Made by a program: the position numbers and the translations under genes
Shown here: one piece after another, positions 1 to 64,000 of the stretch
Numbering within the stretch: position 1 is the first letter of the stretch
How the letters are laid out: the number at the start of each line of letters is the position of its first letter
The notes under the pieces: generated by a model
What the model was told of the DNA's origin: nothing
What the model saw: the letters and a program-made list of their open reading frames with translations, nothing else
The model's database searches: none
From: a virus
Taxonomy: Duplodnaviria; Caudoviricetes
IMG/VR virus record: IMGVR_UViG_3300033069_001774
Span: 1 to 64,000 of that record
Reading direction: 5' to 3' (one strand)
Length of the DNA stretch: 64,000 bases

Positions 1-11
1 CGCCGCCCGCC

Positions 12-323
12 ATGGCGAGCACACCCGCGCCTGCAGTAGGTGGCACACCGCCGCCCGCCATGGCGAGCACACCCGCGACTCCAGCCGGCAACTTCCGTCC
101 GCAGCCTCCGCTCCCCACCGCAGCTAATCCTGATGCAGGATTCAACCCGAACGCCGGAAATCCAACTCCGGCACCCGCAGCCGTGGCTGGCGCCAATCAG
201 CTCGCCTCCACAAATCCCGGCGCATTTCATGGAGATGTTCTGGGTTCATCCCCGGCCAAGCCAGGCGGTTTTGGTGTAGAAGGCATGCCGGGCGCTCACA
301 CCCCGCCCTCTACCGGGCTTTAA
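12..323 (+). CDS. 3' end of a Pro/Ala/Gly-rich protein, probably starting upstream of the window
   Basis: Frame is open from the window edge; PPAMASTPA occurs twice at a 48-nt period. Confidence 0.6.
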   Translation: MASTPAPAVGGTPPPAMASTPATPAGNFRPQPPLPTAANPDAGFNPNAGNPTPAPAAVAGANQLASTNPGAFHGDVLGSSPAKPGGFGVEGMPGAHTPPSTGL

Positions 324-336
324 GTTTTACAACATC

Positions 337-918
337 ATGAGCAACATCCTCGACCAACTCCTGCAGCAGTGTGACACTTTGAGCGTCAAGCACGCTTTCG
401 TGCCCGCCGGTCCTCCGCAAGGTGGTGACCCAAATGCACAACCACAAGGTGGACCTCCTCCTGGCGATCCAAACGCGGGCGCCGCGCCTCCTCCCCAAGG
501 TGGTGATCCGAATGCACAACCGCAGGGTGGTGCGCCCCCCGCTCCTGCACCGGGTCAGGCCGATCAGATGATGGGCCAGGTCATGAGTGCGCTGGACCAG
601 ATCACCCAGCAGCTGACACAGCTTGGGCAAATGACCGATGAGCAGGCAAAAGAAATGCAGGCCATCAAGCAAACGCTCATGGCCTACGACCAGCGCATTG
701 GCGACGTCGAGAAAGAGAGCGAAGAGGCCGCGCAACAGATGCCTGCCATGCTGCAGCAAATGCAGATGGCGCAGCAGCCTGCGCAACCAATGATGACAGG
801 CGGCGGCGGTGGCGGCCTGCCTCCTGGCATGCTGGAACAGCTGATGGCCACACAGGGCGGTGGCGCAGCCCCTCCTGACTCTGCCTCCCTGCAACCCCAA
901 GCGCTTCCAGTAGGCTAA
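337..918 (+). CDS. Gln/Pro/Gly-rich coiled-coil protein with GGDPNA repeats, possibly virion-internal or scaffold-like
   Basis: PPQGGDPNAQPQGG repeats, a central heptad segment and an N-terminal KHA motif. Confidence 0.65.
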   Translation: MSNILDQLLQQCDTLSVKHAFVPAGPPQGGDPNAQPQGGPPPGDPNAGAAPPPQGGDPNAQPQGGAPPAPAPGQADQMMGQVMSALDQITQQLTQLGQMTDEQAKEMQAIKQTLMAYDQRIGDVEKESEEAAQQMPAMLQQMQMAQQPAQPMMTGGGGGGLPPGMLEQLMATQGGGAAPPDSASLQPQALPVG

Positions 919-923
919 AACTT

Positions 924-1193
924 ATGATCCGACTGCGCAGCCCCAAGTCCGGGAAGTTGGTGGACATCCCCGCCGACACCTGCATTGAGATCACGGACCA
1001 GCAAGGCAACATTGCGCTGCTGGTCCGTGCGGACGCCCGCGGCGTGGTGCAGTTGATCACCGCGACTGAGGAGCCTGACATCGCCACCGTTTACGCTCAG
1101 CAATTCAATGCGCCGTTCAGCCGGTTGGTGATCCCCGATCTTTCCGCGCTGCAGCAGCCACCACAGCCGCAACCTCTTATCCACACCCGCTGA
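924..1193 (+). CDS. Hypothetical protein
   Basis: ORF coupled to its neighbours (TGATG overlap with the next gene). Confidence 0.65.
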   Translation: MIRLRSPKSGKLVDIPADTCIEITDQQGNIALLVRADARGVVQLITATEEPDIATVYAQQFNAPFSRLVIPDLSALQQPPQPQPLIHTR

Positions 1194-2026
1194 TGTTCCA
1201 ATCTGGCGTCACACCCCTATCCGACGGCACCACGCAAGTGGATGTGGTTTTCCCTTTGGCGTTCAGCGCCACACCCGACACCATCTACCCGGTGGTGCAG
1301 AATGTTTCGGCCGATGGTACGAAATACATCATCGTCGCCAACATCATTGCCAAATCCACCGTGGGCTTCACAGCGGCTTTCGACGCGGCGATCAACTCCA
1401 GCAACTATGAGCTGGTGTGGATGGCGGGCAGTTCTGCCGATGTCGTTGACATGGTGGCGACACTCAACGGCCGCCGGCTGACCAGCTTTGCACCTGCATC
1501 CACTTTGCGCCAGCGCTTCAAGCTGCCGATCATCGCCACCACACCGGTGCCGCACATCGAGCTGGTGGACGACAACGTCTTCTTCGCCAGCGTGGCGCGC
1601 CGTGCGGCAAACGTTCCAGCTGGTCCGTTGGATGGCTCGCGCAGCGTGCTGGAGTTCGCCGTGGACGATGACTGGCTTTACGTCGGCCTGCCATCTCGCT
1701 GGGGCCGCCTGCCATTGGAGAGCGGCGCGTCGTGGACGACGCAGTCTTTTTATCGCCCGTTCCGCGAGGGCATCCACACGGTCGTGCCTGTTAGCGGACA
1801 GGTGACGTACACCATCGCATTTGACACACCTTTCGCCAGTGGTGCTGATCCGGAGATCCAGGTCACGCTGCGCAACACGCTCACCGGCGGCGGAGCCGAC
1901 ACCAACAAAGAGATCCTGGCGCATCAGGTGGTGGCACGCTCGCTGTCGGGTTTCACCATCGCCTTCTCTTCGCCGCCCACCGTGAACAACCTGGTGGTTT
2001 ATTACATGGCGCGCCAACTCGCTTAA
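1193..2026 (+). CDS. Structural protein with two tail-fibre-associated / H-type-lectin-like beta domains
   Basis: Two copies of a V/I-x-F-x-x-(A/P)-F...P...S-x-x-G-F-T pattern (VVFPLAFSATP...KSTVGFT; IAFDTPFASGADP...RSLSGFT). Confidence 0.6.
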   Translation: MFQSGVTPLSDGTTQVDVVFPLAFSATPDTIYPVVQNVSADGTKYIIVANIIAKSTVGFTAAFDAAINSSNYELVWMAGSSADVVDMVATLNGRRLTSFAPASTLRQRFKLPIIATTPVPHIELVDDNVFFASVARRAANVPAGPLDGSRSVLEFAVDDDWLYVGLPSRWGRLPLESGASWTTQSFYRPFREGIHTVVPVSGQVTYTIAFDTPFASGADPEIQVTLRNTLTGGGADTNKEILAHQVVARSLSGFTIAFSSPPTVNNLVVYYMARQLA

Positions 2027-2029
2027 CTT

Positions 2030-4624
2030 ATGAAATACCTCGCTGCACTCCTGCTGTTTCCTAGTCTGCTGCTTGGGCAGACTTTCACCACGCCGATCAG
2101 CAACGGCAAACTGACCGGACCGCTCGATGGCAACAGCCAGACCATCAAGTCGCTGGGACACATCGGCACCGGCACGGCCACGCCGACGGATCTCGTGCAC
2201 ATCAAGACATCCAGCACCACGGCGGGTGTGGGCGGCATCACCATCGGTCCCGGCACCGGCGATGTGACACTGCACCGTTCCGCCAGCGGCGTGCTCACGC
2301 TCACGGGCAATCTGCAGGTGACCGGCACGATCGGCGCCAGTGCGGGCGTGGTGCTGCTCGGCGGTGCCAACACGTTCACCGGGGCGAACTCCTTCAACGC
2401 TGTGACCACCTTGGCGGGTGCGGTGTTCAGCGCTCCTTTCACGGTTCCAGATTCCGGCGATCGCGCATCAGTGCGGGGCAACCTAGGTCTGGCCATCGGC
2501 ACGGACGTCCAAGGCTGGGATGCCGCCCTCGATGACATCGCCAGTCTGGCCACTGTGGAGAACAACATCATCGTGGCGAACAGCGGCGGCCACTGGGTGG
2601 TCAAGAACGGCGCATCCGCACGCACTGCGCTGGGCGTCACCATCGGCACCAACGTGCAGGCTTGGAGCGCACGACTCGACGACATAGCTGCAATCGATGC
2701 CAGCCCGGACGCCGGCCTGATCATCGTAGGCAACGGCACCAACTGGGTGGGCCAGTCTGGATCTACCGCTCGCACTTCGCTAGGTCTCGGCACTGGTGAC
2801 AATGTCACGTTCACAAACGGCGCGTTCACCGGAACACTTTCCGCAGGCGCCTCCACTCTGGCGGCGACGTCGATCTCGTCTACGCTGGCCGTCACCGGCG
2901 CAGTTACGCTGACCACCCCGCTGGGCACAGGCAGCGGTGGTTTTGGTGTCGACTTCTCTGGCTTAGTCGCCAATCGTTTCCCTTACACCACCGGCACCGG
3001 CGCCTTCGGCAGCGCGCCTGTGACTGCCACGGCGCTGACCGTCCTGGATGATACGACCGTGACTGACATGCGCCAGACGCTGGGTCTCGGCACATCTGCC
3101 ACACACAACGTTCCTGCAACAGGCAACGCAGGAGCATCAGAGACAGTGCTGGGCAACGACAGCCGCCTATCCGATTCTCGCGCGCCCACAGGCACCGCCG
3201 GTGGCGACCTGACTGGCACCTATCCCAATCCAACCATTGCAGCCGACGCTGTAGCGCTGAGCACGGACACCGTGGGCAGTTATGTGGCGTCTCTGACCGC
3301 AGGCACCGGTGTGTCATTCGGCGGCACCAACGGCGTGGAGGGCGCCATCCCGACCATCAACATCGGCCAGTCGGTGGCCACCACTGCCAACGTCACGTTC
3401 AACAACCTGACGCTAACGGGCAACTTCAGCTTGGCGGGTAGTGTCTCTTTACCCGCTGTCACGCTGCTGAATCCGGCAACGCACGATGGGACTGCTATCG
3501 GCAGTGCATCGCTTCGTTTCTCGGATCTCTGGCTGGCCACTGGCGCCGTGATCACCTTTGGCGACTCAGGCTTAGTGGACATGACGCTGACGCACTCAGC
3601 CGGCTCTATAGCCGTCGACGGTGGCGGGCTGATCATTACCACACCAGGCACAACGCCTGGCAGCGTCGTCACCATCGACGGGGTGCAGGACCTGTCAGGC
3701 AAGACTTTGACCGCAGCAGCGCTCGCGACCAGCATTGCCCCGACAGCGCATGACGGTGTGGCGCTGGGCACGTTCGCGAAACACTTCTCCGATCTGTACT
3801 TGGCCACCGGCGCCACCATCATCTTTGGCGACGCCAGCTCGACGAACGTGACGCTCCAGCATTCCTCCGGCGTGCTGGCTGTCACTGGAGGTTACATGAC
3901 GCTGAGCGCTGCAGGTACCGGCGCGGGGAGTGTTGCCACGATTGACGGCACGCAGACCCTCACAGCGAAGACCTACAACAACGCCATCTTCACCGGCACG
4001 TGGACTGCATCAGGCTCTTCCACCTTGGACCTGTCTGGTTCCACCGGGCAGTTCAAGACACCCACCGGCAACACGACCATCAGCGGCACCGCCACAGCTG
4101 TAGGAGCAATCACACCCACCGGTGGTGTGGCCGCAGCCGGCGGCTTCTCCATGTCCCCGCGCGGCATTAACACAGGGCAAGCCCCTGCCATGGTGTCCAC
4201 CGACGGCTCTGACGCCACGGCAGTGAACACAGAGACCTACATCAGCGAGATCTCCATCCCGGCGAACTGCACGGTCACAGGCATCGCAGTGTTCAACGGC
4301 AACGCCACCGGGTCGGGCAATATCCAGGTGAGCCTGGCCGACTCCAGCGGCAACCCGATCGTTGCTGCCAAGTCTGCATCCACGACCATCGTCGGCACCG
4401 ATGCGTATCAGCTTGTTCCGTTCACAGCACCCTACAGCGCTGTGGGTCCTGCTACGTATTACATCATGGTGCAGTACTCGAGCAACACCACGCACTACAA
4501 CGCGCACACACTGGGCCACCACGGTGTCACCAAACAGACGGCCCAGACTTACGGCACGTTCACCACGTTCTCGCCGCCGACCACTTTTACCACGGCGATC
4601 GGCAACATGTGCGGCCTGTACTAG
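2030..4624 (+). CDS. Tail-fibre-like Gly/Thr/Ser-rich protein with an apparent signal peptide
   Basis: Fibre motifs ARTSLGLGT, GGDLTGTYPNPTI and LAIGTDVQGWDA; duplicated HDG.A.G....FSDL.LATGA module; N-terminus MKYLAALLLFPSLLLG-Q. Confidence 0.75.
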   Translation: MKYLAALLLFPSLLLGQTFTTPISNGKLTGPLDGNSQTIKSLGHIGTGTATPTDLVHIKTSSTTAGVGGITIGPGTGDVTLHRSASGVLTLTGNLQVTGTIGASAGVVLLGGANTFTGANSFNAVTTLAGAVFSAPFTVPDSGDRASVRGNLGLAIGTDVQGWDAALDDIASLATVENNIIVANSGGHWVVKNGASARTALGVTIGTNVQAWSARLDDIAAIDASPDAGLIIVGNGTNWVGQSGSTARTSLGLGTGDNVTFTNGAFTGTLSAGASTLAATSISSTLAVTGAVTLTTPLGTGSGGFGVDFSGLVANRFPYTTGTGAFGSAPVTATALTVLDDTTVTDMRQTLGLGTSATHNVPATGNAGASETVLGNDSRLSDSRAPTGTAGGDLTGTYPNPTIAADAVALSTDTVGSYVASLTAGTGVSFGGTNGVEGAIPTINIGQSVATTANVTFNNLTLTGNFSLAGSVSLPAVTLLNPATHDGTAIGSASLRFSDLWLATGAVITFGDSGLVDMTLTHSAGSIAVDGGGLIITTPGTTPGSVVTIDGVQDLSGKTLTAAALATSIAPTAHDGVALGTFAKHFSDLYLATGATIIFGDASSTNVTLQHSSGVLAVTGGYMTLSAAGTGAGSVATIDGTQTLTAKTYNNAIFTGTWTASGSSTLDLSGSTGQFKTPTGNTTISGTATAVGAITPTGGVAAAGGFSMSPRGINTGQAPAMVSTDGSDATAVNTETYISEISIPANCTVTGIAVFNGNATGSGNIQVSLADSSGNPIVAAKSASTTIVGTDAYQLVPFTAPYSAVGPATYYIMVQYSSNTTHYNAHTLGHHGVTKQTAQTYGTFTTFSPPTTFTTAIGNMCGLY

Positions 4625-4625
4625 C

Positions 4626-4982
4626 ATGGACCTGGACCAATCGCGCGAGAACGCCAAAGCCATGCACCTGCTCTGGGTGGAGCCGGCGGAAGGGCTGCCC
4701 ATTGTAGCGCGGGTGACAGCAGAAGGCGTACTGGTCTACAAATGCCCCGGCTGCAACGCAGAGCACGGACTGGCGATGAAGACACCGTCCGCACCGGCGG
4801 GGCAAGTGTGGAGATGGAATGGCAACGTGGCTAAGCCCACTGTCAATCCATCGGTCATGTCCCACGCGCTGGCGGATCGTCCGGCGTGCCAGCATTTCAT
4901 GGTCAACGGCATACTTGAATTTTTACCTATGACAACTCACCCGCTGCGCCTGCAGAAGGTGCCAATGCTGCCGCTGGAATGA
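4626..4982 (+). CDS. DUF6527-like Cys/His metal-binding protein
   Basis: CPGC..H, W.WNG...KPT..PS, C.HF..NG..EF....TH pattern. Confidence 0.65.
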   Translation: MDLDQSRENAKAMHLLWVEPAEGLPIVARVTAEGVLVYKCPGCNAEHGLAMKTPSAPAGQVWRWNGNVAKPTVNPSVMSHALADRPACQHFMVNGILEFLPMTTHPLRLQKVPMLPLE

Positions 4983-5404
4983 AAGACGCAAACCCAGCCC
5001 CCATGTTCGCCTGCATGTATGCTGGCCTCTGTGACGTTGCGCGCAAGAACGGATACGCCTTGGCCGCGCACGGCAGCATGGTAACCGACTTCGATCTCAT
5101 CGCCGTGCCGTGGACCGAGCAGGCAATCGAAGCCGAAGAGCTGATGCACCTGCTGATGTCGCACCTTGACGCTGTCGACTACCGCGGCCTGCTGCAGCGG
5201 GATTGCGGGTCGTGGGCAACTGCGGCGAACATCGACCAGATGGTGAAGAGTGAACGCGAGCGCACAGCCGATCCGCGCGGACCATTCGACTGCGTGTTAA
5301 AACCGCATGGACGCAAGGCGTGGAACCTGTACATGGCCGCCGGGGTTAAAATCGACCTCAGCGTCATGCCGAGAGCTGCAACTGCGCCACCTTCTGCGTT
5401 ATAA
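4979..5404 (+). CDS. Small nucleotidyltransferase-like (Pol-beta superfamily) phage protein
   Basis: GYALAAHGSMVTDFDLIAVPW matches the hGS...DxD signature; distal IDLS. Confidence 0.6.
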   Translation: MKDANPAPMFACMYAGLCDVARKNGYALAAHGSMVTDFDLIAVPWTEQAIEAEELMHLLMSHLDAVDYRGLLQRDCGSWATAANIDQMVKSERERTADPRGPFDCVLKPHGRKAWNLYMAAGVKIDLSVMPRAATAPPSAL

Positions 5405-5410
5405 ATAATT

Positions 5411-5441
5411 GAGCGACCCCTGGATTGTCGTCGCTTGTTTT
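5411..5441 (+). terminator. Possible intrinsic terminator
   Basis: GAGCGAC/GTCGCTT stem followed by GTTTT just after a stop codon. Confidence 0.4.
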
Positions 5442-5591
5442 AGTCTGCCCTGCTCCTATGGCGCCCACCCGTGAACCAACGACGCGAGGTGGATCAGCGA
5501 ACCCGGCGGCGGAGAAACAAATGCGATGTCCAAAGTTGCATCAGATGGAGACACCAGATCCATGGCTTTAAAGCGCGCGTGCGCTGGGCAA

Positions 5592-5657
5592 GTCAGACCG
5601 GAGTGCAACGTGTCCCGATACCGGGAAGGTTTAATGCGCTCTTTTATTTGGTCTGGC
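5592..5657 (+). ncRNA. Putative structured RNA (interrupted hairpin); strand assumed
   Basis: Nested stems GTCAGACC/GGTCTGGC, GGAGTGCA/TGCGCTCT and TCCCG-ATAC-CGGGA in intergenic DNA. Confidence 0.4.
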
Positions 5658-5663
5658 GTAACG

Positions 5664-5734
5664 GCAGCCGTCCGAGTCCTATCGGGTTGTCTCGGCGCAA
5701 TTACGCGTCGGGAGAATTGGACGAGGGCGGCTGC
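5664..5734 (+). ncRNA. Putative structured RNA (interrupted hairpin); strand assumed
   Basis: 10-bp closing stem GCAGCCGTCC/GGGCGGCTGC, inner GTCC/GGAC, followed by TATTTATTTT. Confidence 0.45.
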
Positions 5735-5748
5735 TATTTATTTTCGAC

Positions 5749-5976
5749 ATGGCTAAACCCAGCAAAGATAAAGTGAGAGTCAGTTTGGACATCTCACCGG
5801 ACGAGCACACAGCGTGGCTCAAAACGAAAGTTGCAGACAACAGCGGCACATTGATAGGCATGCTGCGTCGCGCGATTGAACTGTTCCGTATTGTCCGCGA
5901 GCACATCAACAAGCCAGGATGCAAGGTGGTGCTGCGCCACGCCGACGGCACCGACGAGATTTTACGCTGGCTGTGA
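5749..5976 (+). CDS. Small ribbon-helix-helix (CopG-like) DNA-binding protein
   Basis: KVRVSLDISPDEH...LK...MLRRAIELF: beta-strand plus two helices. Confidence 0.55.
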   Translation: MAKPSKDKVRVSLDISPDEHTAWLKTKVADNSGTLIGMLRRAIELFRIVREHINKPGCKVVLRHADGTDEILRWL

Positions 5977-6011
5977 GCGCGCAACCACCACGCACACGCA
6001 GACCAGCGCGG

Positions 6012-6278
6012 ATGAAGTTCCGAGTAGGACAGCACATTCGCTACGTTGGGCGACTCCCGCATGCGTTCGGCAGTTTCAATCTGCAGATCGCCGATTTCGA
6101 CAAGCATGTCATCGCAGAACTGCCCGCAGCACCGGTGAGCGAGATGACACAGAAGATGCGCCCTGGCAGTGTGTGGGGTCGCGTGTGGTCGTCACCCAAA
6201 GGGCGCACACTACCTGGCGCAGCGCGGAAGTGGACGGATATCTTAGATCCCGCAGAATGGGTTATCGCGCATGGTTGA
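6012..6278 (+). CDS. FxxG..Y.G / W..IL.P..W domain protein (copy 1)
   Basis: MKFRVGQHIRYVG...KWTDILDPAEWVI; paralogous to neighbouring genes. Confidence 0.7.
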   Translation: MKFRVGQHIRYVGRLPHAFGSFNLQIADFDKHVIAELPAAPVSEMTQKMRPGSVWGRVWSSPKGRTLPGAARKWTDILDPAEWVIAHG

Positions 6279-6897
6279 AACAGACATCCAACAACCGCCG
6301 CGCATATTGCGCGCTTCGCTTGCGCTACCCTTCACAGTGGGTGCGCGGATTGAATACATCGGACGACCGCCGACGGCGCACCAGAACTCGCGCTCCCACC
6401 CGAGCTGGTACATGGACCACGTCATCACAGAGGTTAACATGCGCGCGCATCTCGGGCGGGCGTGGGGAGGCGTGCCAGGGCAGGTGTACGCGCACGTCAG
6501 CTGCGTAGAGCGCACGCGCCCTGCAGTCCGCTGCGGCTCGTGGATTTGGTGCAGTCCCCGAGAATGGCGCGTGGTCGGAGCTGCGCCACTCTTCAACCCC
6601 GGGACGCGGATCGACTACCTTGGAGCAGAGAGCACCGTTTACGGGACAGGCGAGATACAGGTCAATCCGTGGTTCTACGAGAACCACGTCATCGTCGCGG
6701 TCTGCGGTGCGCGCGCTCCGGATGGCGGTGTCCACGCTTTCGTGCGGGCCAATCACAAGTCGGCTCCCGCTTGGAAAACGGTCGAGTGGCACGACCTTAT
6801 TACGCCCATCGACTGGCTTCCGACAATCAGCCATGAGTCTAAAGCACCCATCGCGCACACTACGCGTGCAGAGGGCTGCACGTACAACGACGCTTGA
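6271..6897 (+). CDS. FxxG..Y.G domain protein with two tandem copies (copies 2 and 3)
   Basis: PFTVGARIEYIG...WIWCSPREWRVV and LFNPGTRIDYLG...EWHDLITPIDW. Confidence 0.7.
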   Translation: MVETDIQQPPRILRASLALPFTVGARIEYIGRPPTAHQNSRSHPSWYMDHVITEVNMRAHLGRAWGGVPGQVYAHVSCVERTRPAVRCGSWIWCSPREWRVVGAAPLFNPGTRIDYLGAESTVYGTGEIQVNPWFYENHVIVAVCGARAPDGGVHAFVRANHKSAPAWKTVEWHDLITPIDWLPTISHESKAPIAHTTRAEGCTYNDA

Positions 6898-7243
6898 AGC
6901 AAAGGCTTTCAACGCAGGACAAACGCTCAAGTACATAGGACCACCGCGTAAACGCTTCGGCACAATTCGCATGAACCCCACGCGACCCTTGCTGCATTTT
7001 GTCGAACGCACACGAGAGCGCAGCAGGAAGAACAAACGCGAGCAGCCTGGCAGTATGCAGGGTTGGGTGACTTCCAAGTCTTCGCTCGGTGGTGGTGCTT
7101 ACTTCGAGTGGTATGACATCCTGCTTCCGGAGGACTGGGAGATTGTGCGCGCTACTACGAGCCCGCGGCCTCAGGAGATGACGTTCGCTAGATCCAAACA
7201 CGCATACGCTGCGGCGCAGGCCGAGCGTCGCCCATATGGATAG
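6833..7243 (+). CDS. FxxG..Y.G domain protein (copy 4)
   Basis: AFNAGQTLKYIG...EWYDILLPEDWEIV; start codon uncertain. Confidence 0.65.
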   Translation: MSLKHPSRTLRVQRAARTTTLEAKAFNAGQTLKYIGPPRKRFGTIRMNPTRPLLHFVERTRERSRKNKREQPGSMQGWVTSKSSLGGGAYFEWYDILLPEDWEIVRATTSPRPQEMTFARSKHAYAAAQAERRPYG

Positions 7244-7508
7244 CATCGACGCTGCAGCGTTGCACGAGCACCAGACCGCGTTCGACGCAGAGCGCGCTCG
7301 TCTGGAGCAGGAGGAGACACGCGTCAACGGACCGCCGCATATCTCGCCGTGGTCGCCCCGTCGCACGCTTGCGACGTCTTCGGCGCGCACCCATAAGATT
7401 GAGATGCAGCTGGCGCAATGGTCCGCCGGCTGGTGGCAGACACGGGGGTACACCGTGGAACGTGAGCTCGACGGTACAGTGCGCGTGCTCGCCACGTCGG
7501 TCGCTTAA
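7236..7508 (+). CDS. Hypothetical protein
   Basis: Fills the gap between family members with an overlapping start. Confidence 0.55.
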   Translation: MDSIDAAALHEHQTAFDAERARLEQEETRVNGPPHISPWSPRRTLATSSARTHKIEMQLAQWSAGWWQTRGYTVERELDGTVRVLATSVA

Positions 7509-7513
7509 ATAGT

Positions 7514-7798
7514 ATGCCAGCACAACCACCGCGCATTGCGCGCGTAAATTGGCCGTTCACAAAGGGTGCACGGCTGGAGTATGTCGGAGCGCCGCCCACC
7601 GAGCGGCATAACGGATTGCATCCTGCGTTCTGGCACAACTTCAAGGTGACGGATATAAGCACGCAATACGGCATAGCGCCGAGCCATGTGGAAGTACAGC
7701 TGCGGCGTGAAAGTAACAACAGCGCGTGGACGCATGCGCCCGTGGACTGCTGCTGGCGCCTGCTGCGCAAAGCCGACTGGCGTGTGCTGCCAAATTAA
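7514..7798 (+). CDS. FxxG..Y.G domain protein (copy 5)
   Basis: WPFTKGARLEYVG...CWRLLRKADWRVL. Confidence 0.7.
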   Translation: MPAQPPRIARVNWPFTKGARLEYVGAPPTERHNGLHPAFWHNFKVTDISTQYGIAPSHVEVQLRRESNNSAWTHAPVDCCWRLLRKADWRVLPN

Positions 7799-7869
7799 AT
7801 TTCGCCACTCCGCTGCCCACGGCGGAGATCCGGCACACAATCAGAGTGGGAGGAAAAGGAACAGCTCAT

Positions 7870-8181
7870 ATGGCAAGGAAACCATCCGTAATCGACAAGC
7901 TGACGGTGTTCGTGGACAACGTCACCAAGGGTAAGGGTCAGTTCACTGTCGCGCAGCTTAGCGACATTCTGGACTGCAACGCAACGTCCATATCACCAAC
8001 GCTCAGTTGGATGCGGCGCAATGGCTATGTCGTTGCGCTCAGCAAATCCTGGCTGGCCGGTGTGTATCTCTACGAGATCCATCGCGGTTCAGCCAAGGCA
8101 CTCGAGCGGCAGACTGCGAAGAGCAAGGACACGTTGGAGCGCACGCGGCTCAAACTCGAGACCCGACTAGGGCGCCGTTAA
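7870..8181 (+). CDS. Winged-helix DNA-binding protein
   Basis: FTVAQLSDILDCNATSISPTLSWMRRNGYV pattern; purine-rich GGGAGGAAAAGGA upstream. Confidence 0.6.
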   Translation: MARKPSVIDKLTVFVDNVTKGKGQFTVAQLSDILDCNATSISPTLSWMRRNGYVVALSKSWLAGVYLYEIHRGSAKALERQTAKSKDTLERTRLKLETRLGRR

Positions 8182-8297
8182 ACGGCGGCCTATGCCGCGC
8201 CTCCTTCGTTGGGGAGCGCGGCAAATTTTCGTCACGCACTCCCGCGCACCGGGGTGAAGCTGACATTTAAACCAAGGTGCGCGGGAAAAGACATATC

Positions 8298-9176
8298 ATG
8301 AACCTGACTCAATGGAAAGATAACGGCGAGCTGAACTCCTGGCTCGGGGAACGCATCAAGGTGGGCATTGTCACACTGGATGTGCAGGATCAGCACCAGC
8401 TGCGAACCTTCGCCGACCACATGTCGCAAGGATTCGAAGCCGGCGAAGTGCGCGGCTGGGGTGACGCCACGTGTGTCACTCACGTTGCACGCGCACGCTT
8501 CCCGGATCTCGAGCGCGAATGTGTGCTCGGGTTCTTTAACTTGCAGGGGGTCGGCAGCGAAAACGGTTACATGTCCGGAAGCGCTGTGCGTATTGTGCGC
8601 AACTCGGGTCTGTTGGTCATGACCGGCAACCACGACTTGTCCGGCATGGAGCTGCTCAGCTTGCTGACGTTCGCCGCAGAGGCGCAATACCGACATCTGC
8701 GGCCTGTCAGCGCTGACGCAAAGAAGCTGGCGGGCGACACGCTGCGCAAGCACGAAGAGGGCTTGGCCAGCCTGCTGTATCGCGGGCACGAGCAAGCCGA
8801 GGTCCTGGCGGATCACATCGCGTTGGACGCGGGGCGCGTGACGTACGACGACAAAGAGCGCGTGCGGCGCATCCACAACGCCAGGCTGGTGTCCACGCTG
8901 CTGTACGCCCTTTACGGCTACAACAGCGAGCATGGTACCACCACAGAGCAGGACCTCCTGCTGCACCGGATCGGGTTTCAGCTCGACCCTGTGCCGCTCG
9001 ACCCTGTGGCTGCAGCACGGCGCACCGCCTTGGCCAACCTGATGAGCAACAGCATCAATCAGCACTACACAGGCTGCCCCGCAGAAAGCGGCGGCGTGTG
9101 CAACTGCACCTGGCTCGTTGACGGCGAAGTGCTGCGTACCTGGCTCGACGAGACCACGGTGTTCACCACACGCTAA
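8298..9176 (+). CDS. Hypothetical protein
   Basis: Long ORF with genome-typical codon usage. Confidence 0.7.
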   Translation: MNLTQWKDNGELNSWLGERIKVGIVTLDVQDQHQLRTFADHMSQGFEAGEVRGWGDATCVTHVARARFPDLERECVLGFFNLQGVGSENGYMSGSAVRIVRNSGLLVMTGNHDLSGMELLSLLTFAAEAQYRHLRPVSADAKKLAGDTLRKHEEGLASLLYRGHEQAEVLADHIALDAGRVTYDDKERVRRIHNARLVSTLLYALYGYNSEHGTTTEQDLLLHRIGFQLDPVPLDPVAAARRTALANLMSNSINQHYTGCPAESGGVCNCTWLVDGEVLRTWLDETTVFTTR

Positions 9177-9276
9177 CCCACACCGGCGTCGAGCTGTAGC
9201 AGCTCCGCCGGAAACTTTCGGACGGCAAACGTCCACCCGCTGGCCCGGCGGAACCAAGGGCAAGGAAAATACGAAC

Positions 9277-9672
9277 ATGTCTAAAAGCAATCAGACCTCT
9301 ACTACTACCTGGAATTATACCGCAGGAGCGTGCTTCTTCATCGCGATGATCATCATGCTCCTGGACAACATCACGCGCTATTACTGGCCCGCGTATAAGG
9401 ACGCCGCAGTGGTCAACCTTGGTGTGAGTTTTCTAATCGTCGTCCTGATGGTTATTGACCTCTGGCACGGCTGGCTGAATCGCAAAAGCGCCTCAGTACA
9501 GCAGGACGAGTTCAACTGCTACGTCGACTTCTGCAAGTACAAGCTGGACTTGTTCCTGTGCGAAGACGGCGAAACGCTCGGCATCACCGCCGAGCATGAG
9601 GACGACGACATGCGGAGCATCGACTTGTTCATCACGCGGGACATGAAGGTCACACCACCCAGCGTAAAATGA
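9277..9672 (+). CDS. Membrane protein with two transmembrane segments
   Basis: Two hydrophobic stretches; AAGGA upstream. Confidence 0.65.
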   Translation: MSKSNQTSTTTWNYTAGACFFIAMIIMLLDNITRYYWPAYKDAAVVNLGVSFLIVVLMVIDLWHGWLNRKSASVQQDEFNCYVDFCKYKLDLFLCEDGETLGITAEHEDDDMRSIDLFITRDMKVTPPSVK

Positions 9673-9908
9673 TCACGCAGATAAACAAAGGTTTGCCGCT
9701 AGAGCAACAAGCAGGCTTGGCGCATATCGCGTCCAGTCATCCGGTGAAGAAAAAGAAGACCAACACCCGAGGATCAGACGCCTCGGGTGATGCCAGATCC
9801 AAAGCCCTCAAGGGCGCCGATTCCAAGAAGCGGCGCACCCACGCGGCAGAAATGGCGAGCTACTTCGACACTGGTCGTAAAAAGAAACGCGAGCATAAAA
9901 ACAAGTGA
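9669..9908 (+). CDS. Small basic hypothetical protein
   Basis: Lys/Arg-rich; ATGA overlap with the previous gene; followed by a terminator. Confidence 0.55.
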   Translation: MITQINKGLPLEQQAGLAHIASSHPVKKKKTNTRGSDASGDARSKALKGADSKKRRTHAAEMASYFDTGRKKKREHKNK

Positions 9909-9913
9909 CGCAC

Positions 9914-9952
9914 GCACACCGCCGGGGAGACTCGGCGGTGTGCCTTTCTTTT
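9914..9952 (+). terminator. Intrinsic terminator
   Basis: GCACACCGCCGGG-GAGA-CTCGGCGGTGTGC followed by CTTTCTTTT. Confidence 0.8.
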
Positions 9953-10029
9953 AGCTATCGCAACATTGCATTTCGGTCTTGCGAATCGTCGCACCTTATG
10001 CCTCAATGCGGTGCCTACCCTACACACCC

Positions 10030-10455
10030 ATGAAACCACCACGTATCACGTTCTCCAACATCGTTATCTTCATCTACTGCATCGCCGCCTGTGCTTTGCT
10101 AACGCAGTGCCTCACCCCAGCGCAGAAAGACAAGGCCAAGGTCATGGCCGAGCAGATCCTCACGAATGTCGGCAAGGAAGCCGGCATCGCTGTCGCCAGT
10201 GTCGCCACCGACCTCGCTCAGCTCAAGCTCACCCAGGCCCAGGCCAAGCTTGCTGCCACCCGCGCCGCCGTGACCGCTGACACCAGCGCCAAGGATCTCG
10301 CGAAGCTCGGCGTGCAGGAAGTCGCCGCCAAGCAGGCTGCCAAGTTGCTGGCCCAGGCAGATGCCGAGCTCGCCAAACTGAAGGCGGTTGACACGTTGCC
10401 CACACCTCTGACCCCGCTCCCCGACACCATAACCGGCGTCGTCGTCACCCCCTGA
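10030..10455 (+). CDS. Putative lipoprotein or membrane-anchored coiled-coil protein (possibly lysis-associated)
   Basis: Basic N-terminus, hydrophobic core, LTQC, then an Ala/Lys-rich helix. Confidence 0.6.
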   Translation: MKPPRITFSNIVIFIYCIAACALLTQCLTPAQKDKAKVMAEQILTNVGKEAGIAVASVATDLAQLKLTQAQAKLAATRAAVTADTSAKDLAKLGVQEVAAKQAAKLLAQADAELAKLKAVDTLPTPLTPLPDTITGVVVTP

Positions 10456-10480
10456 TCTTCAATCCCACTCTTCGCGCATC

Positions 10481-10855
10481 ATGTCTTCCCCATCCGCGTT
10501 CCCTACCGTCATGGCGTTCGTCATCAACTTGTTCTCCAAGAACTCTGGTGCAATCGCCCGCGCAGTCGCTGGTGTCGTCACCGGCGCCATCGCCAGCCTG
10601 TTGATCAAAGTCTTCGGCTACACCCTCTCCGCTGAGGAAAACCTCAAGCTCATTGGCGGGGTCACCGCCGGTGTGACGTGGCTCATCGGGGAGTGGACCA
10701 CTTACCTGCAGAACAAGAACATCTCCGCACTGCAGGATGCCATGAAAGTCATCGACGCCTCTGTGGTTGTCGATGGACACATCGGGGCAGTTACCGTGGC
10801 AGCAGTCGAGCGTGCCGCTGATGCACTGCAGACTGCCACCAACCCCGGCAAGTAA
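10481..10855 (+). CDS. Putative holin
   Basis: 124 aa with two hydrophobic helices, close to the spanin-like pair. Confidence 0.45.
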   Translation: MSSPSAFPTVMAFVINLFSKNSGAIARAVAGVVTGAIASLLIKVFGYTLSAEENLKLIGGVTAGVTWLIGEWTTYLQNKNISALQDAMKVIDASVVVDGHIGAVTVAAVERAADALQTATNPGK

Positions 10856-10915
10856 TTCAACCGCACGCGCGGGACGGTCAACCAGCTGTCCTGCGTGTGC
10901 CATCATATCCCAGCC

Positions 10916-11209
10916 ATGCCTGCAAAACCCAAGAGAGAAAGTCTGCCCACCGATATCCACCAGTGGAACTGGTGGTTTAACGCACTGATGCCTGACGGCA
11001 CAAAGTGCAAATTCAAAGGCTCCATCGAAGCACCCAACGATCGCATGGGAAACACCGCGAGCGACCGGGTAAACAAGATGATGCGCGACAAGCACCCCAC
11101 TGCGCGGTGGTGGCGTGGTAACGCAAAAGGCTACAACATCGATTCAGCCACATGCACGATAGGCCCGACTGTACAGCGCGGTAAATTCCTTCGTCCTGGG
11201 GAGGCGTAA
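10916..11209 (+). CDS. Hypothetical protein
   Basis: ORF within a co-oriented run. Confidence 0.55.
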   Translation: MPAKPKRESLPTDIHQWNWWFNALMPDGTKCKFKGSIEAPNDRMGNTASDRVNKMMRDKHPTARWWRGNAKGYNIDSATCTIGPTVQRGKFLRPGEA

Positions 11210-11212
11210 CAC

Positions 11213-11482
11213 ATGCCTCCCGACAACATACCTGACGGTCCGACTGCGAGCATGCGGCGCTTCTTCCGCATGTCGTCTGTGTTTCCCGTGCAGAAGATAA
11301 CGCAGTGCGTATTCTGTGGCGAGAAAGAGCACGCTATTGTGCGCATGGCCGCCGTGGACCAGCCGCGCTGGATACGCCGGCTGGATGAGCTGGGTGCGAG
11401 CAAGAAGCACATAGCCTGCATCCTCGATCTCCCTGCAAATTCAAAACAACTCGAAGCCTACTATGCTCGCCGCCCTCGCTAA
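11213..11482 (+). CDS. Hypothetical protein with CxxC
   Basis: CVFCG motif; within a co-oriented run. Confidence 0.5.
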   Translation: MPPDNIPDGPTASMRRFFRMSSVFPVQKITQCVFCGEKEHAIVRMAAVDQPRWIRRLDELGASKKHIACILDLPANSKQLEAYYARRPR

Positions 11483-11744
11483 CATCTACACCGCACTGCT
11501 GGCCGCGTTGAAAGCGCTGACGCGCGTCCTCGAAGTCGCGCCCACGTTTCTGCTGTGCTTCTACGAAAACAAACTCGACAACATCAACGATGAAATCCTC
11601 TCTCTTGAATCTGCTGGTGACCCTAAGCATCGGGATCGCCTTGGCCAGCTGCGCGTCAAAAAAGCCAGCGTTGGAAAACTCTATGAGGCTTTACGCGCCC
11701 GATTTGCTGCGGCTGACAGCGGGGACAAGCCTGCAAACCCTTGA
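11463..11744 (+). CDS. Putative i-spanin (Rz-like)
   Basis: Hydrophobic N-terminus plus coiled coil; overlapped by a lipoprotein gene in another frame. Confidence 0.5.
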   Translation: MLAALANIYTALLAALKALTRVLEVAPTFLLCFYENKLDNINDEILSLESAGDPKHRDRLGQLRVKKASVGKLYEALRARFAAADSGDKPANP

Positions 11745-11829
11745 TGGGGCGTACACTGCACAGACCGACGAAGTGTGGCATTCGCATGCCAACTACATGG
11801 ACCGCGTGAGGGAGGCGTTGTCGAAGTGA
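11590..11829 (+). CDS. Lipoprotein, putative o-spanin (Rz1-like)
   Basis: MKSSLLNLLVTLSIGIALASC lipobox; 155-nt overlap with the previous gene. Confidence 0.6.
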   Translation: MKSSLLNLLVTLSIGIALASCASKKPALENSMRLYAPDLLRLTAGTSLQTLDGAYTAQTDEVWHSHANYMDRVREALSK

Positions 11830-12500
11830 AAGCTGCCCCTCTTGTCTTCCTCGACCTCGACGGTGTCGTCCGTTTGATGTGTGACGCGGCAAACGCAGGC
11901 GCCTACCCACCTGACCTGCTCGCGTGTCCGGGACAGCCGCCGTCCTATTTCGATTTCGCATGCGTGCGTCGTTTGAATCAATTGCTGGATGACACGGATG
12001 CGCAGTTTGTCATCATCAGCACGCTGCGCCTGGTGCATCCTTGGCCTAAGCTCATGCATGCTTTACAGCAGGCTGGTATTCCGCTGTGGCGCATGCATCA
12101 GGACACAGGCCTGCCGTGGTCCGGCGATCGTGGCAGGGACATCATGCAGTGGCTCGCGCGCAACCAGGACGTCACCAACTGGTGTGTGCTCGACGACGAG
12201 CTCGCATTGCCCGACGACTGCCACATGGATATCGTTTTCGATATGTTTCGCTTCCACCCCGACGGCGCTGCTGGTCGCGTTGTCGGCGCTGGTATGCCAA
12301 TGGCGGCGATTGGCGACACAGGCAGATTCGCAGGTGCATGGGCGTGCGCCTGGATACTTGAACAATGTTTGAGAGAGCAGGAACAGGCTTACGTGCCGGG
12401 ACCACTGCATGAGCTGGTAGTCGCACAAACGAATTTGCACACCGCGCCGTTGTGGCTCGTGCACTGGACACCTACAACCTTCAACATCGAACCTTGGTGA
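11826..12500 (+). CDS. HAD-superfamily protein (HAD_SAK-like)
   Basis: LVFLDLDGV, VIISTLR, RGRDIMQWL and VLDD motifs. Confidence 0.75.
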   Translation: MKAAPLVFLDLDGVVRLMCDAANAGAYPPDLLACPGQPPSYFDFACVRRLNQLLDDTDAQFVIISTLRLVHPWPKLMHALQQAGIPLWRMHQDTGLPWSGDRGRDIMQWLARNQDVTNWCVLDDELALPDDCHMDIVFDMFRFHPDGAAGRVVGAGMPMAAIGDTGRFAGAWACAWILEQCLREQEQAYVPGPLHELVVAQTNLHTAPLWLVHWTPTTFNIEPW

Positions 12501-12652
12501 AAATCATCGCCCTCTGCCTGCTCTCCCTGTCCCTCTCCTCCTGTGTGCTGTGGTGGGACACTTCCACCCGCCGCCCCTGCATCCTGTCCCCCATCATTCT
12601 CACAGAGGAGCCGAACGGGTCACACCGTCTCGTGCCGATCTGGGGCTACTGA
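12497..12652 (+). CDS. Small lipoprotein
   Basis: GTG start; MKIIALCLLSLSLSSC lipobox. Confidence 0.55.
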   Translation: MKIIALCLLSLSLSSCVLWWDTSTRRPCILSPIILTEEPNGSHRLVPIWGY

Positions 12653-12741
12653 AAAACCAGTTGCGCCCCATCCTTCCCCCTCTCTCATCACCCTGCGGCA
12701 CAAGCCGCCTACATAACCCAAACCAGCACCATCCCAGCCAG

Positions 12742-15700
12742 ATGAACACCGATAACGAAAACCACACGCAGACACCTGCAATCCCTGAACCCGGCACCGT
12801 CGTGCTTTGTCAGGATCCTGTTATACACCTCGTACAGGAATTCAAATTCCTGCCTCCGGTAAACGCGCCGCAATTGTTTCAAACAGGACGCGTCACCGGC
12901 AAGGCCTTGCTCCGCCAAGGTCAGATCACGCGCGTCCTGGTGGAGACCTACGAAGCCACGTCTACCGGCAGTGGCCACCTCCCTGTATTGAGCATGACTC
13001 AGATGGAGCAGCTTCTGTGCGGTGTGCCTCCCACCCGCGTCGCAGGGCAAGGCAAAGAAGCTGACGTGGCCACGGCGCTGGAGTTCGCCCGTGCGACACA
13101 GGCCAAGCTGAAAGCGGCTGCAGAGACACGCAAAGAACTTTCAACACCTTCGGGCTTGCTCGGGCGCTGGGGTAACGAACCCACGCAGGAACTGCACACC
13201 GGCGCCGGGCACGCGGTCAAGCTCTCGGGCGAGCAGATCATTCAAGCCGTCGACGAAGACGAGGCGAAAGCAGAAGCGGCGGTGGCGCAGCATGTCGATT
13301 TCCTTGCGCGTAAAATTGCGCAGCTTCATCCTTCGGAGCGGGATGCCGCACTTGCGGAATTGGATCACGACAAACAGGTGCGTACCATGGTGGAGGAGAG
13401 ACTGCCGCTGCACGTCAAAGACACGCCAACGCCGCTGACGGTCCAGGAGCGTGCGTACAAACTCGCTTTGCAACTGCTGCGCACCGATGACGTGTCGGCG
13501 CGGGATCACACCATCAAGGAGCTGCGCCACACAGACCCTGCGTTCTTTGCGCTGGTTAACACGCGCCTCGAGATGTTGCGCAAGGCTGTGTACCCACAAC
13601 GCACAGCGGATCATCGCGTCGTGTCCATGCTCGCCCCTGCGGAGCCCACCGGGCACCCATTGCTGATCTCCTTCGAGGGCATCGACGGCTCAGGCAAATC
13701 CACACAGGTGCGTGCGCTGCAGCAGCGCCTGATCGCCAACGGCTACCGCTGCGTGGTTCTCCGCGAGCCTGGCGGCACCTCACTCGGCGAGAAGATCCGC
13801 AGTCTGCTGCTGGCCAAATCCGACGACAAGATGCACGCGGAAGCGGAGCTGCTGCTGTTCGCCGCCAGCCGTGCGCAGATTGTGCGCGAACGGATTCGTC
13901 CGCTGCTCGACGCCGGCACGATCGTGATCATGGACCGGTTCATCGACTCGACCGTGGCCTATCAGGGCTTCGGTCGCGAGCTTGACCTCGACTTCATCCA
14001 CAAGCTCAACGCTTACGCGACTGGCGGCCTTCTCCCCGGGCGCACGATCCTGCTGGAGATCGACGTAGCCGAAGCCCGTGCGCGGCGCAAAGGCCAGGAA
14101 GCTGACCGCATGGAAGCCGAGGCTGATACCTTCCTCTCCAAAGTGGTGGATGGTTTCACAGCACAGGCACGCGTGCACAAATCCCGCATCCGCGTTGCGG
14201 TGGCCACCTCGCAGGAACATGTGCTGGCTGATCGCATCTGGCAGTCCTTCCAGGATCTCGTGCCGCAGTGGCTCGATTGCGTTGTTGAAGCAGCCACAGG
14301 GCTTCAAGGAGCGCCACCCGTGGGCGTCGCAGCTGACGGCGTCTTGGCGGGCTCCGAAGTCACAAAAGACGGGGACGGGCGTCTCGCATTCCCTGCCGGT
14401 CGCCAGATGGGCAAAAGCGCCACACAGCAGGAACTGTTGAAGCAACAGATGGAAGATCCCGCGTTCGCCGCTAAATGGCTGGAGAGCCGCGCGAGCGCGC
14501 AACCCACACCTTGTCTGCTCGGCGGCACTGCGCAGGGTACCATCACCATGCCAACGCAAGCACGTGCGTATGAGAAAGTGGAGAGCGCACTGCTGGAGCT
14601 GCACAAGGACGCCAAAGATGAGCAGTTCGACGCGGTACGCTGTCAGCTGAACCGCGCATTATTTGCATGGCCACGCACGGACACTGGTGTTAAGCACACA
14701 CCCGACGAAGGCAATGGACCGCGCGTCGTTGCCATGGGCGGCGAAGGTGGCGCAAATCGAGGCGGCGACGCTTACCCCGAACGCGAACTCTCGCTCGTGT
14801 CCCGGGACTACCGCGTGCTGTGGGTCCCCGCAGAAGATCTGACGCGCCACGTCATGGCTGCTTGGTTGCCCAAGGCTGCAGCGGAGTTCCAACGTGTGAC
14901 CAAACTTGAGCCTACGCATTTGGTGGCGTCGGGTGATGACTACAACAAAGCTTTGAGTTATTTACGCCCAACGGGGGAGGGCACACCAGCGGTGTGGCGT
15001 GTGCTTGGTCTGGAAGTAACAGCGATCAATGCGCCGAACTATCCAAAGCAAGGCAGCTTGTTTGTGCCCACCTCAGACCGCGGCTTGTTGCTGGCTGCGC
15101 GGGTGGGTGAAAATGCGTGGGTTGTTCAGAGCAAACCACCACACGTGCATGTGACGCAGCCGCTCAAGCTCTTTGCATCACTGGACTTCACACCCGATTA
15201 CGCCGACATGGCGCAAGTGGTGACGGAACTGCATGCAGTAGTGCAGCGCGCATTGAGCGCCGCGCACATACCGACAGCGCACGTGCAGGTGTCACTGCCT
15301 GCCAAACTAAAGGCAGCCTTTGAAATGCTACCCGCTTCCGAGCTGGTGTACATCGCAGGCTCACTACTCGCTCCGGATGCCTGGAAACATCTGCTCGGTG
15401 TGGAGATCATCGACTGGAGCACGGAAGATAAAATCAATTTCTATGCGTTGCCGCCGTACACCAACGAGGAAGCCATAACCCCGGGGCACCCGCCTGCGGA
15501 AGACATTCGCCTGCTGCGCCACAACTGCGATAAGATCACGGAGTCCACGATCTGCGTCATCCGCTCGTGGCTCTTTGGCAATGTTGTGCGGCCTGCAGAG
15601 AGCATTAAAAACGTCCCCAAGGACAAGATGTATGTCCGCATGCCTGCTGAGTTGTGGGACATGCTCCGAAAAGAGTTCAGTTACAATAGCATTGCACATG

Positions 15701-15870
15701 ACGCGTTCGGCTCTGATTTGACAACCGACCTCGAAAACAACCGCCCTTGGACTGAGCTGTTTGGTTACCGCATCAAGGACTGGACAGAGAAGTGCGCGGT
15801 CACGTTCTGGGCTGCACCATGCGACATCCCTGTCGCTGCGCCGATTGAAGTCGAATCCCCTACCTTATAA
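12742..15870 (+). CDS. tmk: Large multidomain protein containing thymidylate kinase
   Basis: ISFEGIDGSGKSTQ, REPGGT, ELLLFAASRAQ and MDRFIDSTVAYQG at about 13660-14270; long unexplained flanks. Confidence 0.85.
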   Translation: MNTDNENHTQTPAIPEPGTVVLCQDPVIHLVQEFKFLPPVNAPQLFQTGRVTGKALLRQGQITRVLVETYEATSTGSGHLPVLSMTQMEQLLCGVPPTRVAGQGKEADVATALEFARATQAKLKAAAETRKELSTPSGLLGRWGNEPTQELHTGAGHAVKLSGEQIIQAVDEDEAKAEAAVAQHVDFLARKIAQLHPSERDAALAELDHDKQVRTMVEERLPLHVKDTPTPLTVQERAYKLALQLLRTDDVSARDHTIKELRHTDPAFFALVNTRLEMLRKAVYPQRTADHRVVSMLAPAEPTGHPLLISFEGIDGSGKSTQVRALQQRLIANGYRCVVLREPGGTSLGEKIRSLLLAKSDDKMHAEAELLLFAASRAQIVRERIRPLLDAGTIVIMDRFIDSTVAYQGFGRELDLDFIHKLNAYATGGLLPGRTILLEIDVAEARARRKGQEADRMEAEADTFLSKVVDGFTAQARVHKSRIRVAVATSQEHVLADRIWQSFQDLVPQWLDCVVEAATGLQGAPPVGVAADGVLAGSEVTKDGDGRLAFPAGRQMGKSATQQELLKQQMEDPAFAAKWLESRASAQPTPCLLGGTAQGTITMPTQARAYEKVESALLELHKDAKDEQFDAVRCQLNRALFAWPRTDTGVKHTPDEGNGPRVVAMGGEGGANRGGDAYPERELSLVSRDYRVLWVPAEDLTRHVMAAWLPKAAAEFQRVTKLEPTHLVASGDDYNKALSYLRPTGEGTPAVWRVLGLEVTAINAPNYPKQGSLFVPTSDRGLLLAARVGENAWVVQSKPPHVHVTQPLKLFASLDFTPDYADMAQVVTELHAVVQRALSAAHIPTAHVQVSLPAKLKAAFEMLPASELVYIAGSLLAPDAWKHLLGVEIIDWSTEDKINFYALPPYTNEEAITPGHPPAEDIRLLRHNCDKITESTICVIRSWLFGNVVRPAESIKNVPKDKMYVRMPAELWDMLRKEFSYNSIAHDAFGSDLTTDLENNRPWTELFGYRIKDWTEKCAVTFWAAPCDIPVAAPIEVESPTL

Positions 15871-15876
15871 CACGTC

Positions 15877-16734
15877 ATGCCTACGCCTACATTCCCCGAC
15901 CTGCGCCCCGATCAAGCCGCCAAGGCAGATCCGATCGCCGTCCGCTACCTCCAGCAAGCTCTGATCAGTCAGGGCTACACCGTGAAACCCACGGGCAAAT
16001 ACGACAACGCTACCATCGGCGCAGTGATGGACTTCCAGGCCACACACCTTGGCAGCAAGGGCACCCACCTGCTTGTTGACGGCTGGGTGGGTAAGGCCAC
16101 GTGGTGGGCCGTCCAGAATCCGTCAGGCGCTGCGCAGATCAGCGACATCGACTCCATGATCCGCAAGGGTCTGTCGGCTGATCGCAAAGCCATTCTGCGC
16201 ACCGCGTTCTCCGACCACGCGCGTGGTGTGAAAGAAGTGCCGGACGGCGCCAACTACGGCGACGGTGTCACGCGCTACCTCGAAGGTATCGGGCCTGCGT
16301 TCTGGTGCTGCGCCGCGGTGAGCACCTGGCACAAGGACGCCAAGGATGCCTGGCCATTCGGGACGCGCTTCGTCTCTGTGGCTGCGCTCTGGAAGAAAGC
16401 CGGCGAACTCGGCCGCGCCGTGCCCATCAGCGCACGTCCAGTCCCTTGTCCCGGGGATGCGTTCGTGTTCCTGTATCGCAACAGCCGTGGCGCCTTGACC
16501 GGTCTTGGCCACATCGGGCTGGTGGCCGCTACGGCTGCGAACGGTGTGATGTTCAACACCGTGGAGGGTAACGTGGGCAACCGTGTGAAGGTCAGCCTGC
16601 GCGACATCGACAACCCAGTGCTCGTGGGCTTCGTCGACTTCTTCGGGGATCGTGCTGCTGTGCTTCCGAAAGTGGAGCGCGGACTCTTCAGCAAATCCGA
16701 AACGGCAGACTCATCACTGGCAGGAACTCGCTAA
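15877..16734 (+). CDS. Endolysin: peptidoglycan-binding domain plus CHAP domain
   Basis: LQQAL..G.YD..T..AV..FQ...L.VDG.VGK.TW, then FWC, GHIGLV and TVEGN. Confidence 0.85.
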   Translation: MPTPTFPDLRPDQAAKADPIAVRYLQQALISQGYTVKPTGKYDNATIGAVMDFQATHLGSKGTHLLVDGWVGKATWWAVQNPSGAAQISDIDSMIRKGLSADRKAILRTAFSDHARGVKEVPDGANYGDGVTRYLEGIGPAFWCCAAVSTWHKDAKDAWPFGTRFVSVAALWKKAGELGRAVPISARPVPCPGDAFVFLYRNSRGALTGLGHIGLVAATAANGVMFNTVEGNVGNRVKVSLRDIDNPVLVGFVDFFGDRAAVLPKVERGLFSKSETADSSLAGTR

Positions 16735-16738
16735 AATT

Positions 16739-17332
16739 ATGTTCGTCGGAGAACTACAACCAGATGAACTGTTCCTGCTGAATAGCCTCATCAATTGTGT
16801 GTGCGGCAGCACCATGACAAACATGACGTCGGATACTGCGCGGTGTGAGCATTTCGGATGTGCTCGCTACCACGTGGTGTACGAACGCCCGCAGATCCCG
16901 CTGCAGCGTGCACGCGTGCCCCGCCCCAGCACGCCCCCTGTGTCACCCCCGTCAGCAAGCCTGGCTCCTGCCTGTGACACCACAGTCCCGCTGGGGTTCC
17001 TGCGACAAACCGGGCGCACGTACCGCATGCTGCAACACGCGGTGCAGCTTGTGGATCAGGACATACCTGTGACCATCGTCGTCCTGGACTCCGTGCAGGC
17101 GCGGCATATGCGCAGCAAGATTGACCACGCGTTCCCACGGCTATCGGGAGAGGTGCGCATCATAAATCTGGCATCCGAGCCCCGGTTCGAATTGGAGACT
17201 TTACATATCACCGGCGTTGACGCACGTGGTGTGCTGTTCGATCATTATGTTCTCGAACGTCGTGCAGAAAAGCTTCTGGCTGCACTGCACTACTTCGATC
17301 CGCCTGTTCCGCGACCGCCGCAGAGCTGGTGA
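16739..17332 (+). CDS. Small degenerate P-loop protein resembling a terminase ATPase fragment
   Basis: LRQTGRTYRML Walker-A-like and GVLFDH Walker-B-like motifs; N-terminal Cys cluster. Confidence 0.5.
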   Translation: MFVGELQPDELFLLNSLINCVCGSTMTNMTSDTARCEHFGCARYHVVYERPQIPLQRARVPRPSTPPVSPPSASLAPACDTTVPLGFLRQTGRTYRMLQHAVQLVDQDIPVTIVVLDSVQARHMRSKIDHAFPRLSGEVRIINLASEPRFELETLHITGVDARGVLFDHYVLERRAEKLLAALHYFDPPVPRPPQSW

Positions 17333-17340
17333 TAAAAGCT

Positions 17341-17463
17341 TGCGGCGCAAGGTAGTCATTACGCAAATGTTGAGAGTCCCTGGCTGGGAGGATAAAACAA
17401 GGGCGTTGAAAAAGATCTGTTTTTCTTGGTTGGGTCTTCAGATCGATGACACCTTGCGCCGCA
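17341..17463 (+). ncRNA. Putative structured RNA
   Basis: Perfect 13-bp stem TGCGGCGCAAGGT/ACCTTGCGCCGCA extended by GTCAT/ATGAC; internal hairpins; T-run downstream. Confidence 0.55.
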
Positions 17464-17496
17464 TTTTTATTTTAAATTTATCTTGCGCGGTACAAC

Positions 17497-17597
17497 GGCT
17501 GCGACAATACTCGAAACCTGTCGCGTTCCGAACAGGGGATGAGATCAACTGGCGCAGGTCGTCAGCAAGATGCAACCTCCAAGGAATTGCGGCAGCC
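17497..17597 (+). ncRNA. Putative structured RNA
   Basis: GGCTGC..CAAT / ATTG..GCAGCC closing stem, inner CCTGT/ACAGG; abuts tRNA-Met. Confidence 0.35.
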
Positions 17598-17601
17598 CAA
17601 T

Positions 17602-17674
17602 TGCAGGGAGAGCCAGTGCTCCGGTGAGCCTCATAAGCTTGCTTTGGTCGGTGCAACTCCGTCCCCTGCGTCCA
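17602..17674 (+). tRNA. tRNA with CAT anticodon (Met), atypical D and T arms
   Basis: Acceptor TGCAGGG/CCCTGCG, anticodon loop CTCATAA, T-loop TGCAACT, encoded CCA. Confidence 0.75.
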
Positions 17675-17759
17675 ATTTTCCTCACATGCACTTCTTGCGA
17701 CTCTCGCCATCACGTAGTTACCGACTCTCCTGAACGGAGAAGTTGTGGACGTTGATTTT

Positions 17760-17849
17760 GGAGGGCTCCGCTTAGTGGAAGTAAACAAGTCTTGAAAACT
17801 TGGGGTGTCGTTAGTAGCGCACGGCGTTCGATCCGTCAGCCCTCCGCCA
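17760..17849 (+). tRNA. tRNA-Ser(TGA)
   Basis: GGAGGGC/GCCCTCC acceptor, CAAGT-CTTGAAA-ACTTG, long variable arm, GTTCGAT, GCCA end. Confidence 0.9.
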
Positions 17850-17902
17850 TCTTCTAGGTTCGAATCTATGGACAACGTACCAGTTTATGCTCATGTGGTT
17901 GT

Positions 17903-18436
17903 ATGAGCGACAAACCTAAAGAACAACGCGCGGCCGAGGCTGGCTACACTGTGAATAAGGAGGGCACGGAGATTAGGAATCCCCAAGGCATCAAAGTTGC
18001 CACATTCGAAAGCAAAGGTTATCGCATATTCGACTTCGGTCCTAAAGCCGACAGAAAACACATTTACGTTCATCGGTTTCAAGCTTGGTTCAAATTCAAC
18101 ACGACCATGTATGGTGCCGGGCTGCAAGTAAGACATCTCGATGGTAATTCCAGAAACAACCACGCGGACAATTTGGCATTAGGCACGCAATCTCAAAATA
18201 TGCTGGATCGTCCGGCTGCAGACAGAAAAGCGCATGGTTACCAAACTTCACGACACATCGCCAAACACGATCACGCCGCCGTGATCAGCTATTACAAAGC
18301 GCACGGTTTCAAAGCTACGCTAGCAGCCTTCAACATCTCGAGTAAAGGCACGCTCAGTTTCATTTTAAACAAAACACAAACAGGCGTTCCAGTGACAGCG
18401 CAAGAACGCCCGAAAAGGAAAAATTCCAAAGGATGA
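17903..18436 (+). CDS. HNH homing endonuclease
   Basis: YVHRF...VRHLDGNSRNNHADNLALGTQSQN; more AT-rich than flanking genes. Confidence 0.9.
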   Translation: MSDKPKEQRAAEAGYTVNKEGTEIRNPQGIKVATFESKGYRIFDFGPKADRKHIYVHRFQAWFKFNTTMYGAGLQVRHLDGNSRNNHADNLALGTQSQNMLDRPAADRKAHGYQTSRHIAKHDHAAVISYYKAHGFKATLAAFNISSKGTLSFILNKTQTGVPVTAQERPKRKNSKG

Positions 18437-18511
18437 CGGGGCTGACCTGCACCTCAAGGCTCTCGCGAACGTGAGCCAGGCGATAATTCAGGTGTTTGAT
18501 CAGCCCCGTCA
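18434..18511 (+). ncRNA. Putative structured RNA (long interrupted hairpin)
   Basis: Perfect 12-bp TGACGGGGCTGA/TCAGCCCCGTCA; inner CACCT/AGGTG and GGCTC/GAGCC. Confidence 0.55.
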
Positions 18512-18520
18512 AAGTTTTCC

Positions 18521-18612
18521 GGATGCTTGCCCGAACGGTAAGAGACCAGCTTGCTAAGCTGAGGTCAGCCCCTCACAAGGCTGTGCAGGTTCGAGCCCTG
18601 CAGCATCCGCCA
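18521..18612 (+). tRNA. tRNA-Ser(GCT)
   Basis: GGATGCT/AGCATCC acceptor, loop TTGCTAA, long variable arm, GGTTCGAG, GCCA. Confidence 0.9.
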
Positions 18613-18614
18613 AT

Positions 18615-18698
18615 GAGGTACATGGGGAACTGGGGTTCCCGCTCGGTTGTAACCCGAGTGCTCCGGCTGGCAGAGTTCGATTCTCTGGTACCTCACCA
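18615..18698 (+). tRNA. tRNA-Tyr(GTA)
   Basis: GAGGTAC/GTACCTC acceptor, CTCGG-TTGTAAC-CCGAG, GTTCGATT, ACCA. Confidence 0.85.
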
Positions 18699-18898
18699 TT
18701 TTCATATTGCAGGCGCCACGTACGTACATAGACTGCGCCCCTCATTACAACTCTCCAACGCCAGGATGACCTGCGAGAGTTGCCCTATCTAATGGTGCGC
18801 AAGTGCCGCGGTATCTCCTGGGATCCGTAGCGGAGGCACACCAGACGCTAACTGGAATTAGCGGCAGTCGGTGGAAGCCCGACAACCACAAAGGATCT

Positions 18899-19016
18899 GG
18901 ATTCGGCGGAACTCGGGAACAGCAGTACCGCGTCGGTTGCAGCGGGGATCGTGACCCCAAGCTGAAGGGTGCAACTCCCTACAGCGCACGGTAGCAAAAG
19001 TCGACCCGCCGAATCC
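18899..19016 (+). ncRNA. Putative tRNA-like structured RNA
   Basis: Perfect 11-bp GGATTCGGCGG/CCGCCGAATCC; inner TACCG/CGGTA, a CAGC-GGGG..CCCC-GCTG arm and a T-arm-like AGGG-TGCAACT-CCCT. Confidence 0.55.
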
Positions 19017-19061
19017 CCTTCTCTTACTTGCAGCGTAAACAGCGGGCGGCTATCGTGGCGT

Positions 19062-19397
19062 ATGGAACAGCACACAGTCAATCTTCTAGGCACCGCTTCC
19101 GTCGGCGTGGCGGGTCCAACCACAGGCGCCGGCTTCCCGCGCGCCACGCACCGCCACCACATCTTTCAGATGATCCTGGGAGCCGGCGGCACACCCGTGG
19201 TGAAACTGGATTTCTCCATCAACGGTACGGACTGGCAGGAGTTCGCCACGCTTAGCAGCGCCGGGGCGCTCTACCGCATCGACACCAACACACCCTTTCC
19301 GTATGTGCGTGCGCGCCGCACCGATACCGATGCGCTCGACGCCAACAAGGTGCGCGTGCTGCTTCGCTCCGCCGGTGACGCAACCAACCTGATGTAA
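19062..19397 (+). CDS. Small beta-sandwich protein, possibly structural
   Basis: V.L..S.NG.DW...PFPYVRAR pattern. Confidence 0.6.
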   Translation: MEQHTVNLLGTASVGVAGPTTGAGFPRATHRHHIFQMILGAGGTPVVKLDFSINGTDWQEFATLSSAGALYRIDTNTPFPYVRARRTDTDALDANKVRVLLRSAGDATNLM

Positions 19398-19398
19398 A

Positions 19399-19584
19399 AT
19401 GTCCTGGGGTCTTGCCACACACCTGGTACGCGAACACGGGACTGCCTGCGGTATTCCCTCGGGAACTGTGCGCCCCACGTCGGACATCACCAAAGTAGAC
19501 TGTCTCAAATGCCGTAAGACCCGCTTGTTCCGCGGGCTGCGCAGCGAGGCACGCGCAAAACGCACCGCTCACCATGCGCACTAA
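19399..19584 (+). CDS. Small zinc-finger protein
   Basis: H...C....CLKC. Confidence 0.55.
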   Translation: MSWGLATHLVREHGTACGIPSGTVRPTSDITKVDCLKCRKTRLFRGLRSEARAKRTAHHAH

Positions 19585-21424
19585 AGCCATCAACCTGCTG
19601 GTCGACAACGCACTGCCCGAAGACATGCGCGATCCTGCGCGACAACTGGACGCCAAGAGCGTCGGGCGCATGCTGCACATGGTCGCATCTTTCCATCCGG
19701 AGAAGTATGCCGAGATCACCAAGAACATCGGCGACATCGGGCGGCACGCTGCTTACTGGCGCGGCGCCACCATCGGTCTCGACGACCTCGAAGATCCCAT
19801 CGACACGCAGCACGCATTGCGGGAGATGGATAAACAGGAAGCTGCGCTCCGTAAAAAGCTGGTCAACGACCCTGAGGGTTTCAAGGAAGCGCGAGAAGCG
19901 CTATGGCACCGCACGGCCGCCACACTCGAGCGGGAGTCGATGGGCGCGGCCCTGCACAAGAATAACTCCATCGGCTTGGCGGTTGCCTCTGGTGCGCGCG
20001 GTAAACCCCTGCAGCTGCGAAGCATGTTGTCCACCCCGGCAGTGTTCGCAGACAGCCGGGGCCGCACGATCCCTATCTTCGCACGGCGCTCGTATAGTCA
20101 AGGTGTGTCACCTGCTGAGTTCCTGGCGGGCACGCACGGCGCACGTACGTCGGTTATCGCCACCAAGCGTGCCACGGCCAAGGGTGGTTTCCTCAGCAAG
20201 GTGCTGGTGCAGAACGCCGGCAACTTGGTGGTCACGGAGGAAGATTGCGGCACGCACAACGGTATCGACGTCGACGCCAGTGACCCCACCATCAAGCTGC
20301 GCTTTCTGGCGCAGGACGCTGCAGGATTAAAGTCCGGCGACTTGCTGGATCGCAAGGCCTCCGCCAGGCTGGCTGACCGCCACAACGGCACGTTGTTGGT
20401 GCGCAGTGCTCTAACCTGCGAATCTCCGCGCGGTGTCTGTGCTAAATGCATTGGGGCGGATCCTCGCGGTAAGCTGCGCCCCATCGGGTTTGCAGCCGGC
20501 GTTACAGCAGGCCAGGCGATCGGTGAGCCGATTACGCAAGGCGCGCTCAACACCAAGCACGTCTCCGGTGCTGCCTCCGCCAAGAAAGAGTTCTCCGGGT
20601 TCGACGTGATCAACCGCTTCGTGCAGGTGCCCGACGAATTCCCTGACCGTGCACCGGTGGCGGAAGAAAGCGGCAATGTGGTGGTCAACAAGGCGCCGCA
20701 AGGCGGGCACTATGTTCGCGTGGGTGAGACCGAGCATTACGTTCCCGCCGGTGTCGAGCTGCGCGTTAAAACGCACGACGTCGTGGAGAAAGGCGATGTG
20801 CTGGCCGACGGTCTCGCACGCGCGGATGACATCGTCCGTCTGCGCGGGTTGGGATCTGGCCGCCGCTACTACGCGGAGCGCCTGAGTAAAATTCTGGAGG
20901 ACAGCGGCATGACACCAGACCGCCGCAACGTCGAGATGATTGCGCGTGCCGCCATCAACCACGTGCGCATTGAGGATCCTGATCTAGCGGGCGATGGTGT
21001 TCTGCCCGACGACGTCGTGCCGTACTCCGACATGATACACAGCATTCAAGCTCCCGACGACGCCACTTACGACGCGCCGGACAAAGCTCACGGGCGCTAC
21101 CTTTACGCACCGGCGCTGCACTACACAGTGGGCACGCAGCTCACACCGCGCATGGGCAAGCGCATCAAAGACGCAGGTATCACCAATGTGTTTACCAGCC
21201 CTAAAGCGCCAGGCTTCCATGCGGACATGACGCGCCTGCAGACCGCGACACACGCCAACCCGGACTGGCTCGCCTCGCTGAATACCTCCTACCTGCAGAA
21301 GCAAGTGACGGAGCGCGCCATGCGCGGCCAGGACACCAACATCGACGCCAACATCAACTACGCTCCGCGCTTGGCCGTTGGAGAAAACTTTGGCGTAAAG
21401 TCAAAAACTACAGGAATGTTCTGA
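19574..21424 (+). CDS. rpoC: Phage DNA-directed RNA polymerase beta' subunit, C-terminal part (split subunit)
   Basis: SGARG, GAR...TA..G.L (bridge helix), EEDCGT, VRS.LTC...GVC.KC.G (Zn site), GQAIGEPITQ..L.TKH (trigger loop). No NADFDGD motif. Confidence 0.9.
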   Translation: MRTKAINLLVDNALPEDMRDPARQLDAKSVGRMLHMVASFHPEKYAEITKNIGDIGRHAAYWRGATIGLDDLEDPIDTQHALREMDKQEAALRKKLVNDPEGFKEAREALWHRTAATLERESMGAALHKNNSIGLAVASGARGKPLQLRSMLSTPAVFADSRGRTIPIFARRSYSQGVSPAEFLAGTHGARTSVIATKRATAKGGFLSKVLVQNAGNLVVTEEDCGTHNGIDVDASDPTIKLRFLAQDAAGLKSGDLLDRKASARLADRHNGTLLVRSALTCESPRGVCAKCIGADPRGKLRPIGFAAGVTAGQAIGEPITQGALNTKHVSGAASAKKEFSGFDVINRFVQVPDEFPDRAPVAEESGNVVVNKAPQGGHYVRVGETEHYVPAGVELRVKTHDVVEKGDVLADGLARADDIVRLRGLGSGRRYYAERLSKILEDSGMTPDRRNVEMIARAAINHVRIEDPDLAGDGVLPDDVVPYSDMIHSIQAPDDATYDAPDKAHGRYLYAPALHYTVGTQLTPRMGKRIKDAGITNVFTSPKAPGFHADMTRLQTATHANPDWLASLNTSYLQKQVTERAMRGQDTNIDANINYAPRLAVGENFGVKSKTTGMF

Positions 21425-21427
21425 CAT

Positions 21428-22312
21428 ATGATCGCGCGCTCTCCTGATTTCGAAAAACTGGCAGCTTTGATGAGCACGACGTCGCTGACGCCTGGCACCG
21501 CCGTGAACGGATGGGGCAAACCTGTGGCAAAGCGCAACACCGTGCCAGTCACGAACGCTGCCATCAAACTGGCGATGACCAAGCAGGCGGGACCGATGCA
21601 GTTCGCAAGCAAGATGATGTCGAAAGTTCCGGTGCTCGGTCGCATGTTCCGCGGCGGTGCAGCTGGTGCCACGGCTGGCATCCGCCCGCCCAATCCATTC
21701 TCGGCCGGCGGGCCATCCTCATTCACCGCACCTGGAGCCGCAGGAGCGCCAGGCTTGCTGTCCCGCGCGTTCACCGGCACCCGCAACTGGGTAAACAGCA
21801 CCAAGGCGCCCGGGAACATCACAAAGTTTGCGCTTCCTGCCATGTTCCTCGGCCAGGCGGCCAATGGCATGCTCGGCACCTACGCGACCAGCCGCGGTAT
21901 GACCGACTGGGCCAGCGGTTTTGCCGACGGCGGTGCAAACGCACTGGGTGCCTACGCAAACGCGACACCGTTTCAGCGCTTCCTTGGTGCCATCGCACCT
22001 GACGCCATGGTGAATGAAGGCTTGAAGATGAAGCAGCAGGCCATGCCTTGGCTGGCACGTCTGATGGGTGGTGATCACTACCTCAACCGTACGGCCGAAG
22101 GCTATAAGCGCATCACTGAGGCGGCCCGTGCGGGCAAGCCCTTGCGTGGCATGGACAAGCTCGCACCAGTGGGTGGCATGTCGCAGTACACGCAAGGCCC
22201 CAACTTGGGCGATTACGGGCAGCAGCTGACCGCGCTACAGCAACAAATCGCCAGCCTCGGGCAGCAACTACAGCGCGGTGTCGGCGCATCGGCCTTGCCA
22301 CCTGCAATGTAA
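21428..22312 (+). CDS. Gly/Ala-rich putative virion-internal protein
   Basis: K-x-A motifs (EKLAA, IKLA, TKQAG); position in the head module. Confidence 0.6.
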   Translation: MIARSPDFEKLAALMSTTSLTPGTAVNGWGKPVAKRNTVPVTNAAIKLAMTKQAGPMQFASKMMSKVPVLGRMFRGGAAGATAGIRPPNPFSAGGPSSFTAPGAAGAPGLLSRAFTGTRNWVNSTKAPGNITKFALPAMFLGQAANGMLGTYATSRGMTDWASGFADGGANALGAYANATPFQRFLGAIAPDAMVNEGLKMKQQAMPWLARLMGGDHYLNRTAEGYKRITEAARAGKPLRGMDKLAPVGGMSQYTQGPNLGDYGQQLTALQQQIASLGQQLQRGVGASALPPAM

Positions 22313-22338
22313 GCGCGCATCTTTTACGCACTCCTTAT

Positions 22339-24741
22339 ATGTCCTCTCATTCCCTCTTCCGCAACGAACTGCGCAAAGCAGCCGCCACCATGACCGCCGA
22401 CGACCGGGAGGTGGAACGCGCGTTCGCCGACCAGGGCTACACGGCCATCATCAACAAGTCAGGCCCGCTCATGGACGAGGCACATCGTCTCGGCTTTGAG
22501 ATTGTGCAGAAGAATGACGACAACACACGCCTCATGGGTATCTGGGCGTTTCGCCTGGGCCGCTCCAACAAGGACCAGCTGGCTTACGTGCCGCTCTGCT
22601 TCGTCAATGGCAAGGTGCAGGGCTCGGATCTCCTCTATCGTGTCGGCCCCAAGAAGTTTGTGGGTAACACCCCCGACTGGGCGCGCTTCCTCATCGAGCA
22701 GAGTTTCCAGACCGCCGGCTCCCCGATCGACCGCTCCGAAGCGGGCAAAACCGGTCCGATGTTTTACGGCGACCGCATGCTGCGCACCCCGGCGGCATTC
22801 GCCAAGATGTCGCATGCTGCGGCTGCTGATCATCGCGGCGCTTGGGCCAAACAGGTCAGCGCCGAGTTCATCAAGATGTCCGCCGAGCGCCAAGGCGAAT
22901 GGCGCGAGCAGCTGCATGACATGTGCCGCAAGGTTGCCACCGAAGGCATCCTCAGCCACTTCATGCGCAACTACGGCGGCCTGCGTGCCATCAACGAGTT
23001 GGAACGCTGGGTCGATGCTTCCCCAAAATTCGCGCGCGCTTTGGCACTCAAGCTGCCGGCCGACGCCTGGCTGCACGAGGACATCATCACTGCGGACATG
23101 CAGCGCAAGCAGGCCGCAGCCGCTGACCCTGCGACGCTGGTGTTGTTCACCGGCCAGCCCACAGCGGAGATCCTGAGCAAGGCCAAGGACCGCACCAAAG
23201 TGGCGAGCGACCTGTACTCCAAAGGCTACGCTTTCGAAGAACAGCTCGAAGACCGACAGGAAGTGCCGGACAGCAAGACCATCGTCTATGGCGAATCAGG
23301 CCTCAATCTGAGCAGCCCGCTGGAGCCTGGCGTTTACGATGTCATGCTCTCCGGCGGCGACACGATCCGCGCCGTTGTGGGTTACTCGAAAGACGGCTAC
23401 GACATCGGCGACCGCACCGGACAGTGCAATAAAGTGGATAGTTGCTACCCTCCTGGTCACGACTCGCTGCGCTACTTGGCTGTGATCTCCCTGGAGAAGG
23501 ACAACACCAAGGGTCACATGTACCGCGGCAACAATGAGGTCTGGGCGCTGCAGGGCTCCGACGCTCCGCTGTCCACCGCCGGTGAGCCTATTATCGACGC
23601 ACCATCCAAGGTGGGGTTCTTCGTGGACCCCGACACCGGTGGTGTGTTCGGTCCGGTGGAAATCGTGGACAAGGAATCCGTGGGCGGTGTGACACACATC
23701 GGCTTTGTCACATTCCGCACAGACACACCAGAAGGTCACAAGCGCGTGCTCGTGGTCAATCCCGACCTCGAAGTCAACAACCTCAAGGAAGGCTACGCCA
23801 ATCCGTCGCTGCGCTTCGTGGCGGTGGAGCCGTTGCCCGCAGAGCGTGCGGACAAGGACACCTGCTGCCCGACTTCGTCGTCGTGGGAGTTTAAGCACTT
23901 CGTCCCCGGCGACGGTGGCGACGTGCACAAGCTCATGATCGACGACATCACGTTGGAGGATCGCTACAAGAAGGCCAGCATCCACGCCACGTCGGATTTC
24001 GATGGCACGCCGCTTTACACATTGACGGTGGGGAACCGCACTACGCTGCCAGGAACCAAACTGGCCATGTTGGTTAAACTGGCCGGGCAGCTGGCGATCG
24101 ATCCCGCAGCCGCGGAAGAAATGTTGAGTGCGGTGAAGCCGGACACCACGAAGTCGTGGACGATCGAGCTCCCCACCAAGCTTGCGTCGTCGATGCTGCA
24201 GCTGATGGACGCTCCACGCTGGGAGCAGCACATGGACAACGTGCAGAACGTGCCCATGGAGGTGCCGCAGGCGCAGGTGCTGCGCAGCGTGCGCAATCCT
24301 ATCTACCGCCCCGCTTCCCGCATCGGTGACAAGTATGATCCCGCCAAGGGTGTGGAGAACGTCAATGACGACGGCAATGGCGACCACGTCCCTGCGCGCA
24401 TCATCATGAGCGGCTCCCCCGAGGAGATCGCGCAGTATGCGGAGGTCAACAGCCTGCCGCACGTCTTCGACCACGGTATCGTGGCTAGCTTGGCGCGCAC
24501 GTATGACATGACGCATGCACTCGACCAGTACCTGCCGAAGATGGAAGACGGCCTGGATGCGCTCGGCCGCGCCCTGCTTCTCTTCTACTGGAAGCCAGAG
24601 GACTGGAAGGATCTCTACGGCGGCGATGACCGGTCCGAACTCGAGGGTCAGCTGCTCAGCTCTTTCAAGGGGTTCGCCGATCTGCTGCTTGACCTGCTGA
24701 AACGTTCGTCTCACAATGCGCGTCACCCCGCCAATGCGTAG
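22339..24741 (+). CDS. Large putative virion or head protein
   Basis: 800-aa ORF with several K-x-A motifs. Confidence 0.7.
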   Translation: MSSHSLFRNELRKAAATMTADDREVERAFADQGYTAIINKSGPLMDEAHRLGFEIVQKNDDNTRLMGIWAFRLGRSNKDQLAYVPLCFVNGKVQGSDLLYRVGPKKFVGNTPDWARFLIEQSFQTAGSPIDRSEAGKTGPMFYGDRMLRTPAAFAKMSHAAAADHRGAWAKQVSAEFIKMSAERQGEWREQLHDMCRKVATEGILSHFMRNYGGLRAINELERWVDASPKFARALALKLPADAWLHEDIITADMQRKQAAAADPATLVLFTGQPTAEILSKAKDRTKVASDLYSKGYAFEEQLEDRQEVPDSKTIVYGESGLNLSSPLEPGVYDVMLSGGDTIRAVVGYSKDGYDIGDRTGQCNKVDSCYPPGHDSLRYLAVISLEKDNTKGHMYRGNNEVWALQGSDAPLSTAGEPIIDAPSKVGFFVDPDTGGVFGPVEIVDKESVGGVTHIGFVTFRTDTPEGHKRVLVVNPDLEVNNLKEGYANPSLRFVAVEPLPAERADKDTCCPTSSSWEFKHFVPGDGGDVHKLMIDDITLEDRYKKASIHATSDFDGTPLYTLTVGNRTTLPGTKLAMLVKLAGQLAIDPAAAEEMLSAVKPDTTKSWTIELPTKLASSMLQLMDAPRWEQHMDNVQNVPMEVPQAQVLRSVRNPIYRPASRIGDKYDPAKGVENVNDDGNGDHVPARIIMSGSPEEIAQYAEVNSLPHVFDHGIVASLARTYDMTHALDQYLPKMEDGLDALGRALLLFYWKPEDWKDLYGGDDRSELEGQLLSSFKGFADLLLDLLKRSSHNARHPANA

Positions 24742-24753
24742 GGGCTCCGCGCA

Positions 24754-25644
24754 ATGACGTACGAAACGATTCAAAACCTGGTCGAATATCTGCCTGATGA
24801 ACTGCTGGGGGCCATGCGCCACAACGGGCGCGTGGACATCCACCCCGATGCGCTGGAGGCTGACCCAAAGTCTGAGAAGTTCATCATCGCCCTGAGCTGC
24901 ATGGACTTCGGCTGGCAGCTGGTGCGCACGCTGGCGGACTACCAGATTCCTTTCCCGGGCGGGTTGATCGTGGGTGACGATGAGATGCTTTTCCGTGCCT
25001 ATATGTACCGCACGAATCAGCGGCGCTACAGTACTCCTGCCATCAGCCAGGCCATGGCGCTGGCGGCGCCCAGCATGGCTTCAGTGCGTGCGGGGTTGGA
25101 GGGGTGCTTGCTGGCACCAAACGCCACGGTGGCCAGCGCAGCCAAACTGACAGGGCTGCAGCGGGACACTGTCGCCGCCTATGAGAAGTTGTTCTTCAAT
25201 GTGCTCGATCGCAAAGACGACGTGATGTATCTGCAGCGCATCGTATATCCGCACGGACGCATGGTGGAGCTGATGGACAACTACATCCAGCAGACGGCGC
25301 TGACGGATCTCTGCCGCCGCGCCGGCTACAACAATGGCGCTGAGGATGTCATGTTCTTTATGGGAGCCAGTAACAACGCGCTGGAAGCCTTGTTGCAAGC
25401 GGCCAGCGCCAAGCAGCTGGAAAGCATGATCATGGCGTTCGGTCTGCTGCTCGCCCGGAACGGTGGCATGAATCAGCAGCAGGCATTGCCCGCACTGACC
25501 AACGCAAAACAGCTGCTCACCGCAGGCAAGCTGGGCGGTGAAGTGAATCAGGAGCATGCACTGTCCAGCGATCTGTCGGAAACGCTGCGTCGAGAGATTT
25601 CGCAGTATGGCAGAGCAGCGGAAGCTATGGCATCGATGCAATAG
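24754..25644 (+). CDS. Hypothetical protein
   Basis: 296-aa ORF in a co-oriented run. Confidence 0.7.
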   Translation: MTYETIQNLVEYLPDELLGAMRHNGRVDIHPDALEADPKSEKFIIALSCMDFGWQLVRTLADYQIPFPGGLIVGDDEMLFRAYMYRTNQRRYSTPAISQAMALAAPSMASVRAGLEGCLLAPNATVASAAKLTGLQRDTVAAYEKLFFNVLDRKDDVMYLQRIVYPHGRMVELMDNYIQQTALTDLCRRAGYNNGAEDVMFFMGASNNALEALLQAASAKQLESMIMAFGLLLARNGGMNQQQALPALTNAKQLLTAGKLGGEVNQEHALSSDLSETLRREISQYGRAAEAMASMQ

Positions 25645-25682
25645 CGTTTGCGCGCTCCGTGTCTGTGCCGCAAATTTAACGC

Positions 25683-27254
25683 ATGGATGCTTCTGAAATC
25701 GAACGCGCTTTGGTCTCGCTGATCCCCGCCATTAAGCGGGATGGGGCGGAGGATGCGCTGTTAAAATATGCGAGCGATCGAAACCTGGCACCGGCACAGC
25801 TGGAGCACTTGGGTCGCGCCTATAACCGTGTGCTGGTCATCGCACACACCAAAACAGCCAAGACGCAGGAGCAGCGAGGCGACGATGTGGCCATCGTGGA
25901 TACCGGAAAGCTGGTGGACCGTTACATGGACACCGATTCCGACTTGCACAAGAACACCAAAGAGGCTGGTTTTAAAGCCATGCCGGGAAATTACCGCTCG
26001 TACTCTGTGGGTGATGCATTCCGCGACAAGAGCGCAGGAGTTACGGACCTGGATGGCTGGGCCGAATTCGATGCTCTGGACGACACAAACCCAGAGGCCA
26101 CGAACAGTTATGCCAAAATGGCGTCCTGCCCCGCACAGCTTGGGGAGGACGACGACTTTCTGCTACAGCACGCCGACGAGATGCGCGATGCAGCGCTGCG
26201 CACATGGGAAGCCGGCATCGTGAAGCTAGCCAACGTCGCCATCCTCCCGGATGATTTTGTCATGGTGTCGCACGATGTTGCACAGCTCAGCCCGCCTGTG
26301 GGGCGGCATATCGCAGCGGCTGTCAGTGCCAAGCTGGCGTCGTTGCGTCTGGCGTGGCATGAACCCGCGCCGGCCGATACGCGCGACTTTTTCGTCGATC
26401 GCAAGAAGCTTGCCTCTACCGTGGCGCAGCTGGAAGACGCATGGTTCGAGCACACCGCCTGTGTGGAAGTGGCTTCATCAATCAAGGCGGCGGCAAAAGC
26501 CCCACGTGGGCGCCCGCTCGCGTCTCTGACAGAAGACGAGCCGGAAAGCTCATCTCCCGCCACGCTGGATCCGCAAGGGTCTAAACTGCTGGACGACGTG
26601 TTTAACGCAACCGACGACCAGGGCCCCAAGGCTGACGCGTTTCAGGATCGCCTGAACGGCGGCAAGGACAACAAAGACAACAAGGGCACGCCGCACTCGT
26701 TGGACACACGCATGCAGACGGAAAGCGCACTGCGCGGTAATCCGTCACGCAACGTCGCATGGTCGCCGGAGCTGAAAGACGAGGAAGACAAAGATTCGCT
26801 GGCTGGTATCGGGGGTGCTATGGGTGCGCCGCTGGACACCGCAGGCACCGGGCTGCAGCGCATCATGCAAGCCATCGCCGATTACAACCCGCAGGATCGC
26901 GGGCTCGGCGCCGCCCGAGGGCTGAGCGATCTCATCGCCGATCCTCGTGCCCGGGCGACCAGCCAGTTGCAGAGTCGTGTGCGCACCATGAAGGAGCGCG
27001 CCACGTTGCAGCGTCTGCTGCTTTCTGATCCCGTCATCAGCAAGCACTCTCCTGCGGATGTTGTTGAGGCCTTCAACACCATTCGGTCTGTGAACCCCGC
27101 CGCCGCCGCGGACATCAATCTCGCACGCTTGTTGGTGCGTGAATCGCTGGGTTATCAGGGCACCCCGATCCAGACTGTGTCCCAGTTGGCCACCATCAAC
27201 AAATCCATGCAGGGTGACGCTCCCGCCAAACCAAAACCTGCCGCACCACGATGA
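25683..27254 (+). CDS. Putative virion or head protein
   Basis: 523 aa with many K-x-A motifs. Confidence 0.7.
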   Translation: MDASEIERALVSLIPAIKRDGAEDALLKYASDRNLAPAQLEHLGRAYNRVLVIAHTKTAKTQEQRGDDVAIVDTGKLVDRYMDTDSDLHKNTKEAGFKAMPGNYRSYSVGDAFRDKSAGVTDLDGWAEFDALDDTNPEATNSYAKMASCPAQLGEDDDFLLQHADEMRDAALRTWEAGIVKLANVAILPDDFVMVSHDVAQLSPPVGRHIAAAVSAKLASLRLAWHEPAPADTRDFFVDRKKLASTVAQLEDAWFEHTACVEVASSIKAAAKAPRGRPLASLTEDEPESSSPATLDPQGSKLLDDVFNATDDQGPKADAFQDRLNGGKDNKDNKGTPHSLDTRMQTESALRGNPSRNVAWSPELKDEEDKDSLAGIGGAMGAPLDTAGTGLQRIMQAIADYNPQDRGLGAARGLSDLIADPRARATSQLQSRVRTMKERATLQRLLLSDPVISKHSPADVVEAFNTIRSVNPAAAADINLARLLVRESLGYQGTPIQTVSQLATINKSMQGDAPAKPKPAAPR

Positions 27255-27646
27255 ACATCAATTTGGAAATGTTTCCCACCGACCGCGTGTACCGCGCGCA
27301 AGTCAGCCTGGCTTCGCGCTTTGGTGTCACACCGGCGGAGGTCGAACGCTTGGACCAGTTCGGACCGCTGCTTATCAACATCGGCGGAGCCATCGTGGCC
27401 GAGAATGAAACGACGGTGGCGACGCTGCCGTCCACCCAAGTCGCCGTGCCTATCGATCTGCCGATCTCCAAAGATTTCAGCATCGACGACTACGTGGCCG
27501 GCGAAGGCACTTACGCAGCTGACGTTGTTGCTGCTGCGTGGTTGTACCAGATGAAGTTGCGCATCAACGCCGCGCTGGTCACCATGAACGCGTTACCGCG
27601 CACGCTGCCAAGCGTGGTCACTGTAACCCTCCCTCTGCCCGCCTGA
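27251..27646 (+). CDS. Hypothetical structural protein
   Basis: ATGA-coupled ORF. Confidence 0.65.
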   Translation: MNINLEMFPTDRVYRAQVSLASRFGVTPAEVERLDQFGPLLINIGGAIVAENETTVATLPSTQVAVPIDLPISKDFSIDDYVAGEGTYAADVVAAAWLYQMKLRINAALVTMNALPRTLPSVVTVTLPLPA

Positions 27647-27650
27647 TTTT

Positions 27651-28640
27651 ATGCCTGACGTTGCCAACTTTATCGACAATGCCCAAACCCAGATTGCGGA
27701 GGGCGCCAAGAGTGTCACGGATGCTGCATCTCCGTATGCGCCAGGCCGCGGCACATTGCTATCAGCCCTTGTGGGTGGTGGGCTTGGCGCTGCACTTACT
27801 GGCGGTGCCGCCGCCATGTCACCACAAGAAGTCGGCGAGAATCCAGCAGCACGCCGCAAGCGCATTATCCGCGAAGCACTGACTGGCGGTGGTGTCGGCG
27901 CTGCAGCCGGCGCTGCGCTACCCACGGGTTACAACATGCTCTCCAACATGCTGCCCGAACGTACCGAGCTGGGCAAAACGTCACAGACGATCTCCGGCGC
28001 GTTCAAAGACGGCGAGCCTGTCAGCAACGCCATGGCGGCGCTGGGCACATTACCGGCTGTCGGCAGTATCTTTGGCCGTGCCACAGGGCTTTACGGCGCG
28101 GGCAAGCAGCACATTCAGGCGCAGACCAAAGATTTCCTGCATCGGTTCGGCACGGAATTCAACACAGTGCAGGACAAGCTGCGCGCGGAGGCCTTGGCGG
28201 AAATCAACGGCGCGCACCCAAATGTGCAGTCGGGCGTCCCAGATCCCAACGCTGTATCCAAGTTGTTTAACGCCAAGATGGAGACGCAGGCACCATCACA
28301 GCTGCGTACCATCCTCGGCGAAGCACGCGAACGTTTCGGCAAAGTCACATCTCCCGGGCCGGCAGGAACGCGCTTCAACCAGCCAACGCAACTGCGCCAG
28401 CTCAACAATCACGGTGATATTCTCGCGGCGTTGAATCACGAGCTGAACAAGGTCAATCCCAACTTCGCCTCCGGATACACTGGGCAGATGCAGCCGCACT
28501 GGGCGGGAGGCTTCGGACGTCGATTCCTGCCGAGCCGCGCTTCTACCATTGGCAGTGCCCTTCTCATGCTCTCGCCTTATCTGGTGCGCGCAGGTGCCGC
28601 CGGTGTGAGCAAGGTCGATCCAATGCTAGACACGAATTAA
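27651..28640 (+). CDS. Glycine-zipper protein, possibly ejected or membrane-interacting
   Basis: ALVGGGLGAALTGG and ALTGGGVGAAAGAA glycine zippers. Confidence 0.65.
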   Translation: MPDVANFIDNAQTQIAEGAKSVTDAASPYAPGRGTLLSALVGGGLGAALTGGAAAMSPQEVGENPAARRKRIIREALTGGGVGAAAGAALPTGYNMLSNMLPERTELGKTSQTISGAFKDGEPVSNAMAALGTLPAVGSIFGRATGLYGAGKQHIQAQTKDFLHRFGTEFNTVQDKLRAEALAEINGAHPNVQSGVPDPNAVSKLFNAKMETQAPSQLRTILGEARERFGKVTSPGPAGTRFNQPTQLRQLNNHGDILAALNHELNKVNPNFASGYTGQMQPHWAGGFGRRFLPSRASTIGSALLMLSPYLVRAGAAGVSKVDPMLDTN

Positions 28641-28644
28641 GCAA

Positions 28645-30135
28645 ATGCACAATCCCAACGAAGGCTTCACTAAAACTTGGATGGCGTCCGACTGGGGTGC
28701 TCTGACCGCAGACTGCGGCGGGCACTTCACCACGCTGTTTGAAAATCGACGTGGCATCAAGAACGCCGCGTCGCGTGTCTTCTCGCGCAAGGATCTGGAC
28801 GAGCATGCCCCCGATAAAGACCACTTCATGGTGCACCGCATCATCATGGGATCTGAAGAAGCCTACGACGCCAACAACAATGGTGACGGCTACCCCGCGA
28901 AGTCTCTGGAGAAATACCACCCGACGTTCGTGTCCAACGGGCACGTGTTCCGCGAGCACCGCAATGAGTCCCCACGCCTCAAGATCGGCGACATCAAAGC
29001 AGCACGCTATTCGCCGTCATTGCAGCGCGTCGAGCTGATCGAGCACTACAACATCAAGAAGGCTGCACAGGAATTCGAGAAGGCAAAAGCTGGCAAGGAG
29101 ATCCACGCCAGTCAGTCAACGTACGTGCCGTACGACGTGTGCAACTGCTGCAAAAAGCAGGCCAAGAACAGCAGCTACTACTGCGACCATCTGGCCAACC
29201 ACATGCTGCAGTATCTGCCCGAGTTTAAGAAGTACGCTTTCGCGTCGAACCCTATCCTGAACTTCTTTGACTCCTCTGCTGTGGAGAATCCCGCGGACCG
29301 CACCGCGCGCTATCTTGAGTACCGGTTTCCGCAGGGTTTGAGCAAAGCCGCCTCGGCCGCGCCGCGTGTCATCACCGGCGCACAGTGGGCGGAGTTCGAA
29401 GGCGTCAATCTCGCATCCCGGCTCCACTTATCACCAACTGAGAGCACCTGGCTGCAAAAGCTGGCGGCTGTAGAAACGCAAGGCATGCAAGGTGTGGATC
29501 TGTTCCGCGACCACGTTGCTGCTGTAGCTTTCAGCGAGTCCGCCTCGCTCTCCGGGGATGACATGCAACGTCTGCGTGAGCTGACACCGTCGACGTTTTT
29601 CCACAAGCTGGCATCCGCTTCCGTGCTGCTGCCGTTCGATGTGTTCGCCGGCTACATGCTCGACGCGGATCTGGAAACTGTGCGCGCCTCGGAAGACGTC
29701 AAAGCCGCAGCAGCGTCGCTGCCGAGTCTGTTTCGCAAGATGGCAGCAAGCGCAGCAGCAGGCGACAGTGTCTGCACCGCAGGGGACATGGCGCTGTTCA
29801 ATGCCGGTGGGCGTGTCGCTGCCGAGTACGATCAGGCGTTCAACCACGAACATCAGCGCGTGATCACTGCGACAGCCAAAGTTGCGAGCGTGGCACTGGA
29901 CGCGTTACGCGATCGTGTGGTGCGCGTCGATGTCGCCTACGACATGAATGTCAAACAAGCATCACAGCACGTGATCGATGCCTCACCACTGACACCACTT
30001 GCCGCGCTGTATGGCGTGTACAAAGTGGCAGCGCTGCGTGATATGTTTAACACGTCGTGTCACGCGCCTGAACATCATCGCGCAGCAACCGCAGCCGTTA
30101 TGCAGAATTTAGCCAACACTGTTATTTCGCGTTGA
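28645..30135 (+). CDS. Putative prohead (head maturation) protease with Zn-finger
   Basis: N.NGD.YP, HVFREH.N, GDI, VPYDVCNCC..YCDHL and DSSAVENPAD motifs; upstream of scaffold and capsid genes. Confidence 0.6.
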   Translation: MHNPNEGFTKTWMASDWGALTADCGGHFTTLFENRRGIKNAASRVFSRKDLDEHAPDKDHFMVHRIIMGSEEAYDANNNGDGYPAKSLEKYHPTFVSNGHVFREHRNESPRLKIGDIKAARYSPSLQRVELIEHYNIKKAAQEFEKAKAGKEIHASQSTYVPYDVCNCCKKQAKNSSYYCDHLANHMLQYLPEFKKYAFASNPILNFFDSSAVENPADRTARYLEYRFPQGLSKAASAAPRVITGAQWAEFEGVNLASRLHLSPTESTWLQKLAAVETQGMQGVDLFRDHVAAVAFSESASLSGDDMQRLRELTPSTFFHKLASASVLLPFDVFAGYMLDADLETVRASEDVKAAAASLPSLFRKMAASAAAGDSVCTAGDMALFNAGGRVAAEYDQAFNHEHQRVITATAKVASVALDALRDRVVRVDVAYDMNVKQASQHVIDASPLTPLAALYGVYKVAALRDMFNTSCHAPEHHRAATAAVMQNLANTVISR

Positions 30136-30203
30136 CACTCTGCCGCATAGCCTGACCTTTTATCCACAACATTTAAGCAGCACTCACTAAACCTGACTCC
30201 ACC

Positions 30204-31397
30204 ATGTCCGCACTTGCTTCACTCGAGACCCTCAAGAACCGCATCGCCACAACGAAAGCTGCGGCGACCAAGAAAGCTACGGACAGTGGAGCCCCCGCTG
30301 ACCCAACCAACGCCGGCACTGTCGCGATTCCGACGCAGCCGGATGCCGAAGATCCCGGCAAGATTGGCGCACCTCCCGGGAGCAAAGAGAACAAGAATCC
30401 TGCGGAAGACACCAACCGTCAGTCCATTGGTCTGGATCTGACGAAGCCAGGCCCAACCGGCACGGATGTTCCTGCGGTCGCCGATGGTACTGCTGCCGAT
30501 GCAGCTGCCACCGCCACCATGGGCAAGTCTGCTGCGCTGCTCGCCAACATCGCCGCCACCCGCGCCAAACTGAATCTCCCCGCGACGTCCAAAGTCGCAA
30601 GTGCTCCCGTCGCTGCTGCTCCAGCGCCCGCCGCACAGCCAGCTAGCGATGTGGCTACCGCCACCAAACAGGCGGGTGAAATCTTCCGCCAGGTCGGCGA
30701 GATCATCTGCGAAACCGAAGAAGGTCGCGCCATGGCGCAGCAGCTCATCGCCAAGAAAGCTGGACAGAACCGCGCGCTTGAACTGCTGCAGCAGTCCAAA
30801 CAGGCAGCTGCAGTTTATGAGCACGCTGGCGCGTTGTACGCCGCCGAGCAGCAGAAGCGCGCCGCGCAGGAGCAGGCTCTCGTCGACGAGTTCAACAAGC
30901 TCTCTCCTGGCGCTCAGGTGATGGCACGCAAAATGGCGCACATCTGCCAGACTGAGAAATTCAACAGCCCTGACGAGTACGCATGGTTCGTCAAAGGCGC
31001 CGCCATGATGGAAGACGCTCTCGCCGCCCAAGGTGGTGGTGATCCCGCTGCTGCAGGTGGCGATCCCGCTGCGGGTGGTGCCCCTCCTGACATGGCTCAG
31101 ATGGGCATGGATGGTGGCAACGGCGAACTCTCACCTGAAGCCATGCTGCAGGTGATCGAGCAGCTCGTGGCTCAGGGCATCCTCCCTGAAGAAGAAGCGC
31201 AGAAGATCGTGCAGGAACTGCTCGGTGGTGGCGCCGGTGGTGACCCCGCCGCTGGTGGCGCACCCGCTGGTGACCCTGCTGCAGGTGGATCCCCTGAGGA
31301 AGCAGCAGCGGCCAAGGAAGCTGCCGCCATCGTTGCTTCGCTCGGCGCTGTGCCTGACATCGAAGCTGTCGCGGCCTCGTTTGCCACGGCCGCATAA
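30204..31397 (+). CDS. Putative scaffold or head core protein
   Basis: Ala-rich coiled coil, GGDPAA repeats and about ten K-x-A motifs; between protease and capsid genes. Confidence 0.6.
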   Translation: MSALASLETLKNRIATTKAAATKKATDSGAPADPTNAGTVAIPTQPDAEDPGKIGAPPGSKENKNPAEDTNRQSIGLDLTKPGPTGTDVPAVADGTAADAAATATMGKSAALLANIAATRAKLNLPATSKVASAPVAAAPAPAAQPASDVATATKQAGEIFRQVGEIICETEEGRAMAQQLIAKKAGQNRALELLQQSKQAAAVYEHAGALYAAEQQKRAAQEQALVDEFNKLSPGAQVMARKMAHICQTEKFNSPDEYAWFVKGAAMMEDALAAQGGGDPAAAGGDPAAGGAPPDMAQMGMDGGNGELSPEAMLQVIEQLVAQGILPEEEAQKIVQELLGGGAGGDPAAGGAPAGDPAAGGSPEEAAAAKEAAAIVASLGAVPDIEAVAASFATAA

Positions 31398-31432
31398 GTT
31401 TTCGCGGTCCTACTCCTCACCATCTCACACGC

Positions 31433-31885
31433 ATGCCCCTACCCGACCAAGAAGTCCTGCAACTGCTGGACGACACTGTGGAAGCGAGCAAAGAACAATT
31501 GCTCGAAATTAAGAAGGCGCATGCGCAGCTCGCGACTGTCACAGCAGATCGCGCAGCACTCCAAGTTAAGGTGGCGGCGCTGCAGCAGGAAAACGAAACA
31601 CTCAAAAGTCAGTCAGGCGCCAAAGCTGCCTCAACAAGTTCACTGCCCGTTGAGATGTGCAATGGCATCGCCGAATCCCTCGTGGGTCGCGGCATCCTTA
31701 GCGCGTCAAAACAGGCGGCGTTCGCCTCCAATCTTTCCAGGGATCCTGCGCTTGTAAAATTTGCCTTCGAGAAGTTGGCAGAGCGCATTCCCCTAACCGC
31801 GACAGCGCAAGGCTCGGCCTTGGTTGCCACGGACGCACACTTTCAAGCAGTGACCGGTGGAGACTCAGGTACCCCCTGGATGTAA
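31433..31885 (+). CDS. Coiled-coil head assembly protein
   Basis: Heptad pattern and K-x-A motifs. Confidence 0.6.
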   Translation: MPLPDQEVLQLLDDTVEASKEQLLEIKKAHAQLATVTADRAALQVKVAALQQENETLKSQSGAKAASTSSLPVEMCNGIAESLVGRGILSASKQAAFASNLSRDPALVKFAFEKLAERIPLTATAQGSALVATDAHFQAVTGGDSGTPWM

Positions 31886-31918
31886 ATCGACCACTGCTCG
31901 AAGCAACACCAAAAACAC

Positions 31919-32482
31919 ATGTCAAACTACGGCACACTCCAGCGGTCCAAGCCGCGCCTGCGCGTTATCAAGGGCTATGTGGGTCAGAACTCGAACCAGC
32001 GCCAAGAAGTCGCCCCCGTCGCAAGCGGGATGGTGATCATGTCGGGCGCTGTCATCTCGAAGCTCTGGGTCACCGATCCCGGTCGATACGAGTGGGTGCT
32101 CGGCCTCGTCAGCGGAGCAACACCATACATCGCCCTGCAGGATTACAATGACTCCGACGTCATTGCTGCAGGCGGTCTGACCGGGCTCTCATGCGCCGGC
32201 CAGTTCACACTCGAGTCCGCATACTTCGTGGAAGGTACCACGGCGAACTGGCTCGACGGAGCAGCTGTCTCGGCTTACGCCAACGACGATGCTACCGCTG
32301 CCAACCGCGGAAAGCTCAAACTGGCTGCCACCAACGACCCTATCCTGGGTTCGGTGATCCGTCAGCACGCCGATCTTGACAATGCTCGTCCCTATTCGAG
32401 CAACGTCACGCCCGACGCTGACAACCGTGTTGAAGTGGTTCGCTTCGAAACCGGCTTCGTCAAAGGCAACCTCGCTGCCTAA
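31919..32482 (+). CDS. Putative capsid decoration or cement protein
   Basis: Beta-rich 187 aa directly before the capsid gene; GKLKLA...PILGSV. Confidence 0.55.
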   Translation: MSNYGTLQRSKPRLRVIKGYVGQNSNQRQEVAPVASGMVIMSGAVISKLWVTDPGRYEWVLGLVSGATPYIALQDYNDSDVIAAGGLTGLSCAGQFTLESAYFVEGTTANWLDGAAVSAYANDDATAANRGKLKLAATNDPILGSVIRQHADLDNARPYSSNVTPDADNRVEVVRFETGFVKGNLAA

Positions 32483-32509
32483 ACCCCTGACTGACATCAT
32501 CCATATATT

Positions 32510-33493
32510 ATGACATCCACCGATCCGGCCACTATCGCCGAAGCCACGGAAGTCTGGGGACCTGAGAAAAACGCCGCCTGGTTGCAGAGCATCCAGGGTG
32601 GCGACGGCGAGCGCAAGCAAGCCGCAGCAGGTGCCACAGACTTCACACGTCGCAAGCTCCGTGAATCTTCGTTCGTGCCTGCCATCCAGGCGCCGAAGCC
32701 GATCAAGCACAGCGACCTCACCCGTCTCCAGAACCCCACCACCGGCCAAAATCCGGAAATCGGTGTGTACGTCTGCGAGATGGAACCCGACTCCCCCGGC
32801 GCGCGTACCGTGCCGTTTGATGCGGCCCCCGATCAGAACAGCTACCGCGGAGATGTGTACCTCGTCTATGTGTCGAAAGACCAGACCGACGAAATGTACA
32901 AGCTCCTCGACGAGCTGGCCGGCTATAAAATGGACCTCCGGCAGGTCGTGACGGACAACATGTTGAAGGATCTCGACAACCGCGTCGACACCCGATACAT
33001 CGCGACCGTCAAGGAAATCACCGGCAGCACAGCCGGCGTCAACGGCCTCGGCGGTTACGAGCAGTACCTGGAGTACACTGGTGGCATCACCCGTGCCAAC
33101 TACAAGTACACGCTTACCCCGATGTACGACGCCGAGTTGAACAACGGCATCTTCCTCATGTCACGTCGCACTGCGGTGGAAATCGCAGGGTGGGGTCGAG
33201 ATGAAATGGGTGGTGATCTGTCTGAGCGCATCGCTACAGACGGCATGAACGCCCTCGAGAAGTTCAAGCTGTTCGGTGTCCCGCACATCGCCACCATCAA
33301 GCAGTCGCTGGTTGCCACCAACCACGTCTACCACTTCGCTCCGAGCAACTTCCTCGGTCAGTACGTGGAACTTGAGGCGCCCACCGTCTATGTGAAGAAG
33401 GAGCGTGACGCTCTCTTCTTCTACGCTCAGCGCAAGTATGGCTACAGCATCGGCAACGTTGCCGCAGTCGCACGAAGCGTGTTCCTGCCATAA
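32510..33493 (+). CDS. Major capsid protein
   Basis: 327 aa, strongly biased codons, RRKLRESSF, DL..(D)..Y, KLFGVPHIATIK and FA..NFLG; followed by a strong terminator. Confidence 0.75.
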   Translation: MTSTDPATIAEATEVWGPEKNAAWLQSIQGGDGERKQAAAGATDFTRRKLRESSFVPAIQAPKPIKHSDLTRLQNPTTGQNPEIGVYVCEMEPDSPGARTVPFDAAPDQNSYRGDVYLVYVSKDQTDEMYKLLDELAGYKMDLRQVVTDNMLKDLDNRVDTRYIATVKEITGSTAGVNGLGGYEQYLEYTGGITRANYKYTLTPMYDAELNNGIFLMSRRTAVEIAGWGRDEMGGDLSERIATDGMNALEKFKLFGVPHIATIKQSLVATNHVYHFAPSNFLGQYVELEAPTVYVKKERDALFFYAQRKYGYSIGNVAAVARSVFLP

Positions 33494-33530
33494 GGCGTGG
33501 TTCGCGTATAAAATGGATCTCCGACAGGTC

Positions 33531-33565
33531 AGCAGGGAGGGTCGCAAGACTCTCCCTGCTTTTTT
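33531..33565 (+). terminator. Intrinsic terminator after the capsid gene
   Basis: AGCAGGGAGGGTC-GCAA-GACTCTCCCTGCT followed by TTTTT. Confidence 0.9.
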
Positions 33566-33566
33566 A

Positions 33567-33595
33567 TTGCCCCAAAGAATCCCGCACCTTACACT
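33567..33595 (+). promoter_or_regulatory. Sigma70-like promoter
   Basis: TTGCCC-17 nt-TACACT, 6 nt before ATG 33602 (possibly leaderless). Confidence 0.45.
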
Positions 33596-33601
33596 TTCAA
33601 C

Positions 33602-33808
33602 ATGCCGACACCTGCTGATCTATACGCCCGTGAATTCCTCTGCACCATGTTCGACGCCGGTGTGCCGGTGCCGGTCGCATACGCGGAACTTGTCAAAGAC
33701 GCTTCGACGCGCGTGCAGCAGGGGGAGCCGGCGGACCGTCTCACCGCGCAGCCACTCTTTGAAGCAGGCCGCGCGTTCGCGCACCAACTGATGAACTCTG
33801 ACCCATGA
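33602..33808 (+). CDS. Hypothetical protein
   Basis: ORF after the promoter, coupled to the next gene. Confidence 0.55.
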   Translation: MPTPADLYAREFLCTMFDAGVPVPVAYAELVKDASTRVQQGEPADRLTAQPLFEAGRAFAHQLMNSDP

Positions 33809-34233
33809 AACAATTCGTCGACATCGCTTTGCTGCGCGAGCACCTGAATGACACATCCCGGGATGCAAGTAAGAACGCGAACCAGGATCTGGTTTGGGAT
33901 GACGCGGACATGTCGGCGGCTTTGGACAGCGTTGCGCGTGAGTACAACTCACTCCCACCGTTCGTGGGCGTTATTACGGACAGCAGTCGGTTGTCTGCGC
34001 TCACCAACATGTTCCTCGACGGTGCGGCATCATTCGCCATTGAGCGCTGGCTGCGCCGCCCACAACGTGAGCGTGTAGCGTACGAAGCTGGTGGAATCTC
34101 GACCGACCCCGACGGTGCCTTGATCGACAGCATGACCAAGCTTGCGGATGTGCTGCGCGGTCGTTTTGTTGCTGCAGCCACCGCCGCCAAGGCCAACCGC
34201 AATCTACTGAACGCTTTTCGCCGTGTCGGATAA
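33805..34233 (+). CDS. Putative head-tail adaptor or neck protein
   Basis: Position; LR..L.D...N...W.D...YN..PP pattern. Confidence 0.55.
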   Translation: MKQFVDIALLREHLNDTSRDASKNANQDLVWDDADMSAALDSVAREYNSLPPFVGVITDSSRLSALTNMFLDGAASFAIERWLRRPQRERVAYEAGGISTDPDGALIDSMTKLADVLRGRFVAAATAAKANRNLLNAFRRVG

Positions 34234-35068
34234 CCGCGCATTCACCAACGTTATCGTGCAGCCGGCGTACGGCGGCAATCACGCCGTATTGCGCTGGGTC
34301 GTGGGCAAAGCCTTCATCGAATGGGGCGCCTTGATTTACCGCTCACCCGATGGTGTTACGAGCTGGGAGCTTCTCAACCCGGACGACGAGCCGGTGTTTA
34401 CCAACGAGTTCTTGGACACCAATCTACCAGCAGCGGCGCGGCTGGATCGAGTACACTACCGCATTGACCTGGAGCACCCAACCAGCGGGGACTTTGTGGA
34501 AGGCCCTGTTCTGGCGTTTTATGAGCAGCTCAGTCCGTCGGATTACGCACGCGCGTCTCTGATGATTCGTGCTGAGCTGAAGCGCATGTCGCGCGGCGCA
34601 GGCATCCCCATGTTTCACTACGTGCCGCTGTCGCGCGGCGTCGTGAATCCTTTCTTTGACTCGGTGACCTGGCTGCAGTCGGGCTCGGAATGCAAATGCA
34701 ATCCCGACAAGTCTTACGGTATGCCTTTTGTGGGTGGGTTCGGGCCCCCGCTGCAAACGTGGGTGCAACTGCTCAACGTGCAACGCAGCCGCGAATGGAA
34801 AGATGACGCGACCGGCACCAAAGACTCTTCGCGCGCAACCGCTCGCCTGCTCTCCTTCCCACACCCCGCGCTGGGCCACATGCTCGTGCACCCCGCCACG
34901 GATGACCGCTATGTTGTGGCAGCAGGCGAAGTGAAGCCGTTCCTGTATCGCGGCATGGTGCAGATAGGTTTTGAGGTGACGCTCATTCTGCTGCGACGCA
35001 CTGACAGCCGCTACCAGGTGCGTGTCCCCGCACTAGACAAAGATCTCGCACTGCCTGACTACCGATGA
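34223..35068 (+). CDS. Putative neck or head-closure protein
   Basis: Position; N-terminal FN3-like L.W...IYRS.DG...W..LN. Confidence 0.55.
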   Translation: MSDNRAFTNVIVQPAYGGNHAVLRWVVGKAFIEWGALIYRSPDGVTSWELLNPDDEPVFTNEFLDTNLPAAARLDRVHYRIDLEHPTSGDFVEGPVLAFYEQLSPSDYARASLMIRAELKRMSRGAGIPMFHYVPLSRGVVNPFFDSVTWLQSGSECKCNPDKSYGMPFVGGFGPPLQTWVQLLNVQRSREWKDDATGTKDSSRATARLLSFPHPALGHMLVHPATDDRYVVAAGEVKPFLYRGMVQIGFEVTLILLRRTDSRYQVRVPALDKDLALPDYR

Positions 35069-35760
35069 GCGCAACCACCGCCAACATTGTGCAACCACCA
35101 CCGGATGTGGATCCTTATTTCGAGCAGGATCTACAGCAGGCGTGGTGTGAGGAGGAACGCAAGCCGTTCTCTGTCTCGCGCTTCCGCCGTGCGATCACAG
35201 GCATGGCACGCATCTTCTTCTCCACGGCAGAAAACTACTTCCCCGAGTCGCGCGAGAAGCTGGCATGCACGGTGTATAATCCAGACAACATCGCAGACTC
35301 CGGGCTGCTGGTGGGTGCAGCGTACGGCGATATTCCCGGCACCGCCGATTCGGGAACGCCGCGTGTCATGGTGCGCATGGGCGACATGCGTTATGAGAAG
35401 ATCGCTTTCGGGGACCGCATGGCGGTGTCTGAAAACACATCAGACGTCAGTTTGGTGAAACGCCTTAACGGGCAGATGCTGATCACAGCAGAGAGCATGG
35501 ACCAGGAGGTGCCGACATTACTGCTGGAACCGTTTCGCGATTTCTTGGAAGGCACCAAACACATCTGGATGTCCGGCGTGCAAGCCGACGTTTTTGAGGT
35601 GGACTCCTTGAAGGACATGGAGCTCATCGACGACAAGCCCGAGGTGCGCTACAAATCCACTCTGGTGTGCAGCTTCGCCGGTCGCGTGATTGTCACACGC
35701 TCAGAAATAGCGCTGCCGCTAAAACGCATTGTTCTCAAAGCAATCCCGCTACCCGTTTGA
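35065..35760 (+). CDS. Putative tail completion or terminator protein
   Basis: Position directly before the sheath gene. Confidence 0.5.
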   Translation: MSATTANIVQPPPDVDPYFEQDLQQAWCEEERKPFSVSRFRRAITGMARIFFSTAENYFPESREKLACTVYNPDNIADSGLLVGAAYGDIPGTADSGTPRVMVRMGDMRYEKIAFGDRMAVSENTSDVSLVKRLNGQMLITAESMDQEVPTLLLEPFRDFLEGTKHIWMSGVQADVFEVDSLKDMELIDDKPEVRYKSTLVCSFAGRVIVTRSEIALPLKRIVLKAIPLPV

Positions 35761-35785
35761 CACGCTAGCCGCAATCCCGCACATT
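35757..35785 (+). promoter_or_regulatory. Sigma70-like promoter of the sheath gene
   Basis: TTGACA-17 nt-CACATT, followed by TAAC. Confidence 0.5.
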
Positions 35786-35797
35786 TAACGCAACATC

Positions 35798-38700
35798 ATG
35801 GCCATCACGTCCTACTCCACCGATCATCGTCCAGGTCTTACCACGTACCAGCGTTTGGCTGTGGTCCCTTCCGGCACGACTCCCGCCTTGGCTGCCTGCA
35901 TCGTGGCGCCGAAGATGCTGCTCAACCGCGCGGGCAAGGAGACCATCCCTGGCGAGACGTTTAACGTTGCTGGACAGCTCCTGCGTTTCAAGCGCTTCAT
36001 CGGCAGCACAGCCACGAACCTCGACCTCACAGCTTTCGAAGTCGACAGTGACAGCGTCGCGGTGCACGGCGCTTCCCTCGAAGCTGCTCTGGCATCCTTC
36101 ACCAACGGCTTCAAGCTGGTCAGTCTGGCTGAGCCCAACGTGATCAAAATCAGCTCCGGTCAGGTGTCCGGCGGCAGCTTGAACGCTGCGTTCTATGGCC
36201 GCCCCGTCACTGTCGGCGACATCGTTTACGCTACTGGCATCAGTGGTGGCACAACTTTCAAGCGTCGCGTCATTGGCCTGCGTGGCGTCGTCGGTGATGG
36301 CACTTTCGGCGCCAACACCGCTGGTAACGACTCGCTGGCAGGCAACAGCTCGAGCAACCCCATCACCACCACCTCCAGCGCCGCGCAAGTTAGCGCCCCT
36401 GCCGACTGGACTGTCGGTTGCGGCACGCCTTCTGCGTTCAATGGCTTGGCGCGCGGCGCACGCTACCTGACCCAGTACGGTGAGCAGTTCGTTATCACCG
36501 TCAACACACCCGGAACCGCCGGGGTGCGTCAGGTGGAGACCGCCACAGTCGCGGGTACGATCGGCGCCAGCGGTGCTGGTAACGCTACCGTCATTGTCAC
36601 ATCCTCGGGGATGTCTGGCAGTCCGATCACATTGTCGGTTGCTGTGGCCAACAACGACACTGCCGCGCAGGTCGCCACCAAGATTCGTGCTGCTCTGAAT
36701 GGCAACAGCACTATTGCCGCACGTTTCATCGTGGGTGGCACTAGCGCTGCTGTGTCGCTGACGCGCATCGCACCAGTCGCCAATGACGGCACTCTGAACA
36801 TCAGCGTGGACAACGGCACGTGCTCCGGCCTGACACCAGCTCTCAGCAGCGCGGATACAACTGCGGGTGTGGCCAATGTCGCCACTGTCAACATCGCCTC
36901 CGCGTCTGGTCTGTTCAACGCCACCAACGTTCCAACGGTGTCGGTTGCAGGTGCGCACGTGGTCACCGATGCGAACGCCGGCGGTGAGCTGGCAGGTGTG
37001 GACATCACGCTGACCCCGCCAAACTCGGGCGATAGCCTGACCGCAGGCATGGCTTTCCGCATCACCGTGCTCGGCGATTACACACGTCTTACCACCGGCC
37101 AGGTGGTGCCCTCCGGCACATACACCGGGGTGAAGGACACCATCTACATGGTGCGTGTGACGCTGACCAACACCGTCGCAGGCAGCCTTACGGGCGCCAA
37201 GGTTTCGATCACGGACACCGCTGGTATCGACACAGCAGGTGCTGACGTGACGATCACTGACGACACGAACATTGACCTGGGCTCCTTCGGCTTGAGCATC
37301 AAACTCAAAGCCAACGGCTCCGGCACGGCGGCCGTGCGCGTTGGTGACATTTTCTTCGTCCGTGCCATCGCCGGTGTCGTCTCCACTTCATTGTTCGACA
37401 AGGTTGTGCTCGACGGTCCTGCCGTTGATACGCTGGTGTTCGATGACGTCGCTGACGACGTCTACACGGTGGCTTTCCGCCTGCCCTTCACTGGCGCCAT
37501 CGCGGCTGATGATGCCTCGGGTGGCGTCGCGTGGACTGCAGATGACACCAACGTGACCATCTCTGCGTCTCTGGATACGTTCGTTGCTACGCGCTCCGCC
37601 GGTAATGAGTGGTGCCCCTTCGCCACTGCTGTGGGGCAGTTGCAGGCGTCATACCGCGCCTTCTACTCTGTGGACGACAACAACGAGATGGTACCCATCG
37701 CGCTTGCGGAGGACATCACTGCCTACGCTGGGTCAGTTGACATGGACAACGACTTGGGCTTTGCGGCTCAGGAGGCGTTCCGTGGCTCTAAAGGCGAGCT
37801 CATCTACATCCTCAACACCGGCGGGCGCTCAGCCGCAGCATTCGCCGCTGCGCTGTCTACGATCGAAAACTCCAACGAGATCAGCTACCTCGGCGTCATC
37901 ACCGACGACGCCGCCGTGCGCGCTGCGTTGGCCACACACATTGACTCAGCGTCATCCAGCACTGTGCGCAATGTGCGCCGTGGCTACTGCGGCATCGCTT
38001 CTCCCGGGAAGTATCTGGTGCTTTCCAAGAAGGCGGACAACACCAACTTCACAGCCACTGTGTCACCATCTGGTGATGGCTTCCTTCTCGTCACCGTTGT
38101 GGCGGGTGCGAGTGAAGTGGTTTTTGGTGACCTTGGGTTGGTCGCGGGCGACCTCGTCGAACTCGACGGGGCGGAATACCCGCTCGCCTCTGTGGTGTCC
38201 GATTCGGAGTTGCTGCTGAGCCAAGGTCCCGACACGCAGATCAACCCTGCTGTCACGCTACGTGTCTTCAAGGCCGACACAGTTGCCTCGCAGGCCAGCT
38301 GGCTCCTGGAGCAGGCGGCCAGCTTGGCTAACCGCCGCATCTCCCTGTGCTGGACTGAACGCGGCACCAACATCGTTGACGGTGTGTCCACGGTTATCCC
38401 GTCGCGTTTCGGTGCCGCATTTGTGGCAGGTCTGCGCTCCTACTTGGCGCCTTCGGTCGGTATGACGCGCCAGGCTGTCAGCACCTACGTGCGCACGCCG
38501 CGCATGTACAGCCGCTACCGCGTTTCCGATCTGGATGCCATCGCAGCCGGCGGCATCATGATCATCGGGCAGGAGTCGAAAACGGGCAGCGTGCGCATCC
38601 GCCACCAGCTCACCACCGACGTCGACCACGGCATCCTCTACTGGGAGGACAACATTGGCGTGCGCCTCGACGCCCTGCAGCTGGAAACAGACGCAGTGCT

Positions 38701-38959
38701 CGATGACGTCATCGGCAAGGTCAACACCACGGAAGAAGCGGTGGGCCAGATCCGCGCGCGTCTGATCGAGATGCTGGAGGCGAAACGCAAGGTGGCCATC
38801 GGCGCCACTGCAGGTCCTCTCATCGACGGCTACAACAACCTCGTCGTTGCGATCAATCTCGCACTGGCTGACCGCATCGAGGTCAGCTACAACGTGGCGA
38901 TCGGTCCTCCGCTCAACACGATTGTGCAGACGATCAACGCCTTCACAACGCTGCCTTAA
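35798..38959 (+). CDS. Tail sheath protein with inserted Ig-like domains
   Basis: 1053 aa; C-terminal L...G.M...IRHQLTT...D...IGK.N...IEV.Y.V.I..PLN.I sheath pattern. Confidence 0.8.
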   Translation: MAITSYSTDHRPGLTTYQRLAVVPSGTTPALAACIVAPKMLLNRAGKETIPGETFNVAGQLLRFKRFIGSTATNLDLTAFEVDSDSVAVHGASLEAALASFTNGFKLVSLAEPNVIKISSGQVSGGSLNAAFYGRPVTVGDIVYATGISGGTTFKRRVIGLRGVVGDGTFGANTAGNDSLAGNSSSNPITTTSSAAQVSAPADWTVGCGTPSAFNGLARGARYLTQYGEQFVITVNTPGTAGVRQVETATVAGTIGASGAGNATVIVTSSGMSGSPITLSVAVANNDTAAQVATKIRAALNGNSTIAARFIVGGTSAAVSLTRIAPVANDGTLNISVDNGTCSGLTPALSSADTTAGVANVATVNIASASGLFNATNVPTVSVAGAHVVTDANAGGELAGVDITLTPPNSGDSLTAGMAFRITVLGDYTRLTTGQVVPSGTYTGVKDTIYMVRVTLTNTVAGSLTGAKVSITDTAGIDTAGADVTITDDTNIDLGSFGLSIKLKANGSGTAAVRVGDIFFVRAIAGVVSTSLFDKVVLDGPAVDTLVFDDVADDVYTVAFRLPFTGAIAADDASGGVAWTADDTNVTISASLDTFVATRSAGNEWCPFATAVGQLQASYRAFYSVDDNNEMVPIALAEDITAYAGSVDMDNDLGFAAQEAFRGSKGELIYILNTGGRSAAAFAAALSTIENSNEISYLGVITDDAAVRAALATHIDSASSSTVRNVRRGYCGIASPGKYLVLSKKADNTNFTATVSPSGDGFLLVTVVAGASEVVFGDLGLVAGDLVELDGAEYPLASVVSDSELLLSQGPDTQINPAVTLRVFKADTVASQASWLLEQAASLANRRISLCWTERGTNIVDGVSTVIPSRFGAAFVAGLRSYLAPSVGMTRQAVSTYVRTPRMYSRYRVSDLDAIAAGGIMIIGQESKTGSVRIRHQLTTDVDHGILYWEDNIGVRLDALQLETDAVLDDVIGKVNTTEEAVGQIRARLIEMLEAKRKVAIGATAGPLIDGYNNLVVAINLALADRIEVSYNVAIGPPLNTIVQTINAFTTLP

Positions 38960-38988
38960 CGCTGCCACTTTAAACTCACACTACCTCC

Positions 38989-39459
38989 ATGGCTTTCAAT
39001 CCCAACGTCTTTGGCACCACACGCACCGGCACACCGGTGGGTCAAATCGCCGGCAGCGAGTTCGCCAAGATCTTTCTCGGCGGCACCAATTCTGTCACCC
39101 TCGGGCAGCAGTTCCAGGCGCAGTTCGGGCGCCAGCTCAAACCGATCATGTCGATCGGCGACCAGAACATTTACTTCGTTCCCGGGCAGGGTCAGGGCAC
39201 GATTTCCATCGGACGCCTCATCGGCGGCGACGGTCTGTTCTCCATGCTCAATTCGGGTGTGGGCGAATGCGGCACAATCACGGGCTTGCAGCTGCAGGCT
39301 GGTGCTGGGCGCTGCTTGGCTGCGGAAACGCAGACAGTGAACTTCGGCGGTGGTATGCTGGAGAACGTCTCCATGAGCTTGAATGCAGGCACGCCTGAAA
39401 TTCTTGAGTCCTACAGCATTCGTATCTCCTCACTGGAAAAAGTCGCGTCCTCCGCATAG
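38989..39459 (+). CDS. Tail tube protein
   Basis: 156 aa after the sheath; Q..Q.QF.RQ..PI.SIG...YF..G..QGT..I.R. Confidence 0.7.
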   Translation: MAFNPNVFGTTRTGTPVGQIAGSEFAKIFLGGTNSVTLGQQFQAQFGRQLKPIMSIGDQNIYFVPGQGQGTISIGRLIGGDGLFSMLNSGVGECGTITGLQLQAGAGRCLAAETQTVNFGGGMLENVSMSLNAGTPEILESYSIRISSLEKVASSA

Positions 39460-39468
39460 GATGGCGGC

Positions 39469-41835
39469 ATGGCCACCATCTCTGACATCATCGCGCAAGG
39501 CGTAATCACACGTACGTTCTCCGACCAGGAGTCGTACGATGTGACGCTGGACACAGGCGAGACACTGCCCAACGCCGTGTTCGGCGCAGGCTTCGCCGCA
39601 GGCCTGCTGGGCTACAAAGCCCGTGGGCGTTTGGCGCAAGGCACACGGGTGTCTGTTGTCCGCGCGACGCCTGCGATCATCTTTGCATGCCACGGCACCA
39701 CGCCACCCGACCCACAGGCTAGTGGTTTGTTCCGCACCTGCGCACACCCTGCTGCGGATATTTACAGCGATTTCGCAGATGACGGCGGGGACGGATCAAA
39801 CATGGGTGCCCGCCTACCTGCTGATCTGCTCGAGGGCGAATTCGCCATCGACAACCTGCTGGGTGTAGGTGTGCACTTTCTAACCACCATGGCCAAACTC
39901 CAGGCTGGTGACCGCGCCAAGGTGGAAGTCGGACTGGTAGACGAGGTTGTGCGTATCGTGGCTGGTACTTTCAAGATGCACACAGCAGTCGGCGACACCG
40001 AAGTCTATAACGACGGCAGCCTCAACCAGGTGCAGCACGCCACCAGCTACCCGCACGAGGCCGCCGGGGTTGAGGAGAACAAGTCGCCGCGCGGTGCATC
40101 GCAGGATGGTGTAGTACAGCAGGCGCCAGCTGCTCCGACGGGTCGCTGGCGGTACTCACATTACATGGGGCACTTGGGTGATTTCCTGCATTTCTTCATC
40201 ACCGACCCGGTGGCGGGCATCGCCCAGTTGGCGCAGGAACGCGCAGGCAAACTGCATGTGCACGCGGGCCTCGATGGCACGCTGCTGGTGCGCAGCGTAT
40301 CTGACATTGTGTTTGAGCGTGTGACGCGCATCGTGGTGCCGGTGGAGAAGAAGGCATACTTCGACCCCGCAGGAAAGACGACGGCCGAGTTCGCCAACCC
40401 ACCTTCGGAGTTTTTGAGGACCTGGGAGTTCGACCCCAAGCAGCCATGGAAGGCGGCGTACTACCTGCGCGACTACGCCCGCTGGCTGGCATCCAACCAC
40501 AGCTACGCACGATTTCTTCAGAACGACAAAGACTGGTCCGTGTCCGCGGCGTCTGCTTCACCCAAACCGTCGTACGGCAATCAGGAGAAGGATCGGGAGT
40601 CCGCGAACAATGCACAGAGCAAGGAGGTACGCGAGACTTACTCGACGTTCCGCCTGCTGCGCGACGGTTCGTATGTCGTGCTCGATGGTTACGGCAGCAG
40701 TTGGATGATGGCGGGCGGCGACATCAACTGCTCCGCTGCACGGCACTTGCGGCTCGAAGCGGGTGGCAACATCTCCGCGATCGCAGGCGGCAGCATCTTC
40801 CTGAAGGCGCGCAAGCACGTGGAGCTCACAGCGGTGACGGGCGCGTTGTTGCTAAAAGCCCGGCAACGTCTGCACGCTCTTGTTGAAAAAGGCACACTGC
40901 TTCTCCGCACCACGATGCAGGCGGGCGCGGCCGAGGATGGTGCGCATCGCTTTGTCGACGACACCGTCGGCATCATGGTCAGCAGCCCCAACGCCAGCGT
41001 CATGGCATCGACGACACGCAACGTGACGATTGAAGGGCAAGGCAAGGAGCCAAAAACCGGGCAGGCAAATGGTGTGATCATTCAGTCGAGCGACGCCGAC
41101 TTGACAATGCGCACAGGGAAGGACGGCGCGATCAAGATGCTCGCCGGACGTATCTTGCGCCGGGCAGACACGTTCTTCGACAACGCGCTCACGCAGTGGA
41201 CTGTGCTGACGCCCAAGTTCAGTCTGGCGGGCAGTTTGCAGTACATAAAAGGCCAGCTGTACGCGCGCACACTGAACGCCAACGCGCTGCGGGCGCACTC
41301 TATCGGCAGCACTACCAAGCTCACAGGCGCAGCTACCGGCAAAATCGGGGCACCCCCACACAGCAACCACATCGAGTTCATCAAGGATCGCGCGACTGTG
41401 GACATGCCCAAGGAGGATGATGGTGCGAAGGCTGCGATTGAGGAGCTTGGGAAGACTACACCGGCGCCGAGTACGCCCGCCGCGAACGCTGTTCGTCCTG
41501 TGTTTAAATTCCTACCACCGGAAGAGTATCGCGGATCCAACCCTGCGAATCTCTACGATCAGTCACTGGCCCAGCAGCTTGCGGCGGCATCCGGACACCC
41601 TGCAGACTTCAACTACAACCCGTGGGACTTTACCGAGGACGCACTCGTGGGCGAAGAAAGCAGCGGGGACAACTTCCCATTTCCAGGGAAGGCGGCGCGC
41701 ATGTTCGCCTACCCGTCGACCACCGTGCTACATCGCCTGGATGACACAGCACCTGGTGACATCAAGCCCACAGCAGATAAAGCCGAGCCGCGCCCCTTCA
41801 CATTTTTCGCTTGTGACCTAGACGCCGCCTCATAG
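39469..41835 (+). CDS. Baseplate spike/hub (gp5/VgrG-like) protein
   Basis: N-terminal OB-fold-like region; beta-helix-like DGS...DG.GS..M.GG.I...A..L.L.AG repeats. Confidence 0.6.
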   Translation: MATISDIIAQGVITRTFSDQESYDVTLDTGETLPNAVFGAGFAAGLLGYKARGRLAQGTRVSVVRATPAIIFACHGTTPPDPQASGLFRTCAHPAADIYSDFADDGGDGSNMGARLPADLLEGEFAIDNLLGVGVHFLTTMAKLQAGDRAKVEVGLVDEVVRIVAGTFKMHTAVGDTEVYNDGSLNQVQHATSYPHEAAGVEENKSPRGASQDGVVQQAPAAPTGRWRYSHYMGHLGDFLHFFITDPVAGIAQLAQERAGKLHVHAGLDGTLLVRSVSDIVFERVTRIVVPVEKKAYFDPAGKTTAEFANPPSEFLRTWEFDPKQPWKAAYYLRDYARWLASNHSYARFLQNDKDWSVSAASASPKPSYGNQEKDRESANNAQSKEVRETYSTFRLLRDGSYVVLDGYGSSWMMAGGDINCSAARHLRLEAGGNISAIAGGSIFLKARKHVELTAVTGALLLKARQRLHALVEKGTLLLRTTMQAGAAEDGAHRFVDDTVGIMVSSPNASVMASTTRNVTIEGQGKEPKTGQANGVIIQSSDADLTMRTGKDGAIKMLAGRILRRADTFFDNALTQWTVLTPKFSLAGSLQYIKGQLYARTLNANALRAHSIGSTTKLTGAATGKIGAPPHSNHIEFIKDRATVDMPKEDDGAKAAIEELGKTTPAPSTPAANAVRPVFKFLPPEEYRGSNPANLYDQSLAQQLAAASGHPADFNYNPWDFTEDALVGEESSGDNFPFPGKAARMFAYPSTTVLHRLDDTAPGDIKPTADKAEPRPFTFFACDLDAAS

Positions 41836-41844
41836 GATACGCCC

Positions 41845-42627
41845 ATGCCTCCGTCCAAAAAACCTTTCGTTTCTGCGAGCCTGTCAGAAGTTGCTGCCGC
41901 GCTTGCGGATACGCCTGAGCCGCCTGCAGGCCCTAAAAGTTTCGAGCTGCCGGCCGACACGCTAAAATTTGCCGCAGCGGGCGGTCAAGTGGAGCGTCCC
42001 GAAACTGCGCTTGAACCTGATCCGATGACGGAGACCGAGCTGCCTACGTCCACACGCGTGGGCAATTGGGCCGTGCAGGACAAGCAAAACAACAATCTCG
42101 TCGTCGAAGTGTCAGACGACGAGAAAGACATATATCTCAAGGCTGTGTTGTTCGACACTCCTGTGGTATTCGACATCCCGGTGTTGGATGGGCGCCTGCT
42201 GGTCAAGGTGCGCACATTGGACGAGGAAGAGGAAGCGCTGGTCACAGCGGCGGTGCGTCTTGCGGATCAAGCCTATCGCAAAGCAGAAGGGCAGACGGAG
42301 AAGCAGGCCCCGACAGGCATGATGCTCTATGTGACGTGGATGCAACGATTCAAAACGTTGCTCCGTGTGATCTCGTACACGCCAAGCGATGCCAACGGCG
42401 CTCCGGGGCAGACGCGTGACTTGCCGCGGATTAGCGGTAGTGGAAAGCCGTCAATGGCGCGGAAGGCGGAGCTGCTCCTGGCGCATGCCGACAAGGTCTT
42501 CGGTAAAATGAATCCTGCGCTGTACACAGCGTTGATCACAGCAGTGCGCGTGCACGAGCTGAAATTTACGCTGTGCTCCACCAAGGCGGCCTCGCGAAAT
42601 TTTTGGTCGCCCGCCGGTACCAATTGA
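41845..42627 (+). CDS. Putative tail assembly chaperone (G-like)
   Basis: Upstream of the tape measure gene; V.VRTL..EE; ends in NFW over a slippery heptamer. Confidence 0.6.
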   Translation: MPPSKKPFVSASLSEVAAALADTPEPPAGPKSFELPADTLKFAAAGGQVERPETALEPDPMTETELPTSTRVGNWAVQDKQNNNLVVEVSDDEKDIYLKAVLFDTPVVFDIPVLDGRLLVKVRTLDEEEEALVTAAVRLADQAYRKAEGQTEKQAPTGMMLYVTWMQRFKTLLRVISYTPSDANGAPGQTRDLPRISGSGKPSMARKAELLLAHADKVFGKMNPALYTALITAVRVHELKFTLCSTKAASRNFWSPAGTN

Positions 42628-42986
42628 TGCTTCGGGCATTCCGCGCGGGGTTGCTGAAACCCGACTACGTTCACCCTATTTCTTCCCGCGTGCGGGAGAA
42701 CCTTATCCTGGCGGACATCAGCGCCGAGCAGGACATGCAGGCAGGCCTGCAGCAGCTGCACCTCAAAGCAGCCTGGGCGGTGATCTTTGCAGACCCTGCA
42801 CGCGCGCAGAAGGATATGCTGTCACGGTGCGCGCAGCTTCTCGCGCACGGACAAGGCGACCCCGTTGCGCTGCTGGCCGAAGCGGCGCAGGAGGTGCAGG
42901 AAGAAAATCTGCGCCGCCTTTATCAGGCGATGGTAGATTCAGGACAACTCGATCCTCCAAATGCCTCCCCCCGCCGAACCGCTTAA
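42627..42986 (+). CDS. Putative tail chaperone T part (separate ORF or -1 frameshift extension)
   Basis: The -1 frame is open from 42573 across A AAT TTT (42597-42603). Confidence 0.55.
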   Translation: MLRAFRAGLLKPDYVHPISSRVRENLILADISAEQDMQAGLQQLHLKAAWAVIFADPARAQKDMLSRCAQLLAHGQGDPVALLAEAAQEVQEENLRRLYQAMVDSGQLDPPNASPRRTA

Positions 42987-45378
42987 CACACCCTCGCTGC
43001 TGGCTCGTGCTGAAGCACTAAGCCGGTGGGCTCGTGAAGACTCTCAGCGGTTGGCGGTGATGGACAGCCAGGCTGCGCAGTTTGCGTCCAACATGTTCTC
43101 CAATTTGCTGTTCGGCAAAAACGCTGGAGACATGCGCAATTCGGGCGGCTTCGGCGAGCAGCTAGCCGGGCATCTGGCGGGCCAGCTCGGCGGAGCAGTC
43201 GCGGGTATGGTGGGCCTGTCACCGGCTCAGATGGTGATGGCCACACAGAACATGGCTGCGTATGGCGGTATGCATCTGGCGGGCGCAGGGGGTAACATCG
43301 GACTGACCGGCTACGGTGCGGTGACCGACATGGCGTCGAATCAACTGTGGCAGCAAATGCAAAGCCAGTTCTCACTTCCCGGCGGTGCTCCGAACTTGGC
43401 GCGCACCCACGGCGCATCACTCGATGATGTAGGGAGCGTGATGAACATGATGCAGCAGCGCGGGGCTTTCGCTGGTACTTCGATGGGGCACTACGAGACG
43501 CTGACCAGTGACCGGCTCGCCGCATTGAAGAGCGCCGCGTCGAGCTCGGGGGACAACGGCATGCTGAAAGAACTGGAGCAAATGCGCCCAGGCGACACGC
43601 ACGTAAGCATTGATCCGGGGCTGGCGAGCAAGACGACGAGCTGGGCATCCGAGGCGCTGAAGACCATCCAAGATCTTCGCTCCATTGTGGGCAACTTGCC
43701 GGTGGAGCAGATCGCAGGCGAGATTGAGAAGCTCACTGGCGTGCACATGGGCAACCCGCAGAACATGGGCTACGCGCGGCAGGTCATCGGAGGTGCTGTG
43801 GCAGCCGGCGGCGCCGCCGGTATGTCGCCGTATGAATCTCTCCAGTTCCACGCCTCCACCATCCAGTCCATGGACGCCAGCTTGTCGGCGATGAATGGGC
43901 TGCCAACTGGTAGTTTTTACGGGCTGGCCTCCGGCGCTGCGTTGGGAATCGATCGTGCCTCTTTTGCTGCACACGCAGAGCAGCGTGCGGGCGCGGCGGC
44001 GGGACGTTACATGGAGCGCCCCCTGACAGAGATTGCCGGCATCACAGCCAACGACACAGCCAGGCTGCTGATGGAAGCACCGGAAATGACAGAAGCCGCT
44101 TACTGGGCCAGCAGCTACGCCAACGACGATCCCCGGCGCCAGACTCTGCTCAACTCAATCAAAAGTTACGGCAACGCCGGCTCCGTGGACGAGCGCACCG
44201 CCGCGCTGCGCAGCATGGCCGCCACTACTGAGTCCGTCACCGGCGTGCGCTCGGGCAACATGATCAGCGAGCTTGGTATGGATGCACTGAGCTACCAGAC
44301 ATCACGAGATCCTGGCGTCATGAGCGCCATGAACAATTCGCTGATGAGCACGAACTATGCGGCCATGACTGGGGACTTCCAGCGCATGGCTGGGGACTTC
44401 AAATACAATGTGTCCGGCGCTTTCGGTGGAACAGAACGCGCCGGGGAGTTTACGCGGGCCATGTTTCAGCAGTTCACACCAACGGAACGCACGCAGATCC
44501 AGGAGTCTTTGTCACTCGGCGGAACGACTTCCGAGATCCAAGCGCGCTTGGCACAGACGATGGGTGGGATGGGCATGCCTGGCACTTACTCCGCTCAGAC
44601 GATGGCGGTGCAGCTGGCACAGCACGATAGCAACATGCGCATGGCCACCGGCGGCACGCACGGGCTGGGTGACTATCTCGAATCCACAAACCGGATTGCG
44701 GCATCCAATCCTGCGCTGGCTGGGCTGGTGTCGGCCAACGGCATGGCGCAATACAACCAGGGGCTCAGCAGCCAGACTGACGCGCAGGCGTTCAGCAAAG
44801 GCGTGCTTCCGGATAGCTTTAAGTCTGACCTCATCCAAAAGATGCTGGGTGGGGCCACGCCTCTGGAAGACCAGGCGTATATCGCATACCAGCGAGACAA
44901 GGATCCAAGCAAGCTGCTCGAACTGAAGAAAAATGCGGACGGCGGCATGGACCTGTCAGAGGAGCAGGCGGAACAACTCCACAGCGTCATGCTCAAAGGC
45001 GGCATGGACCTGCACTCGGCGTTCGGCATCAAAGGTTCAGCCAAAGAACGCACTGCGGCGCTGCAGGAGGCGATGCGTGACGCAGGCAATGCATCATTGG
45101 TCAAGGGTCAGCTGGCATCTTCGGAAGGTCAGATCGTGGGCGACTTCAGCGACGCAACGCGCGTCGCGTTAACTCCGGAGAAGCTGCGTGAGGATTTCAA
45201 CAAGGACATCGCGCAGCAGCAGGCAGCAGCAGGCATCAAAGGTGGCACAACGCTCGACAAGGCAGCCAGCGCAGGCAATGCCGCGCGCGCCGCAGCACAA
45301 AACGTCGAATTCAATGTCACTATTCCCGGGCTGGGTAATATACTAAAAGTCTTCGGCAATGCGCTTGGTTTACGCTGA
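42961..45378 (+). CDS. Putative tape measure protein
   Basis: 805 aa, Ala/Gly/Met/Gln-rich helical composition, downstream of the chaperones. Confidence 0.6.
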   Translation: MPPPAEPLNTPSLLARAEALSRWAREDSQRLAVMDSQAAQFASNMFSNLLFGKNAGDMRNSGGFGEQLAGHLAGQLGGAVAGMVGLSPAQMVMATQNMAAYGGMHLAGAGGNIGLTGYGAVTDMASNQLWQQMQSQFSLPGGAPNLARTHGASLDDVGSVMNMMQQRGAFAGTSMGHYETLTSDRLAALKSAASSSGDNGMLKELEQMRPGDTHVSIDPGLASKTTSWASEALKTIQDLRSIVGNLPVEQIAGEIEKLTGVHMGNPQNMGYARQVIGGAVAAGGAAGMSPYESLQFHASTIQSMDASLSAMNGLPTGSFYGLASGAALGIDRASFAAHAEQRAGAAAGRYMERPLTEIAGITANDTARLLMEAPEMTEAAYWASSYANDDPRRQTLLNSIKSYGNAGSVDERTAALRSMAATTESVTGVRSGNMISELGMDALSYQTSRDPGVMSAMNNSLMSTNYAAMTGDFQRMAGDFKYNVSGAFGGTERAGEFTRAMFQQFTPTERTQIQESLSLGGTTSEIQARLAQTMGGMGMPGTYSAQTMAVQLAQHDSNMRMATGGTHGLGDYLESTNRIAASNPALAGLVSANGMAQYNQGLSSQTDAQAFSKGVLPDSFKSDLIQKMLGGATPLEDQAYIAYQRDKDPSKLLELKKNADGGMDLSEEQAEQLHSVMLKGGMDLHSAFGIKGSAKERTAALQEAMRDAGNASLVKGQLASSEGQIVGDFSDATRVALTPEKLREDFNKDIAQQQAAAGIKGGTTLDKAASAGNAARAAAQNVEFNVTIPGLGNILKVFGNALGLR

Positions 45379-45387
45379 GATTACACT

Positions 45388-45804
45388 ATGGAACTTTTTG
45401 CCTCCAACAACTGCGTCTACGCTTTCGCGCGCCGTGCATCTGGCACTGGGTTCGCGCTGGCGGGTTTGACGTCGTCGCCACCGGTCATCATTCAAGGTGC
45501 CTTCTTCTCCGACCAGGACATCGTCCAGGCTGTCAACTGCCTTGGTAAAGAGCGGTTCATTTTCTCGTTCGGCAAACATTTCTCGGACGGGCAGATGCTG
45601 GGAGTGGTGATGCTCGGCATGGCAGGCGGCGCCAGCTTGGTCAGCTTTGTCGATTCGATCCGCACTTCGTCCGGGGGTGGGGCAGTCACATTGTCCACAC
45701 CGCTGGGTGGCTATCGCGTGTTTGTTACAGGCTTCGGGATGGCGGTGCCCGACGCCGAGTTCAACTTGCAGCCGTTCAGCATCCTGTTCAAAATTGCATC
45801 CTAG
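45388..45804 (+). CDS. Putative tube-initiator or baseplate protein
   Basis: Small beta-rich ORF after the tape measure gene. Confidence 0.5.
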   Translation: MELFASNNCVYAFARRASGTGFALAGLTSSPPVIIQGAFFSDQDIVQAVNCLGKERFIFSFGKHFSDGQMLGVVMLGMAGGASLVSFVDSIRTSSGGGAVTLSTPLGGYRVFVTGFGMAVPDAEFNLQPFSILFKIAS

Positions 45805-45805
45805 C

Positions 45806-46513
45806 ATGAACGAAGTACTCCACAGCGTGATCAATCGCGGCGCGGGTTTTGCTACGCCGTCTTTTCCGTCGCACACCGATTTCGTGCCCGACACGAATGA
45901 GGTAGCACAAAGCGTGCGCGCTTACTTGGGGCTGACGCGCACGGACACCGACTACTTCGTCGTCGGTGCACTTCAGATCTTGCGGGCCTACCCGGATCTG
46001 CTGTGTCGGTTTGGGGAGAAGCAGCGCAATTACACGCTGGGCATCTACAAGCCCAACCCGCCGCAGTGTTCCCCTGCGCGCCTCGTAACCCGAGACTCCG
46101 TTGCTCCGTTCGTTCGTCGGCGCCCGCAGGAGTGGCCTCCGGTCTTTGACACGAAGATCACGTTGGTGGACGACGCCACGCTGGATCTGCTGCAGGACAC
46201 TACTACGCGCCTGAACTACACACGCAGCGGCGAAACCTTATTGGTGCCGTGGTCTGTCGCGTGTGGTATTGGCGGCGCCTTGTGGTGCCCCGACTGGACC
46301 GGTGTGCGTGAAATCCACGTACGCGCGGATCCCTATGGCTACCCTTACACATTACTCGCGGAGCAATTGATTCTGCGCGACGACGTGCAGGCCGTATTGG
46401 AACAGTCCGACGCTTGGGTGTCTTTCGTGGACACTCCGAGCGCGCCGCGCAAAATCGCCTTGCTGCTTGCCGCGCTTGGGCTACAAAATAAAGCAGTCTA
46501 TGGCACCCGCTAA
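45806..46513 (+). CDS. Hypothetical tail or baseplate protein
   Basis: ORF within the tail module. Confidence 0.6.
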   Translation: MNEVLHSVINRGAGFATPSFPSHTDFVPDTNEVAQSVRAYLGLTRTDTDYFVVGALQILRAYPDLLCRFGEKQRNYTLGIYKPNPPQCSPARLVTRDSVAPFVRRRPQEWPPVFDTKITLVDDATLDLLQDTTTRLNYTRSGETLLVPWSVACGIGGALWCPDWTGVREIHVRADPYGYPYTLLAEQLILRDDVQAVLEQSDAWVSFVDTPSAPRKIALLLAALGLQNKAVYGTR

Positions 46514-47924
46514 ACAACGCTCAGCCACTGGCTCGTTCGCCTCCTCAAGTTTGAGCGTAGGCGACGCCGGCTCTATTCAAGCGCAGCTTAATGACTACGC
46601 GCGCGCATCCGCCAGCTTGTATCCTGGCGGCACGAGCGGCACACGCGACATCCCACTGGCGGCCATGGCTGCGGCGTTCGGTCAGGCGCAAATGCGCACG
46701 GTGAAACAGTCGGGCGCATCTTTCAAAGGCACCATTACCAGCGACGGCACTGTGACGTTCGCGGGATTTGAGACGGGCCCCAGCATGAGCGCGTCCGTTG
46801 GTAATTTCGCACCCACGTTTAACGCGGTACACGCCACCGCGGAACTGCAGGCGCTCGACATGTCGATCTACGCTGCCACACAGCTAGACGCCGAAGGTAT
46901 GGAGAAACTGGCAGAGCCGAGCATCCCTGCGCGAACCAGCGCATTGCTGACTGCGCTGATCCGCACGTGGACGACCAGCACGTTCACGAACCTCACAGAG
47001 GCCGCCAAGGTTCAGGTGAACCAGGTGCACACAGCCAACCTAAAAGCACTGACCATTCTTAAATCTATTTTAGACGCCAGCGACAGCGTCGAAATCGACG
47101 GCTTGGCTGCACTGCAAAAATCGGTGGGGACGGTGAACCGCGCGTTGAACAGTTACATCGTGAGCATGCTGACCGAGCCTACGGTTGGTAGCGGATACCT
47201 GGATAATTTGCTGAAGCTGGCGCATACATTTGGGCTGATCTACGCTCCAGCTATGGGTGGCGAAAGCGCGCACGGTAAATTGATCAGCGTGCGCAAAGCG
47301 TTTGCGTCACCGCAAGCTCTGACGGCGCACACTATCACACTGTCGGGTGATGTGCGCCCGCCGGACTTACCGTATACGCACGTGCTGATCCCAAACATCC
47401 CCACAAGCGGTATGTTCCGCAGCTACGAGGATAAAAATGCAGTCATGCTCGGCGGGCAGCTGGTGCGCGGCGTTGTAAAATTTCCGGATGGTGCCGTCAC
47501 AGGTCGTGCCTATGTAACGTCACCGCCGCCATATTTGACTGGCGCGTTCACCGACATGAAAAGCCCGTATAGCTACGGCCGCACATTGTCTCCCGGCAAG
47601 GCTCGCGCGAATGTAAAAGAACAGGGACAGCTCGTGACCGGGCAGTTGGATGCTGTGCGCACTTTCATCAAGGGCTATGCGCGGGAGATCTTCTCCGCGA
47701 TCCACATGCAAGGTGAAAGCGTGTCCGTGGCTCTGGCCATCACACCCAAGATGCAAGTGGGTGTAGTGTATCGTGTGAGCGTGGCGGGACAGGGTGAGCT
47801 GTTCACGGGACTGCTTGCATCTGTGGTTCACTCGATTAATTCTTCCCCTAACTCAGGAGGCACTTACACGCAGGCGCAATTCTCACATGTGCGCTGGAAG
47901 GGCTTCTCACCGTCCAGCACTTAA
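46500..47924 (+). CDS. Putative baseplate hub protein
   Basis: C-terminal G..Y.V.....F.G....V.H.I.......T...F.HVR hub-like pattern. Confidence 0.55.
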   Translation: MAPAKQRSATGSFASSSLSVGDAGSIQAQLNDYARASASLYPGGTSGTRDIPLAAMAAAFGQAQMRTVKQSGASFKGTITSDGTVTFAGFETGPSMSASVGNFAPTFNAVHATAELQALDMSIYAATQLDAEGMEKLAEPSIPARTSALLTALIRTWTTSTFTNLTEAAKVQVNQVHTANLKALTILKSILDASDSVEIDGLAALQKSVGTVNRALNSYIVSMLTEPTVGSGYLDNLLKLAHTFGLIYAPAMGGESAHGKLISVRKAFASPQALTAHTITLSGDVRPPDLPYTHVLIPNIPTSGMFRSYEDKNAVMLGGQLVRGVVKFPDGAVTGRAYVTSPPPYLTGAFTDMKSPYSYGRTLSPGKARANVKEQGQLVTGQLDAVRTFIKGYAREIFSAIHMQGESVSVALAITPKMQVGVVYRVSVAGQGELFTGLLASVVHSINSSPNSGGTYTQAQFSHVRWKGFSPSST

Positions 47925-47927
47925 TCC

Positions 47928-50900
47928 ATGCCACAGCCCATCGATCGCTTCACCCGTCGCGCAGCTTCCTGTACTGTGGAGCTGGCGCGCGCGGTGTGGA
48001 TCACACCCATGCGCCCCGCAGAGGCCTGCGCCACACCGCCCGTCACGCCGCCCCTGCAGTACATCACACCGCATGCAGTGCCTGTCGAGGCGGAGGCGCT
48101 ACCGTTACCTGCAGCGCTGAGTCTGCAGAACTCCCGGTTCTCTCTCCAGTGCGCGGACTTGGACGGTGCTGGTCCGCATGGGGCCGAAGTCATCATCCCT
48201 GCTGCATCGGTAGGGCGTTCCTTCTTCTGGACTGACGTACCTGATATCAGCGTTACCCAGCTGGCGTTTGTTTCGCAGCTGCCGGAAACTGCACTGCAGG
48301 ACATCATCGGCGGCGCGAACGTCGGGACTATTGCGCGCCTCACTGATGTGCAGGCGGCTTTTGTGACGCAGAGTCTGGACACTCTGCGTGCTGCCATTGA
48401 CGCCGAAGTTTACGCATCGGCTGTGAGCACGATCCGCTGCGTATGGCAATCTGAGCAGCAAACTGAGAGCTGCTTGGGCGCTGGCTACATGCTGTCTACA
48501 CAGACAGCGGCGGGCGATTTGGCGGGCGTGCGTAACCCGATTGTGCTTGGGGCGGGCTTTGCTGAAAGCAGCACCAGCCAGAGCGAAGCCAACGCCATTG
48601 CTAAAGCAGAGGCCAGATCACGGCTGCGGTGCTTGTTCGGCAACACGGAACAAACAGTGAAGTGCGAGGATCTAGGTTACGCCGACCCTGTGCCGACGGA
48701 TGATCCAGACGCACCGCCAGTGTCTACGGATGGTAGATACCGCGTGGGTAGTGTGCACATCAGCGCCGGAGTTTATTTCTCCGCGGAATCCCAGAATGAT
48801 GCAGACGCAAGGGCGCGCGACGCCGGCGCTAGCTTGCTGTCGTGCTTTTACGTGAACGCGCCATTGGCGCTCAGCTGCAAAGACGCATACGGCATCGAGG
48901 GTGCATTCCAGCAACCAGTAGACTACAGCACCAAGTTGCGAGGCAACCCAGTGGCGGCTGGCGCAGGTAGTTTTGTGTTGGACGCGCCTGGCAGCTCGCA
49001 AGCAGCAGTGGACGCAGCGGCAGAGCTAGCACTGGAGAGCTTTCTGCTTTGCACTTTCAAAAATGTGGCCATGGAGGTGACGTGCCCAAGCCTCATTGTA
49101 GGTGGCGTAACCTACATCGCGGCCGGCACAGAATCCATCAGCGTGCCTGCCGGGGAGTATGAGGGTAACACGCAGGCGGAGGCTGATGCATTGGCCCGCG
49201 CTTCAGCGTTGTTGCAGCTGGGTTGTCAGTACTGCAACGCGTTCATCCCACCTGCGTGTTACCCGCCGTCCTATACGCCTAAACCAGGGCAGGCAATTCC
49301 GCTGGCTGACGTGGGTCCCGACTGGAGCCCTGACGTCATTCTTGGCATGGCTGCAGGTACTATCTGTCAGCCCGACCCCGAAGACGCGCAGTTGCTAGCC
49401 AGCACGGTGGCGCTACAGCCTGTGCCGGTGACACAGCTCGCGACGGGCTGTACATACACGAATGATGAAATGTGGTTCGGGTGCCTGTCGCAACTCCCAG
49501 GCTCCCCGACGCTTCCCCGCGGTGGTTACTTTTCCCCAGCCTACGCCGCTGCAGCATTGCCGGTGCAGTTCGCGAGCTTGGCGCAGTCCGCGCAGCTGTC
49601 CCCTTTCTGCACTCCTTCTCCGATATCCGCGACGCCCTACATCGTGCTCCCTGCCGGGGCGCAAGCCGTGAACTCTCGCGACGTGCCTGCGGGTGTGGAT
49701 CCGAAAGTTCATGCCAACTACACCGCGAAGCTTTACGGACTGGCGCTGCTGGATTGCTTCTTCGCGACGCCAGAAATGCCTCTCGACTGCGCCAGCGCTT
49801 TTGAACCACAGCCGTTCATCCAAGAGGATGTAGCCAAGGCGGACGGGCAGCGTGTACGCTTGGTGTTACCCGCCGGGGCAGGTACTTCTTATGCTTCCTT
49901 TTTGGCTGCTTACGAAGAAGCCAAGCTGACCGCGCAAGGTGTGCTGAACTGCTACTACGAGAGCCCCACGCTGCAGGTGAGGTGCTGGAGTCAACAAACC
50001 ACGACTCCCGGCAGCCTGCCTGATGTTGTGAGTTCGGAAAACGACGTGTGGGTTTATGGCGATGGCACTGTGCGCTTAACCACGAGCACTGACGGTGATG
50101 TTACGTACTCGGACATCACGCTTCTGCCTGCACAGCTGGGGTCAGTGGGAATGCCGCTGGTGCTGGTGCGCGGTAGCGAACGCTCTACCATTTCCAAAGA
50201 GGATGCGCGACTGCGCGCATTGCGCAACGCGGTCAGCCTTCTGGATTGTACGTCGCAAGCTTTGGTGGCATTACTGCCTGTGTGCAGCGACAGGATGCGC
50301 GTCAAATGTGGTGCCACAGTGGAAGTCAATCCAGCAGCACCGTACACAGCAGGCACTGGCGACAAAACGCCCGCAGGGTGGCGCTATCGCGACGGCGAGC
50401 TGCATGTGGGGGACGGGCACAACTATGTCATGAGCCGCGGCGGTGTGTCCACCAACCCCTGGACGCGCCTAGACTTGGGCTGCTCTGACGATCCAGTGGG
50501 TGGTTGCGCCGGCTTGGGGTTGGAGTTGCCAGTGTGCTTTGAGCAAGGTCGCGATAAAGAGGAGGCCAACCGGCGCGCACACACGGCGGGCCGCGCAATG
50601 CTGACGTGCACAGGCTCCCCGACGAATCTTCCTGACATCCCAGGGGGTGGGGGCGGTGGCGGGGGCAACAATGGAGGGGCGCCCGAGGGGTGTCCGCTGT
50701 TCGTGTATCCTGTGCTTGACGAAAACGATCAACCGATCTCGGGTAAATTTGGCGTGACCGCCGGCTACATAAACGCGGAAGAGGTGCGTAAAAACACAGT
50801 GGATGGTGCGCCTATTCGCGATGACCCGCCATTCCGGCTCTCAATCAGCAACGGTTACATCTACTGCGGCATCAAGTACCAGCTCACGTTTATCGAGGGT

Positions 50901-51116
50901 TATTTGACTTACGCGTCGGGACCTACCGGTTTTGTGGCAGCCGCCAGCAGCCTGCCCGCAGAAGACACCCACGCCGGTAATTTTGTTGTACCGTTTGCGC
51001 GGATCATCGGTGGTGAGCTGGTGTCGAGTGTGAGCTGCGGAAATCTCTCCACAATTGTGCGTGATGCCAATCACCCCGACGGTGACAAAGCCGCCATCGG
51101 GGTTGCCAAATCTTAA
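47928..51116 (+). CDS. Large Cys-rich repeat protein (DUF5977-like repeats)
   Basis: About nine repeats of V.(P)AG...S..SQ..A...A......L.C.Y.N. Confidence 0.65.
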   Translation: MPQPIDRFTRRAASCTVELARAVWITPMRPAEACATPPVTPPLQYITPHAVPVEAEALPLPAALSLQNSRFSLQCADLDGAGPHGAEVIIPAASVGRSFFWTDVPDISVTQLAFVSQLPETALQDIIGGANVGTIARLTDVQAAFVTQSLDTLRAAIDAEVYASAVSTIRCVWQSEQQTESCLGAGYMLSTQTAAGDLAGVRNPIVLGAGFAESSTSQSEANAIAKAEARSRLRCLFGNTEQTVKCEDLGYADPVPTDDPDAPPVSTDGRYRVGSVHISAGVYFSAESQNDADARARDAGASLLSCFYVNAPLALSCKDAYGIEGAFQQPVDYSTKLRGNPVAAGAGSFVLDAPGSSQAAVDAAAELALESFLLCTFKNVAMEVTCPSLIVGGVTYIAAGTESISVPAGEYEGNTQAEADALARASALLQLGCQYCNAFIPPACYPPSYTPKPGQAIPLADVGPDWSPDVILGMAAGTICQPDPEDAQLLASTVALQPVPVTQLATGCTYTNDEMWFGCLSQLPGSPTLPRGGYFSPAYAAAALPVQFASLAQSAQLSPFCTPSPISATPYIVLPAGAQAVNSRDVPAGVDPKVHANYTAKLYGLALLDCFFATPEMPLDCASAFEPQPFIQEDVAKADGQRVRLVLPAGAGTSYASFLAAYEEAKLTAQGVLNCYYESPTLQVRCWSQQTTTPGSLPDVVSSENDVWVYGDGTVRLTTSTDGDVTYSDITLLPAQLGSVGMPLVLVRGSERSTISKEDARLRALRNAVSLLDCTSQALVALLPVCSDRMRVKCGATVEVNPAAPYTAGTGDKTPAGWRYRDGELHVGDGHNYVMSRGGVSTNPWTRLDLGCSDDPVGGCAGLGLELPVCFEQGRDKEEANRRAHTAGRAMLTCTGSPTNLPDIPGGGGGGGGNNGGAPEGCPLFVYPVLDENDQPISGKFGVTAGYINAEEVRKNTVDGAPIRDDPPFRLSISNGYIYCGIKYQLTFIEGYLTYASGPTGFVAAASSLPAEDTHAGNFVVPFARIIGGELVSSVSCGNLSTIVRDANHPDGDKAAIGVAKS

Positions 51117-51119
51117 ACT

Positions 51120-52061
51120 ATGGCACGCACAAGCATAGAAAATTTGAGCAGCGAGCAGCGCGCCATTCTGTCGTTCATCGGGACGATGCAGGACGGCTCA
51201 GCGTTTTCGGAGCTGGCATACCAAAGTGGGCGGACATTGCGAGATCCGAAACCGTTTGGCGAGCTGGCGCCCGACGTAGCGTATCTGATCGCGCGCACCA
51301 AATACTACGGAGCTACACGCGCGGTGTGCGGGGTGGCAGACGCTTTCGACCCCGACACACACGAGCCGCTATACCGCACATACCAGACGGAAACCGACAC
51401 TTATGTACGCAACTGGTTCAAGGTGATGCTGGCTTTCCCCTACACTGCCACACCGTACAGTTCAGTCACATGGACCAAGGTCATCCGCGCAGTCCCGGGC
51501 GGGATGTACACGCCCGGGGATGGAACGTCGTGCTCCGCCGAGCTCGACGAAGACGGGCGTGAGCCCCCCAACGGCTGGAATCGCGAGGATCTAGGGGACC
51601 CACCAGCTGGCTTCGAGTTCAGTTTTTCCGATGAAGCGGTAGACGTGGAGTTCTCAAATGATATCGCCCTGGCGTCACTGACCACGGCCGCCGAGGGTGC
51701 CGAGGAGCTGATCTACGCGCCACCAACCGGTCACGTTTACTGGGATCAAATCTGTGCCTTCAATTACCGGCAGGGTCTGGCCGATTTCTTGTTTTTAGGC
51801 GGCATTGACAGCATTGCGAGTCTAGGTGTTGCGCGGCGACATAAAACAGAGCTCAAAATAGTGGGCAGTCGCATACCGTGCACGTTGCACTGGGAGGACA
51901 CGACCACGTGCCTGTATCCTGCAGGTGTACCCAGCACCACCCGCGAGCGGCAAATCTCGTTCGGTCCGGGTAACTGGAGTACCACACTTGACGACGGTTA
52001 TCCTCCTGAGAGTTATCGTGTGGGTCGTGGGTTTGGTCGCATCATCCCTGCTGGCGGTTAA
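51120..52061 (+). CDS. Hypothetical protein
   Basis: 313-aa ORF in a co-oriented run. Confidence 0.65.
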   Translation: MARTSIENLSSEQRAILSFIGTMQDGSAFSELAYQSGRTLRDPKPFGELAPDVAYLIARTKYYGATRAVCGVADAFDPDTHEPLYRTYQTETDTYVRNWFKVMLAFPYTATPYSSVTWTKVIRAVPGGMYTPGDGTSCSAELDEDGREPPNGWNREDLGDPPAGFEFSFSDEAVDVEFSNDIALASLTTAAEGAEELIYAPPTGHVYWDQICAFNYRQGLADFLFLGGIDSIASLGVARRHKTELKIVGSRIPCTLHWEDTTTCLYPAGVPSTTRERQISFGPGNWSTTLDDGYPPESYRVGRGFGRIIPAGG

Positions 52062-52103
52062 ATTTTCAGGTTGCGGGCGCTGCGGGTGTGGCCAGAATGC
52101 TGC

Positions 52104-52514
52104 ATGCAATTTTTATCTGTGTTACTCGCGGTATGGGTATGCGGTCTGCTCGTTGTGTGCAGTATCCTCCAGTGCTGGTTTTCCTCCTCGCTGCCTAGCG
52201 AACTGCTCCTCCTGGCGCGACAACTAGGCTGGCACAAACACGACGCCGATTTCTGGCCAGATCATCCTGAAGACGCGGGACGGGATCAGTGGATAGTCTG
52301 GGCAAACATGCAGGTGAGTCTGGGGGTGTTTCCGCGTCGCTTGGTTGTGCTGCTCACGTGTCCTACTTGCTTCGCCGTGCACGCTGCAGCGTACACGGCG
52401 CTGGGCACTGTGCTTATCTGGCGGCCTGCCGAGCTTAATGCTTTTGTGCTGTGGTTGGGTGCTGTCGGTTCGTGGGTATTTCCAGCGGTGCGTCTCACAC
52501 AACCAAAATCATGA
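52104..52514 (+). CDS. DUF1360-like membrane protein with CxxC
   Basis: Several transmembrane segments and LLTCPTCFAVH. Confidence 0.6.
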   Translation: MQFLSVLLAVWVCGLLVVCSILQCWFSSSLPSELLLLARQLGWHKHDADFWPDHPEDAGRDQWIVWANMQVSLGVFPRRLVVLLTCPTCFAVHAAAYTALGTVLIWRPAELNAFVLWLGAVGSWVFPAVRLTQPKS

Positions 52515-52972
52515 AAGGCAGCATAACCAGCACAGGCAACATTCAGTGGCGCCTTTTTCGCAGAGACGCCACGGGCAATCTGCGAGCTTGCGTCATGGTG
52601 ATCGAGAAAGACACCAGCATCGTGCTGACAGAGAAATGCGAGGAGGATACGCCCGCACCTCCAGAGGTCGCACAAACCGACTCATCGGGACCTCTAGCAC
52701 ACCTGACTAAGTTCGGCATCCCGCACAAGATCAAGGCCGGTGCCGATGGGCATGCGGTCATTGAAGTCTACCCCCACAAGGCACCGGTGCGCACAAAACG
52801 CATCATGCGTTTCTTCGATTTGACGACCCCTTGCGATTTCCCACAGTGTGAGGAGCTTCGCCGGAGGTGGCTGGAAGAGAAAGAAGCACTGGGTGAAAAT
52901 TGCACGGACTGCGCTGCCAGCGCGCTGCAGCGCAGGTACATGCATCAGTTGGGTGATATTCTCCCCCCGTGA
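52511..52972 (+). CDS. Cys-motif protein
   Basis: PCDFPQCEELR..W..E....NCTDC..SAL.RRY. Confidence 0.65.
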   Translation: MKGSITSTGNIQWRLFRRDATGNLRACVMVIEKDTSIVLTEKCEEDTPAPPEVAQTDSSGPLAHLTKFGIPHKIKAGADGHAVIEVYPHKAPVRTKRIMRFFDLTTPCDFPQCEELRRRWLEEKEALGENCTDCAASALQRRYMHQLGDILPP

Positions 52973-53145
52973 AGCAGCCCGCTACCATCCCTGGAATCCA
53001 CAAGTTCCATGATTTACACCAAGCGTATTTGCGCGAATGGCGCATCGAGGCCGCACGGTGCGGGGGCGGCTGCTTCACTTCCGCCCTAGTGCAACGCTAT
53101 GCGCGCCTGCTACAGCAACGCCAAGCCCTGGAAGCGAGACCTTGA
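52969..53145 (+). CDS. 58-aa CxxxC protein, similar to the C-terminus of the upstream gene (absent from the ORF track)
   Basis: GTGA overlap; (M)KQPATIPGIHKFHDLHQAYLREWRIEAARCGGGCFTSALVQRYARLLQQRQALEARP. Confidence 0.55.
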   Translation: MKQPATIPGIHKFHDLHQAYLREWRIEAARCGGGCFTSALVQRYARLLQQRQALEARP

Positions 53146-53175
53146 GCCCGGCGCATGTTGCGCCTAGAATGGGGC

Positions 53176-53889
53176 ATGGCACAAGAATGGGAACCCGCTT
53201 ACACACAGTGGCAGCAGACACAGACTGCTGACGATCTGCATTCCACTGTCCATGCGCTGTCGCCGGTGATCCATCGTGCAGTCACAGCCATTGGCGCTGC
53301 CGACGACCCCGCCGTGGTGTCCAAAGCGCGCCTGCTCGCGGCCGGTGCTGTGCGGTCCTACAGTCCAGAGCACGGGGCAGCCTTACCCACGTGGGTTGCG
53401 CACGCCCTGACACCATTGCGCCGCTACAAGCGGCTCAGCGGGCAGACATTACAAGTGCCTGAGCGTATTCAGCTGGATGCCTTTCACTTGGACAACGTGC
53501 GCAAGCAATTCGTCGATGCCCACGACCGGGAGCCCGACCAGGTCGAGCTGGGAGACGCGGCACGCATGGCACCACGGCGCCTGAGGGAGGTGCAGCGTGC
53601 GCAGTTCAGCATGCCCGGAGAGAATGCGATGGAAGGCGGCACGTCACAACTGCTGCAGAGTCGCCCGGAGTTTTCGGATGAGGCGATGGATTACGTTTAC
53701 CGTGACGCAGACTATGTGGATCGCGCGATCATGGAGGGGCGCATGGGCTACAACGGGGTGCCTGTGCTAGATACGCCAAAGCTGCTGCAGCGCACCAAAC
53801 TGTCCCCGTTTCAACTCAGCCGGCGCGCTGCAAGCCTGGCTATGCGCATCCAAAAAACCTTGGGACACCTGGAGGGTACCGCGTCATGA
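53176..53889 (+). CDS. Sigma70-family-like phage sigma factor
   Basis: AVRSYSPEHGAALPTWV (region 2-like), LQVPER and DREPDQVELGD (region 3-like). Confidence 0.7.
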   Translation: MAQEWEPAYTQWQQTQTADDLHSTVHALSPVIHRAVTAIGAADDPAVVSKARLLAAGAVRSYSPEHGAALPTWVAHALTPLRRYKRLSGQTLQVPERIQLDAFHLDNVRKQFVDAHDREPDQVELGDAARMAPRRLREVQRAQFSMPGENAMEGGTSQLLQSRPEFSDEAMDYVYRDADYVDRAIMEGRMGYNGVPVLDTPKLLQRTKLSPFQLSRRAASLAMRIQKTLGHLEGTAS

Positions 53890-54230
53890 TTCAACCCGCG
53901 ACCACGTCACAGGAGGCCTACAAGGAAATCGCTGAGATTGAGCGGATGCTGCGGGGTGCGGCATCCGAGCGCAAGCTGTTCGCCGAGCGACACGGTGGGG
54001 AGGATATGACGTTTTCCGCCATTGTTATCCCTGCCGCCGCCGAGTTGACGCAAACTGACAAACCCGCAGCTACTTCTGCGAACGCCCGCATGCGTGCCAC
54101 ATTTTTAGCGGCACTTAAACGGGATGCGCTGCATCGCTACGCTACGCGCGGCGACTTGATGCGGCAGGCTACACAGCGGGAAATCCTCACAGCCTACGAG
54201 CTCGGGCGTGCACTGGAGCTAACAGCATAA
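53886..54230 (+). CDS. Hypothetical protein
   Basis: Coupled ORF. Confidence 0.55.
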   Translation: MIQPATTSQEAYKEIAEIERMLRGAASERKLFAERHGGEDMTFSAIVIPAAAELTQTDKPAATSANARMRATFLAALKRDALHRYATRGDLMRQATQREILTAYELGRALELTA

Positions 54231-54619
54231 TGCAAAGCTTGCGCATAACTTTTGACAAACTGAATGGCTGGACGCTGCATCCGGATGAAGTCGTAGATGG
54301 CTTCGCGGACACCGTGCAGTGCGCGCTGGTCAACGCCACTACGCAACGCGGTACTGTGGAGGCTTTTCCTGCGGCAGGAACCGATTTGCTGCGACAAGGC
54401 GCGCTGGGGCTGCTGCTGGATTTGCCGATGGCGCGACATGCGTGTAATTTTGCCGCGGCAGAAACTGCAGAATTTGTGAACAGCCATATAGACGACCCCA
54501 CTGTTAGCATCGATCAATTTAACATGCAGCCTGTCGTGCTGGCAGACGGAGCCCTGCAGCTTGAGCTGCGTCTTGTATCCCCCGCCGGTGTCACATACGG
54601 CTCACTTTTGACCAACTGA
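54230..54619 (+). CDS. Baseplate wedge protein (gp25-like)
   Basis: T.RGT...FP..GTDL pattern; directly before the J-like gene. Confidence 0.55.
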   Translation: MQSLRITFDKLNGWTLHPDEVVDGFADTVQCALVNATTQRGTVEAFPAAGTDLLRQGALGLLLDLPMARHACNFAAAETAEFVNSHIDDPTVSIDQFNMQPVVLADGALQLELRLVSPAGVTYGSLLTN

Positions 54620-54620
54620 C

Positions 54621-56363
54621 ATGTTCGACATCTTCGCCCACTACTTCCCCACCGCCGACGAACTCAGCCCCGCCGAGCTGCAGGATGCCCACGCGCGGTG
54701 CGTCGCTTGGCTGCGCCCTGCGGCACCCACCTTGAACATGAGCCCAGGTTCACCTTTTGGCGCCGCTGCGCTTCTGCCCCTGGTGCGTGTTATCGCAGGT
54801 CTTGAAATCGCCATGGATCGCATACGCAATGACCTGACCACAGCCAACGTGGCGGCAGGTACTGTATACGACTGCGCTTTCGTCGAAAGCTATTTGCGAG
54901 CTTTGGGTGGGCGCAGGCAAGAGAGCGTGGAGTACAGCGGACACGTCATTCTGGAATTCGCCAATGACGCAGACATCAACATCCCCGCAGGTGTGCAGTT
55001 TTTGTTCAACAGCGCCGATGTACTGCTGCCTCGCGTAGAGCAGCAGCAGTCAATTCACATCTTGCGCTCCGGCTCAGTGCGGCGCGCCCCCAATGACTTC
55101 GTGCTGACGCCTTTCACCTCCAGCACATTCGCTGTGCTGGTCCCCGTGCGTGGAACGCCACAGACAGATATCACCGCAGGCACCACGGCTGTGATCAGTC
55201 AGGAAGTCTCCGGGCTTGTTGCAATTACCGCTGCCTACCTGTTCATCGCTGGGCGCAGTAACAATTCTGTGCAAGCTATAGCCCGGCGCGCCACGCAGTC
55301 GTTTGCAGCATCCGGTTTCATTACGCGCGATGGTATTCGCGAGCAACTACTGCAGGTTTGGCCTGACCTGCTCAGCGTCTCCTCGGCGTTGTCGGGAGAC
55401 GCTGAGCAGCTGCGCGGCGCCACGAATGCTTTGGGCATCGCCGCAGGCGCTGCTGATATCGTAGTGCGCTCGGCAGCTAAGACAGAGTTCACGCAGACTG
55501 TGCGCCTGGATTACTTCGCCGAACAAGACGGCGTTGCTGTGGATAAGTTCATCGGTGTATGGCGTCCGGTGGCTACGCCTATCCGACTGGCCGATATCCG
55601 TTGGACAGGCAACAGCGGCATTGATCTTCGGCCGACTGAGGACAGCGCGTATCTGCTTTCCCGCTCCACTAATCCTGCTAAAGCTCCGCTTTTAACCAGC
55701 GCGTTCTCCGAGCTGGAGGAGCTGACTTTTGTGGTGTCCATGCCGCGCTCTGTTGCCAATGTGCCGCTGCTCACAACCGAGGTTGATGCTGCTGGGCAAG
55801 CCTATGCGCTGTTTGATGTAACGTTTGTGGGAGATCCCGCCGTTGCGGATGTGCAGCGCTATGTGGACGCGGAAACACCTGCTGGTGTAGACGTTCTGGT
55901 CCGTGCGCCTTGCCCGATTGTGTTCTCGCACTTGGAGCTGGGATACACCAAGGTTCCCGGGCAGCTGTTCAATTTGGCGCAAGCTATTGATGAGACCCAG
56001 AACTATCTGCGTGCGCTTTCTGCGCCTGCGCGTTTTAGCGCGTCACGCTTGCACGACATTGCATACTACGCCGGCGCGGAGGACGTCAATTACACCAGCG
56101 TCACAGCACGCCTGCTGCTGACATTGGCGCGCTACGTTTTACCCGCCGACGCCGCAGATCCCACAACAAGCCTGACGGATTGCCTGGCGGATGCCTTGCT
56201 TGTGGACAGCATTGTGCTGAGCGATGTCTTAGCGCTGGTGCCCTCTTACCGCGACCCGCGCATGGGCACAGCCGACACCCGCATGGGCGTAGCGTCTTAT
56301 CGCAATGTTTCTTATGAGCTGCCGTCCAACGTCGTGAGCTTCCAACCACACCTCACTGTATGA
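54621..56363 (+). CDS. Baseplate J-like wedge protein
   Basis: L.M.PGS.F..., G.V...F.....IPAG..F and G..DI.V patterns. Confidence 0.65.
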   Translation: MFDIFAHYFPTADELSPAELQDAHARCVAWLRPAAPTLNMSPGSPFGAAALLPLVRVIAGLEIAMDRIRNDLTTANVAAGTVYDCAFVESYLRALGGRRQESVEYSGHVILEFANDADINIPAGVQFLFNSADVLLPRVEQQQSIHILRSGSVRRAPNDFVLTPFTSSTFAVLVPVRGTPQTDITAGTTAVISQEVSGLVAITAAYLFIAGRSNNSVQAIARRATQSFAASGFITRDGIREQLLQVWPDLLSVSSALSGDAEQLRGATNALGIAAGAADIVVRSAAKTEFTQTVRLDYFAEQDGVAVDKFIGVWRPVATPIRLADIRWTGNSGIDLRPTEDSAYLLSRSTNPAKAPLLTSAFSELEELTFVVSMPRSVANVPLLTTEVDAAGQAYALFDVTFVGDPAVADVQRYVDAETPAGVDVLVRAPCPIVFSHLELGYTKVPGQLFNLAQAIDETQNYLRALSAPARFSASRLHDIAYYAGAEDVNYTSVTARLLLTLARYVLPADAADPTTSLTDCLADALLVDSIVLSDVLALVPSYRDPRMGTADTRMGVASYRNVSYELPSNVVSFQPHLTV

Positions 56364-57685
56364 TATCTTTGGATGCACTACCGGTCAGTCCAGGCATGCG
56401 CTTCAGCGGTGACGGATGGGACAATCTGACGGCCCCGTCCGCTGAGCTGGTGGGGCGACTGGCGCATGCAAGCATGGAGACGTCCACGCTCTGGCACCGC
56501 ATCACGCAGCTCCCCGACGCTGACGGTAGCTCGATGCGCGCTGTAACCTTCCACCCTTCTGAAATTGGCGTGGAAGGACTTGTACCTGCGCGCCTTGTCA
56601 CGCGTGCAGCTGATGGCTTGAGCTCCTTCTCGTCGTCTACCGATCTACAAGCACACTCTCTGGATAACACCGCACCTTGGGTGACACAAGAAGGGGACAT
56701 CGTGACAGCTCTAGGCGCATGGCTAATGCTCCCAGTACCTGGCGCGATGGTGTCCGAACGCACACGCACCACGACACAAACATGGTACACACTTCCCTTG
56801 AAAGTGTCCGGGGAAGTGGCGAGCATACGCACACAAGCTGGGGAGCTGTTGTTGGCGGGTGTCGACTTTGTGCACGCTTTTGATTTGTTGTTCTTCCAAG
56901 AGCACCCCAGTTCCATGTTTCCCGGTGGTGCGTTCTGGTGCGTACTATTTGTGGCTGATGTGTCTCCCACGGCATCGGTCAATGGTGTAGACGCGCCAGC
57001 TGCTGCGGGCGGTGCTTTGGCTGTGCTGCTGCGGGAGGTACCCACAACGGAGCGCATAGAGCACGCCGTAAACGCCGCGCTAGGCGTTGTAGCGCTGCCT
57101 CGCGCAGGTGTACTGCACGAGGTGACGGCACTGCCTGAGGGCTTCCGTTACGGTTTCGACTGGGGTGATGTGCTGTGCGCTTACGAGCACACAGCTCTGG
57201 ACGCTGGGCGTTACTACGCAGCCGGCACCCAAGTTGGCGCGCCAGTGCGTCTGTACACGCGCGGAAGTCAAAGCGCGGACTGGTGGCGCGCGCTTGACTG
57301 GACCTGGCCGGTGTCCCTGCAATGGCTTTGCCCTGCGACCAAAAACTTGGCAGTGTCCAACCGCACAGTGCGCGCGGAAGGCTACGCTGTGGCGGGGGAT
57401 ACCTGCGTGAAACTCTATATCGACGGCGCGCCTGAAGACTTGCAGAAATACTGGGGTTGGTGCGCACAGGCTGAAAAGACCGCAGGGCGCCAGAGACTGG
57501 CGACTCGCTTGAGCCTAGGTGTGGGCGACTCGACAGAGATTGATATGCTGGCCCTGTTGTTCGAGCTCGCCGGGTCTCGGGCCGTGGTAGTGGACATCAC
57601 CACCAATGCCGCAGAATACACCTGGGATGTCCTACGTCGTTATGCCCCCTCGACGGCTGTGTTTCTTCCGCGCTTCTTGCATTGA
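56360..57685 (+). CDS. Putative baseplate wedge protein
   Basis: Follows the J-like gene; PT...I..A.NA.LG. Confidence 0.55.
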   Translation: MISLDALPVSPGMRFSGDGWDNLTAPSAELVGRLAHASMETSTLWHRITQLPDADGSSMRAVTFHPSEIGVEGLVPARLVTRAADGLSSFSSSTDLQAHSLDNTAPWVTQEGDIVTALGAWLMLPVPGAMVSERTRTTTQTWYTLPLKVSGEVASIRTQAGELLLAGVDFVHAFDLLFFQEHPSSMFPGGAFWCVLFVADVSPTASVNGVDAPAAAGGALAVLLREVPTTERIEHAVNAALGVVALPRAGVLHEVTALPEGFRYGFDWGDVLCAYEHTALDAGRYYAAGTQVGAPVRLYTRGSQSADWWRALDWTWPVSLQWLCPATKNLAVSNRTVRAEGYAVAGDTCVKLYIDGAPEDLQKYWGWCAQAEKTAGRQRLATRLSLGVGDSTEIDMLALLFELAGSRAVVVDITTNAAEYTWDVLRRYAPSTAVFLPRFLH

Positions 57686-57710
57686 GCTGGTGTGCATGTA
57701 ATTTAACCGC

Positions 57711-58256
57711 ATGACAGTTACCCTGCAGCGTTCTCAAAGCACACGCGCCATCTCGGCGGGTGTGCTCCCGCTATGGCCTGTATTGTTGCAGGCTGTGGTT
57801 ACAGGTGGTGACATGCCGGCCGCCATATTCGTGTACGAGGCTAAAACTCGGGACGGACAACCAGCTGACAGATTTCGCGCTGTGGCTTCCGTGCAACAGA
57901 TGCTCGAGCTACCCGCTTCCCGAGAGCAACGCGGTAGCAGTTCTTACTACAGGAGCGCGTATGCTTATTTTGCAATGCGCAATCCGCACGACGTCACAGA
58001 TACAATATCCGCTATCCAATCTGACGTGGTGCAGCTTTTGAAAGGCTGGCTAGCCAAGGAGGCGCTCAACACAAGTGACACAATTGAGATAACCGTGACA
58101 TCGCCTGCGGACGTAGCATCCAGCACGATTGTTGCGTTGAATGCGGCTGTGCGCGAGGAACTAAGCCCCGATGGTCAATCTTTGAATCTCTACAACGCTT
58201 CTGGTGTCTACCTGGGCACAATACCCGTTATGAACTATGGCCTACCTAATAAATAG
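57711..58256 (+). CDS. Hypothetical structural protein
   Basis: ORF before the fibre genes. Confidence 0.6.
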   Translation: MTVTLQRSQSTRAISAGVLPLWPVLLQAVVTGGDMPAAIFVYEAKTRDGQPADRFRAVASVQQMLELPASREQRGSSSYYRSAYAYFAMRNPHDVTDTISAIQSDVVQLLKGWLAKEALNTSDTIEITVTSPADVASSTIVALNAAVREELSPDGQSLNLYNASGVYLGTIPVMNYGLPNK

Positions 58257-60951
58257 CTTCGTCGCATTTTTGCTTTTGTCTGCTTTGGCGCTGGGTCAAA
58301 ATGGCCCCGCCGTGGGGCAATTCTCGATCCCGGGGCGCGTGCACGCAGACGGGGGTTTGACGCCATTCAATTTCGCGATGACGCCGCTGCGGTTGTGGGG
58401 CACTAACTCAGCAGGCGCGCCTCAGCCTATCGCGCTGGGGTCGGGTTTGTCTTTGTCGGGTGGGACTCTTACGGCTTCCGGAGGCTCCGGAGGTGGGTCG
58501 CTTAATTCTGTTGCATTGACAGCTCCTTCAATTTTCACTGTGACGGGCTCACCCCTGACCGCAGACGGCACAATAGCGCTTTCTCTCGGCACGCAAACGG
58601 CGAACAAAGTATGGGCCGGTCCGGCTTCTGGAGCTGCGGCAGCTCCCACGTTCCGTGCATTGGTAGCGAATGACTTGCCGGATATGTCCAGCGTGTATCA
58701 ACCGTTTGCAGCAGCGCTTACCACGTTCGCCACAAACGGTTCTGCGTATTATCGATCGCGCGCTAATCACACTGGGACTCAACTCCTGGCGACCATCAGC
58801 GATGCTGGATCCCTGGCGGGACTCAGCGCGGTTACTACTTCGCAAATCACCGATGGCACCATCACCGATGCGGATATCTCAGCAAGCGCGACCATTGCAC
58901 TGTCGAAGCTGGCGACGGACCCCTTGGCCCGGGCCAACCACACAGGCACCCAGCTCCTGGCGACCATCAGCGACGCCGGCGCGCTGGCTGCCCTGAGCGC
59001 CGTGACCACCTCGCAGATCACCGACAGCACCATCGTTAATGCGGACATCAGCACCTCTGCAGCCATCGCGCTGTCGAAGCTGGCAACGGACCCTCTAGCA
59101 CGTGCAAACCACACAGGCACCCAGGACTGGAGCACTCTGACCAACGTGCCCGTAAACCTCAGCACTTATGCAGGCATCGCACCTTCGCCCAATGTGCAGA
59201 CCTTGCTGGGAGCTGCAAACTTTGCAGCGTTTAAAGTCTCTCTCAGCCTGGGCAACGTCGAGAACACAGCATTATCAACGTGGGCGGGCTCAACAAACCT
59301 GACCACACTTGGTACCATTACAGCAGGCACGTGGAATGGCGCCGCCATTGGTGATGCCTACATCTCGTCAGCTTCAGTATGGAGCGCCAAAGAAAGCGCG
59401 TTGACGTTCTCGACGGGGCTCACCCGCTCGGTTAACACCATCACGGTCAATGCCACGCAAAGCATTTCCAAGCTGAGCAATCTGACCAGCAACGGTTTCG
59501 TAAAAGCCAGCGGCGGTGACGGTACGCTCAGCATTGACACCAGCACCTATCTGACGTCAGCCGCTGCCGACAACGTCTACCAGCCGCTGAACAGCAATCT
59601 CAACACGCTGGCGGCGGGCTTTGGAGGCCTTTTTGTTTCACCTGGGCTAGTTCGCTGGAATGGCACGGGTTATGAGCTTTTATCGAGCGGCGTCCCAACA
59701 ACGGCAGGCGGCACAGGCCTGTATGTTTATACGCTCGGGGACATGCTTTACAGCAGCGGCAGTTCAACCGCACTATCCAAACTTTCAGGCAACACGTCTA
59801 CCACAAAGAAGTTCCTCACACAAACCGGCGATGGCTTAGCATCTGCCGCCCCCGCATGGGGAACAGTCGCCGCCAGTGATCTCACCGGTACGTCTGCCAA
59901 TGTGCAGACGTTGTTAGGTGCCGCTGATTATGCCGCGTTCAAGGCATCGCTTAGTTTGGGGAATGTTGAAAACGTCGCCATCAGCGGGTGGGTGGGGTCT
60001 AGTAATATCCTAACCGTTGGAGCAGTGAGCAGCGGCATCTGGCAGGCCACCGCCATCGCGGATGCTTACATCTCTTCAGCCTCAATTTGGAACGGCAAGG
60101 AAAGTGCCCTGACCTTTTCCTCTCCGCTATCCCGCAGCACCAACACTATCAGCCTTGCGGCCAGCGGTGTCACGGCTGCCACTTATGGGACGAGCACCGC
60201 AGCTCCCAGCCTCACGGTCAATACCTATGGTCTGATCACGGGTGTTACAACAAACACGATCACCCCCGCCGTTGGCAGCATCACCGGCTTGGGAACGGGT
60301 GTTGCGTCAGCGCTTGGTACCAATACCGGCTCATTAGGAGCACCGGTGCTTTTCAATCTCGCTGGTGGCACCCCCAGCTCCATCACTCTGACCAATGGCA
60401 CCGGCCTGCCAGTCTCTGGTATCACGTCGAGCACCACGACGGGTCTTGGCCTTGGCAGCATCGAGCTCGGACATGCCAGCGATACCACACTGACTCGCTC
60501 ATCTGCCGGCGTGCTGGCGGTAGAGGGTGTGAACGTGTTGCTTTCCGGTGGGGCGCTGGGAACACCTTCCAGTGGCAATGTGACAAACTGCACGGTCAAG
60601 GAACATATTATTGTACCCTGCTCGGACGAAACGACCGCGCTCACAACTGGTGTAAAACGCACCTTTCGCATGCCTTGTGCGATGACGCTGACCAGCGTCC
60701 TCATCGAGGTTAACACGGCCCCGACCGGCTCTGTAATCGTGGTCGACGTCAAAGCTGGGGGTAGCACGATATTTTCGACAAAGCCACAAATTGCCATTTC
60801 CGCCTTCGACAGTTACGGCGGCGCGGTTCCCGGTGTGCTTTCTACAACCTCCCTACCCATCAGGACAGAGATCATTATTTCGGTCGATCAGATCGGAAGC
60901 ACCATCGCCGGAAAAGGGATCAAGGTCACCTTCATCGGAACCCGTCAATGA
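58237..60951 (+). CDS. Tail-fibre-like protein with an apparent signal peptide and internal repeats
   Basis: AGPASGAAAAPTFRALV, three RANHTGTQ at 171-nt spacing, a duplicated LSLGNVEN module; N-terminus MAYLINSFVAFLLLSALALG-Q. Confidence 0.75.
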   Translation: MAYLINSFVAFLLLSALALGQNGPAVGQFSIPGRVHADGGLTPFNFAMTPLRLWGTNSAGAPQPIALGSGLSLSGGTLTASGGSGGGSLNSVALTAPSIFTVTGSPLTADGTIALSLGTQTANKVWAGPASGAAAAPTFRALVANDLPDMSSVYQPFAAALTTFATNGSAYYRSRANHTGTQLLATISDAGSLAGLSAVTTSQITDGTITDADISASATIALSKLATDPLARANHTGTQLLATISDAGALAALSAVTTSQITDSTIVNADISTSAAIALSKLATDPLARANHTGTQDWSTLTNVPVNLSTYAGIAPSPNVQTLLGAANFAAFKVSLSLGNVENTALSTWAGSTNLTTLGTITAGTWNGAAIGDAYISSASVWSAKESALTFSTGLTRSVNTITVNATQSISKLSNLTSNGFVKASGGDGTLSIDTSTYLTSAAADNVYQPLNSNLNTLAAGFGGLFVSPGLVRWNGTGYELLSSGVPTTAGGTGLYVYTLGDMLYSSGSSTALSKLSGNTSTTKKFLTQTGDGLASAAPAWGTVAASDLTGTSANVQTLLGAADYAAFKASLSLGNVENVAISGWVGSSNILTVGAVSSGIWQATAIADAYISSASIWNGKESALTFSSPLSRSTNTISLAASGVTAATYGTSTAAPSLTVNTYGLITGVTTNTITPAVGSITGLGTGVASALGTNTGSLGAPVLFNLAGGTPSSITLTNGTGLPVSGITSSTTTGLGLGSIELGHASDTTLTRSSAGVLAVEGVNVLLSGGALGTPSSGNVTNCTVKEHIIVPCSDETTALTTGVKRTFRMPCAMTLTSVLIEVNTAPTGSVIVVDVKAGGSTIFSTKPQIAISAFDSYGGAVPGVLSTTSLPIRTEIIISVDQIGSTIAGKGIKVTFIGTRQ

Positions 60952-62057
60952 AACGCTTCACCACCATCCTTTGCGCCCTGCTACTGCCGTTGCTGCTGTG
61001 CTCGACCATCTATCTCGACTACCCCGAGACTTCCGCAGCAGGCCCCACGGCATTTCTCGCCACGGTCAACAATTCCTCCAGTGGTTTCACCCTGCCGCTG
61101 GTGAGCGGTGTCACGTATGACTTTTACGTGACCTGGGGGGATGGCAGCGCGGTGGATCACATCACCACCTGGAATCAAGCCCAAGCCACGCATAACTACC
61201 CCACGAATGGCAGTTATCAGATGAGCATCACAGGCACGATGCCGCGCTGGTATTTCAATTACAGCGGCAGCCGTTTGAAGCTCAAGTCGGTTGATTCATG
61301 GGGTTCGATTGCGTGGTCATCCATGGACTCCGCCTTCAGCGGCTGCTCCAATTGCGTGAGCTTCCCCACTGGCGGCGATTTTTCAGCGGTGACTAATTTT
61401 AACTATGCCTGGGCGTATTGCTCGGGGTTGACGAGCTTCCCGCTCATCGACACCAGCCATGTCACCAATTTTTCCAATGCATGGTATAACTGCACCGGGC
61501 TCACGAGCTTCCCGCTCATCAACACCAGTGCTGCCACCACGCTCGCTTTTGCCTGGGCTTACTGCCAGGCCTTGACGAGCTTCCCGCTCATTGACACCAG
61601 CCATGTCACCAGTCTGTATAGCACGTGGATTGTCTGTAATCATCTCACGAGCTTCCCGCTCATCAATACCAGCGCGGTTACCAACATGAACACTACCTGG
61701 GGTTATTGCTCGGGCCTCACGAGCTTCCCGCTCATCGACACCAGCATTGTGACTGACATCTCGACGTGCTTTTACAGCTGCAATCAGCTTACCAGCCTGC
61801 CCGCGCTTAATCTGACAGCAGCGACCAACACACTCAATGCGTTTTTAAACATGTCAGCCATGACAAGCTGCAATGTTTTGAATCTCAAGGTGACGACATC
61901 CTTCGCGAGCAGCAACATGGGAGCAGCGGCACTAAACACCTTGTTTACTAATCTTTCGACTGTCACCAGCAAAACGATCACGGTCACTGGAAATCCCGGG
62001 GCGGCAACCTGCACCCCAAGTATCGCCACAGGCAAAGGCTGGACCGTCACGCAATGA
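60948..62057 (+). CDS. PKD-like plus BspA/DUF285-type leucine-rich-repeat adhesin with a signal peptide
   Basis: VTWGDGS...THNY...GSY..SITG, then 24-aa repeats FPLIDTS.VT....AW..C..LTS. Confidence 0.8.
   Translation: MKRFTTILCALLLPLLLCSTIYLDYPETSAAGPTAFLATVNNSSSGFTLPLVSGVTYDFYVTWGDGSAVDHITTWNQAQATHNYPTNGSYQMSITGTMPRWYFNYSGSRLKLKSVDSWGSIAWSSMDSAFSGCSNCVSFPTGGDFSAVTNFNYAWAYCSGLTSFPLIDTSHVTNFSNAWYNCTGLTSFPLINTSAATTLAFAWAYCQALTSFPLIDTSHVTSLYSTWIVCNHLTSFPLINTSAVTNMNTTWGYCSGLTSFPLIDTSIVTDISTCFYSCNQLTSLPALNLTAATNTLNAFLNMSAMTSCNVLNLKVTTSFASSNMGAAALNTLFTNLSTVTSKTITVTGNPGAATCTPSIATGKGWTVTQ
61431..61735 (+). repeat. Five exact copies of ACGAGCTTCCCGCTCAT at a 72-nt period (coding)
   Basis: Copies start at 61431, 61503, 61575, 61647 and 61719. 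Confidence 0.9.
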
Positions 62058-62061
62058 CCCC

Positions 62062-62532
62062 ATGAATAAAATTCTTTTCAACACCCAGACGCAGAGTTTT
62101 CAACCTTACCCGCGTGATGACGATGAAGAGGTGATCGGCCTCGATCCGATCTATTTGGTCTACACCGTCAATCAAGACGCACCGCCCTCGTACGATCCTG
62201 CGCTGCAGCACCTGCAGCAGACGGAAAGCGTTGATCACACCGCCCGTACTGTTCAGCGTGGCTGGGCTTTGGTAGACAATGTCATCAGCGTCTCCATGAC
62301 CTCCATGCGCCAGGCTTTGACCGATGCCGGGTTCCGCCAGGCCGTGATCGATGCCATCGCAGCCATCCCTGATGAAACGCAGAGGCTTTACGCGCAAGAC
62401 TGGTGGGCTACATCACCCGTGGTGGAGAAGGAACATCCGCTTGTGATTGCGCTTGCTGCAGCTCTTGGACAGACACAGGAACAAGTCGACGCCGTATTCG
62501 CTGCGGCGAAACTTAAAGATTCTGCCGCTTGA
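62062..62532 (+). CDS. Tail-fibre assembly or chaperone-like protein
   Basis: PP.YDP..Q.L...V.RGW; V...I..I.D......WW....VE..HPLV......LG.T..QVD..F..A. Confidence 0.6.
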   Translation: MNKILFNTQTQSFQPYPRDDDEEVIGLDPIYLVYTVNQDAPPSYDPALQHLQQTESVDHTARTVQRGWALVDNVISVSMTSMRQALTDAGFRQAVIDAIAAIPDETQRLYAQDWWATSPVVEKEHPLVIALAAALGQTQEQVDAVFAAAKLKDSAA

Positions 62533-62560
62533 TGTTTCACCTGTCATTAACGTGATCAAT

Positions 62561-63766
62561 ATGCATACCAAACTTGTACTCGTAATCTTGCTGCTCTGCG
62601 GCCGAGGTGTTTATGCGCAGTCGGCTGTGCAAAGCCCGCATCAGCCACGCAGCGCTGCGCTCAGCACAATAGCCACCAATGGGGCTGCCTATTATTTGAA
62701 TCGCGCCAATCATACAGGCACCCAGCTGCTGAGCACAATCAGTGACGCCGGAGACCTGGCCGCCCTGGACACCGTGACGTCTGCGAAGATTGAAGACCTC
62801 ACCATCGTGTCAGGAGACATCGCCAATGGAACTATTGCTCGTGGCAAATTAGATCCCGGCGCCTATTCGACAGGTGGCAATTGGACGGCGGACAGCGGCA
62901 AGCTGGTTCAATTTCAAAACAACGGCGAGATCACCGCCACCAGTTCAGTTACGGCGGTTGCCACAACAGGTACGTGGAAACAGTCTGGGCAGGTGAAGCC
63001 AGACGGTTTCCTTTTTCAAAACGTCGGGGGGGTGTCCGGCCGGTTCTTCAACTTTATAATGCCCGCCATCTCCGGCTCCCGCGCTGTTTATCTTCCCAGC
63101 GAATCAGGAACCCTCGCCCGCGTGGAGGACATCACACCCGCGCAACTGACGCAGTCGGGCGCGACCACCGGGCAGGGTATTGTGTGGAACGGGACCGCCT
63201 GGGCACCCGGGACTGTTGGCGGGGCGCTCACCGTTGGCACCACTGATGTCGCGAGCGGTGCTAGTGGTCATTTGATGTATGAAACGTCGGGCAATAAACT
63301 TGGCGAAATTTCTGGTGTCACCAGTGATGGTGCTTCTCTTTTGTTTTCCAGCAGCGCGACCCTTAGCTGGAACAGCGACACGTATGTGGCACGAAAGGCC
63401 GCAGCGACTCTTCAGGTCGGTCAGGACGTAAATGCAGATGCCGCGGACCAAGTAATCAAGGCTGCTGATGGGGTCACCGGAACCAACCGCAATGGCGGGG
63501 ATCTGACCATGGCGTCTGGGAATTCCACGGGCACAGGCACCAGTGCTGTCACAGTCAAAACACCAGCGGCCGGCAGCAGTGGAACGACCGCGCACACAGC
63601 CGTAGAGCGCCTCCGCATTGACAGTACAGGCGTGTGGATTGAAAACACCACAGCACCCGCTTCCAATCCTGCCGCAGGCTCTTTCATCCTCTACGTGGAC
63701 CCAGCAGACAACACACTTCGCGCACGCGGATCCAGCGGAACCATCACCATCCTCGCAAACCCATGA
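62561..63766 (+). CDS. Tail-fibre-like protein with an apparent signal peptide
   Basis: MHTKLVLVILLLCGRGVYA-Q; shares the RANHTGTQLL.TISDAG module; ERLRIDS.G. Confidence 0.7.
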   Translation: MHTKLVLVILLLCGRGVYAQSAVQSPHQPRSAALSTIATNGAAYYLNRANHTGTQLLSTISDAGDLAALDTVTSAKIEDLTIVSGDIANGTIARGKLDPGAYSTGGNWTADSGKLVQFQNNGEITATSSVTAVATTGTWKQSGQVKPDGFLFQNVGGVSGRFFNFIMPAISGSRAVYLPSESGTLARVEDITPAQLTQSGATTGQGIVWNGTAWAPGTVGGALTVGTTDVASGASGHLMYETSGNKLGEISGVTSDGASLLFSSSATLSWNSDTYVARKAAATLQVGQDVNADAADQVIKAADGVTGTNRNGGDLTMASGNSTGTGTSAVTVKTPAAGSSGTTAHTAVERLRIDSTGVWIENTTAPASNPAAGSFILYVDPADNTLRARGSSGTITILANP

Positions 63767-64000
63767 TCGCACGCAATTTATTCTGGAACCAGGGAGCCCC
63801 ACCGTCTGTCGGCGACTTCCTGAAAGTCAAGGACACCACCACCGGTGAAATGGAGGTGGGTACTCCTGCGGGCGGTGCGCTTGTACGCGGGAGCGGCTTG
63901 CTGCAGGGTGACACTTCCCCAGGTGCTGCCGCCACTTTAGCGCCAGACCTCACTGTTACCTTTGGTCTTATTCCGGTCGATGGTACTATATGGTCTTTGG
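63763..64000 (+). CDS. 5' part of a gene running off the window
   Basis: ATGA overlap; MIARNLFWNQGAPP... is open to the window end. Confidence 0.55.
   Translation, partial: MIARNLFWNQGAPPSVGDFLKVKDTTTGEMEVGTPAGGALVRGSGLLQGDTSPGAAATLAPDLTVTFGLIPVDGTIWSL

Follow-up and report, generated by a model that had tools for sequence, protein, structure and literature searches.

Conserved folded RNA elements among the tRNA genes and the HNH endonuclease gene of an uncultured large phage

That phage tRNA clusters hold small RNAs has been recognized since T4, whose tRNA region transcribes two small RNAs of unknown role (PMC3014915, PMC9697503). These RNAs (RNAC and RNAD, or species 1 and 2) are sited among phage tRNA genes near a homing endonuclease, as are the units described here. 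In T4 the endonuclease gene is segB, and the SegB class is GIY-YIG. Phage tRNAs are frequently associated with homing endonucleases, which spread tRNA supplements that counter tRNA-cleaving defenses (T5/T6 tRNA-Tyr set against retron-Eco7 and Septu); there too, tRNA-Tyr and other long-variable-arm tRNAs share a variable cassette with an endonuclease of the homing type (PMC13096335). The bacterial and phage YrlA (Y RNA) tRNA mimics, some members of which are RNase P substrates (PMC4201824), have a long stem formed from the two RNA ends and capped by a module with a T-arm look-alike, and a length of about 100-200 nt. The tymovirus tRNA-like element (RF00233) has a T-arm of consensus GGG-UGCAACU-CCC.

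Our analysis concerns an island of ~1.7 kb in an uncultured large phage, in which four tRNAs and a homing-type HNH endonuclease are accompanied by several conserved folded RNA elements. The window, i.e. the whole stretch of DNA analyzed, is 64 kb long and belongs to a record of 101.9 kb estimated to be about 50% complete. A metagenome scan provided the sole comparator DNA, L045, whose RNA polymerase (RNAP) is 97% identical at the amino acid level; the case covers an uncultured phage and two sequences. The reading that we favor, with a probability of about 50% for the whole of it, is that of a lineage-specific accessory island in a phage of the ~200-kb class, comprising four tRNAs, a mobile HNH endonuclease and + strand structured RNAs of mixed kinds under purifying selection. 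The RNA elements themselves are real, selected and new, and their general kind is already known.

The insertion spot is variable, with an endolysin-like gene on one side and a conserved small ORF and the RNAP beta' gene on the other. This ORF (19062..19397, + strand, 111 aa), hereafter ORF 19062, forms the right edge of the island and is a core gene preceding the RNAP beta' half in relatives; its reading frame was fixed by the codon-position pattern. A homologue in L008 (30% identical) lies immediately 5' of RNAP, and in L003 and L046 a 283-286-aa ORF at the position of the endolysin-like gene is followed, gapless, by the small ORF and RNAP. The number of tRNAs among relatives ranges from 0 to 23 genes, at differing sites. 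Intermediate relatives were found at 86% (P0003) and 76% (P0004) RNAP identity, and further ones (P0005-P0013) at 55-60%. Among IMG/VR relatives (RNAP identity <=59%), the 5 kb upstream of RNAP contained zero tRNAs, and one tRNA-Ser was the only DNA match to the island. The fragment L053 (1.5 kb, part of the RNAP gene and about 460 nt upstream) had no match to 16501-19600, and a blastn search of 50,697 phage records with the complete island as query returned nothing. For the element U6 described below, a covariance model gave zero matches in 35 related phage records, and its core had no exact match in collections of viral or prokaryote genomes. The protein scan of genome contigs retrieved distant matches only (<=36% identity, bacterial genomes and MAGs), and the gap in the tRNA cluster of relative G003 is unstructured (z -0.1).

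An earlier note on this DNA had counted four tRNAs, a number that holds in a loose sense. Three were called by ARAGORN at default settings, all class II and on the + strand: tRNA-Ser(UGA) at 17760..17849, tRNA-Ser(GCU) at 18521..18612 (Rfam tRNA, 42.4 bits) and tRNA-Tyr(GUA) at 18615..18698. The fourth is a non-canonical tRNA-Met(CAU)-like gene (17602..17674, + strand), called solely at the 80% threshold (-ps80), in both the window and L045; this setting added no other gene, and the units U2, U5 and U6 were not called. The CCA end is encoded in all four. The tRNA-Met-like gene has a 4-nt D-loop without GG and a T-loop UGCAACU, and is 94.5% identical to L045, with two compensatory pairs in the anticodon stem. 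In the spacer between this gene and tRNA-Ser(UGA), a small hairpin was read from the sequence (17724..17743, + strand), of which L045 retains the stem with a changed loop. The Rfam tRNA model gives no match at E<=10 for tRNA-Ser(UGA), whose acceptor stem carries a C-G to U-A change relative to L045.

The HNH endonuclease is encoded by a free-standing ORF of 177 aa (17903..18436, + strand; Pfam HNH_3, 5.9e-9; PHROG HNH endonuclease, 1.6e-15), with 69% nucleotide identity to the L045 allele and 50% at third positions. L045 is without the block 18417-18706, which holds the unit U4 and two tRNAs. Compared with the T5/T6 tRNA supplements, the endonuclease here is HNH and not GIY-YIG, and that work concerns real tRNAs, not extra structured units. 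IscB is far larger than the 177-aa HNH_3 protein, and models of GOLLD, ROOL and HEARO/omega RNA gave no match at the gathering score or E<=10.

Between and around the tRNAs, the earlier note had described at least six units closed by strong stems, several of them within about 10 nt of tRNAs or of each other, read as novel small RNAs from a polycistronic precursor. All the closing stems exist where it had placed them: 17341-17353/17451-17463 in U1 (13 bp perfect, a bulged A, then 5 further pairs), 18434-18445/18500-18511 in U4 (12 bp), 18899-18909/19006-19016 in U6 (11 bp) and the hairpin 18748-18782 (CAACTCTC/GAGAGTTG). The spacing is as tight as it had said, with 4 nt from 17597 to the tRNA-Met-like gene and 9 nt from 18511 to tRNA-Ser(GCU); tRNA-Ser and tRNA-Tyr are 2 nt apart, and 18898/18899 abut at 0 nt. 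Counts of perfect inverted repeats (stem >=11 bp, loop <=120 nt) came to 15 in the 101.9-kb record, against 4.5 in shuffles, and the 1.7 kb of the island hold 4 of these 15, a strong enrichment. Fold z-scores were -6.1 for 17341-17463, -5.7 for 18434-18511, -3.5 for 18748-18782 and -3.0 for 18899-19016; they were weak for 17497-17597 (-1.1) and 18821-18898 (-1.9), which, with the boundaries given, do not reach significance on folding energy alone. The observation was thus borne out for the stems, while the idea that the six units form a single class was not: one is terminator-like, one is without a comparator, and the boundaries of one are contradicted by L045.

The note had proposed homologue covariation as a check, and the comparison with L045 shows conservation and compensatory changes. 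U1, U2, the hairpin 18748-18782 and U6 are 92-98% identical to L045, far above the neutral level, since third codon positions of the flanking genes are mostly 67-76% identical (88% in ORF 19062, 50% in the HNH gene). Compensatory or wobble substitutions are present in the helices and agree with the + strand only, including the wobble-only changes in U1 and U6. For every 65 columns that differ, the RNA units have 8 compensatory pairs, versus 14 per 455 in coding controls, a single comparator being too little to test covariation properly. The most conserved stretches are the inner branched parts of U1 and U6. The 35-nt hairpin (18748..18782, + strand) is 94% identical, with a U-A to G-C compensatory change.

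U1 (17341..17463, + strand) is a 123-nt Y-shaped element that starts 6 nt past the stop codons of ORF 16652-17332. Its 13-bp stem ends in GCGCCGCA and is directly followed by a U-run at 17464-17473 (UUUUUAUUUU), the arrangement of a rho-independent terminator downstream of a gene; the terminator scan does not call it, the loop limit of the tool being 8 nt. Both the stem with its U-run and the position after the stop codons are retained in L045. U1 is 93% identical to L045, while the ORF before it has 76% identity at its third codon positions, and the differences concentrate in one inner helix (AA/GG to UG/CA, giving two extra pairs in L045), with a single U-A to U-G change. The 97-nt branched insert is atypical for a terminator. 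The stem and UUUUUAUUUU look like the terminator of the upstream gene, which disfavors placing U1 in a polycistronic tRNA precursor; U1 may be a branched structure that ends the upstream transcript.

U2 (17497..17597, + strand) is a 101-nt junction element without a T-like arm, 4 nt 5' of the tRNA-Met-like gene. It is 92% identical to L045, with two one-sided pair-keeping changes and zero compensatory pairs, and L045 does not retain the third hairpin that the window sequence itself folds into. The RNA-library contig X20 bridges 17558-17711, across the boundary of U2 and the tRNA-Met-like gene. U2 could be a structured 5' leader freed by RNase P cutting at the 5' end of that gene.

U4 (18434..18511, + strand) is a 78-nt rod hairpin whose 5' edge is the HNH stop codon and whose 3' edge lies 9 nt short of tRNA-Ser(GCU); a DNA contig from a freshwater run (X7) spans 18260-18685 with zero differences. 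As a plain rod hairpin at a stop codon, missing from L045, it lends no support to the proposal of a novel small RNA. We suggest that it would be the 3' hairpin of the HNH message, in an HNH-linked cassette bringing tRNA-Ser(GCU) and tRNA-Tyr.

U5 (18821..18898, + strand) looks like a tRNA-derived module. Within it lie two hairpins, H4 at 18846-18863 and H5 at 18867-18883, of which H5 is T-loop-like with the loop UGGAAGC. It is 81% identical to L045, and H4 carries three compensatory pairs. H5 resembles the T-arm of the tRNA-Met-like gene; the arm reads GUCGG-UGGAAGC-CCGAC, with 9 nt between it and the closing stem. The boundaries drawn at 18821-18898 are contradicted by L045, in which the closing stem GGAUCC/GGAUCU loses 2 of its 6 pairs. 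A competing hairpin of the two-sequence consensus fold, H3 (18794..18842, + strand), overlaps the 5' end of U5 and fits both sequences: all its pairs are kept, with an A-U to C-G replacement as the one compensatory change and two changes that are one-sided.

U6 (18899..19016, + strand) is a long interrupted stem of 118 nt capped by two hairpins, one with a 7-nt loop and the other a T-arm look-alike, AGGG-UGCAACU-CCCU. Its 3' end, GAAUCC, is followed by CCUUCU and a pyrimidine-rich tail. It is 98% identical to L045; both differences fall on neighboring C-G and G-C pairs, which become a U-G/G-U tandem. Such a tandem is possible only in + strand RNA, which assigns U6 to the + strand. The T-like loops of U5 and U6 are of the type U-N-N-R-A-N-N, with 7 nt on a stem, as in a T-arm, whose stem is about 5 bp; at position 2 they have G in place of U, an atypical feature in a tRNA. 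A tRNA acceptor (7-bp stem stacked on the T-arm, discriminator and CCA) is found in neither, and the tRNA model RF00005 has no match at E<=10 on 18700-19030 or 17330-17605. Two G-to-A changes in the loop of U5 were considered as partners of two C-to-U changes in U6, and were rejected by eye because the registers do not fit.

In the metatranscriptome run X18, one 193-nt contig corresponds to 18825-19017 with zero differences, each end lying <=4 nt from the structure-predicted ends of U5+U6, although the ends of an RNA are not proven by a contig, and DNA may be present in an RNA library. Parts of the island that lack coverage in the sequencing runs do not count as absent from them. Since the contig covers 18825-19017 exactly, 18821-19016 is probably one discrete RNA of ~195 nt. 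The claim of novel small RNAs gains support from the U5+U6 pair, seen as an RNA-library contig, and from the lack of an Rfam family. The U5+U6 RNA would be stable and built from tRNA-derived parts, in which hairpins with loops of 6 or 7 nt precede T-loop-like hairpins (UGNAANN), with no CCA and no recognizable cloverleaf. The units that abut tRNAs may be freed by the ordinary host enzymes of tRNA 5'/3' processing, the closing stems may protect from exonucleases, and we infer that U5-U6 may act as a tRNA mimic binding some tRNA-recognizing factor. A more specific proposal, speculative and in our view unlikely, is that U5-U6 occupies or inhibits a host factor that recognizes the tRNA shape (a tRNA-cleaving defense nuclease or a tRNA-processing enzyme), as an RNA-based counter-defense in an HNH-mobilized island with long-variable-arm tRNAs.

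All units could instead be cis-acting transcript structures, such as terminators, RNase III/RNase E sites or hairpins stabilizing mRNA or pre-tRNA ends, and none a free RNA. This explanation is possible if somewhat unlikely. It fits the position of U1 past a stop codon with a U-run after it, the simple rod U4 starting at the HNH stop codon, and U6 with its pyrimidine-rich tail leading into the fully conserved 45 nt before ORF 19062. Long closed stems are likewise present in other intergenic gaps (window 52969-53078 and record 91848-91944), a distribution suggesting that some units serve generally at transcript ends or in processing. However, simple end hairpins need no inner branched parts, and these are what is most conserved in U1 and U6; a typical short terminator elsewhere in the genome (9914-9943) is without such an insert; and the RNA-library contig consists of U5+U6 alone. 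The favored reading of mixed kinds assigns cis-acting roles to U1 and U4, and a free RNA to U5+U6.

It is distinctly unlikely that 18707-19061 is a structured 5' leader regulating the operon of ORF 19062 and RNAP beta', e.g. as a terminator/antiterminator switch. The segment lies directly 5' of a core gene, L045 shows 100% identity over 19017-19063 (45 nt before ORF 19062), and the X16 contig, which is probably DNA, runs from 18943 in U6 into the ORF. L045 retains part of an alternative 7-nt pairing, 18807/18926, with a single G-C pair replaced by A-U, but two of the seven pairs are broken there. The X18 contig ends at 19017, and in island-less relatives the gap upstream of the counterpart of ORF 19062 is just 50-72 nt, so that the leader is not needed for the gene.

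It is very unlikely that U2, U5 and U6 are functionless, decaying tRNA pseudogenes that remain after the tRNA cluster has turned over. The widely varying tRNA content and places among relatives would agree with it, as would the anticodon-arm-plus-T-arm layout retained by U5, in which the would-be anticodon is GGA versus GAA in the two phages, and the variable arm of tRNA-Ser(UGA), already disrupted in L045. Against it, U6 and U2 are 98% and 92% identical while neutral sites are mostly at 67-76% (88% in the lowest-divergence neighbor), the H4 pairing is maintained by compensatory changes, and the Rfam tRNA model scores nothing on the units, so that any tRNA ancestry is old and yet the units persist. 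An origin of the stems by chance, in an intergenic stretch rich in GC, is extremely unlikely: it would suit the unremarkable z-scores of U2 and U5 (two of six units), but not the enrichment of long inverted repeats, the conservation and the compensatory changes.

Returning to described families, the units match none in Rfam, even at E<=10, which supports the earlier note. Weak matches (twister-sister at 17 bits, snoRNAs, CcsR1, EBER2) were judged to be chance, and the twister-sister pairs are not kept in L045. The units share with the T4 stable RNAs the location in a tRNA region, the U5+U6 transcript being seen as a contig only; they differ from RNAC/RNAD in having no sequence similarity, in host range and phage group, and in the odd UGNAA T-loop variant. 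YrlA resembles U5-U6 in architecture and size, but the units are without a D-arm look-alike and have another order of arms, that of YrlA being T, acceptor-like stem-loop, D. The YrlA motif GNCGAAN0-1G (PMC4201824) is unmatched here, the nearest string being GCCGAAUC, and Y RNA families had no Rfam match at E<=10. In the 101.9-kb record (about 50% of the genome), there was no Ro/TROVE gene (PF05731, E<=0.1) and no RtcB gene. The analysis turned up no binding partner for the RNAs. The T-arm consensus of RF00233 is matched by U6 and, in essence, by the tRNA-Met-like gene, but the scores are 25 bits (for the latter gene) and 12.7 bits, under the cut-off of 40, and the likeness is confined to one hairpin. 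Moreover, this is a DNA phage with the element at an internal site, U6 does not end in CCA, and an acceptor with a pseudoknot was not seen.

The earlier interpretation also included possible decoys for anticodon nucleases or possible ligands for the phage RNAP. 6S RNA is a single rod with a central bubble, of about 180-200 nt; no 6S match (RF00013) was obtained at E<=10 and the folds here are branched, so that the ligand idea gains no support. As a whole, that interpretation gains from the conservation, the compensatory changes, the lack of an Rfam family and the RNA-library contig, and loses U1, U4 and U5 as drawn. The case brings together selection, a build derived from tRNA in which the T-loop is a distinctive variant, and a link to a mobile HNH/tRNA cassette, and RNAs of the U5-U6 type are concrete candidate tRNA mimics in the conflict over tRNA-targeting immunity.

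Sigma-70-type promoter matches in the island were set aside, not being kept in L045. Of the four sites of the tRNA-like motif GGTGNAANNCC that the 64-kb window contains, three fall inside the island.

The window covers 64 kb of a 101.9-kb record of an uncultured virus, and the stretch considered here is present in wastewater, freshwater and riverine metagenome runs. Between the stop codon of the ORF at 16652-17332 and an ATG at 19062 lies a gap of about 1.7 kb, with a GC content of 53% against about 61% around it, whose sole convincing ORF encodes a 177-aa HNH_3 endonuclease (17903-18436). Further downstream, 19574-21424 encodes the C-terminal half of a bacteria-like RNAP beta' subunit, relatives of which are found on contigs of about 200 kb. 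Our main reading, to which we give a probability of about 0.5, is that the gap holds a real, selected, + strand island in which U1 (17341-17463) and U4 (18434-18511) mainly mark transcript ends, U2 (17497-17597) is a freed leader, and U5-U6 (18821-18898 and 18899-19016) form a discrete, stable, tRNA-derived mimic.

All closing stems named in the earlier note were found in the sequence. The record contains 15 perfect inverted repeats with arms of 11 bp or more and a loop no longer than 120 nt, where shuffles yield 4.5; the gap accounts for 4 of the 15. Folding is strong for U1 (z = -6.1), U4 (-5.7), the hairpin at 18748-18782 (-3.5) and U6 (-3.0), and weak for U2 (-1.1) and U5 (-1.9). Further units of about 100 nt with perfect closing stems of 11-15 bp occur at 52969-53078 (intergenic, beginning at a stop codon, z = -3.3), at 91848-91944 of the record (intergenic) and at 49163-49264 of the window (inside a 1062-aa ORF). 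Since such units recur in other intergenic gaps, part of the pattern first described here is a genome-wide habit, and these recurring units are probably transcript-end or processing structures.

U1 starts 6 nt past the upstream stop codons and has a base of 13+5 bp and two inner hairpins, and then comes UUUUUAUUUU. The unit resembles a terminator that holds a conserved 97-nt branched insert. U4 is a rod hairpin beginning at the HNH stop codon. Its 5' arm, GGGGCTGACCT (18438-18448), is fully complementary to an 11-nt segment of the tRNA-Ser(GCU) variable arm (18562-18572), and a near-copy of that arm, CCTCAAGGCT, lies inside U4; the complementarity could reflect either another way for the precursor to pair or a past duplication.

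Conservation was assessed against L045 alone, a metagenome contig from ENA with 97% identity in RNAP. Identity reached 93% for U1, 92% for U2, 94.5% for the tRNA-Met-like gene (17602-17674), 94% for the hairpin at 18748-18782 and 98% for U6, with 81% for U5 and 62-84% for the spacers. Third codon positions were 67-76% identical in the flanking genes, 88% in the small ORF 19062 (19062-19397) and 50% in the HNH gene. Compensatory pairs were found in the anticodon stem of the tRNA-Met-like gene (two), the acceptor stem of tRNA-Ser (one), the hairpin at 18748-18782 (one), hairpin H4 inside U5 (18846-18863; three) and an alternative hairpin at 18794-18842 (one). Counted on like-for-like two-sequence consensus folds, which fall short of a proper covariation test, they amount to 8 per 65 differing columns in the RNA units versus 14 per 455 in coding controls, an excess that supports the predicted folds. 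U6 differs between the two phages at just two positions, where neighbouring C-G and G-C pairs have become a U-G/G-U tandem, which pairs in + strand RNA only. L045 does not preserve the third hairpin that the window's own fold gives U2, and an extended closing stem fits better. The strong closing stem ascribed to U5 loses two of its six pairs in L045, and the hairpin at 18794-18842, compatible with both sequences, competes with it. Positions 18417-18706, comprising U4, tRNA-Ser(GCU) and tRNA-Tyr, are wholly missing from L045, which places U4 outside the comparative evidence; an identical copy of this arrangement in a freshwater DNA run shows that it exists in a second sample. The 47 nt from U6 to the ATG of ORF 19062 (19017-19063) are 100% identical, more conserved than any other part of the region, and no obvious Shine-Dalgarno was seen in them ahead of this ORF.

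Of the four tRNAs reported earlier, ARAGORN called three, tRNA-Ser(UGA) (17760-17849), tRNA-Ser(GCU) (18521-18612) and tRNA-Tyr(GUA) (18615-18698); tRNA-Met(CAU) surfaced only at the 80% threshold, in both the window and L045, and ARAGORN found no others in the whole record. This tRNA-Met-like gene encodes its CCA, but its D-loop is only 4 nt long and lacks GG, and its T-loop reads UGCAACU; Rfam returned for it just a sub-threshold tymovirus tRNA-like element. Each of the three canonical tRNAs in this half of the genome belongs to class II. The tRNA-Ser(UGA) of L045 has lost the stem of its variable arm.

U5 consists of a 6-bp hairpin, 3 nt and then GUCGG-UGGAAGC-CCGAC, which is similar to the T-arm carried by the tRNA-Met-like gene. 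The body of U6 is a long stem with interruptions, and its cap is made up of a hairpin whose loop measures 7 nt, 1 nt and AGGG-UGCAACU-CCCU. The window has four GGTGNAANNCC sites, and three of them are the T-arm-type hairpins of the tRNA-Met-like gene, U5 and U6. The loops of both U5 hairpins (18852-18857 and 18872-18876) have the sequence UGGAA in the window but UGAAA in L045, and no pairing partner was found for this G-to-A change common to the two. Just past U6, 19022-19034 is perfectly complementary to 13 nt inside the HNH ORF (18121-18133); we estimate about 0.02 such pairs by chance in 1.8 kb, and L045 does not preserve the stretch within HNH.

All runs were examined as contigs, whose depth and ends are mere hints. 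A mosquito metatranscriptome (X18) yielded one 193-nt contig matching 18825-19017 with zero differences and no other part of the 1.8-kb stretch. Its ends fall within 4 nt of the structure-predicted ends 18821 and 19016, a match that, roughly estimated, would be unlikely if DNA or a long message had been covered at random and at low depth. Since the contig spans the U5/U6 junction, we interpret 18821-19016 as a single RNA about 195 nt long. In an activated-sludge metatranscriptome (X20), a 151-nt contig over 17558-17711 joins U2, the tRNA-Met-like gene and 37 nt further, which fits a precursor RNA; it differs from the window by one substitution and three deleted bases in U2 and is identical in the tRNA part. 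U2 would be a leader freed as RNase P matures the adjoining tRNA. From general tRNA biology, host tRNA-processing enzymes would release the units and the closing stems would protect them.

The Rfam comparison suggested in the earlier note returned no family match for the structured units, at gathering score or at E<=10. A model of U6 found nothing in 35 related records, pattern and BLAST searches of deposited phages and of viral and prokaryote genome collections were empty, and the units could not be assigned to tRNA, YrlA, 6S, GOLLD, ROOL or HEARO. Their closest precedents are two small RNAs of T4, RNAC and RNAD, which come from its tRNA region and have no known role (PMC3014915, PMC9697503), together with the tRNA mimics called YrlA (PMC4201824). 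Three features make it attractive to see the units as decoys against defences that target tRNAs, namely the long variable arms of all three canonical tRNAs, the linkage of a tRNA-Tyr cassette to an endonuclease and an existing precedent (PMC13096335); we rate this role as improbable.

In the relatives L003 and L046, a 283-286-aa ORF lies where the window has its endolysin-like gene and is immediately followed by the ORF 19062 homologue and then RNAP, and other relatives carry different genes at this spot, which identifies the locus as variable and the island as an accessory insertion. Relatives carry 0 to 23 tRNA genes, located elsewhere in the genome. The HNH module (about 17850-18747) is far more diverged than its surroundings, and the tRNA cassette is present in one of the two phages and absent from the other. 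The HNH alleles are 69% identical against about 90% for the flanks, and the indel of about 290 nt directly follows the HNH ORF; together they have the appearance of a mobile cassette of HNH and tRNA genes. Among homologues of the RNAP beta' half, many (P0002, P0003, P0007-P0010 and others) are 750-1030 aa long and contain PF01079, PF05203 and PF14528, which we take to be Hint/intein and LAGLIDADG domains; inteins are thus common in this gene, and the window's 616-aa copy is free of intein domains.

Follow-up and report, generated by a model that had tools for sequence, protein, structure and literature searches.

Are the host-recognition fibres of a tailed phage made and matured in the cytoplasm, or can they be handed to the export machinery of the host before they reach the virion? 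Textbook tailed-phage assembly is entirely cytoplasmic, and our literature search found no published report of signal peptides on tailed-phage fibres. The question is raised by a 64,000-nucleotide stretch of a caudoviricete genome (hereafter the window), part of a 101,920-bp IMG/VR record that is ~50% complete. A sequence-only reading had quoted four N-termini from this record as apparent Sec signal peptides, and all four were confirmed in the sequence. They belong, all on the plus strand, to a 904-aa fibre protein (P0001, 58237..60951), a 369-aa BspA-like leucine-rich-repeat (LRR) protein (P0002, 60948..62057), a 401-aa second fibre-like protein (P0003, 62561..63766), and, at another locus, an 864-aa fibre protein (P0004, 2030..4624). 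Three of them have Gln as the first residue beyond the presumed cleavage site, as that reading had stated: P0001 begins with MAYLINSFVAFLLLSALALG, P0003 with MHTKLVLVILLLCGRGVYA and P0004 with MKYLAALLLFPSLLLG, each followed by Q at +1, while P0002, which begins with MKRFTTILCALLLPLLLC, has no apparent Gln at this position.

Signal peptides were called by rule throughout. All four proteins carry an uncharged hydrophobic h-region of about 8–15 residues, which in P0002 occupies the N-terminal residues 1–18, and their Kyte–Doolittle 11-residue maxima range from 2.4 to 3.1 vs <2.3 in other ORFs. The n-region is positively charged in P0002 (MKR), P0003 (MHTK), and P0004 (MK), and has no Lys or Arg in P0001, which appears to be the single such case among the 115 family representatives described below. 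By these rules rather than by SignalP, the c-region is good in P0003 (VYA/Q, after a 19-aa signal) and acceptable in P0001 (ALG/Q, 20 aa) and P0004 (LLG/Q, 16 aa), and no canonical AxA site was seen in P0002 near the end of the hydrophobic stretch (~residue 18). Signal peptidase II lipoprotein signals were ruled out, since none of the four contains a lipobox ([LVI][ASTVI][GAS]C; the LLLC of P0002 does not fit). Cargo of T9SS or another outer-membrane sorting system was likewise not indicated, as no C-terminal sorting domain (Por_Secre_tail, PEP-CTERM, etc.) was matched in Pfam or NCBIfam in any of the four. Across a rough 122-ORF gene set for the whole record, only nine ORFs have a hydrophobic N-terminus. 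Seven of these look real, namely the four fibre-like genes, a lipoprotein at 11590 with an LASC lipobox that is unrelated to the four, and two membrane-protein-like ORFs at 10006 and 52071; no head or tail-core protein is among them, and no ORF within 64–102 kb. Signals are enriched in the six fibre-like genes relative to the rest (Fisher p ~6e-5). Taken together, sequence features give good support for reading the four N-termini as genuine signal peptides of the Sec, signal peptidase I type on fibre proteins, and we infer that these proteins may be exported and cleaved.

The bodies of these proteins had been read as those of ordinary fibres, and homology supports this: a match to the phrog_2012 minor tail protein (PHROGs), tblastn matches to proteins annotated as tail fibres in S-CRM01 and ORM_20, and an NCBI relative of P0004 named ‘putative fiber protein’. 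Signal-bearing proteins of this kind are encoded on phage contigs of several backbones.

Whether homologues keep the signal had been left as a check by the sequence-only reading, and they do. A profile of the mature P0001 N-domain, with the signal left out, was searched against 1.84 billion proteins and retrieved 123 representatives. In 115 of them, a minimum count of protein clusters when clustering at 50% identity, the domain begins between residues 17 and 41. A hydrophobic signal-like segment precedes the domain in 115 of 115, with a Lys or Arg in the n-region of 114 and [AGSC]Q at the junction in 67, compared with an overall Gln frequency of 2.8%; Gln was found at +1 in 17 of 23 inspected homologues. 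The signals themselves change fast. P0009 and P0014 share 4 of 19 residues in the signal vs 51 of 60 behind it, P0251 and P0257 share 8/17 and then 57/60 at the mature start, and P0004 and P0126 share 7/15 vs 53/60 downstream. Within the P0004 group, the signal is less conserved than the mature part in 27 of 28 pairs, and P0004 orthologues retain a signal and Gln +1 in eight of eight cases, at an identity of 0.42 in the signal vs 0.60 over the following 40 residues. These fast-changing segments nevertheless keep their charge, hydrophobicity, a length of 16–25 residues, a small residue at −1, and Gln +1 in 58–74%. Shaft relatives of P0251 were found mostly in Bacteroidota genomes, without the N-domain. 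Because the segment is conserved in 115 of 115 representatives, turns over quickly with its n-h-c layout intact, and stands on proteins homologous to ordinary fibre cassettes, we consider the signals real: comparison of homologues shows them to be conserved and under selection, and not mis-called starts.

Misplaced start codons, or untranslated sequence that happens to read as hydrophobic, would be a highly improbable explanation. Starts in this genome cannot be checked by Shine-Dalgarno motifs because it has none, and the P0003 start (ATG 62561), 29 nt past the upstream gene stop, lies in frame within a longer TTG ORF from 62447 with three candidate starts, both of which leave some room for such an error. 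Yet the starts abut or overlap upstream stop codons, hydrophobic N-terminal character persists over hundreds of divergent homologues from independent contigs, and a conserved internal start is lacking downstream of the signal. Over 57600–61162, contigs of other studies are identical as well, and the P0001 signal segment is unchanged in contigs from runs X1 and X3.

P0001 combines its signal-like segment (58237..58296) with a mature N-domain (58297..58476) of ~60 aa and six predicted beta-strands, whose family is always signal-preceded, followed by a RANHTGTQ repeat shaft and a C-terminal tip domain. In the AF2 model, residues 2–18 form a helix (pLDDT ~90) detached from the domain, with a loop at the cleavage site and the beta domain after it (pLDDT ~80–85); the N-domain model had no significant PDB match. 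This geometry bears on a reading in which the N-termini stay uncleaved and tether the protein to a membrane or aid assembly (for instance by keeping fibres on the inner membrane up to lysis), or are hidden within the tail structure, or are bypassed late in infection, with the fibres assembling on the cytoplasmic side. We think this decidedly unlikely. It would suit the missing positive n-region of P0001 and the missing canonical cleavage site of P0002, and to our knowledge tailed-phage assembly is cytoplasmic in every case studied; a signal-less partner protein retained in the cassette, and signal-less versions clearly functional in other phages (both below), point the same way. However, a structural interface should be no less conserved than the N-domain, and the segment instead turns over fast; the predicted helix is detached from the domain; and an N-terminal Lys or Arg would, by the positive-inside rule, keep the bulk of the protein out of the cytoplasm.

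The surroundings of P0001 appear to be those of a tail module. Five putative baseplate genes (53155..57685, plus strand; 244, 114, 129, 580, and 441 aa) are syntenic with, and 30–47% identical to, those of the relative L027, and had no family match in Pfam, PHROGs, or NCBIfam; the AF2 model of the 580-aa protein was unusable (pLDDT 42.5). The placement of the fibre genes ‘after the baseplate’ is therefore putative, its basis being gene order and size alone, and the gene order at the end of the module is shared by the window and L027. Between these genes and P0001 lies a signal-less 181-aa protein (57711..58256, plus strand, overlapping P0001 by 20 nt), a candidate virion-side partner with a homologue in L027 only. 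L027 also encodes a 384-aa protein 70% identical to P0003 over 307 aa, with a different signal, MTRYILLLLMLTSLTAHA.

Downstream, the genes form a cassette of a fibre, a lectin or LRR tip protein, and a ~156-aa protein like P0366, which is common to 35 IMG/VR phages and moves between phage backbones. P0366 itself (62062..62532, plus strand; phrog_6034) is an acidic, signal-less 156-aa protein and the third conserved cassette member, with homologues located 3' of fibre genes in L030, L032, L009, L028, and the 35 IMG/VR loci. Its Atlas leads are tail-fibre-assembly-like clusters, all with scores <0.9, and it is possibly a fibre-assembly protein; lacking a signal, it would be in a different compartment from its presumed fibre clients. 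P0002 matches phrog_22899 and, at 24.4 bits, DUF285 under the Pfam cut-off of 25. Both the fibre and the tip protein bear signals in the window, L027, L030, L032, and L009, but the cassette is usually signal-less: only 5 of 101 upstream ORFs are signal-like, one of them probably falsely (internal start). One such case is L080, a co-occurring phage type found in the same metagenomes, whose tip modules have no signals and are 77% (fibre C-terminus, the last 137 aa of P0001), 92% (LRR), and 85% (P0366) identical to those of the window; the 92% applies to P0002 from residue 25, aligned to a signal-less 352-aa protein starting MSMMLNSYRF. Since this 92%-identical LRR protein has no signal and the cassette is mostly signal-less, the signal is dispensable for basic protein function.

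Comparison with these ordinary cassettes also suggests what the signal stands in for. In L029 and L030, signal-less proteins of 178 and 210 aa are encoded directly upstream of signal-bearing fibres and match the N-terminal 150–200 residues of unsplit, signal-less fibres (L086, L097, and L080; E 7e-11 to 3e-28), while the signal-bearing fibres themselves correspond to the C-termini of these same unsplit fibres. Homology thus shows that, in these two other backbones, separate genes encode the anchor and the distal fibre. The virion-anchor domain of the unsplit relatives is missing from signal-bearing fibres and was not detected in the window, and the unsplit fibres lack any equivalent of the N-domain. 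By alignment, then, the anchor domain that ordinary fibres carry fused has given way to a signal followed by a small N-domain, although the shafts, tips, LRR- or lectin-like partner, and P0366-like gene remain homologous, at up to 77–92% identity.

The sequence-only reading had proposed export followed either by attachment to virions, in the periplasm or at lysis, or by display on the infected cell. The anchor/fibre split in L029 and L030, as seen in their gene sequences, lends new support to virion attachment, although display or a role outside the virion is also possible. We infer the following possible route. The distal fibre set would be translocated to the periplasm by Sec and cleaved by signal peptidase I, often exposing a Gln that may cyclise to pyroglutamate, and the fibres would trimerise there. 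The particle, built in the cytoplasm, would carry signal-less anchor or baseplate proteins, and the two would not meet until lysis opens the envelope, with docking by the small beta-rich N-domain behind the signal in place of a covalent anchor domain. Export of distal fibres that then join, at lysis, particles built in the cytoplasm is a reading we favor tentatively, at somewhat less than an even chance. Several observations weigh against it: P0001 has no positive n-region and P0002 no clear cleavage site, the 181-aa protein of the window shows no detectable relation to the split anchors (no match to an HMM built from the L029/L030 proteins and unsplit fibres), the cassette is signal-less in most sampled phages and retains the signal-less P0366, no outer-membrane sorting domain was matched in Pfam or NCBIfam, and docking after lysis would need to be efficient in dilute surroundings.

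Alternatively, the signals may be functional and the exported receptor-binding cassette copies not part of the virion, acting instead as adhesins or by masking or occupying the receptor or its precursors in the envelope of the infected cell. Such export would shut out superinfecting competitors that use this receptor, or keep progeny from sticking to debris. The co-occurrence of L080 with the same tip modules favors this reading, as an exported copy would then compete for the same receptor, and so does the mobility of the cassette between backbones. It is nonetheless unlikely in our view. In both the window and L027 the genes are found where fibre genes usually lie, at the apparent end of the tail module, and all long fibre-like proteins found in this ~50% complete record bear signals, leaving no obvious signal-less long fibre for the virion. 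A separate upstream anchor gene in L029 and L030 would make little sense if the distal part never joined, and no outer-membrane sorting signal was found in Pfam or NCBIfam.

Host export signals are known to send some phage proteins to the envelope, as with T5 Llp, a lipoprotein that blocks FhuA, and lambda Lom and Bor; unlike the proteins described here, all of these are small, are not fibres and have their genes outside the tail module. T5 Llp on FhuA is the comparison for receptor blocking by non-virion copies. The mosaic adhesive trimer (MAT) fibres of Bdellovibrio bacteriovorus are closer in architecture, as phage-fibre-like trimers with a signal peptide and a conserved beta-rich domain (Caulton et al. 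2024, PMC10769870). The likeness comprises the signal, beta-rich N-domain, phage-tail-fibre-like trimeric shaft, and swappable tips, and is one of architecture only, the MAT N-domain being ~130 aa vs 60 aa in the phage family. MAT fibres show that export of such proteins, with folding outside the cytoplasm, is possible (PMC10769870), which by analogy makes exported phage fibres feasible. They are, however, bacterium-encoded and displayed on the bacterium’s own surface (PMC10769870), which suits a non-virion role, whereas the phage proteins are encoded in tail modules beside fibre-cassette genes. A non-virion role also gains from Porphyromonas gingivalis phages, in which SPI-type signals exposing Gln +1 occur on functionally uncharacterised genes that were interpreted as modifying the envelope (Matrishin et al. 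2023, PMC10367356); the signal type is shared, but tail fibres are not named among those genes. The underlying Q-rule is a Bacteroidota feature (Bochtler et al. 2018, PMC5837995), while the only host lead for the window phage is a Verrucomicrobiota bin. A contig of this Prosthecobacter bin carries the same signal-bearing cassette, with matching GC (59%) and likewise no Shine-Dalgarno motifs, and Gln +1 occurs in 4 of 14 host signals from the bin; a Prosthecobacter-like host is thus a lead.

Obligatory export signals on a large and conserved fibre class would mean either that host-recognition parts mature outside the cytoplasm or that fibre copies are routinely exported to manipulate the envelope of the infected cell. 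In annotation, signal peptides serve to sort ‘bacterial’ from ‘phage’ fibre-like proteins (PMC6199706), and either reading would touch annotation as well as host-range prediction and receptor-binding protein engineering. Natural pairs make the question testable, with cassettes that have or lack the signal at 92% identity and anchors that are fused or split. A general two-compartment route, with periplasmic folding and mounting at lysis on fibre-less particles across at least 115 clusters and several tailed-phage morphotypes, seems rather doubtful to us; if true, it would be a mode of assembly unknown for Caudoviricetes.

Translation of four fibre-like genes, all on the + strand, confirmed the N-termini that had led the sequence-only reading to propose Sec signal peptides on these proteins. 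They encode a 904-aa fibre protein (P0001, 58237–60951), a 369-aa LRR protein (P0002, 60948–62057), a 401-aa fibre-like protein (62561–63766), and an 864-aa fibre protein (P0004, 2030–4624). A hydrophobicity scan of a rough set of 122 ORFs across the record flagged nine. Seven of these seem genuine, namely the four fibre-like genes along with a lipoprotein gene at 11590 and ORFs at 10006 and 52071 that resemble membrane-protein genes. None was found in this rough scan beyond 64 kb or among the large head/tail-core genes, and fibre-like genes were enriched for hydrophobic N-termini (Fisher p ~6e-5). The signal-bearing genes begin at positions that abut or overlap the stop codons of the preceding genes. 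The P0001 n-region lacks Lys or Arg, and for P0002 a canonical cleavage site was not found close to the hydrophobic stretch. Neither a conserved paired-cysteine pattern nor, in Pfam and NCBIfam, an outer-membrane sorting domain was found in the four proteins, and given the latter result the periplasm is their likely destination. Signal calls here are rule-based, and we infer export from sequence. Separately, the lipoprotein ORF (79 aa, 11590–11829) has a canonical lipoprotein signal (lipobox LASC) and is possibly an outer-membrane spanin.

The first 400 residues of P0001 and the first 300 of P0004 have hundreds to thousands of homologues, and every one with the same N-terminal architecture starts with a signal-like segment. 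In P0004 orthologues, a 16–18-residue signal is followed by Gln in 8/8 cases, and within this group the signal was less conserved than the following 40 residues in 27/28 pairs. To avoid circularity, the signal was left out of a profile for the ~60-aa beta-rich domain behind the P0001 signal (the N-domain), which was built from the mature part of six sequences and searched against 1.84 billion cluster representatives. The domain started at residue 17–41 in 115 of the 123 matches, the remaining 8 being internal or repeat matches. A hydrophobic signal-like segment preceded it in all 115 representatives, with Lys/Arg in the n-region of 114 and [AGSC]Q at the junction in 67, compared to an overall Gln frequency of 2.8%. 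Two close pairs of homologues matched at 4/19 and 8/17 positions within the signal and at 51/60 and 57/60 behind it (P0009/P0014 and P0251/P0257, respectively), a turnover that is typical of signal peptides. An AF2 model of the P0001 N-terminus from an 80-sequence alignment showed a helix (residues 2–18), a loop across the cleavage site, and six beta-strands (pLDDT 80–85); a Foldseek search of the N-domain model against PDB returned nothing significant (best E 0.93), with fibre shafts as the top rows. Mis-called starts are thus excluded by the conservation, the turnover pattern, and the modeled layout of signal and N-domain, and the profile, turnover, and AF2 results also speak against the signal being a structural interface that is conserved. 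No conserved internal start codon was seen after the signals on inspection of homologues. Overall, the signals are very probably real and under selection. A 276-aa protein at 63763 had seemed by eye to resemble a signal-less N-domain, and the profile gave this no support.

The fibre character of the protein bodies, also proposed in the sequence-only reading, is borne out by matches to annotated tail fibres, and these proteins are likely true members of a fibre cassette. The presumed baseplate, sheath, tube, and capsid genes had no usable match in Pfam, PHROGs, or NCBIfam, and when P0001 and P0004 served as genome-search queries, useful named matches were few or absent. The AF2 model of a 580-aa upstream protein in the presumed baseplate region reached a pLDDT of 42.5 from a 3-sequence alignment. 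L027/L028 is a close relative with conserved gene order. It has the upstream genes at 30–47% identity and, behind them, a fibre, a Laminin_G_3 protein, and a further fibre-like protein, all three signal-bearing. The signal-bearing family also occurs on other backbones: L030/L031, a siphovirus-like element that is temperate and encodes a tape measure and an integrase; L003 and L004, phages whose genes include DNA polymerase A and SNF2; and L029, a contig of 138 kb. As side observations on these relatives, L004:5124–5672, within the structural module, weakly matches the Erv1/Alr sulfhydryl oxidase, and in the tail module of L030 (6051–9345) two collagen-like genes adjoin one for a 2OG-Fe(II) oxygenase, possibly as a prolyl-hydroxylase pair.

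The genes form a mobile cassette in the order fibre, lectin-like or LRR protein, and ~156-aa protein (phrog_6034; P0366 in the window, 62062–62532, + strand), the last of which bears a signal in no case. When sampled through P0366 homologues at 35 IMG/VR loci, the cassette lacked any signal in most phages. Signal-less lectin-like members start directly with MSFIINPYRF or MNLVNSYxF, and signal-bearing versions have the same motif directly behind the signal (...GG-VLINSYRF). In L080, a 39-kb IMG/VR phage contig, a signal-less distal cassette (L080:3605–7468) corresponds to window positions 61044–62445, with 85% identity for the P0366 homologue and 92% between P0002, from residue 25 on, and the L080 LRR protein, which begins MSMMLNSYRF in place of the signal. 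The signal is thus an extra N-terminal segment on otherwise ordinary proteins of the fibre cassette, recently gained or lost, and gained on the fibre and tip protein together. The window LRR gene also shows a compensating 1-nt deletion and insertion (61922–61926) in variant contigs of 4/4 runs.

The record itself is a 101,920-bp linear IMG/VR virus contig with a completeness estimate of ~50%, the window being its first 64 kb; the + strand holds nearly all genes, and GC content is 59–60%. A 616-aa RNA-polymerase beta'-like protein (19574–21424) matches phrog_25354 and phrog_3015, its nearest isolates being Vibrio and Salmonella phages at ~29–30% identity, and the presence of this multisubunit-type gene points to a large phage distant from any isolate. 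Near-identical DNA is contained in wastewater, freshwater, and river metagenomes from several studies, with no RNA run among the sequencing runs listed as carrying it, and the interval 57600–61162, which spans the starts at 58237 and 60948, is identical in contigs of two studies. The structural module also encodes a 1062-aa protein (47928–51116) that lacks a signal peptide, matches DUF5977, and contains 32 cysteines (3.0%). Its homologues in L027 are just as rich in cysteine, with 20 in 547 aa and 18 in 596 aa, and in the window the gene is followed by two small Cys-rich ORFs (52071–52972).

Sequence comparisons provide two host leads, Prosthecobacter (Verrucomicrobiota) and Bacteroidota. Along its entire length, including the signal, an L030-type Laminin_G_3 protein shares 83% identity with a protein on a 42.9-kb, phage-sized contig in a Prosthecobacter MAG; this contig encodes a fibre and a lectin, both with signals, and has a P0366-like gene. 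GC content is 59.0% in the MAG sample vs 59.3% in the phage, and Shine-Dalgarno motifs are enriched neither in this sample (15/149, L059–L078) nor upstream of the record's genes (7/71 vs a background of 29/300). Gln occupies +1 in ~4/14 clear signals of the MAG. Because the N-domain profile was found in 0–1 of 401 Verrucomicrobiota genomes, this lead depends on a single binned contig of phage size. For Bacteroidota, Gln at +1 in 58–74% of the signal-bearing fibre family resembles the Q-rule of that group (PMC5837995), and the P0251 subfamily shaft (around a WNGTTWAP motif) matches 78 loci, nearly all of them in genomes of Bacteroidota (Saprospiraceae, Lewinellaceae, Chitinophagales); the N-domain is absent from all 78.

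In the literature searched, we found no description of Sec signals on the fibres of tailed phages. For Porphyromonas phages, Q-rule signals have been described on genes whose function is unknown rather than on fibres (Matrishin et al., PMC10367356), and signal peptides are not reported in the P8625 verrucophage paper. Closest by architecture are the Bdellovibrio MAT fibres (PMC10769870), which combine a signal peptide, a conserved beta-rich domain, and a phage-like trimeric fibre; unlike the fibres described here they are bacterial rather than phage-encoded, and by analogy they show feasibility. Among the points that call for caution, the cassette functions without signals in most phages, and P0366, for which Atlas leads (scores below 0.9) point to the neighbourhood of tail-fibre-assembly-like clusters, has none. 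That the signal acts as a membrane tether or is unused seems improbable. L080-type contigs co-occur with the window phage in three metagenome runs (X3, X6, X11), at greater depth in X11, and the tip modules of this co-occurring phage are almost the same but signal-less, which makes an exported non-virion role attractive: the proteins could mask receptors, exclude superinfecting phages, or be displayed on infected cells. We consider such a role rather unlikely, and the arrangement of anchors in relatives speaks for a virion function.

In L029 and L030, a signal-less 178- or 210-aa protein encoded directly upstream of the signal-bearing fibre is homologous over its own length to the N-terminal 150–200 residues, the virion-side anchor, of unsplit signal-less fibres (L086, L097, L080; E from 7e-11 to 3e-28), and the C-terminal parts of these unsplit fibres match signal-bearing fibres. 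The shaft opens with the same motif behind the anchor in unsplit fibres and behind the N-domain in signal-bearing ones, and no N-domain counterpart was found in unsplit fibres. In L029 and L030, two genes have thus taken the place of the covalent anchor–shaft link, one for a cytoplasmic anchor and one for a distal fibre with signal and N-domain. The anchor profile did not detect the window's 181-aa protein at 57711, for which L027 alone has a homologue. A C-terminal tail motif that proteins encoded upstream of signal-bearing fibres seem to share was noted by eye only and is absent in L032, L003, and L004. The split anchors of L029 and L030 are what a two-compartment route would require, and provide the strongest argument that an exported protein may still serve the virion. 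Tentatively, fibres that are exported and join the virion at lysis would be the best single mechanism.
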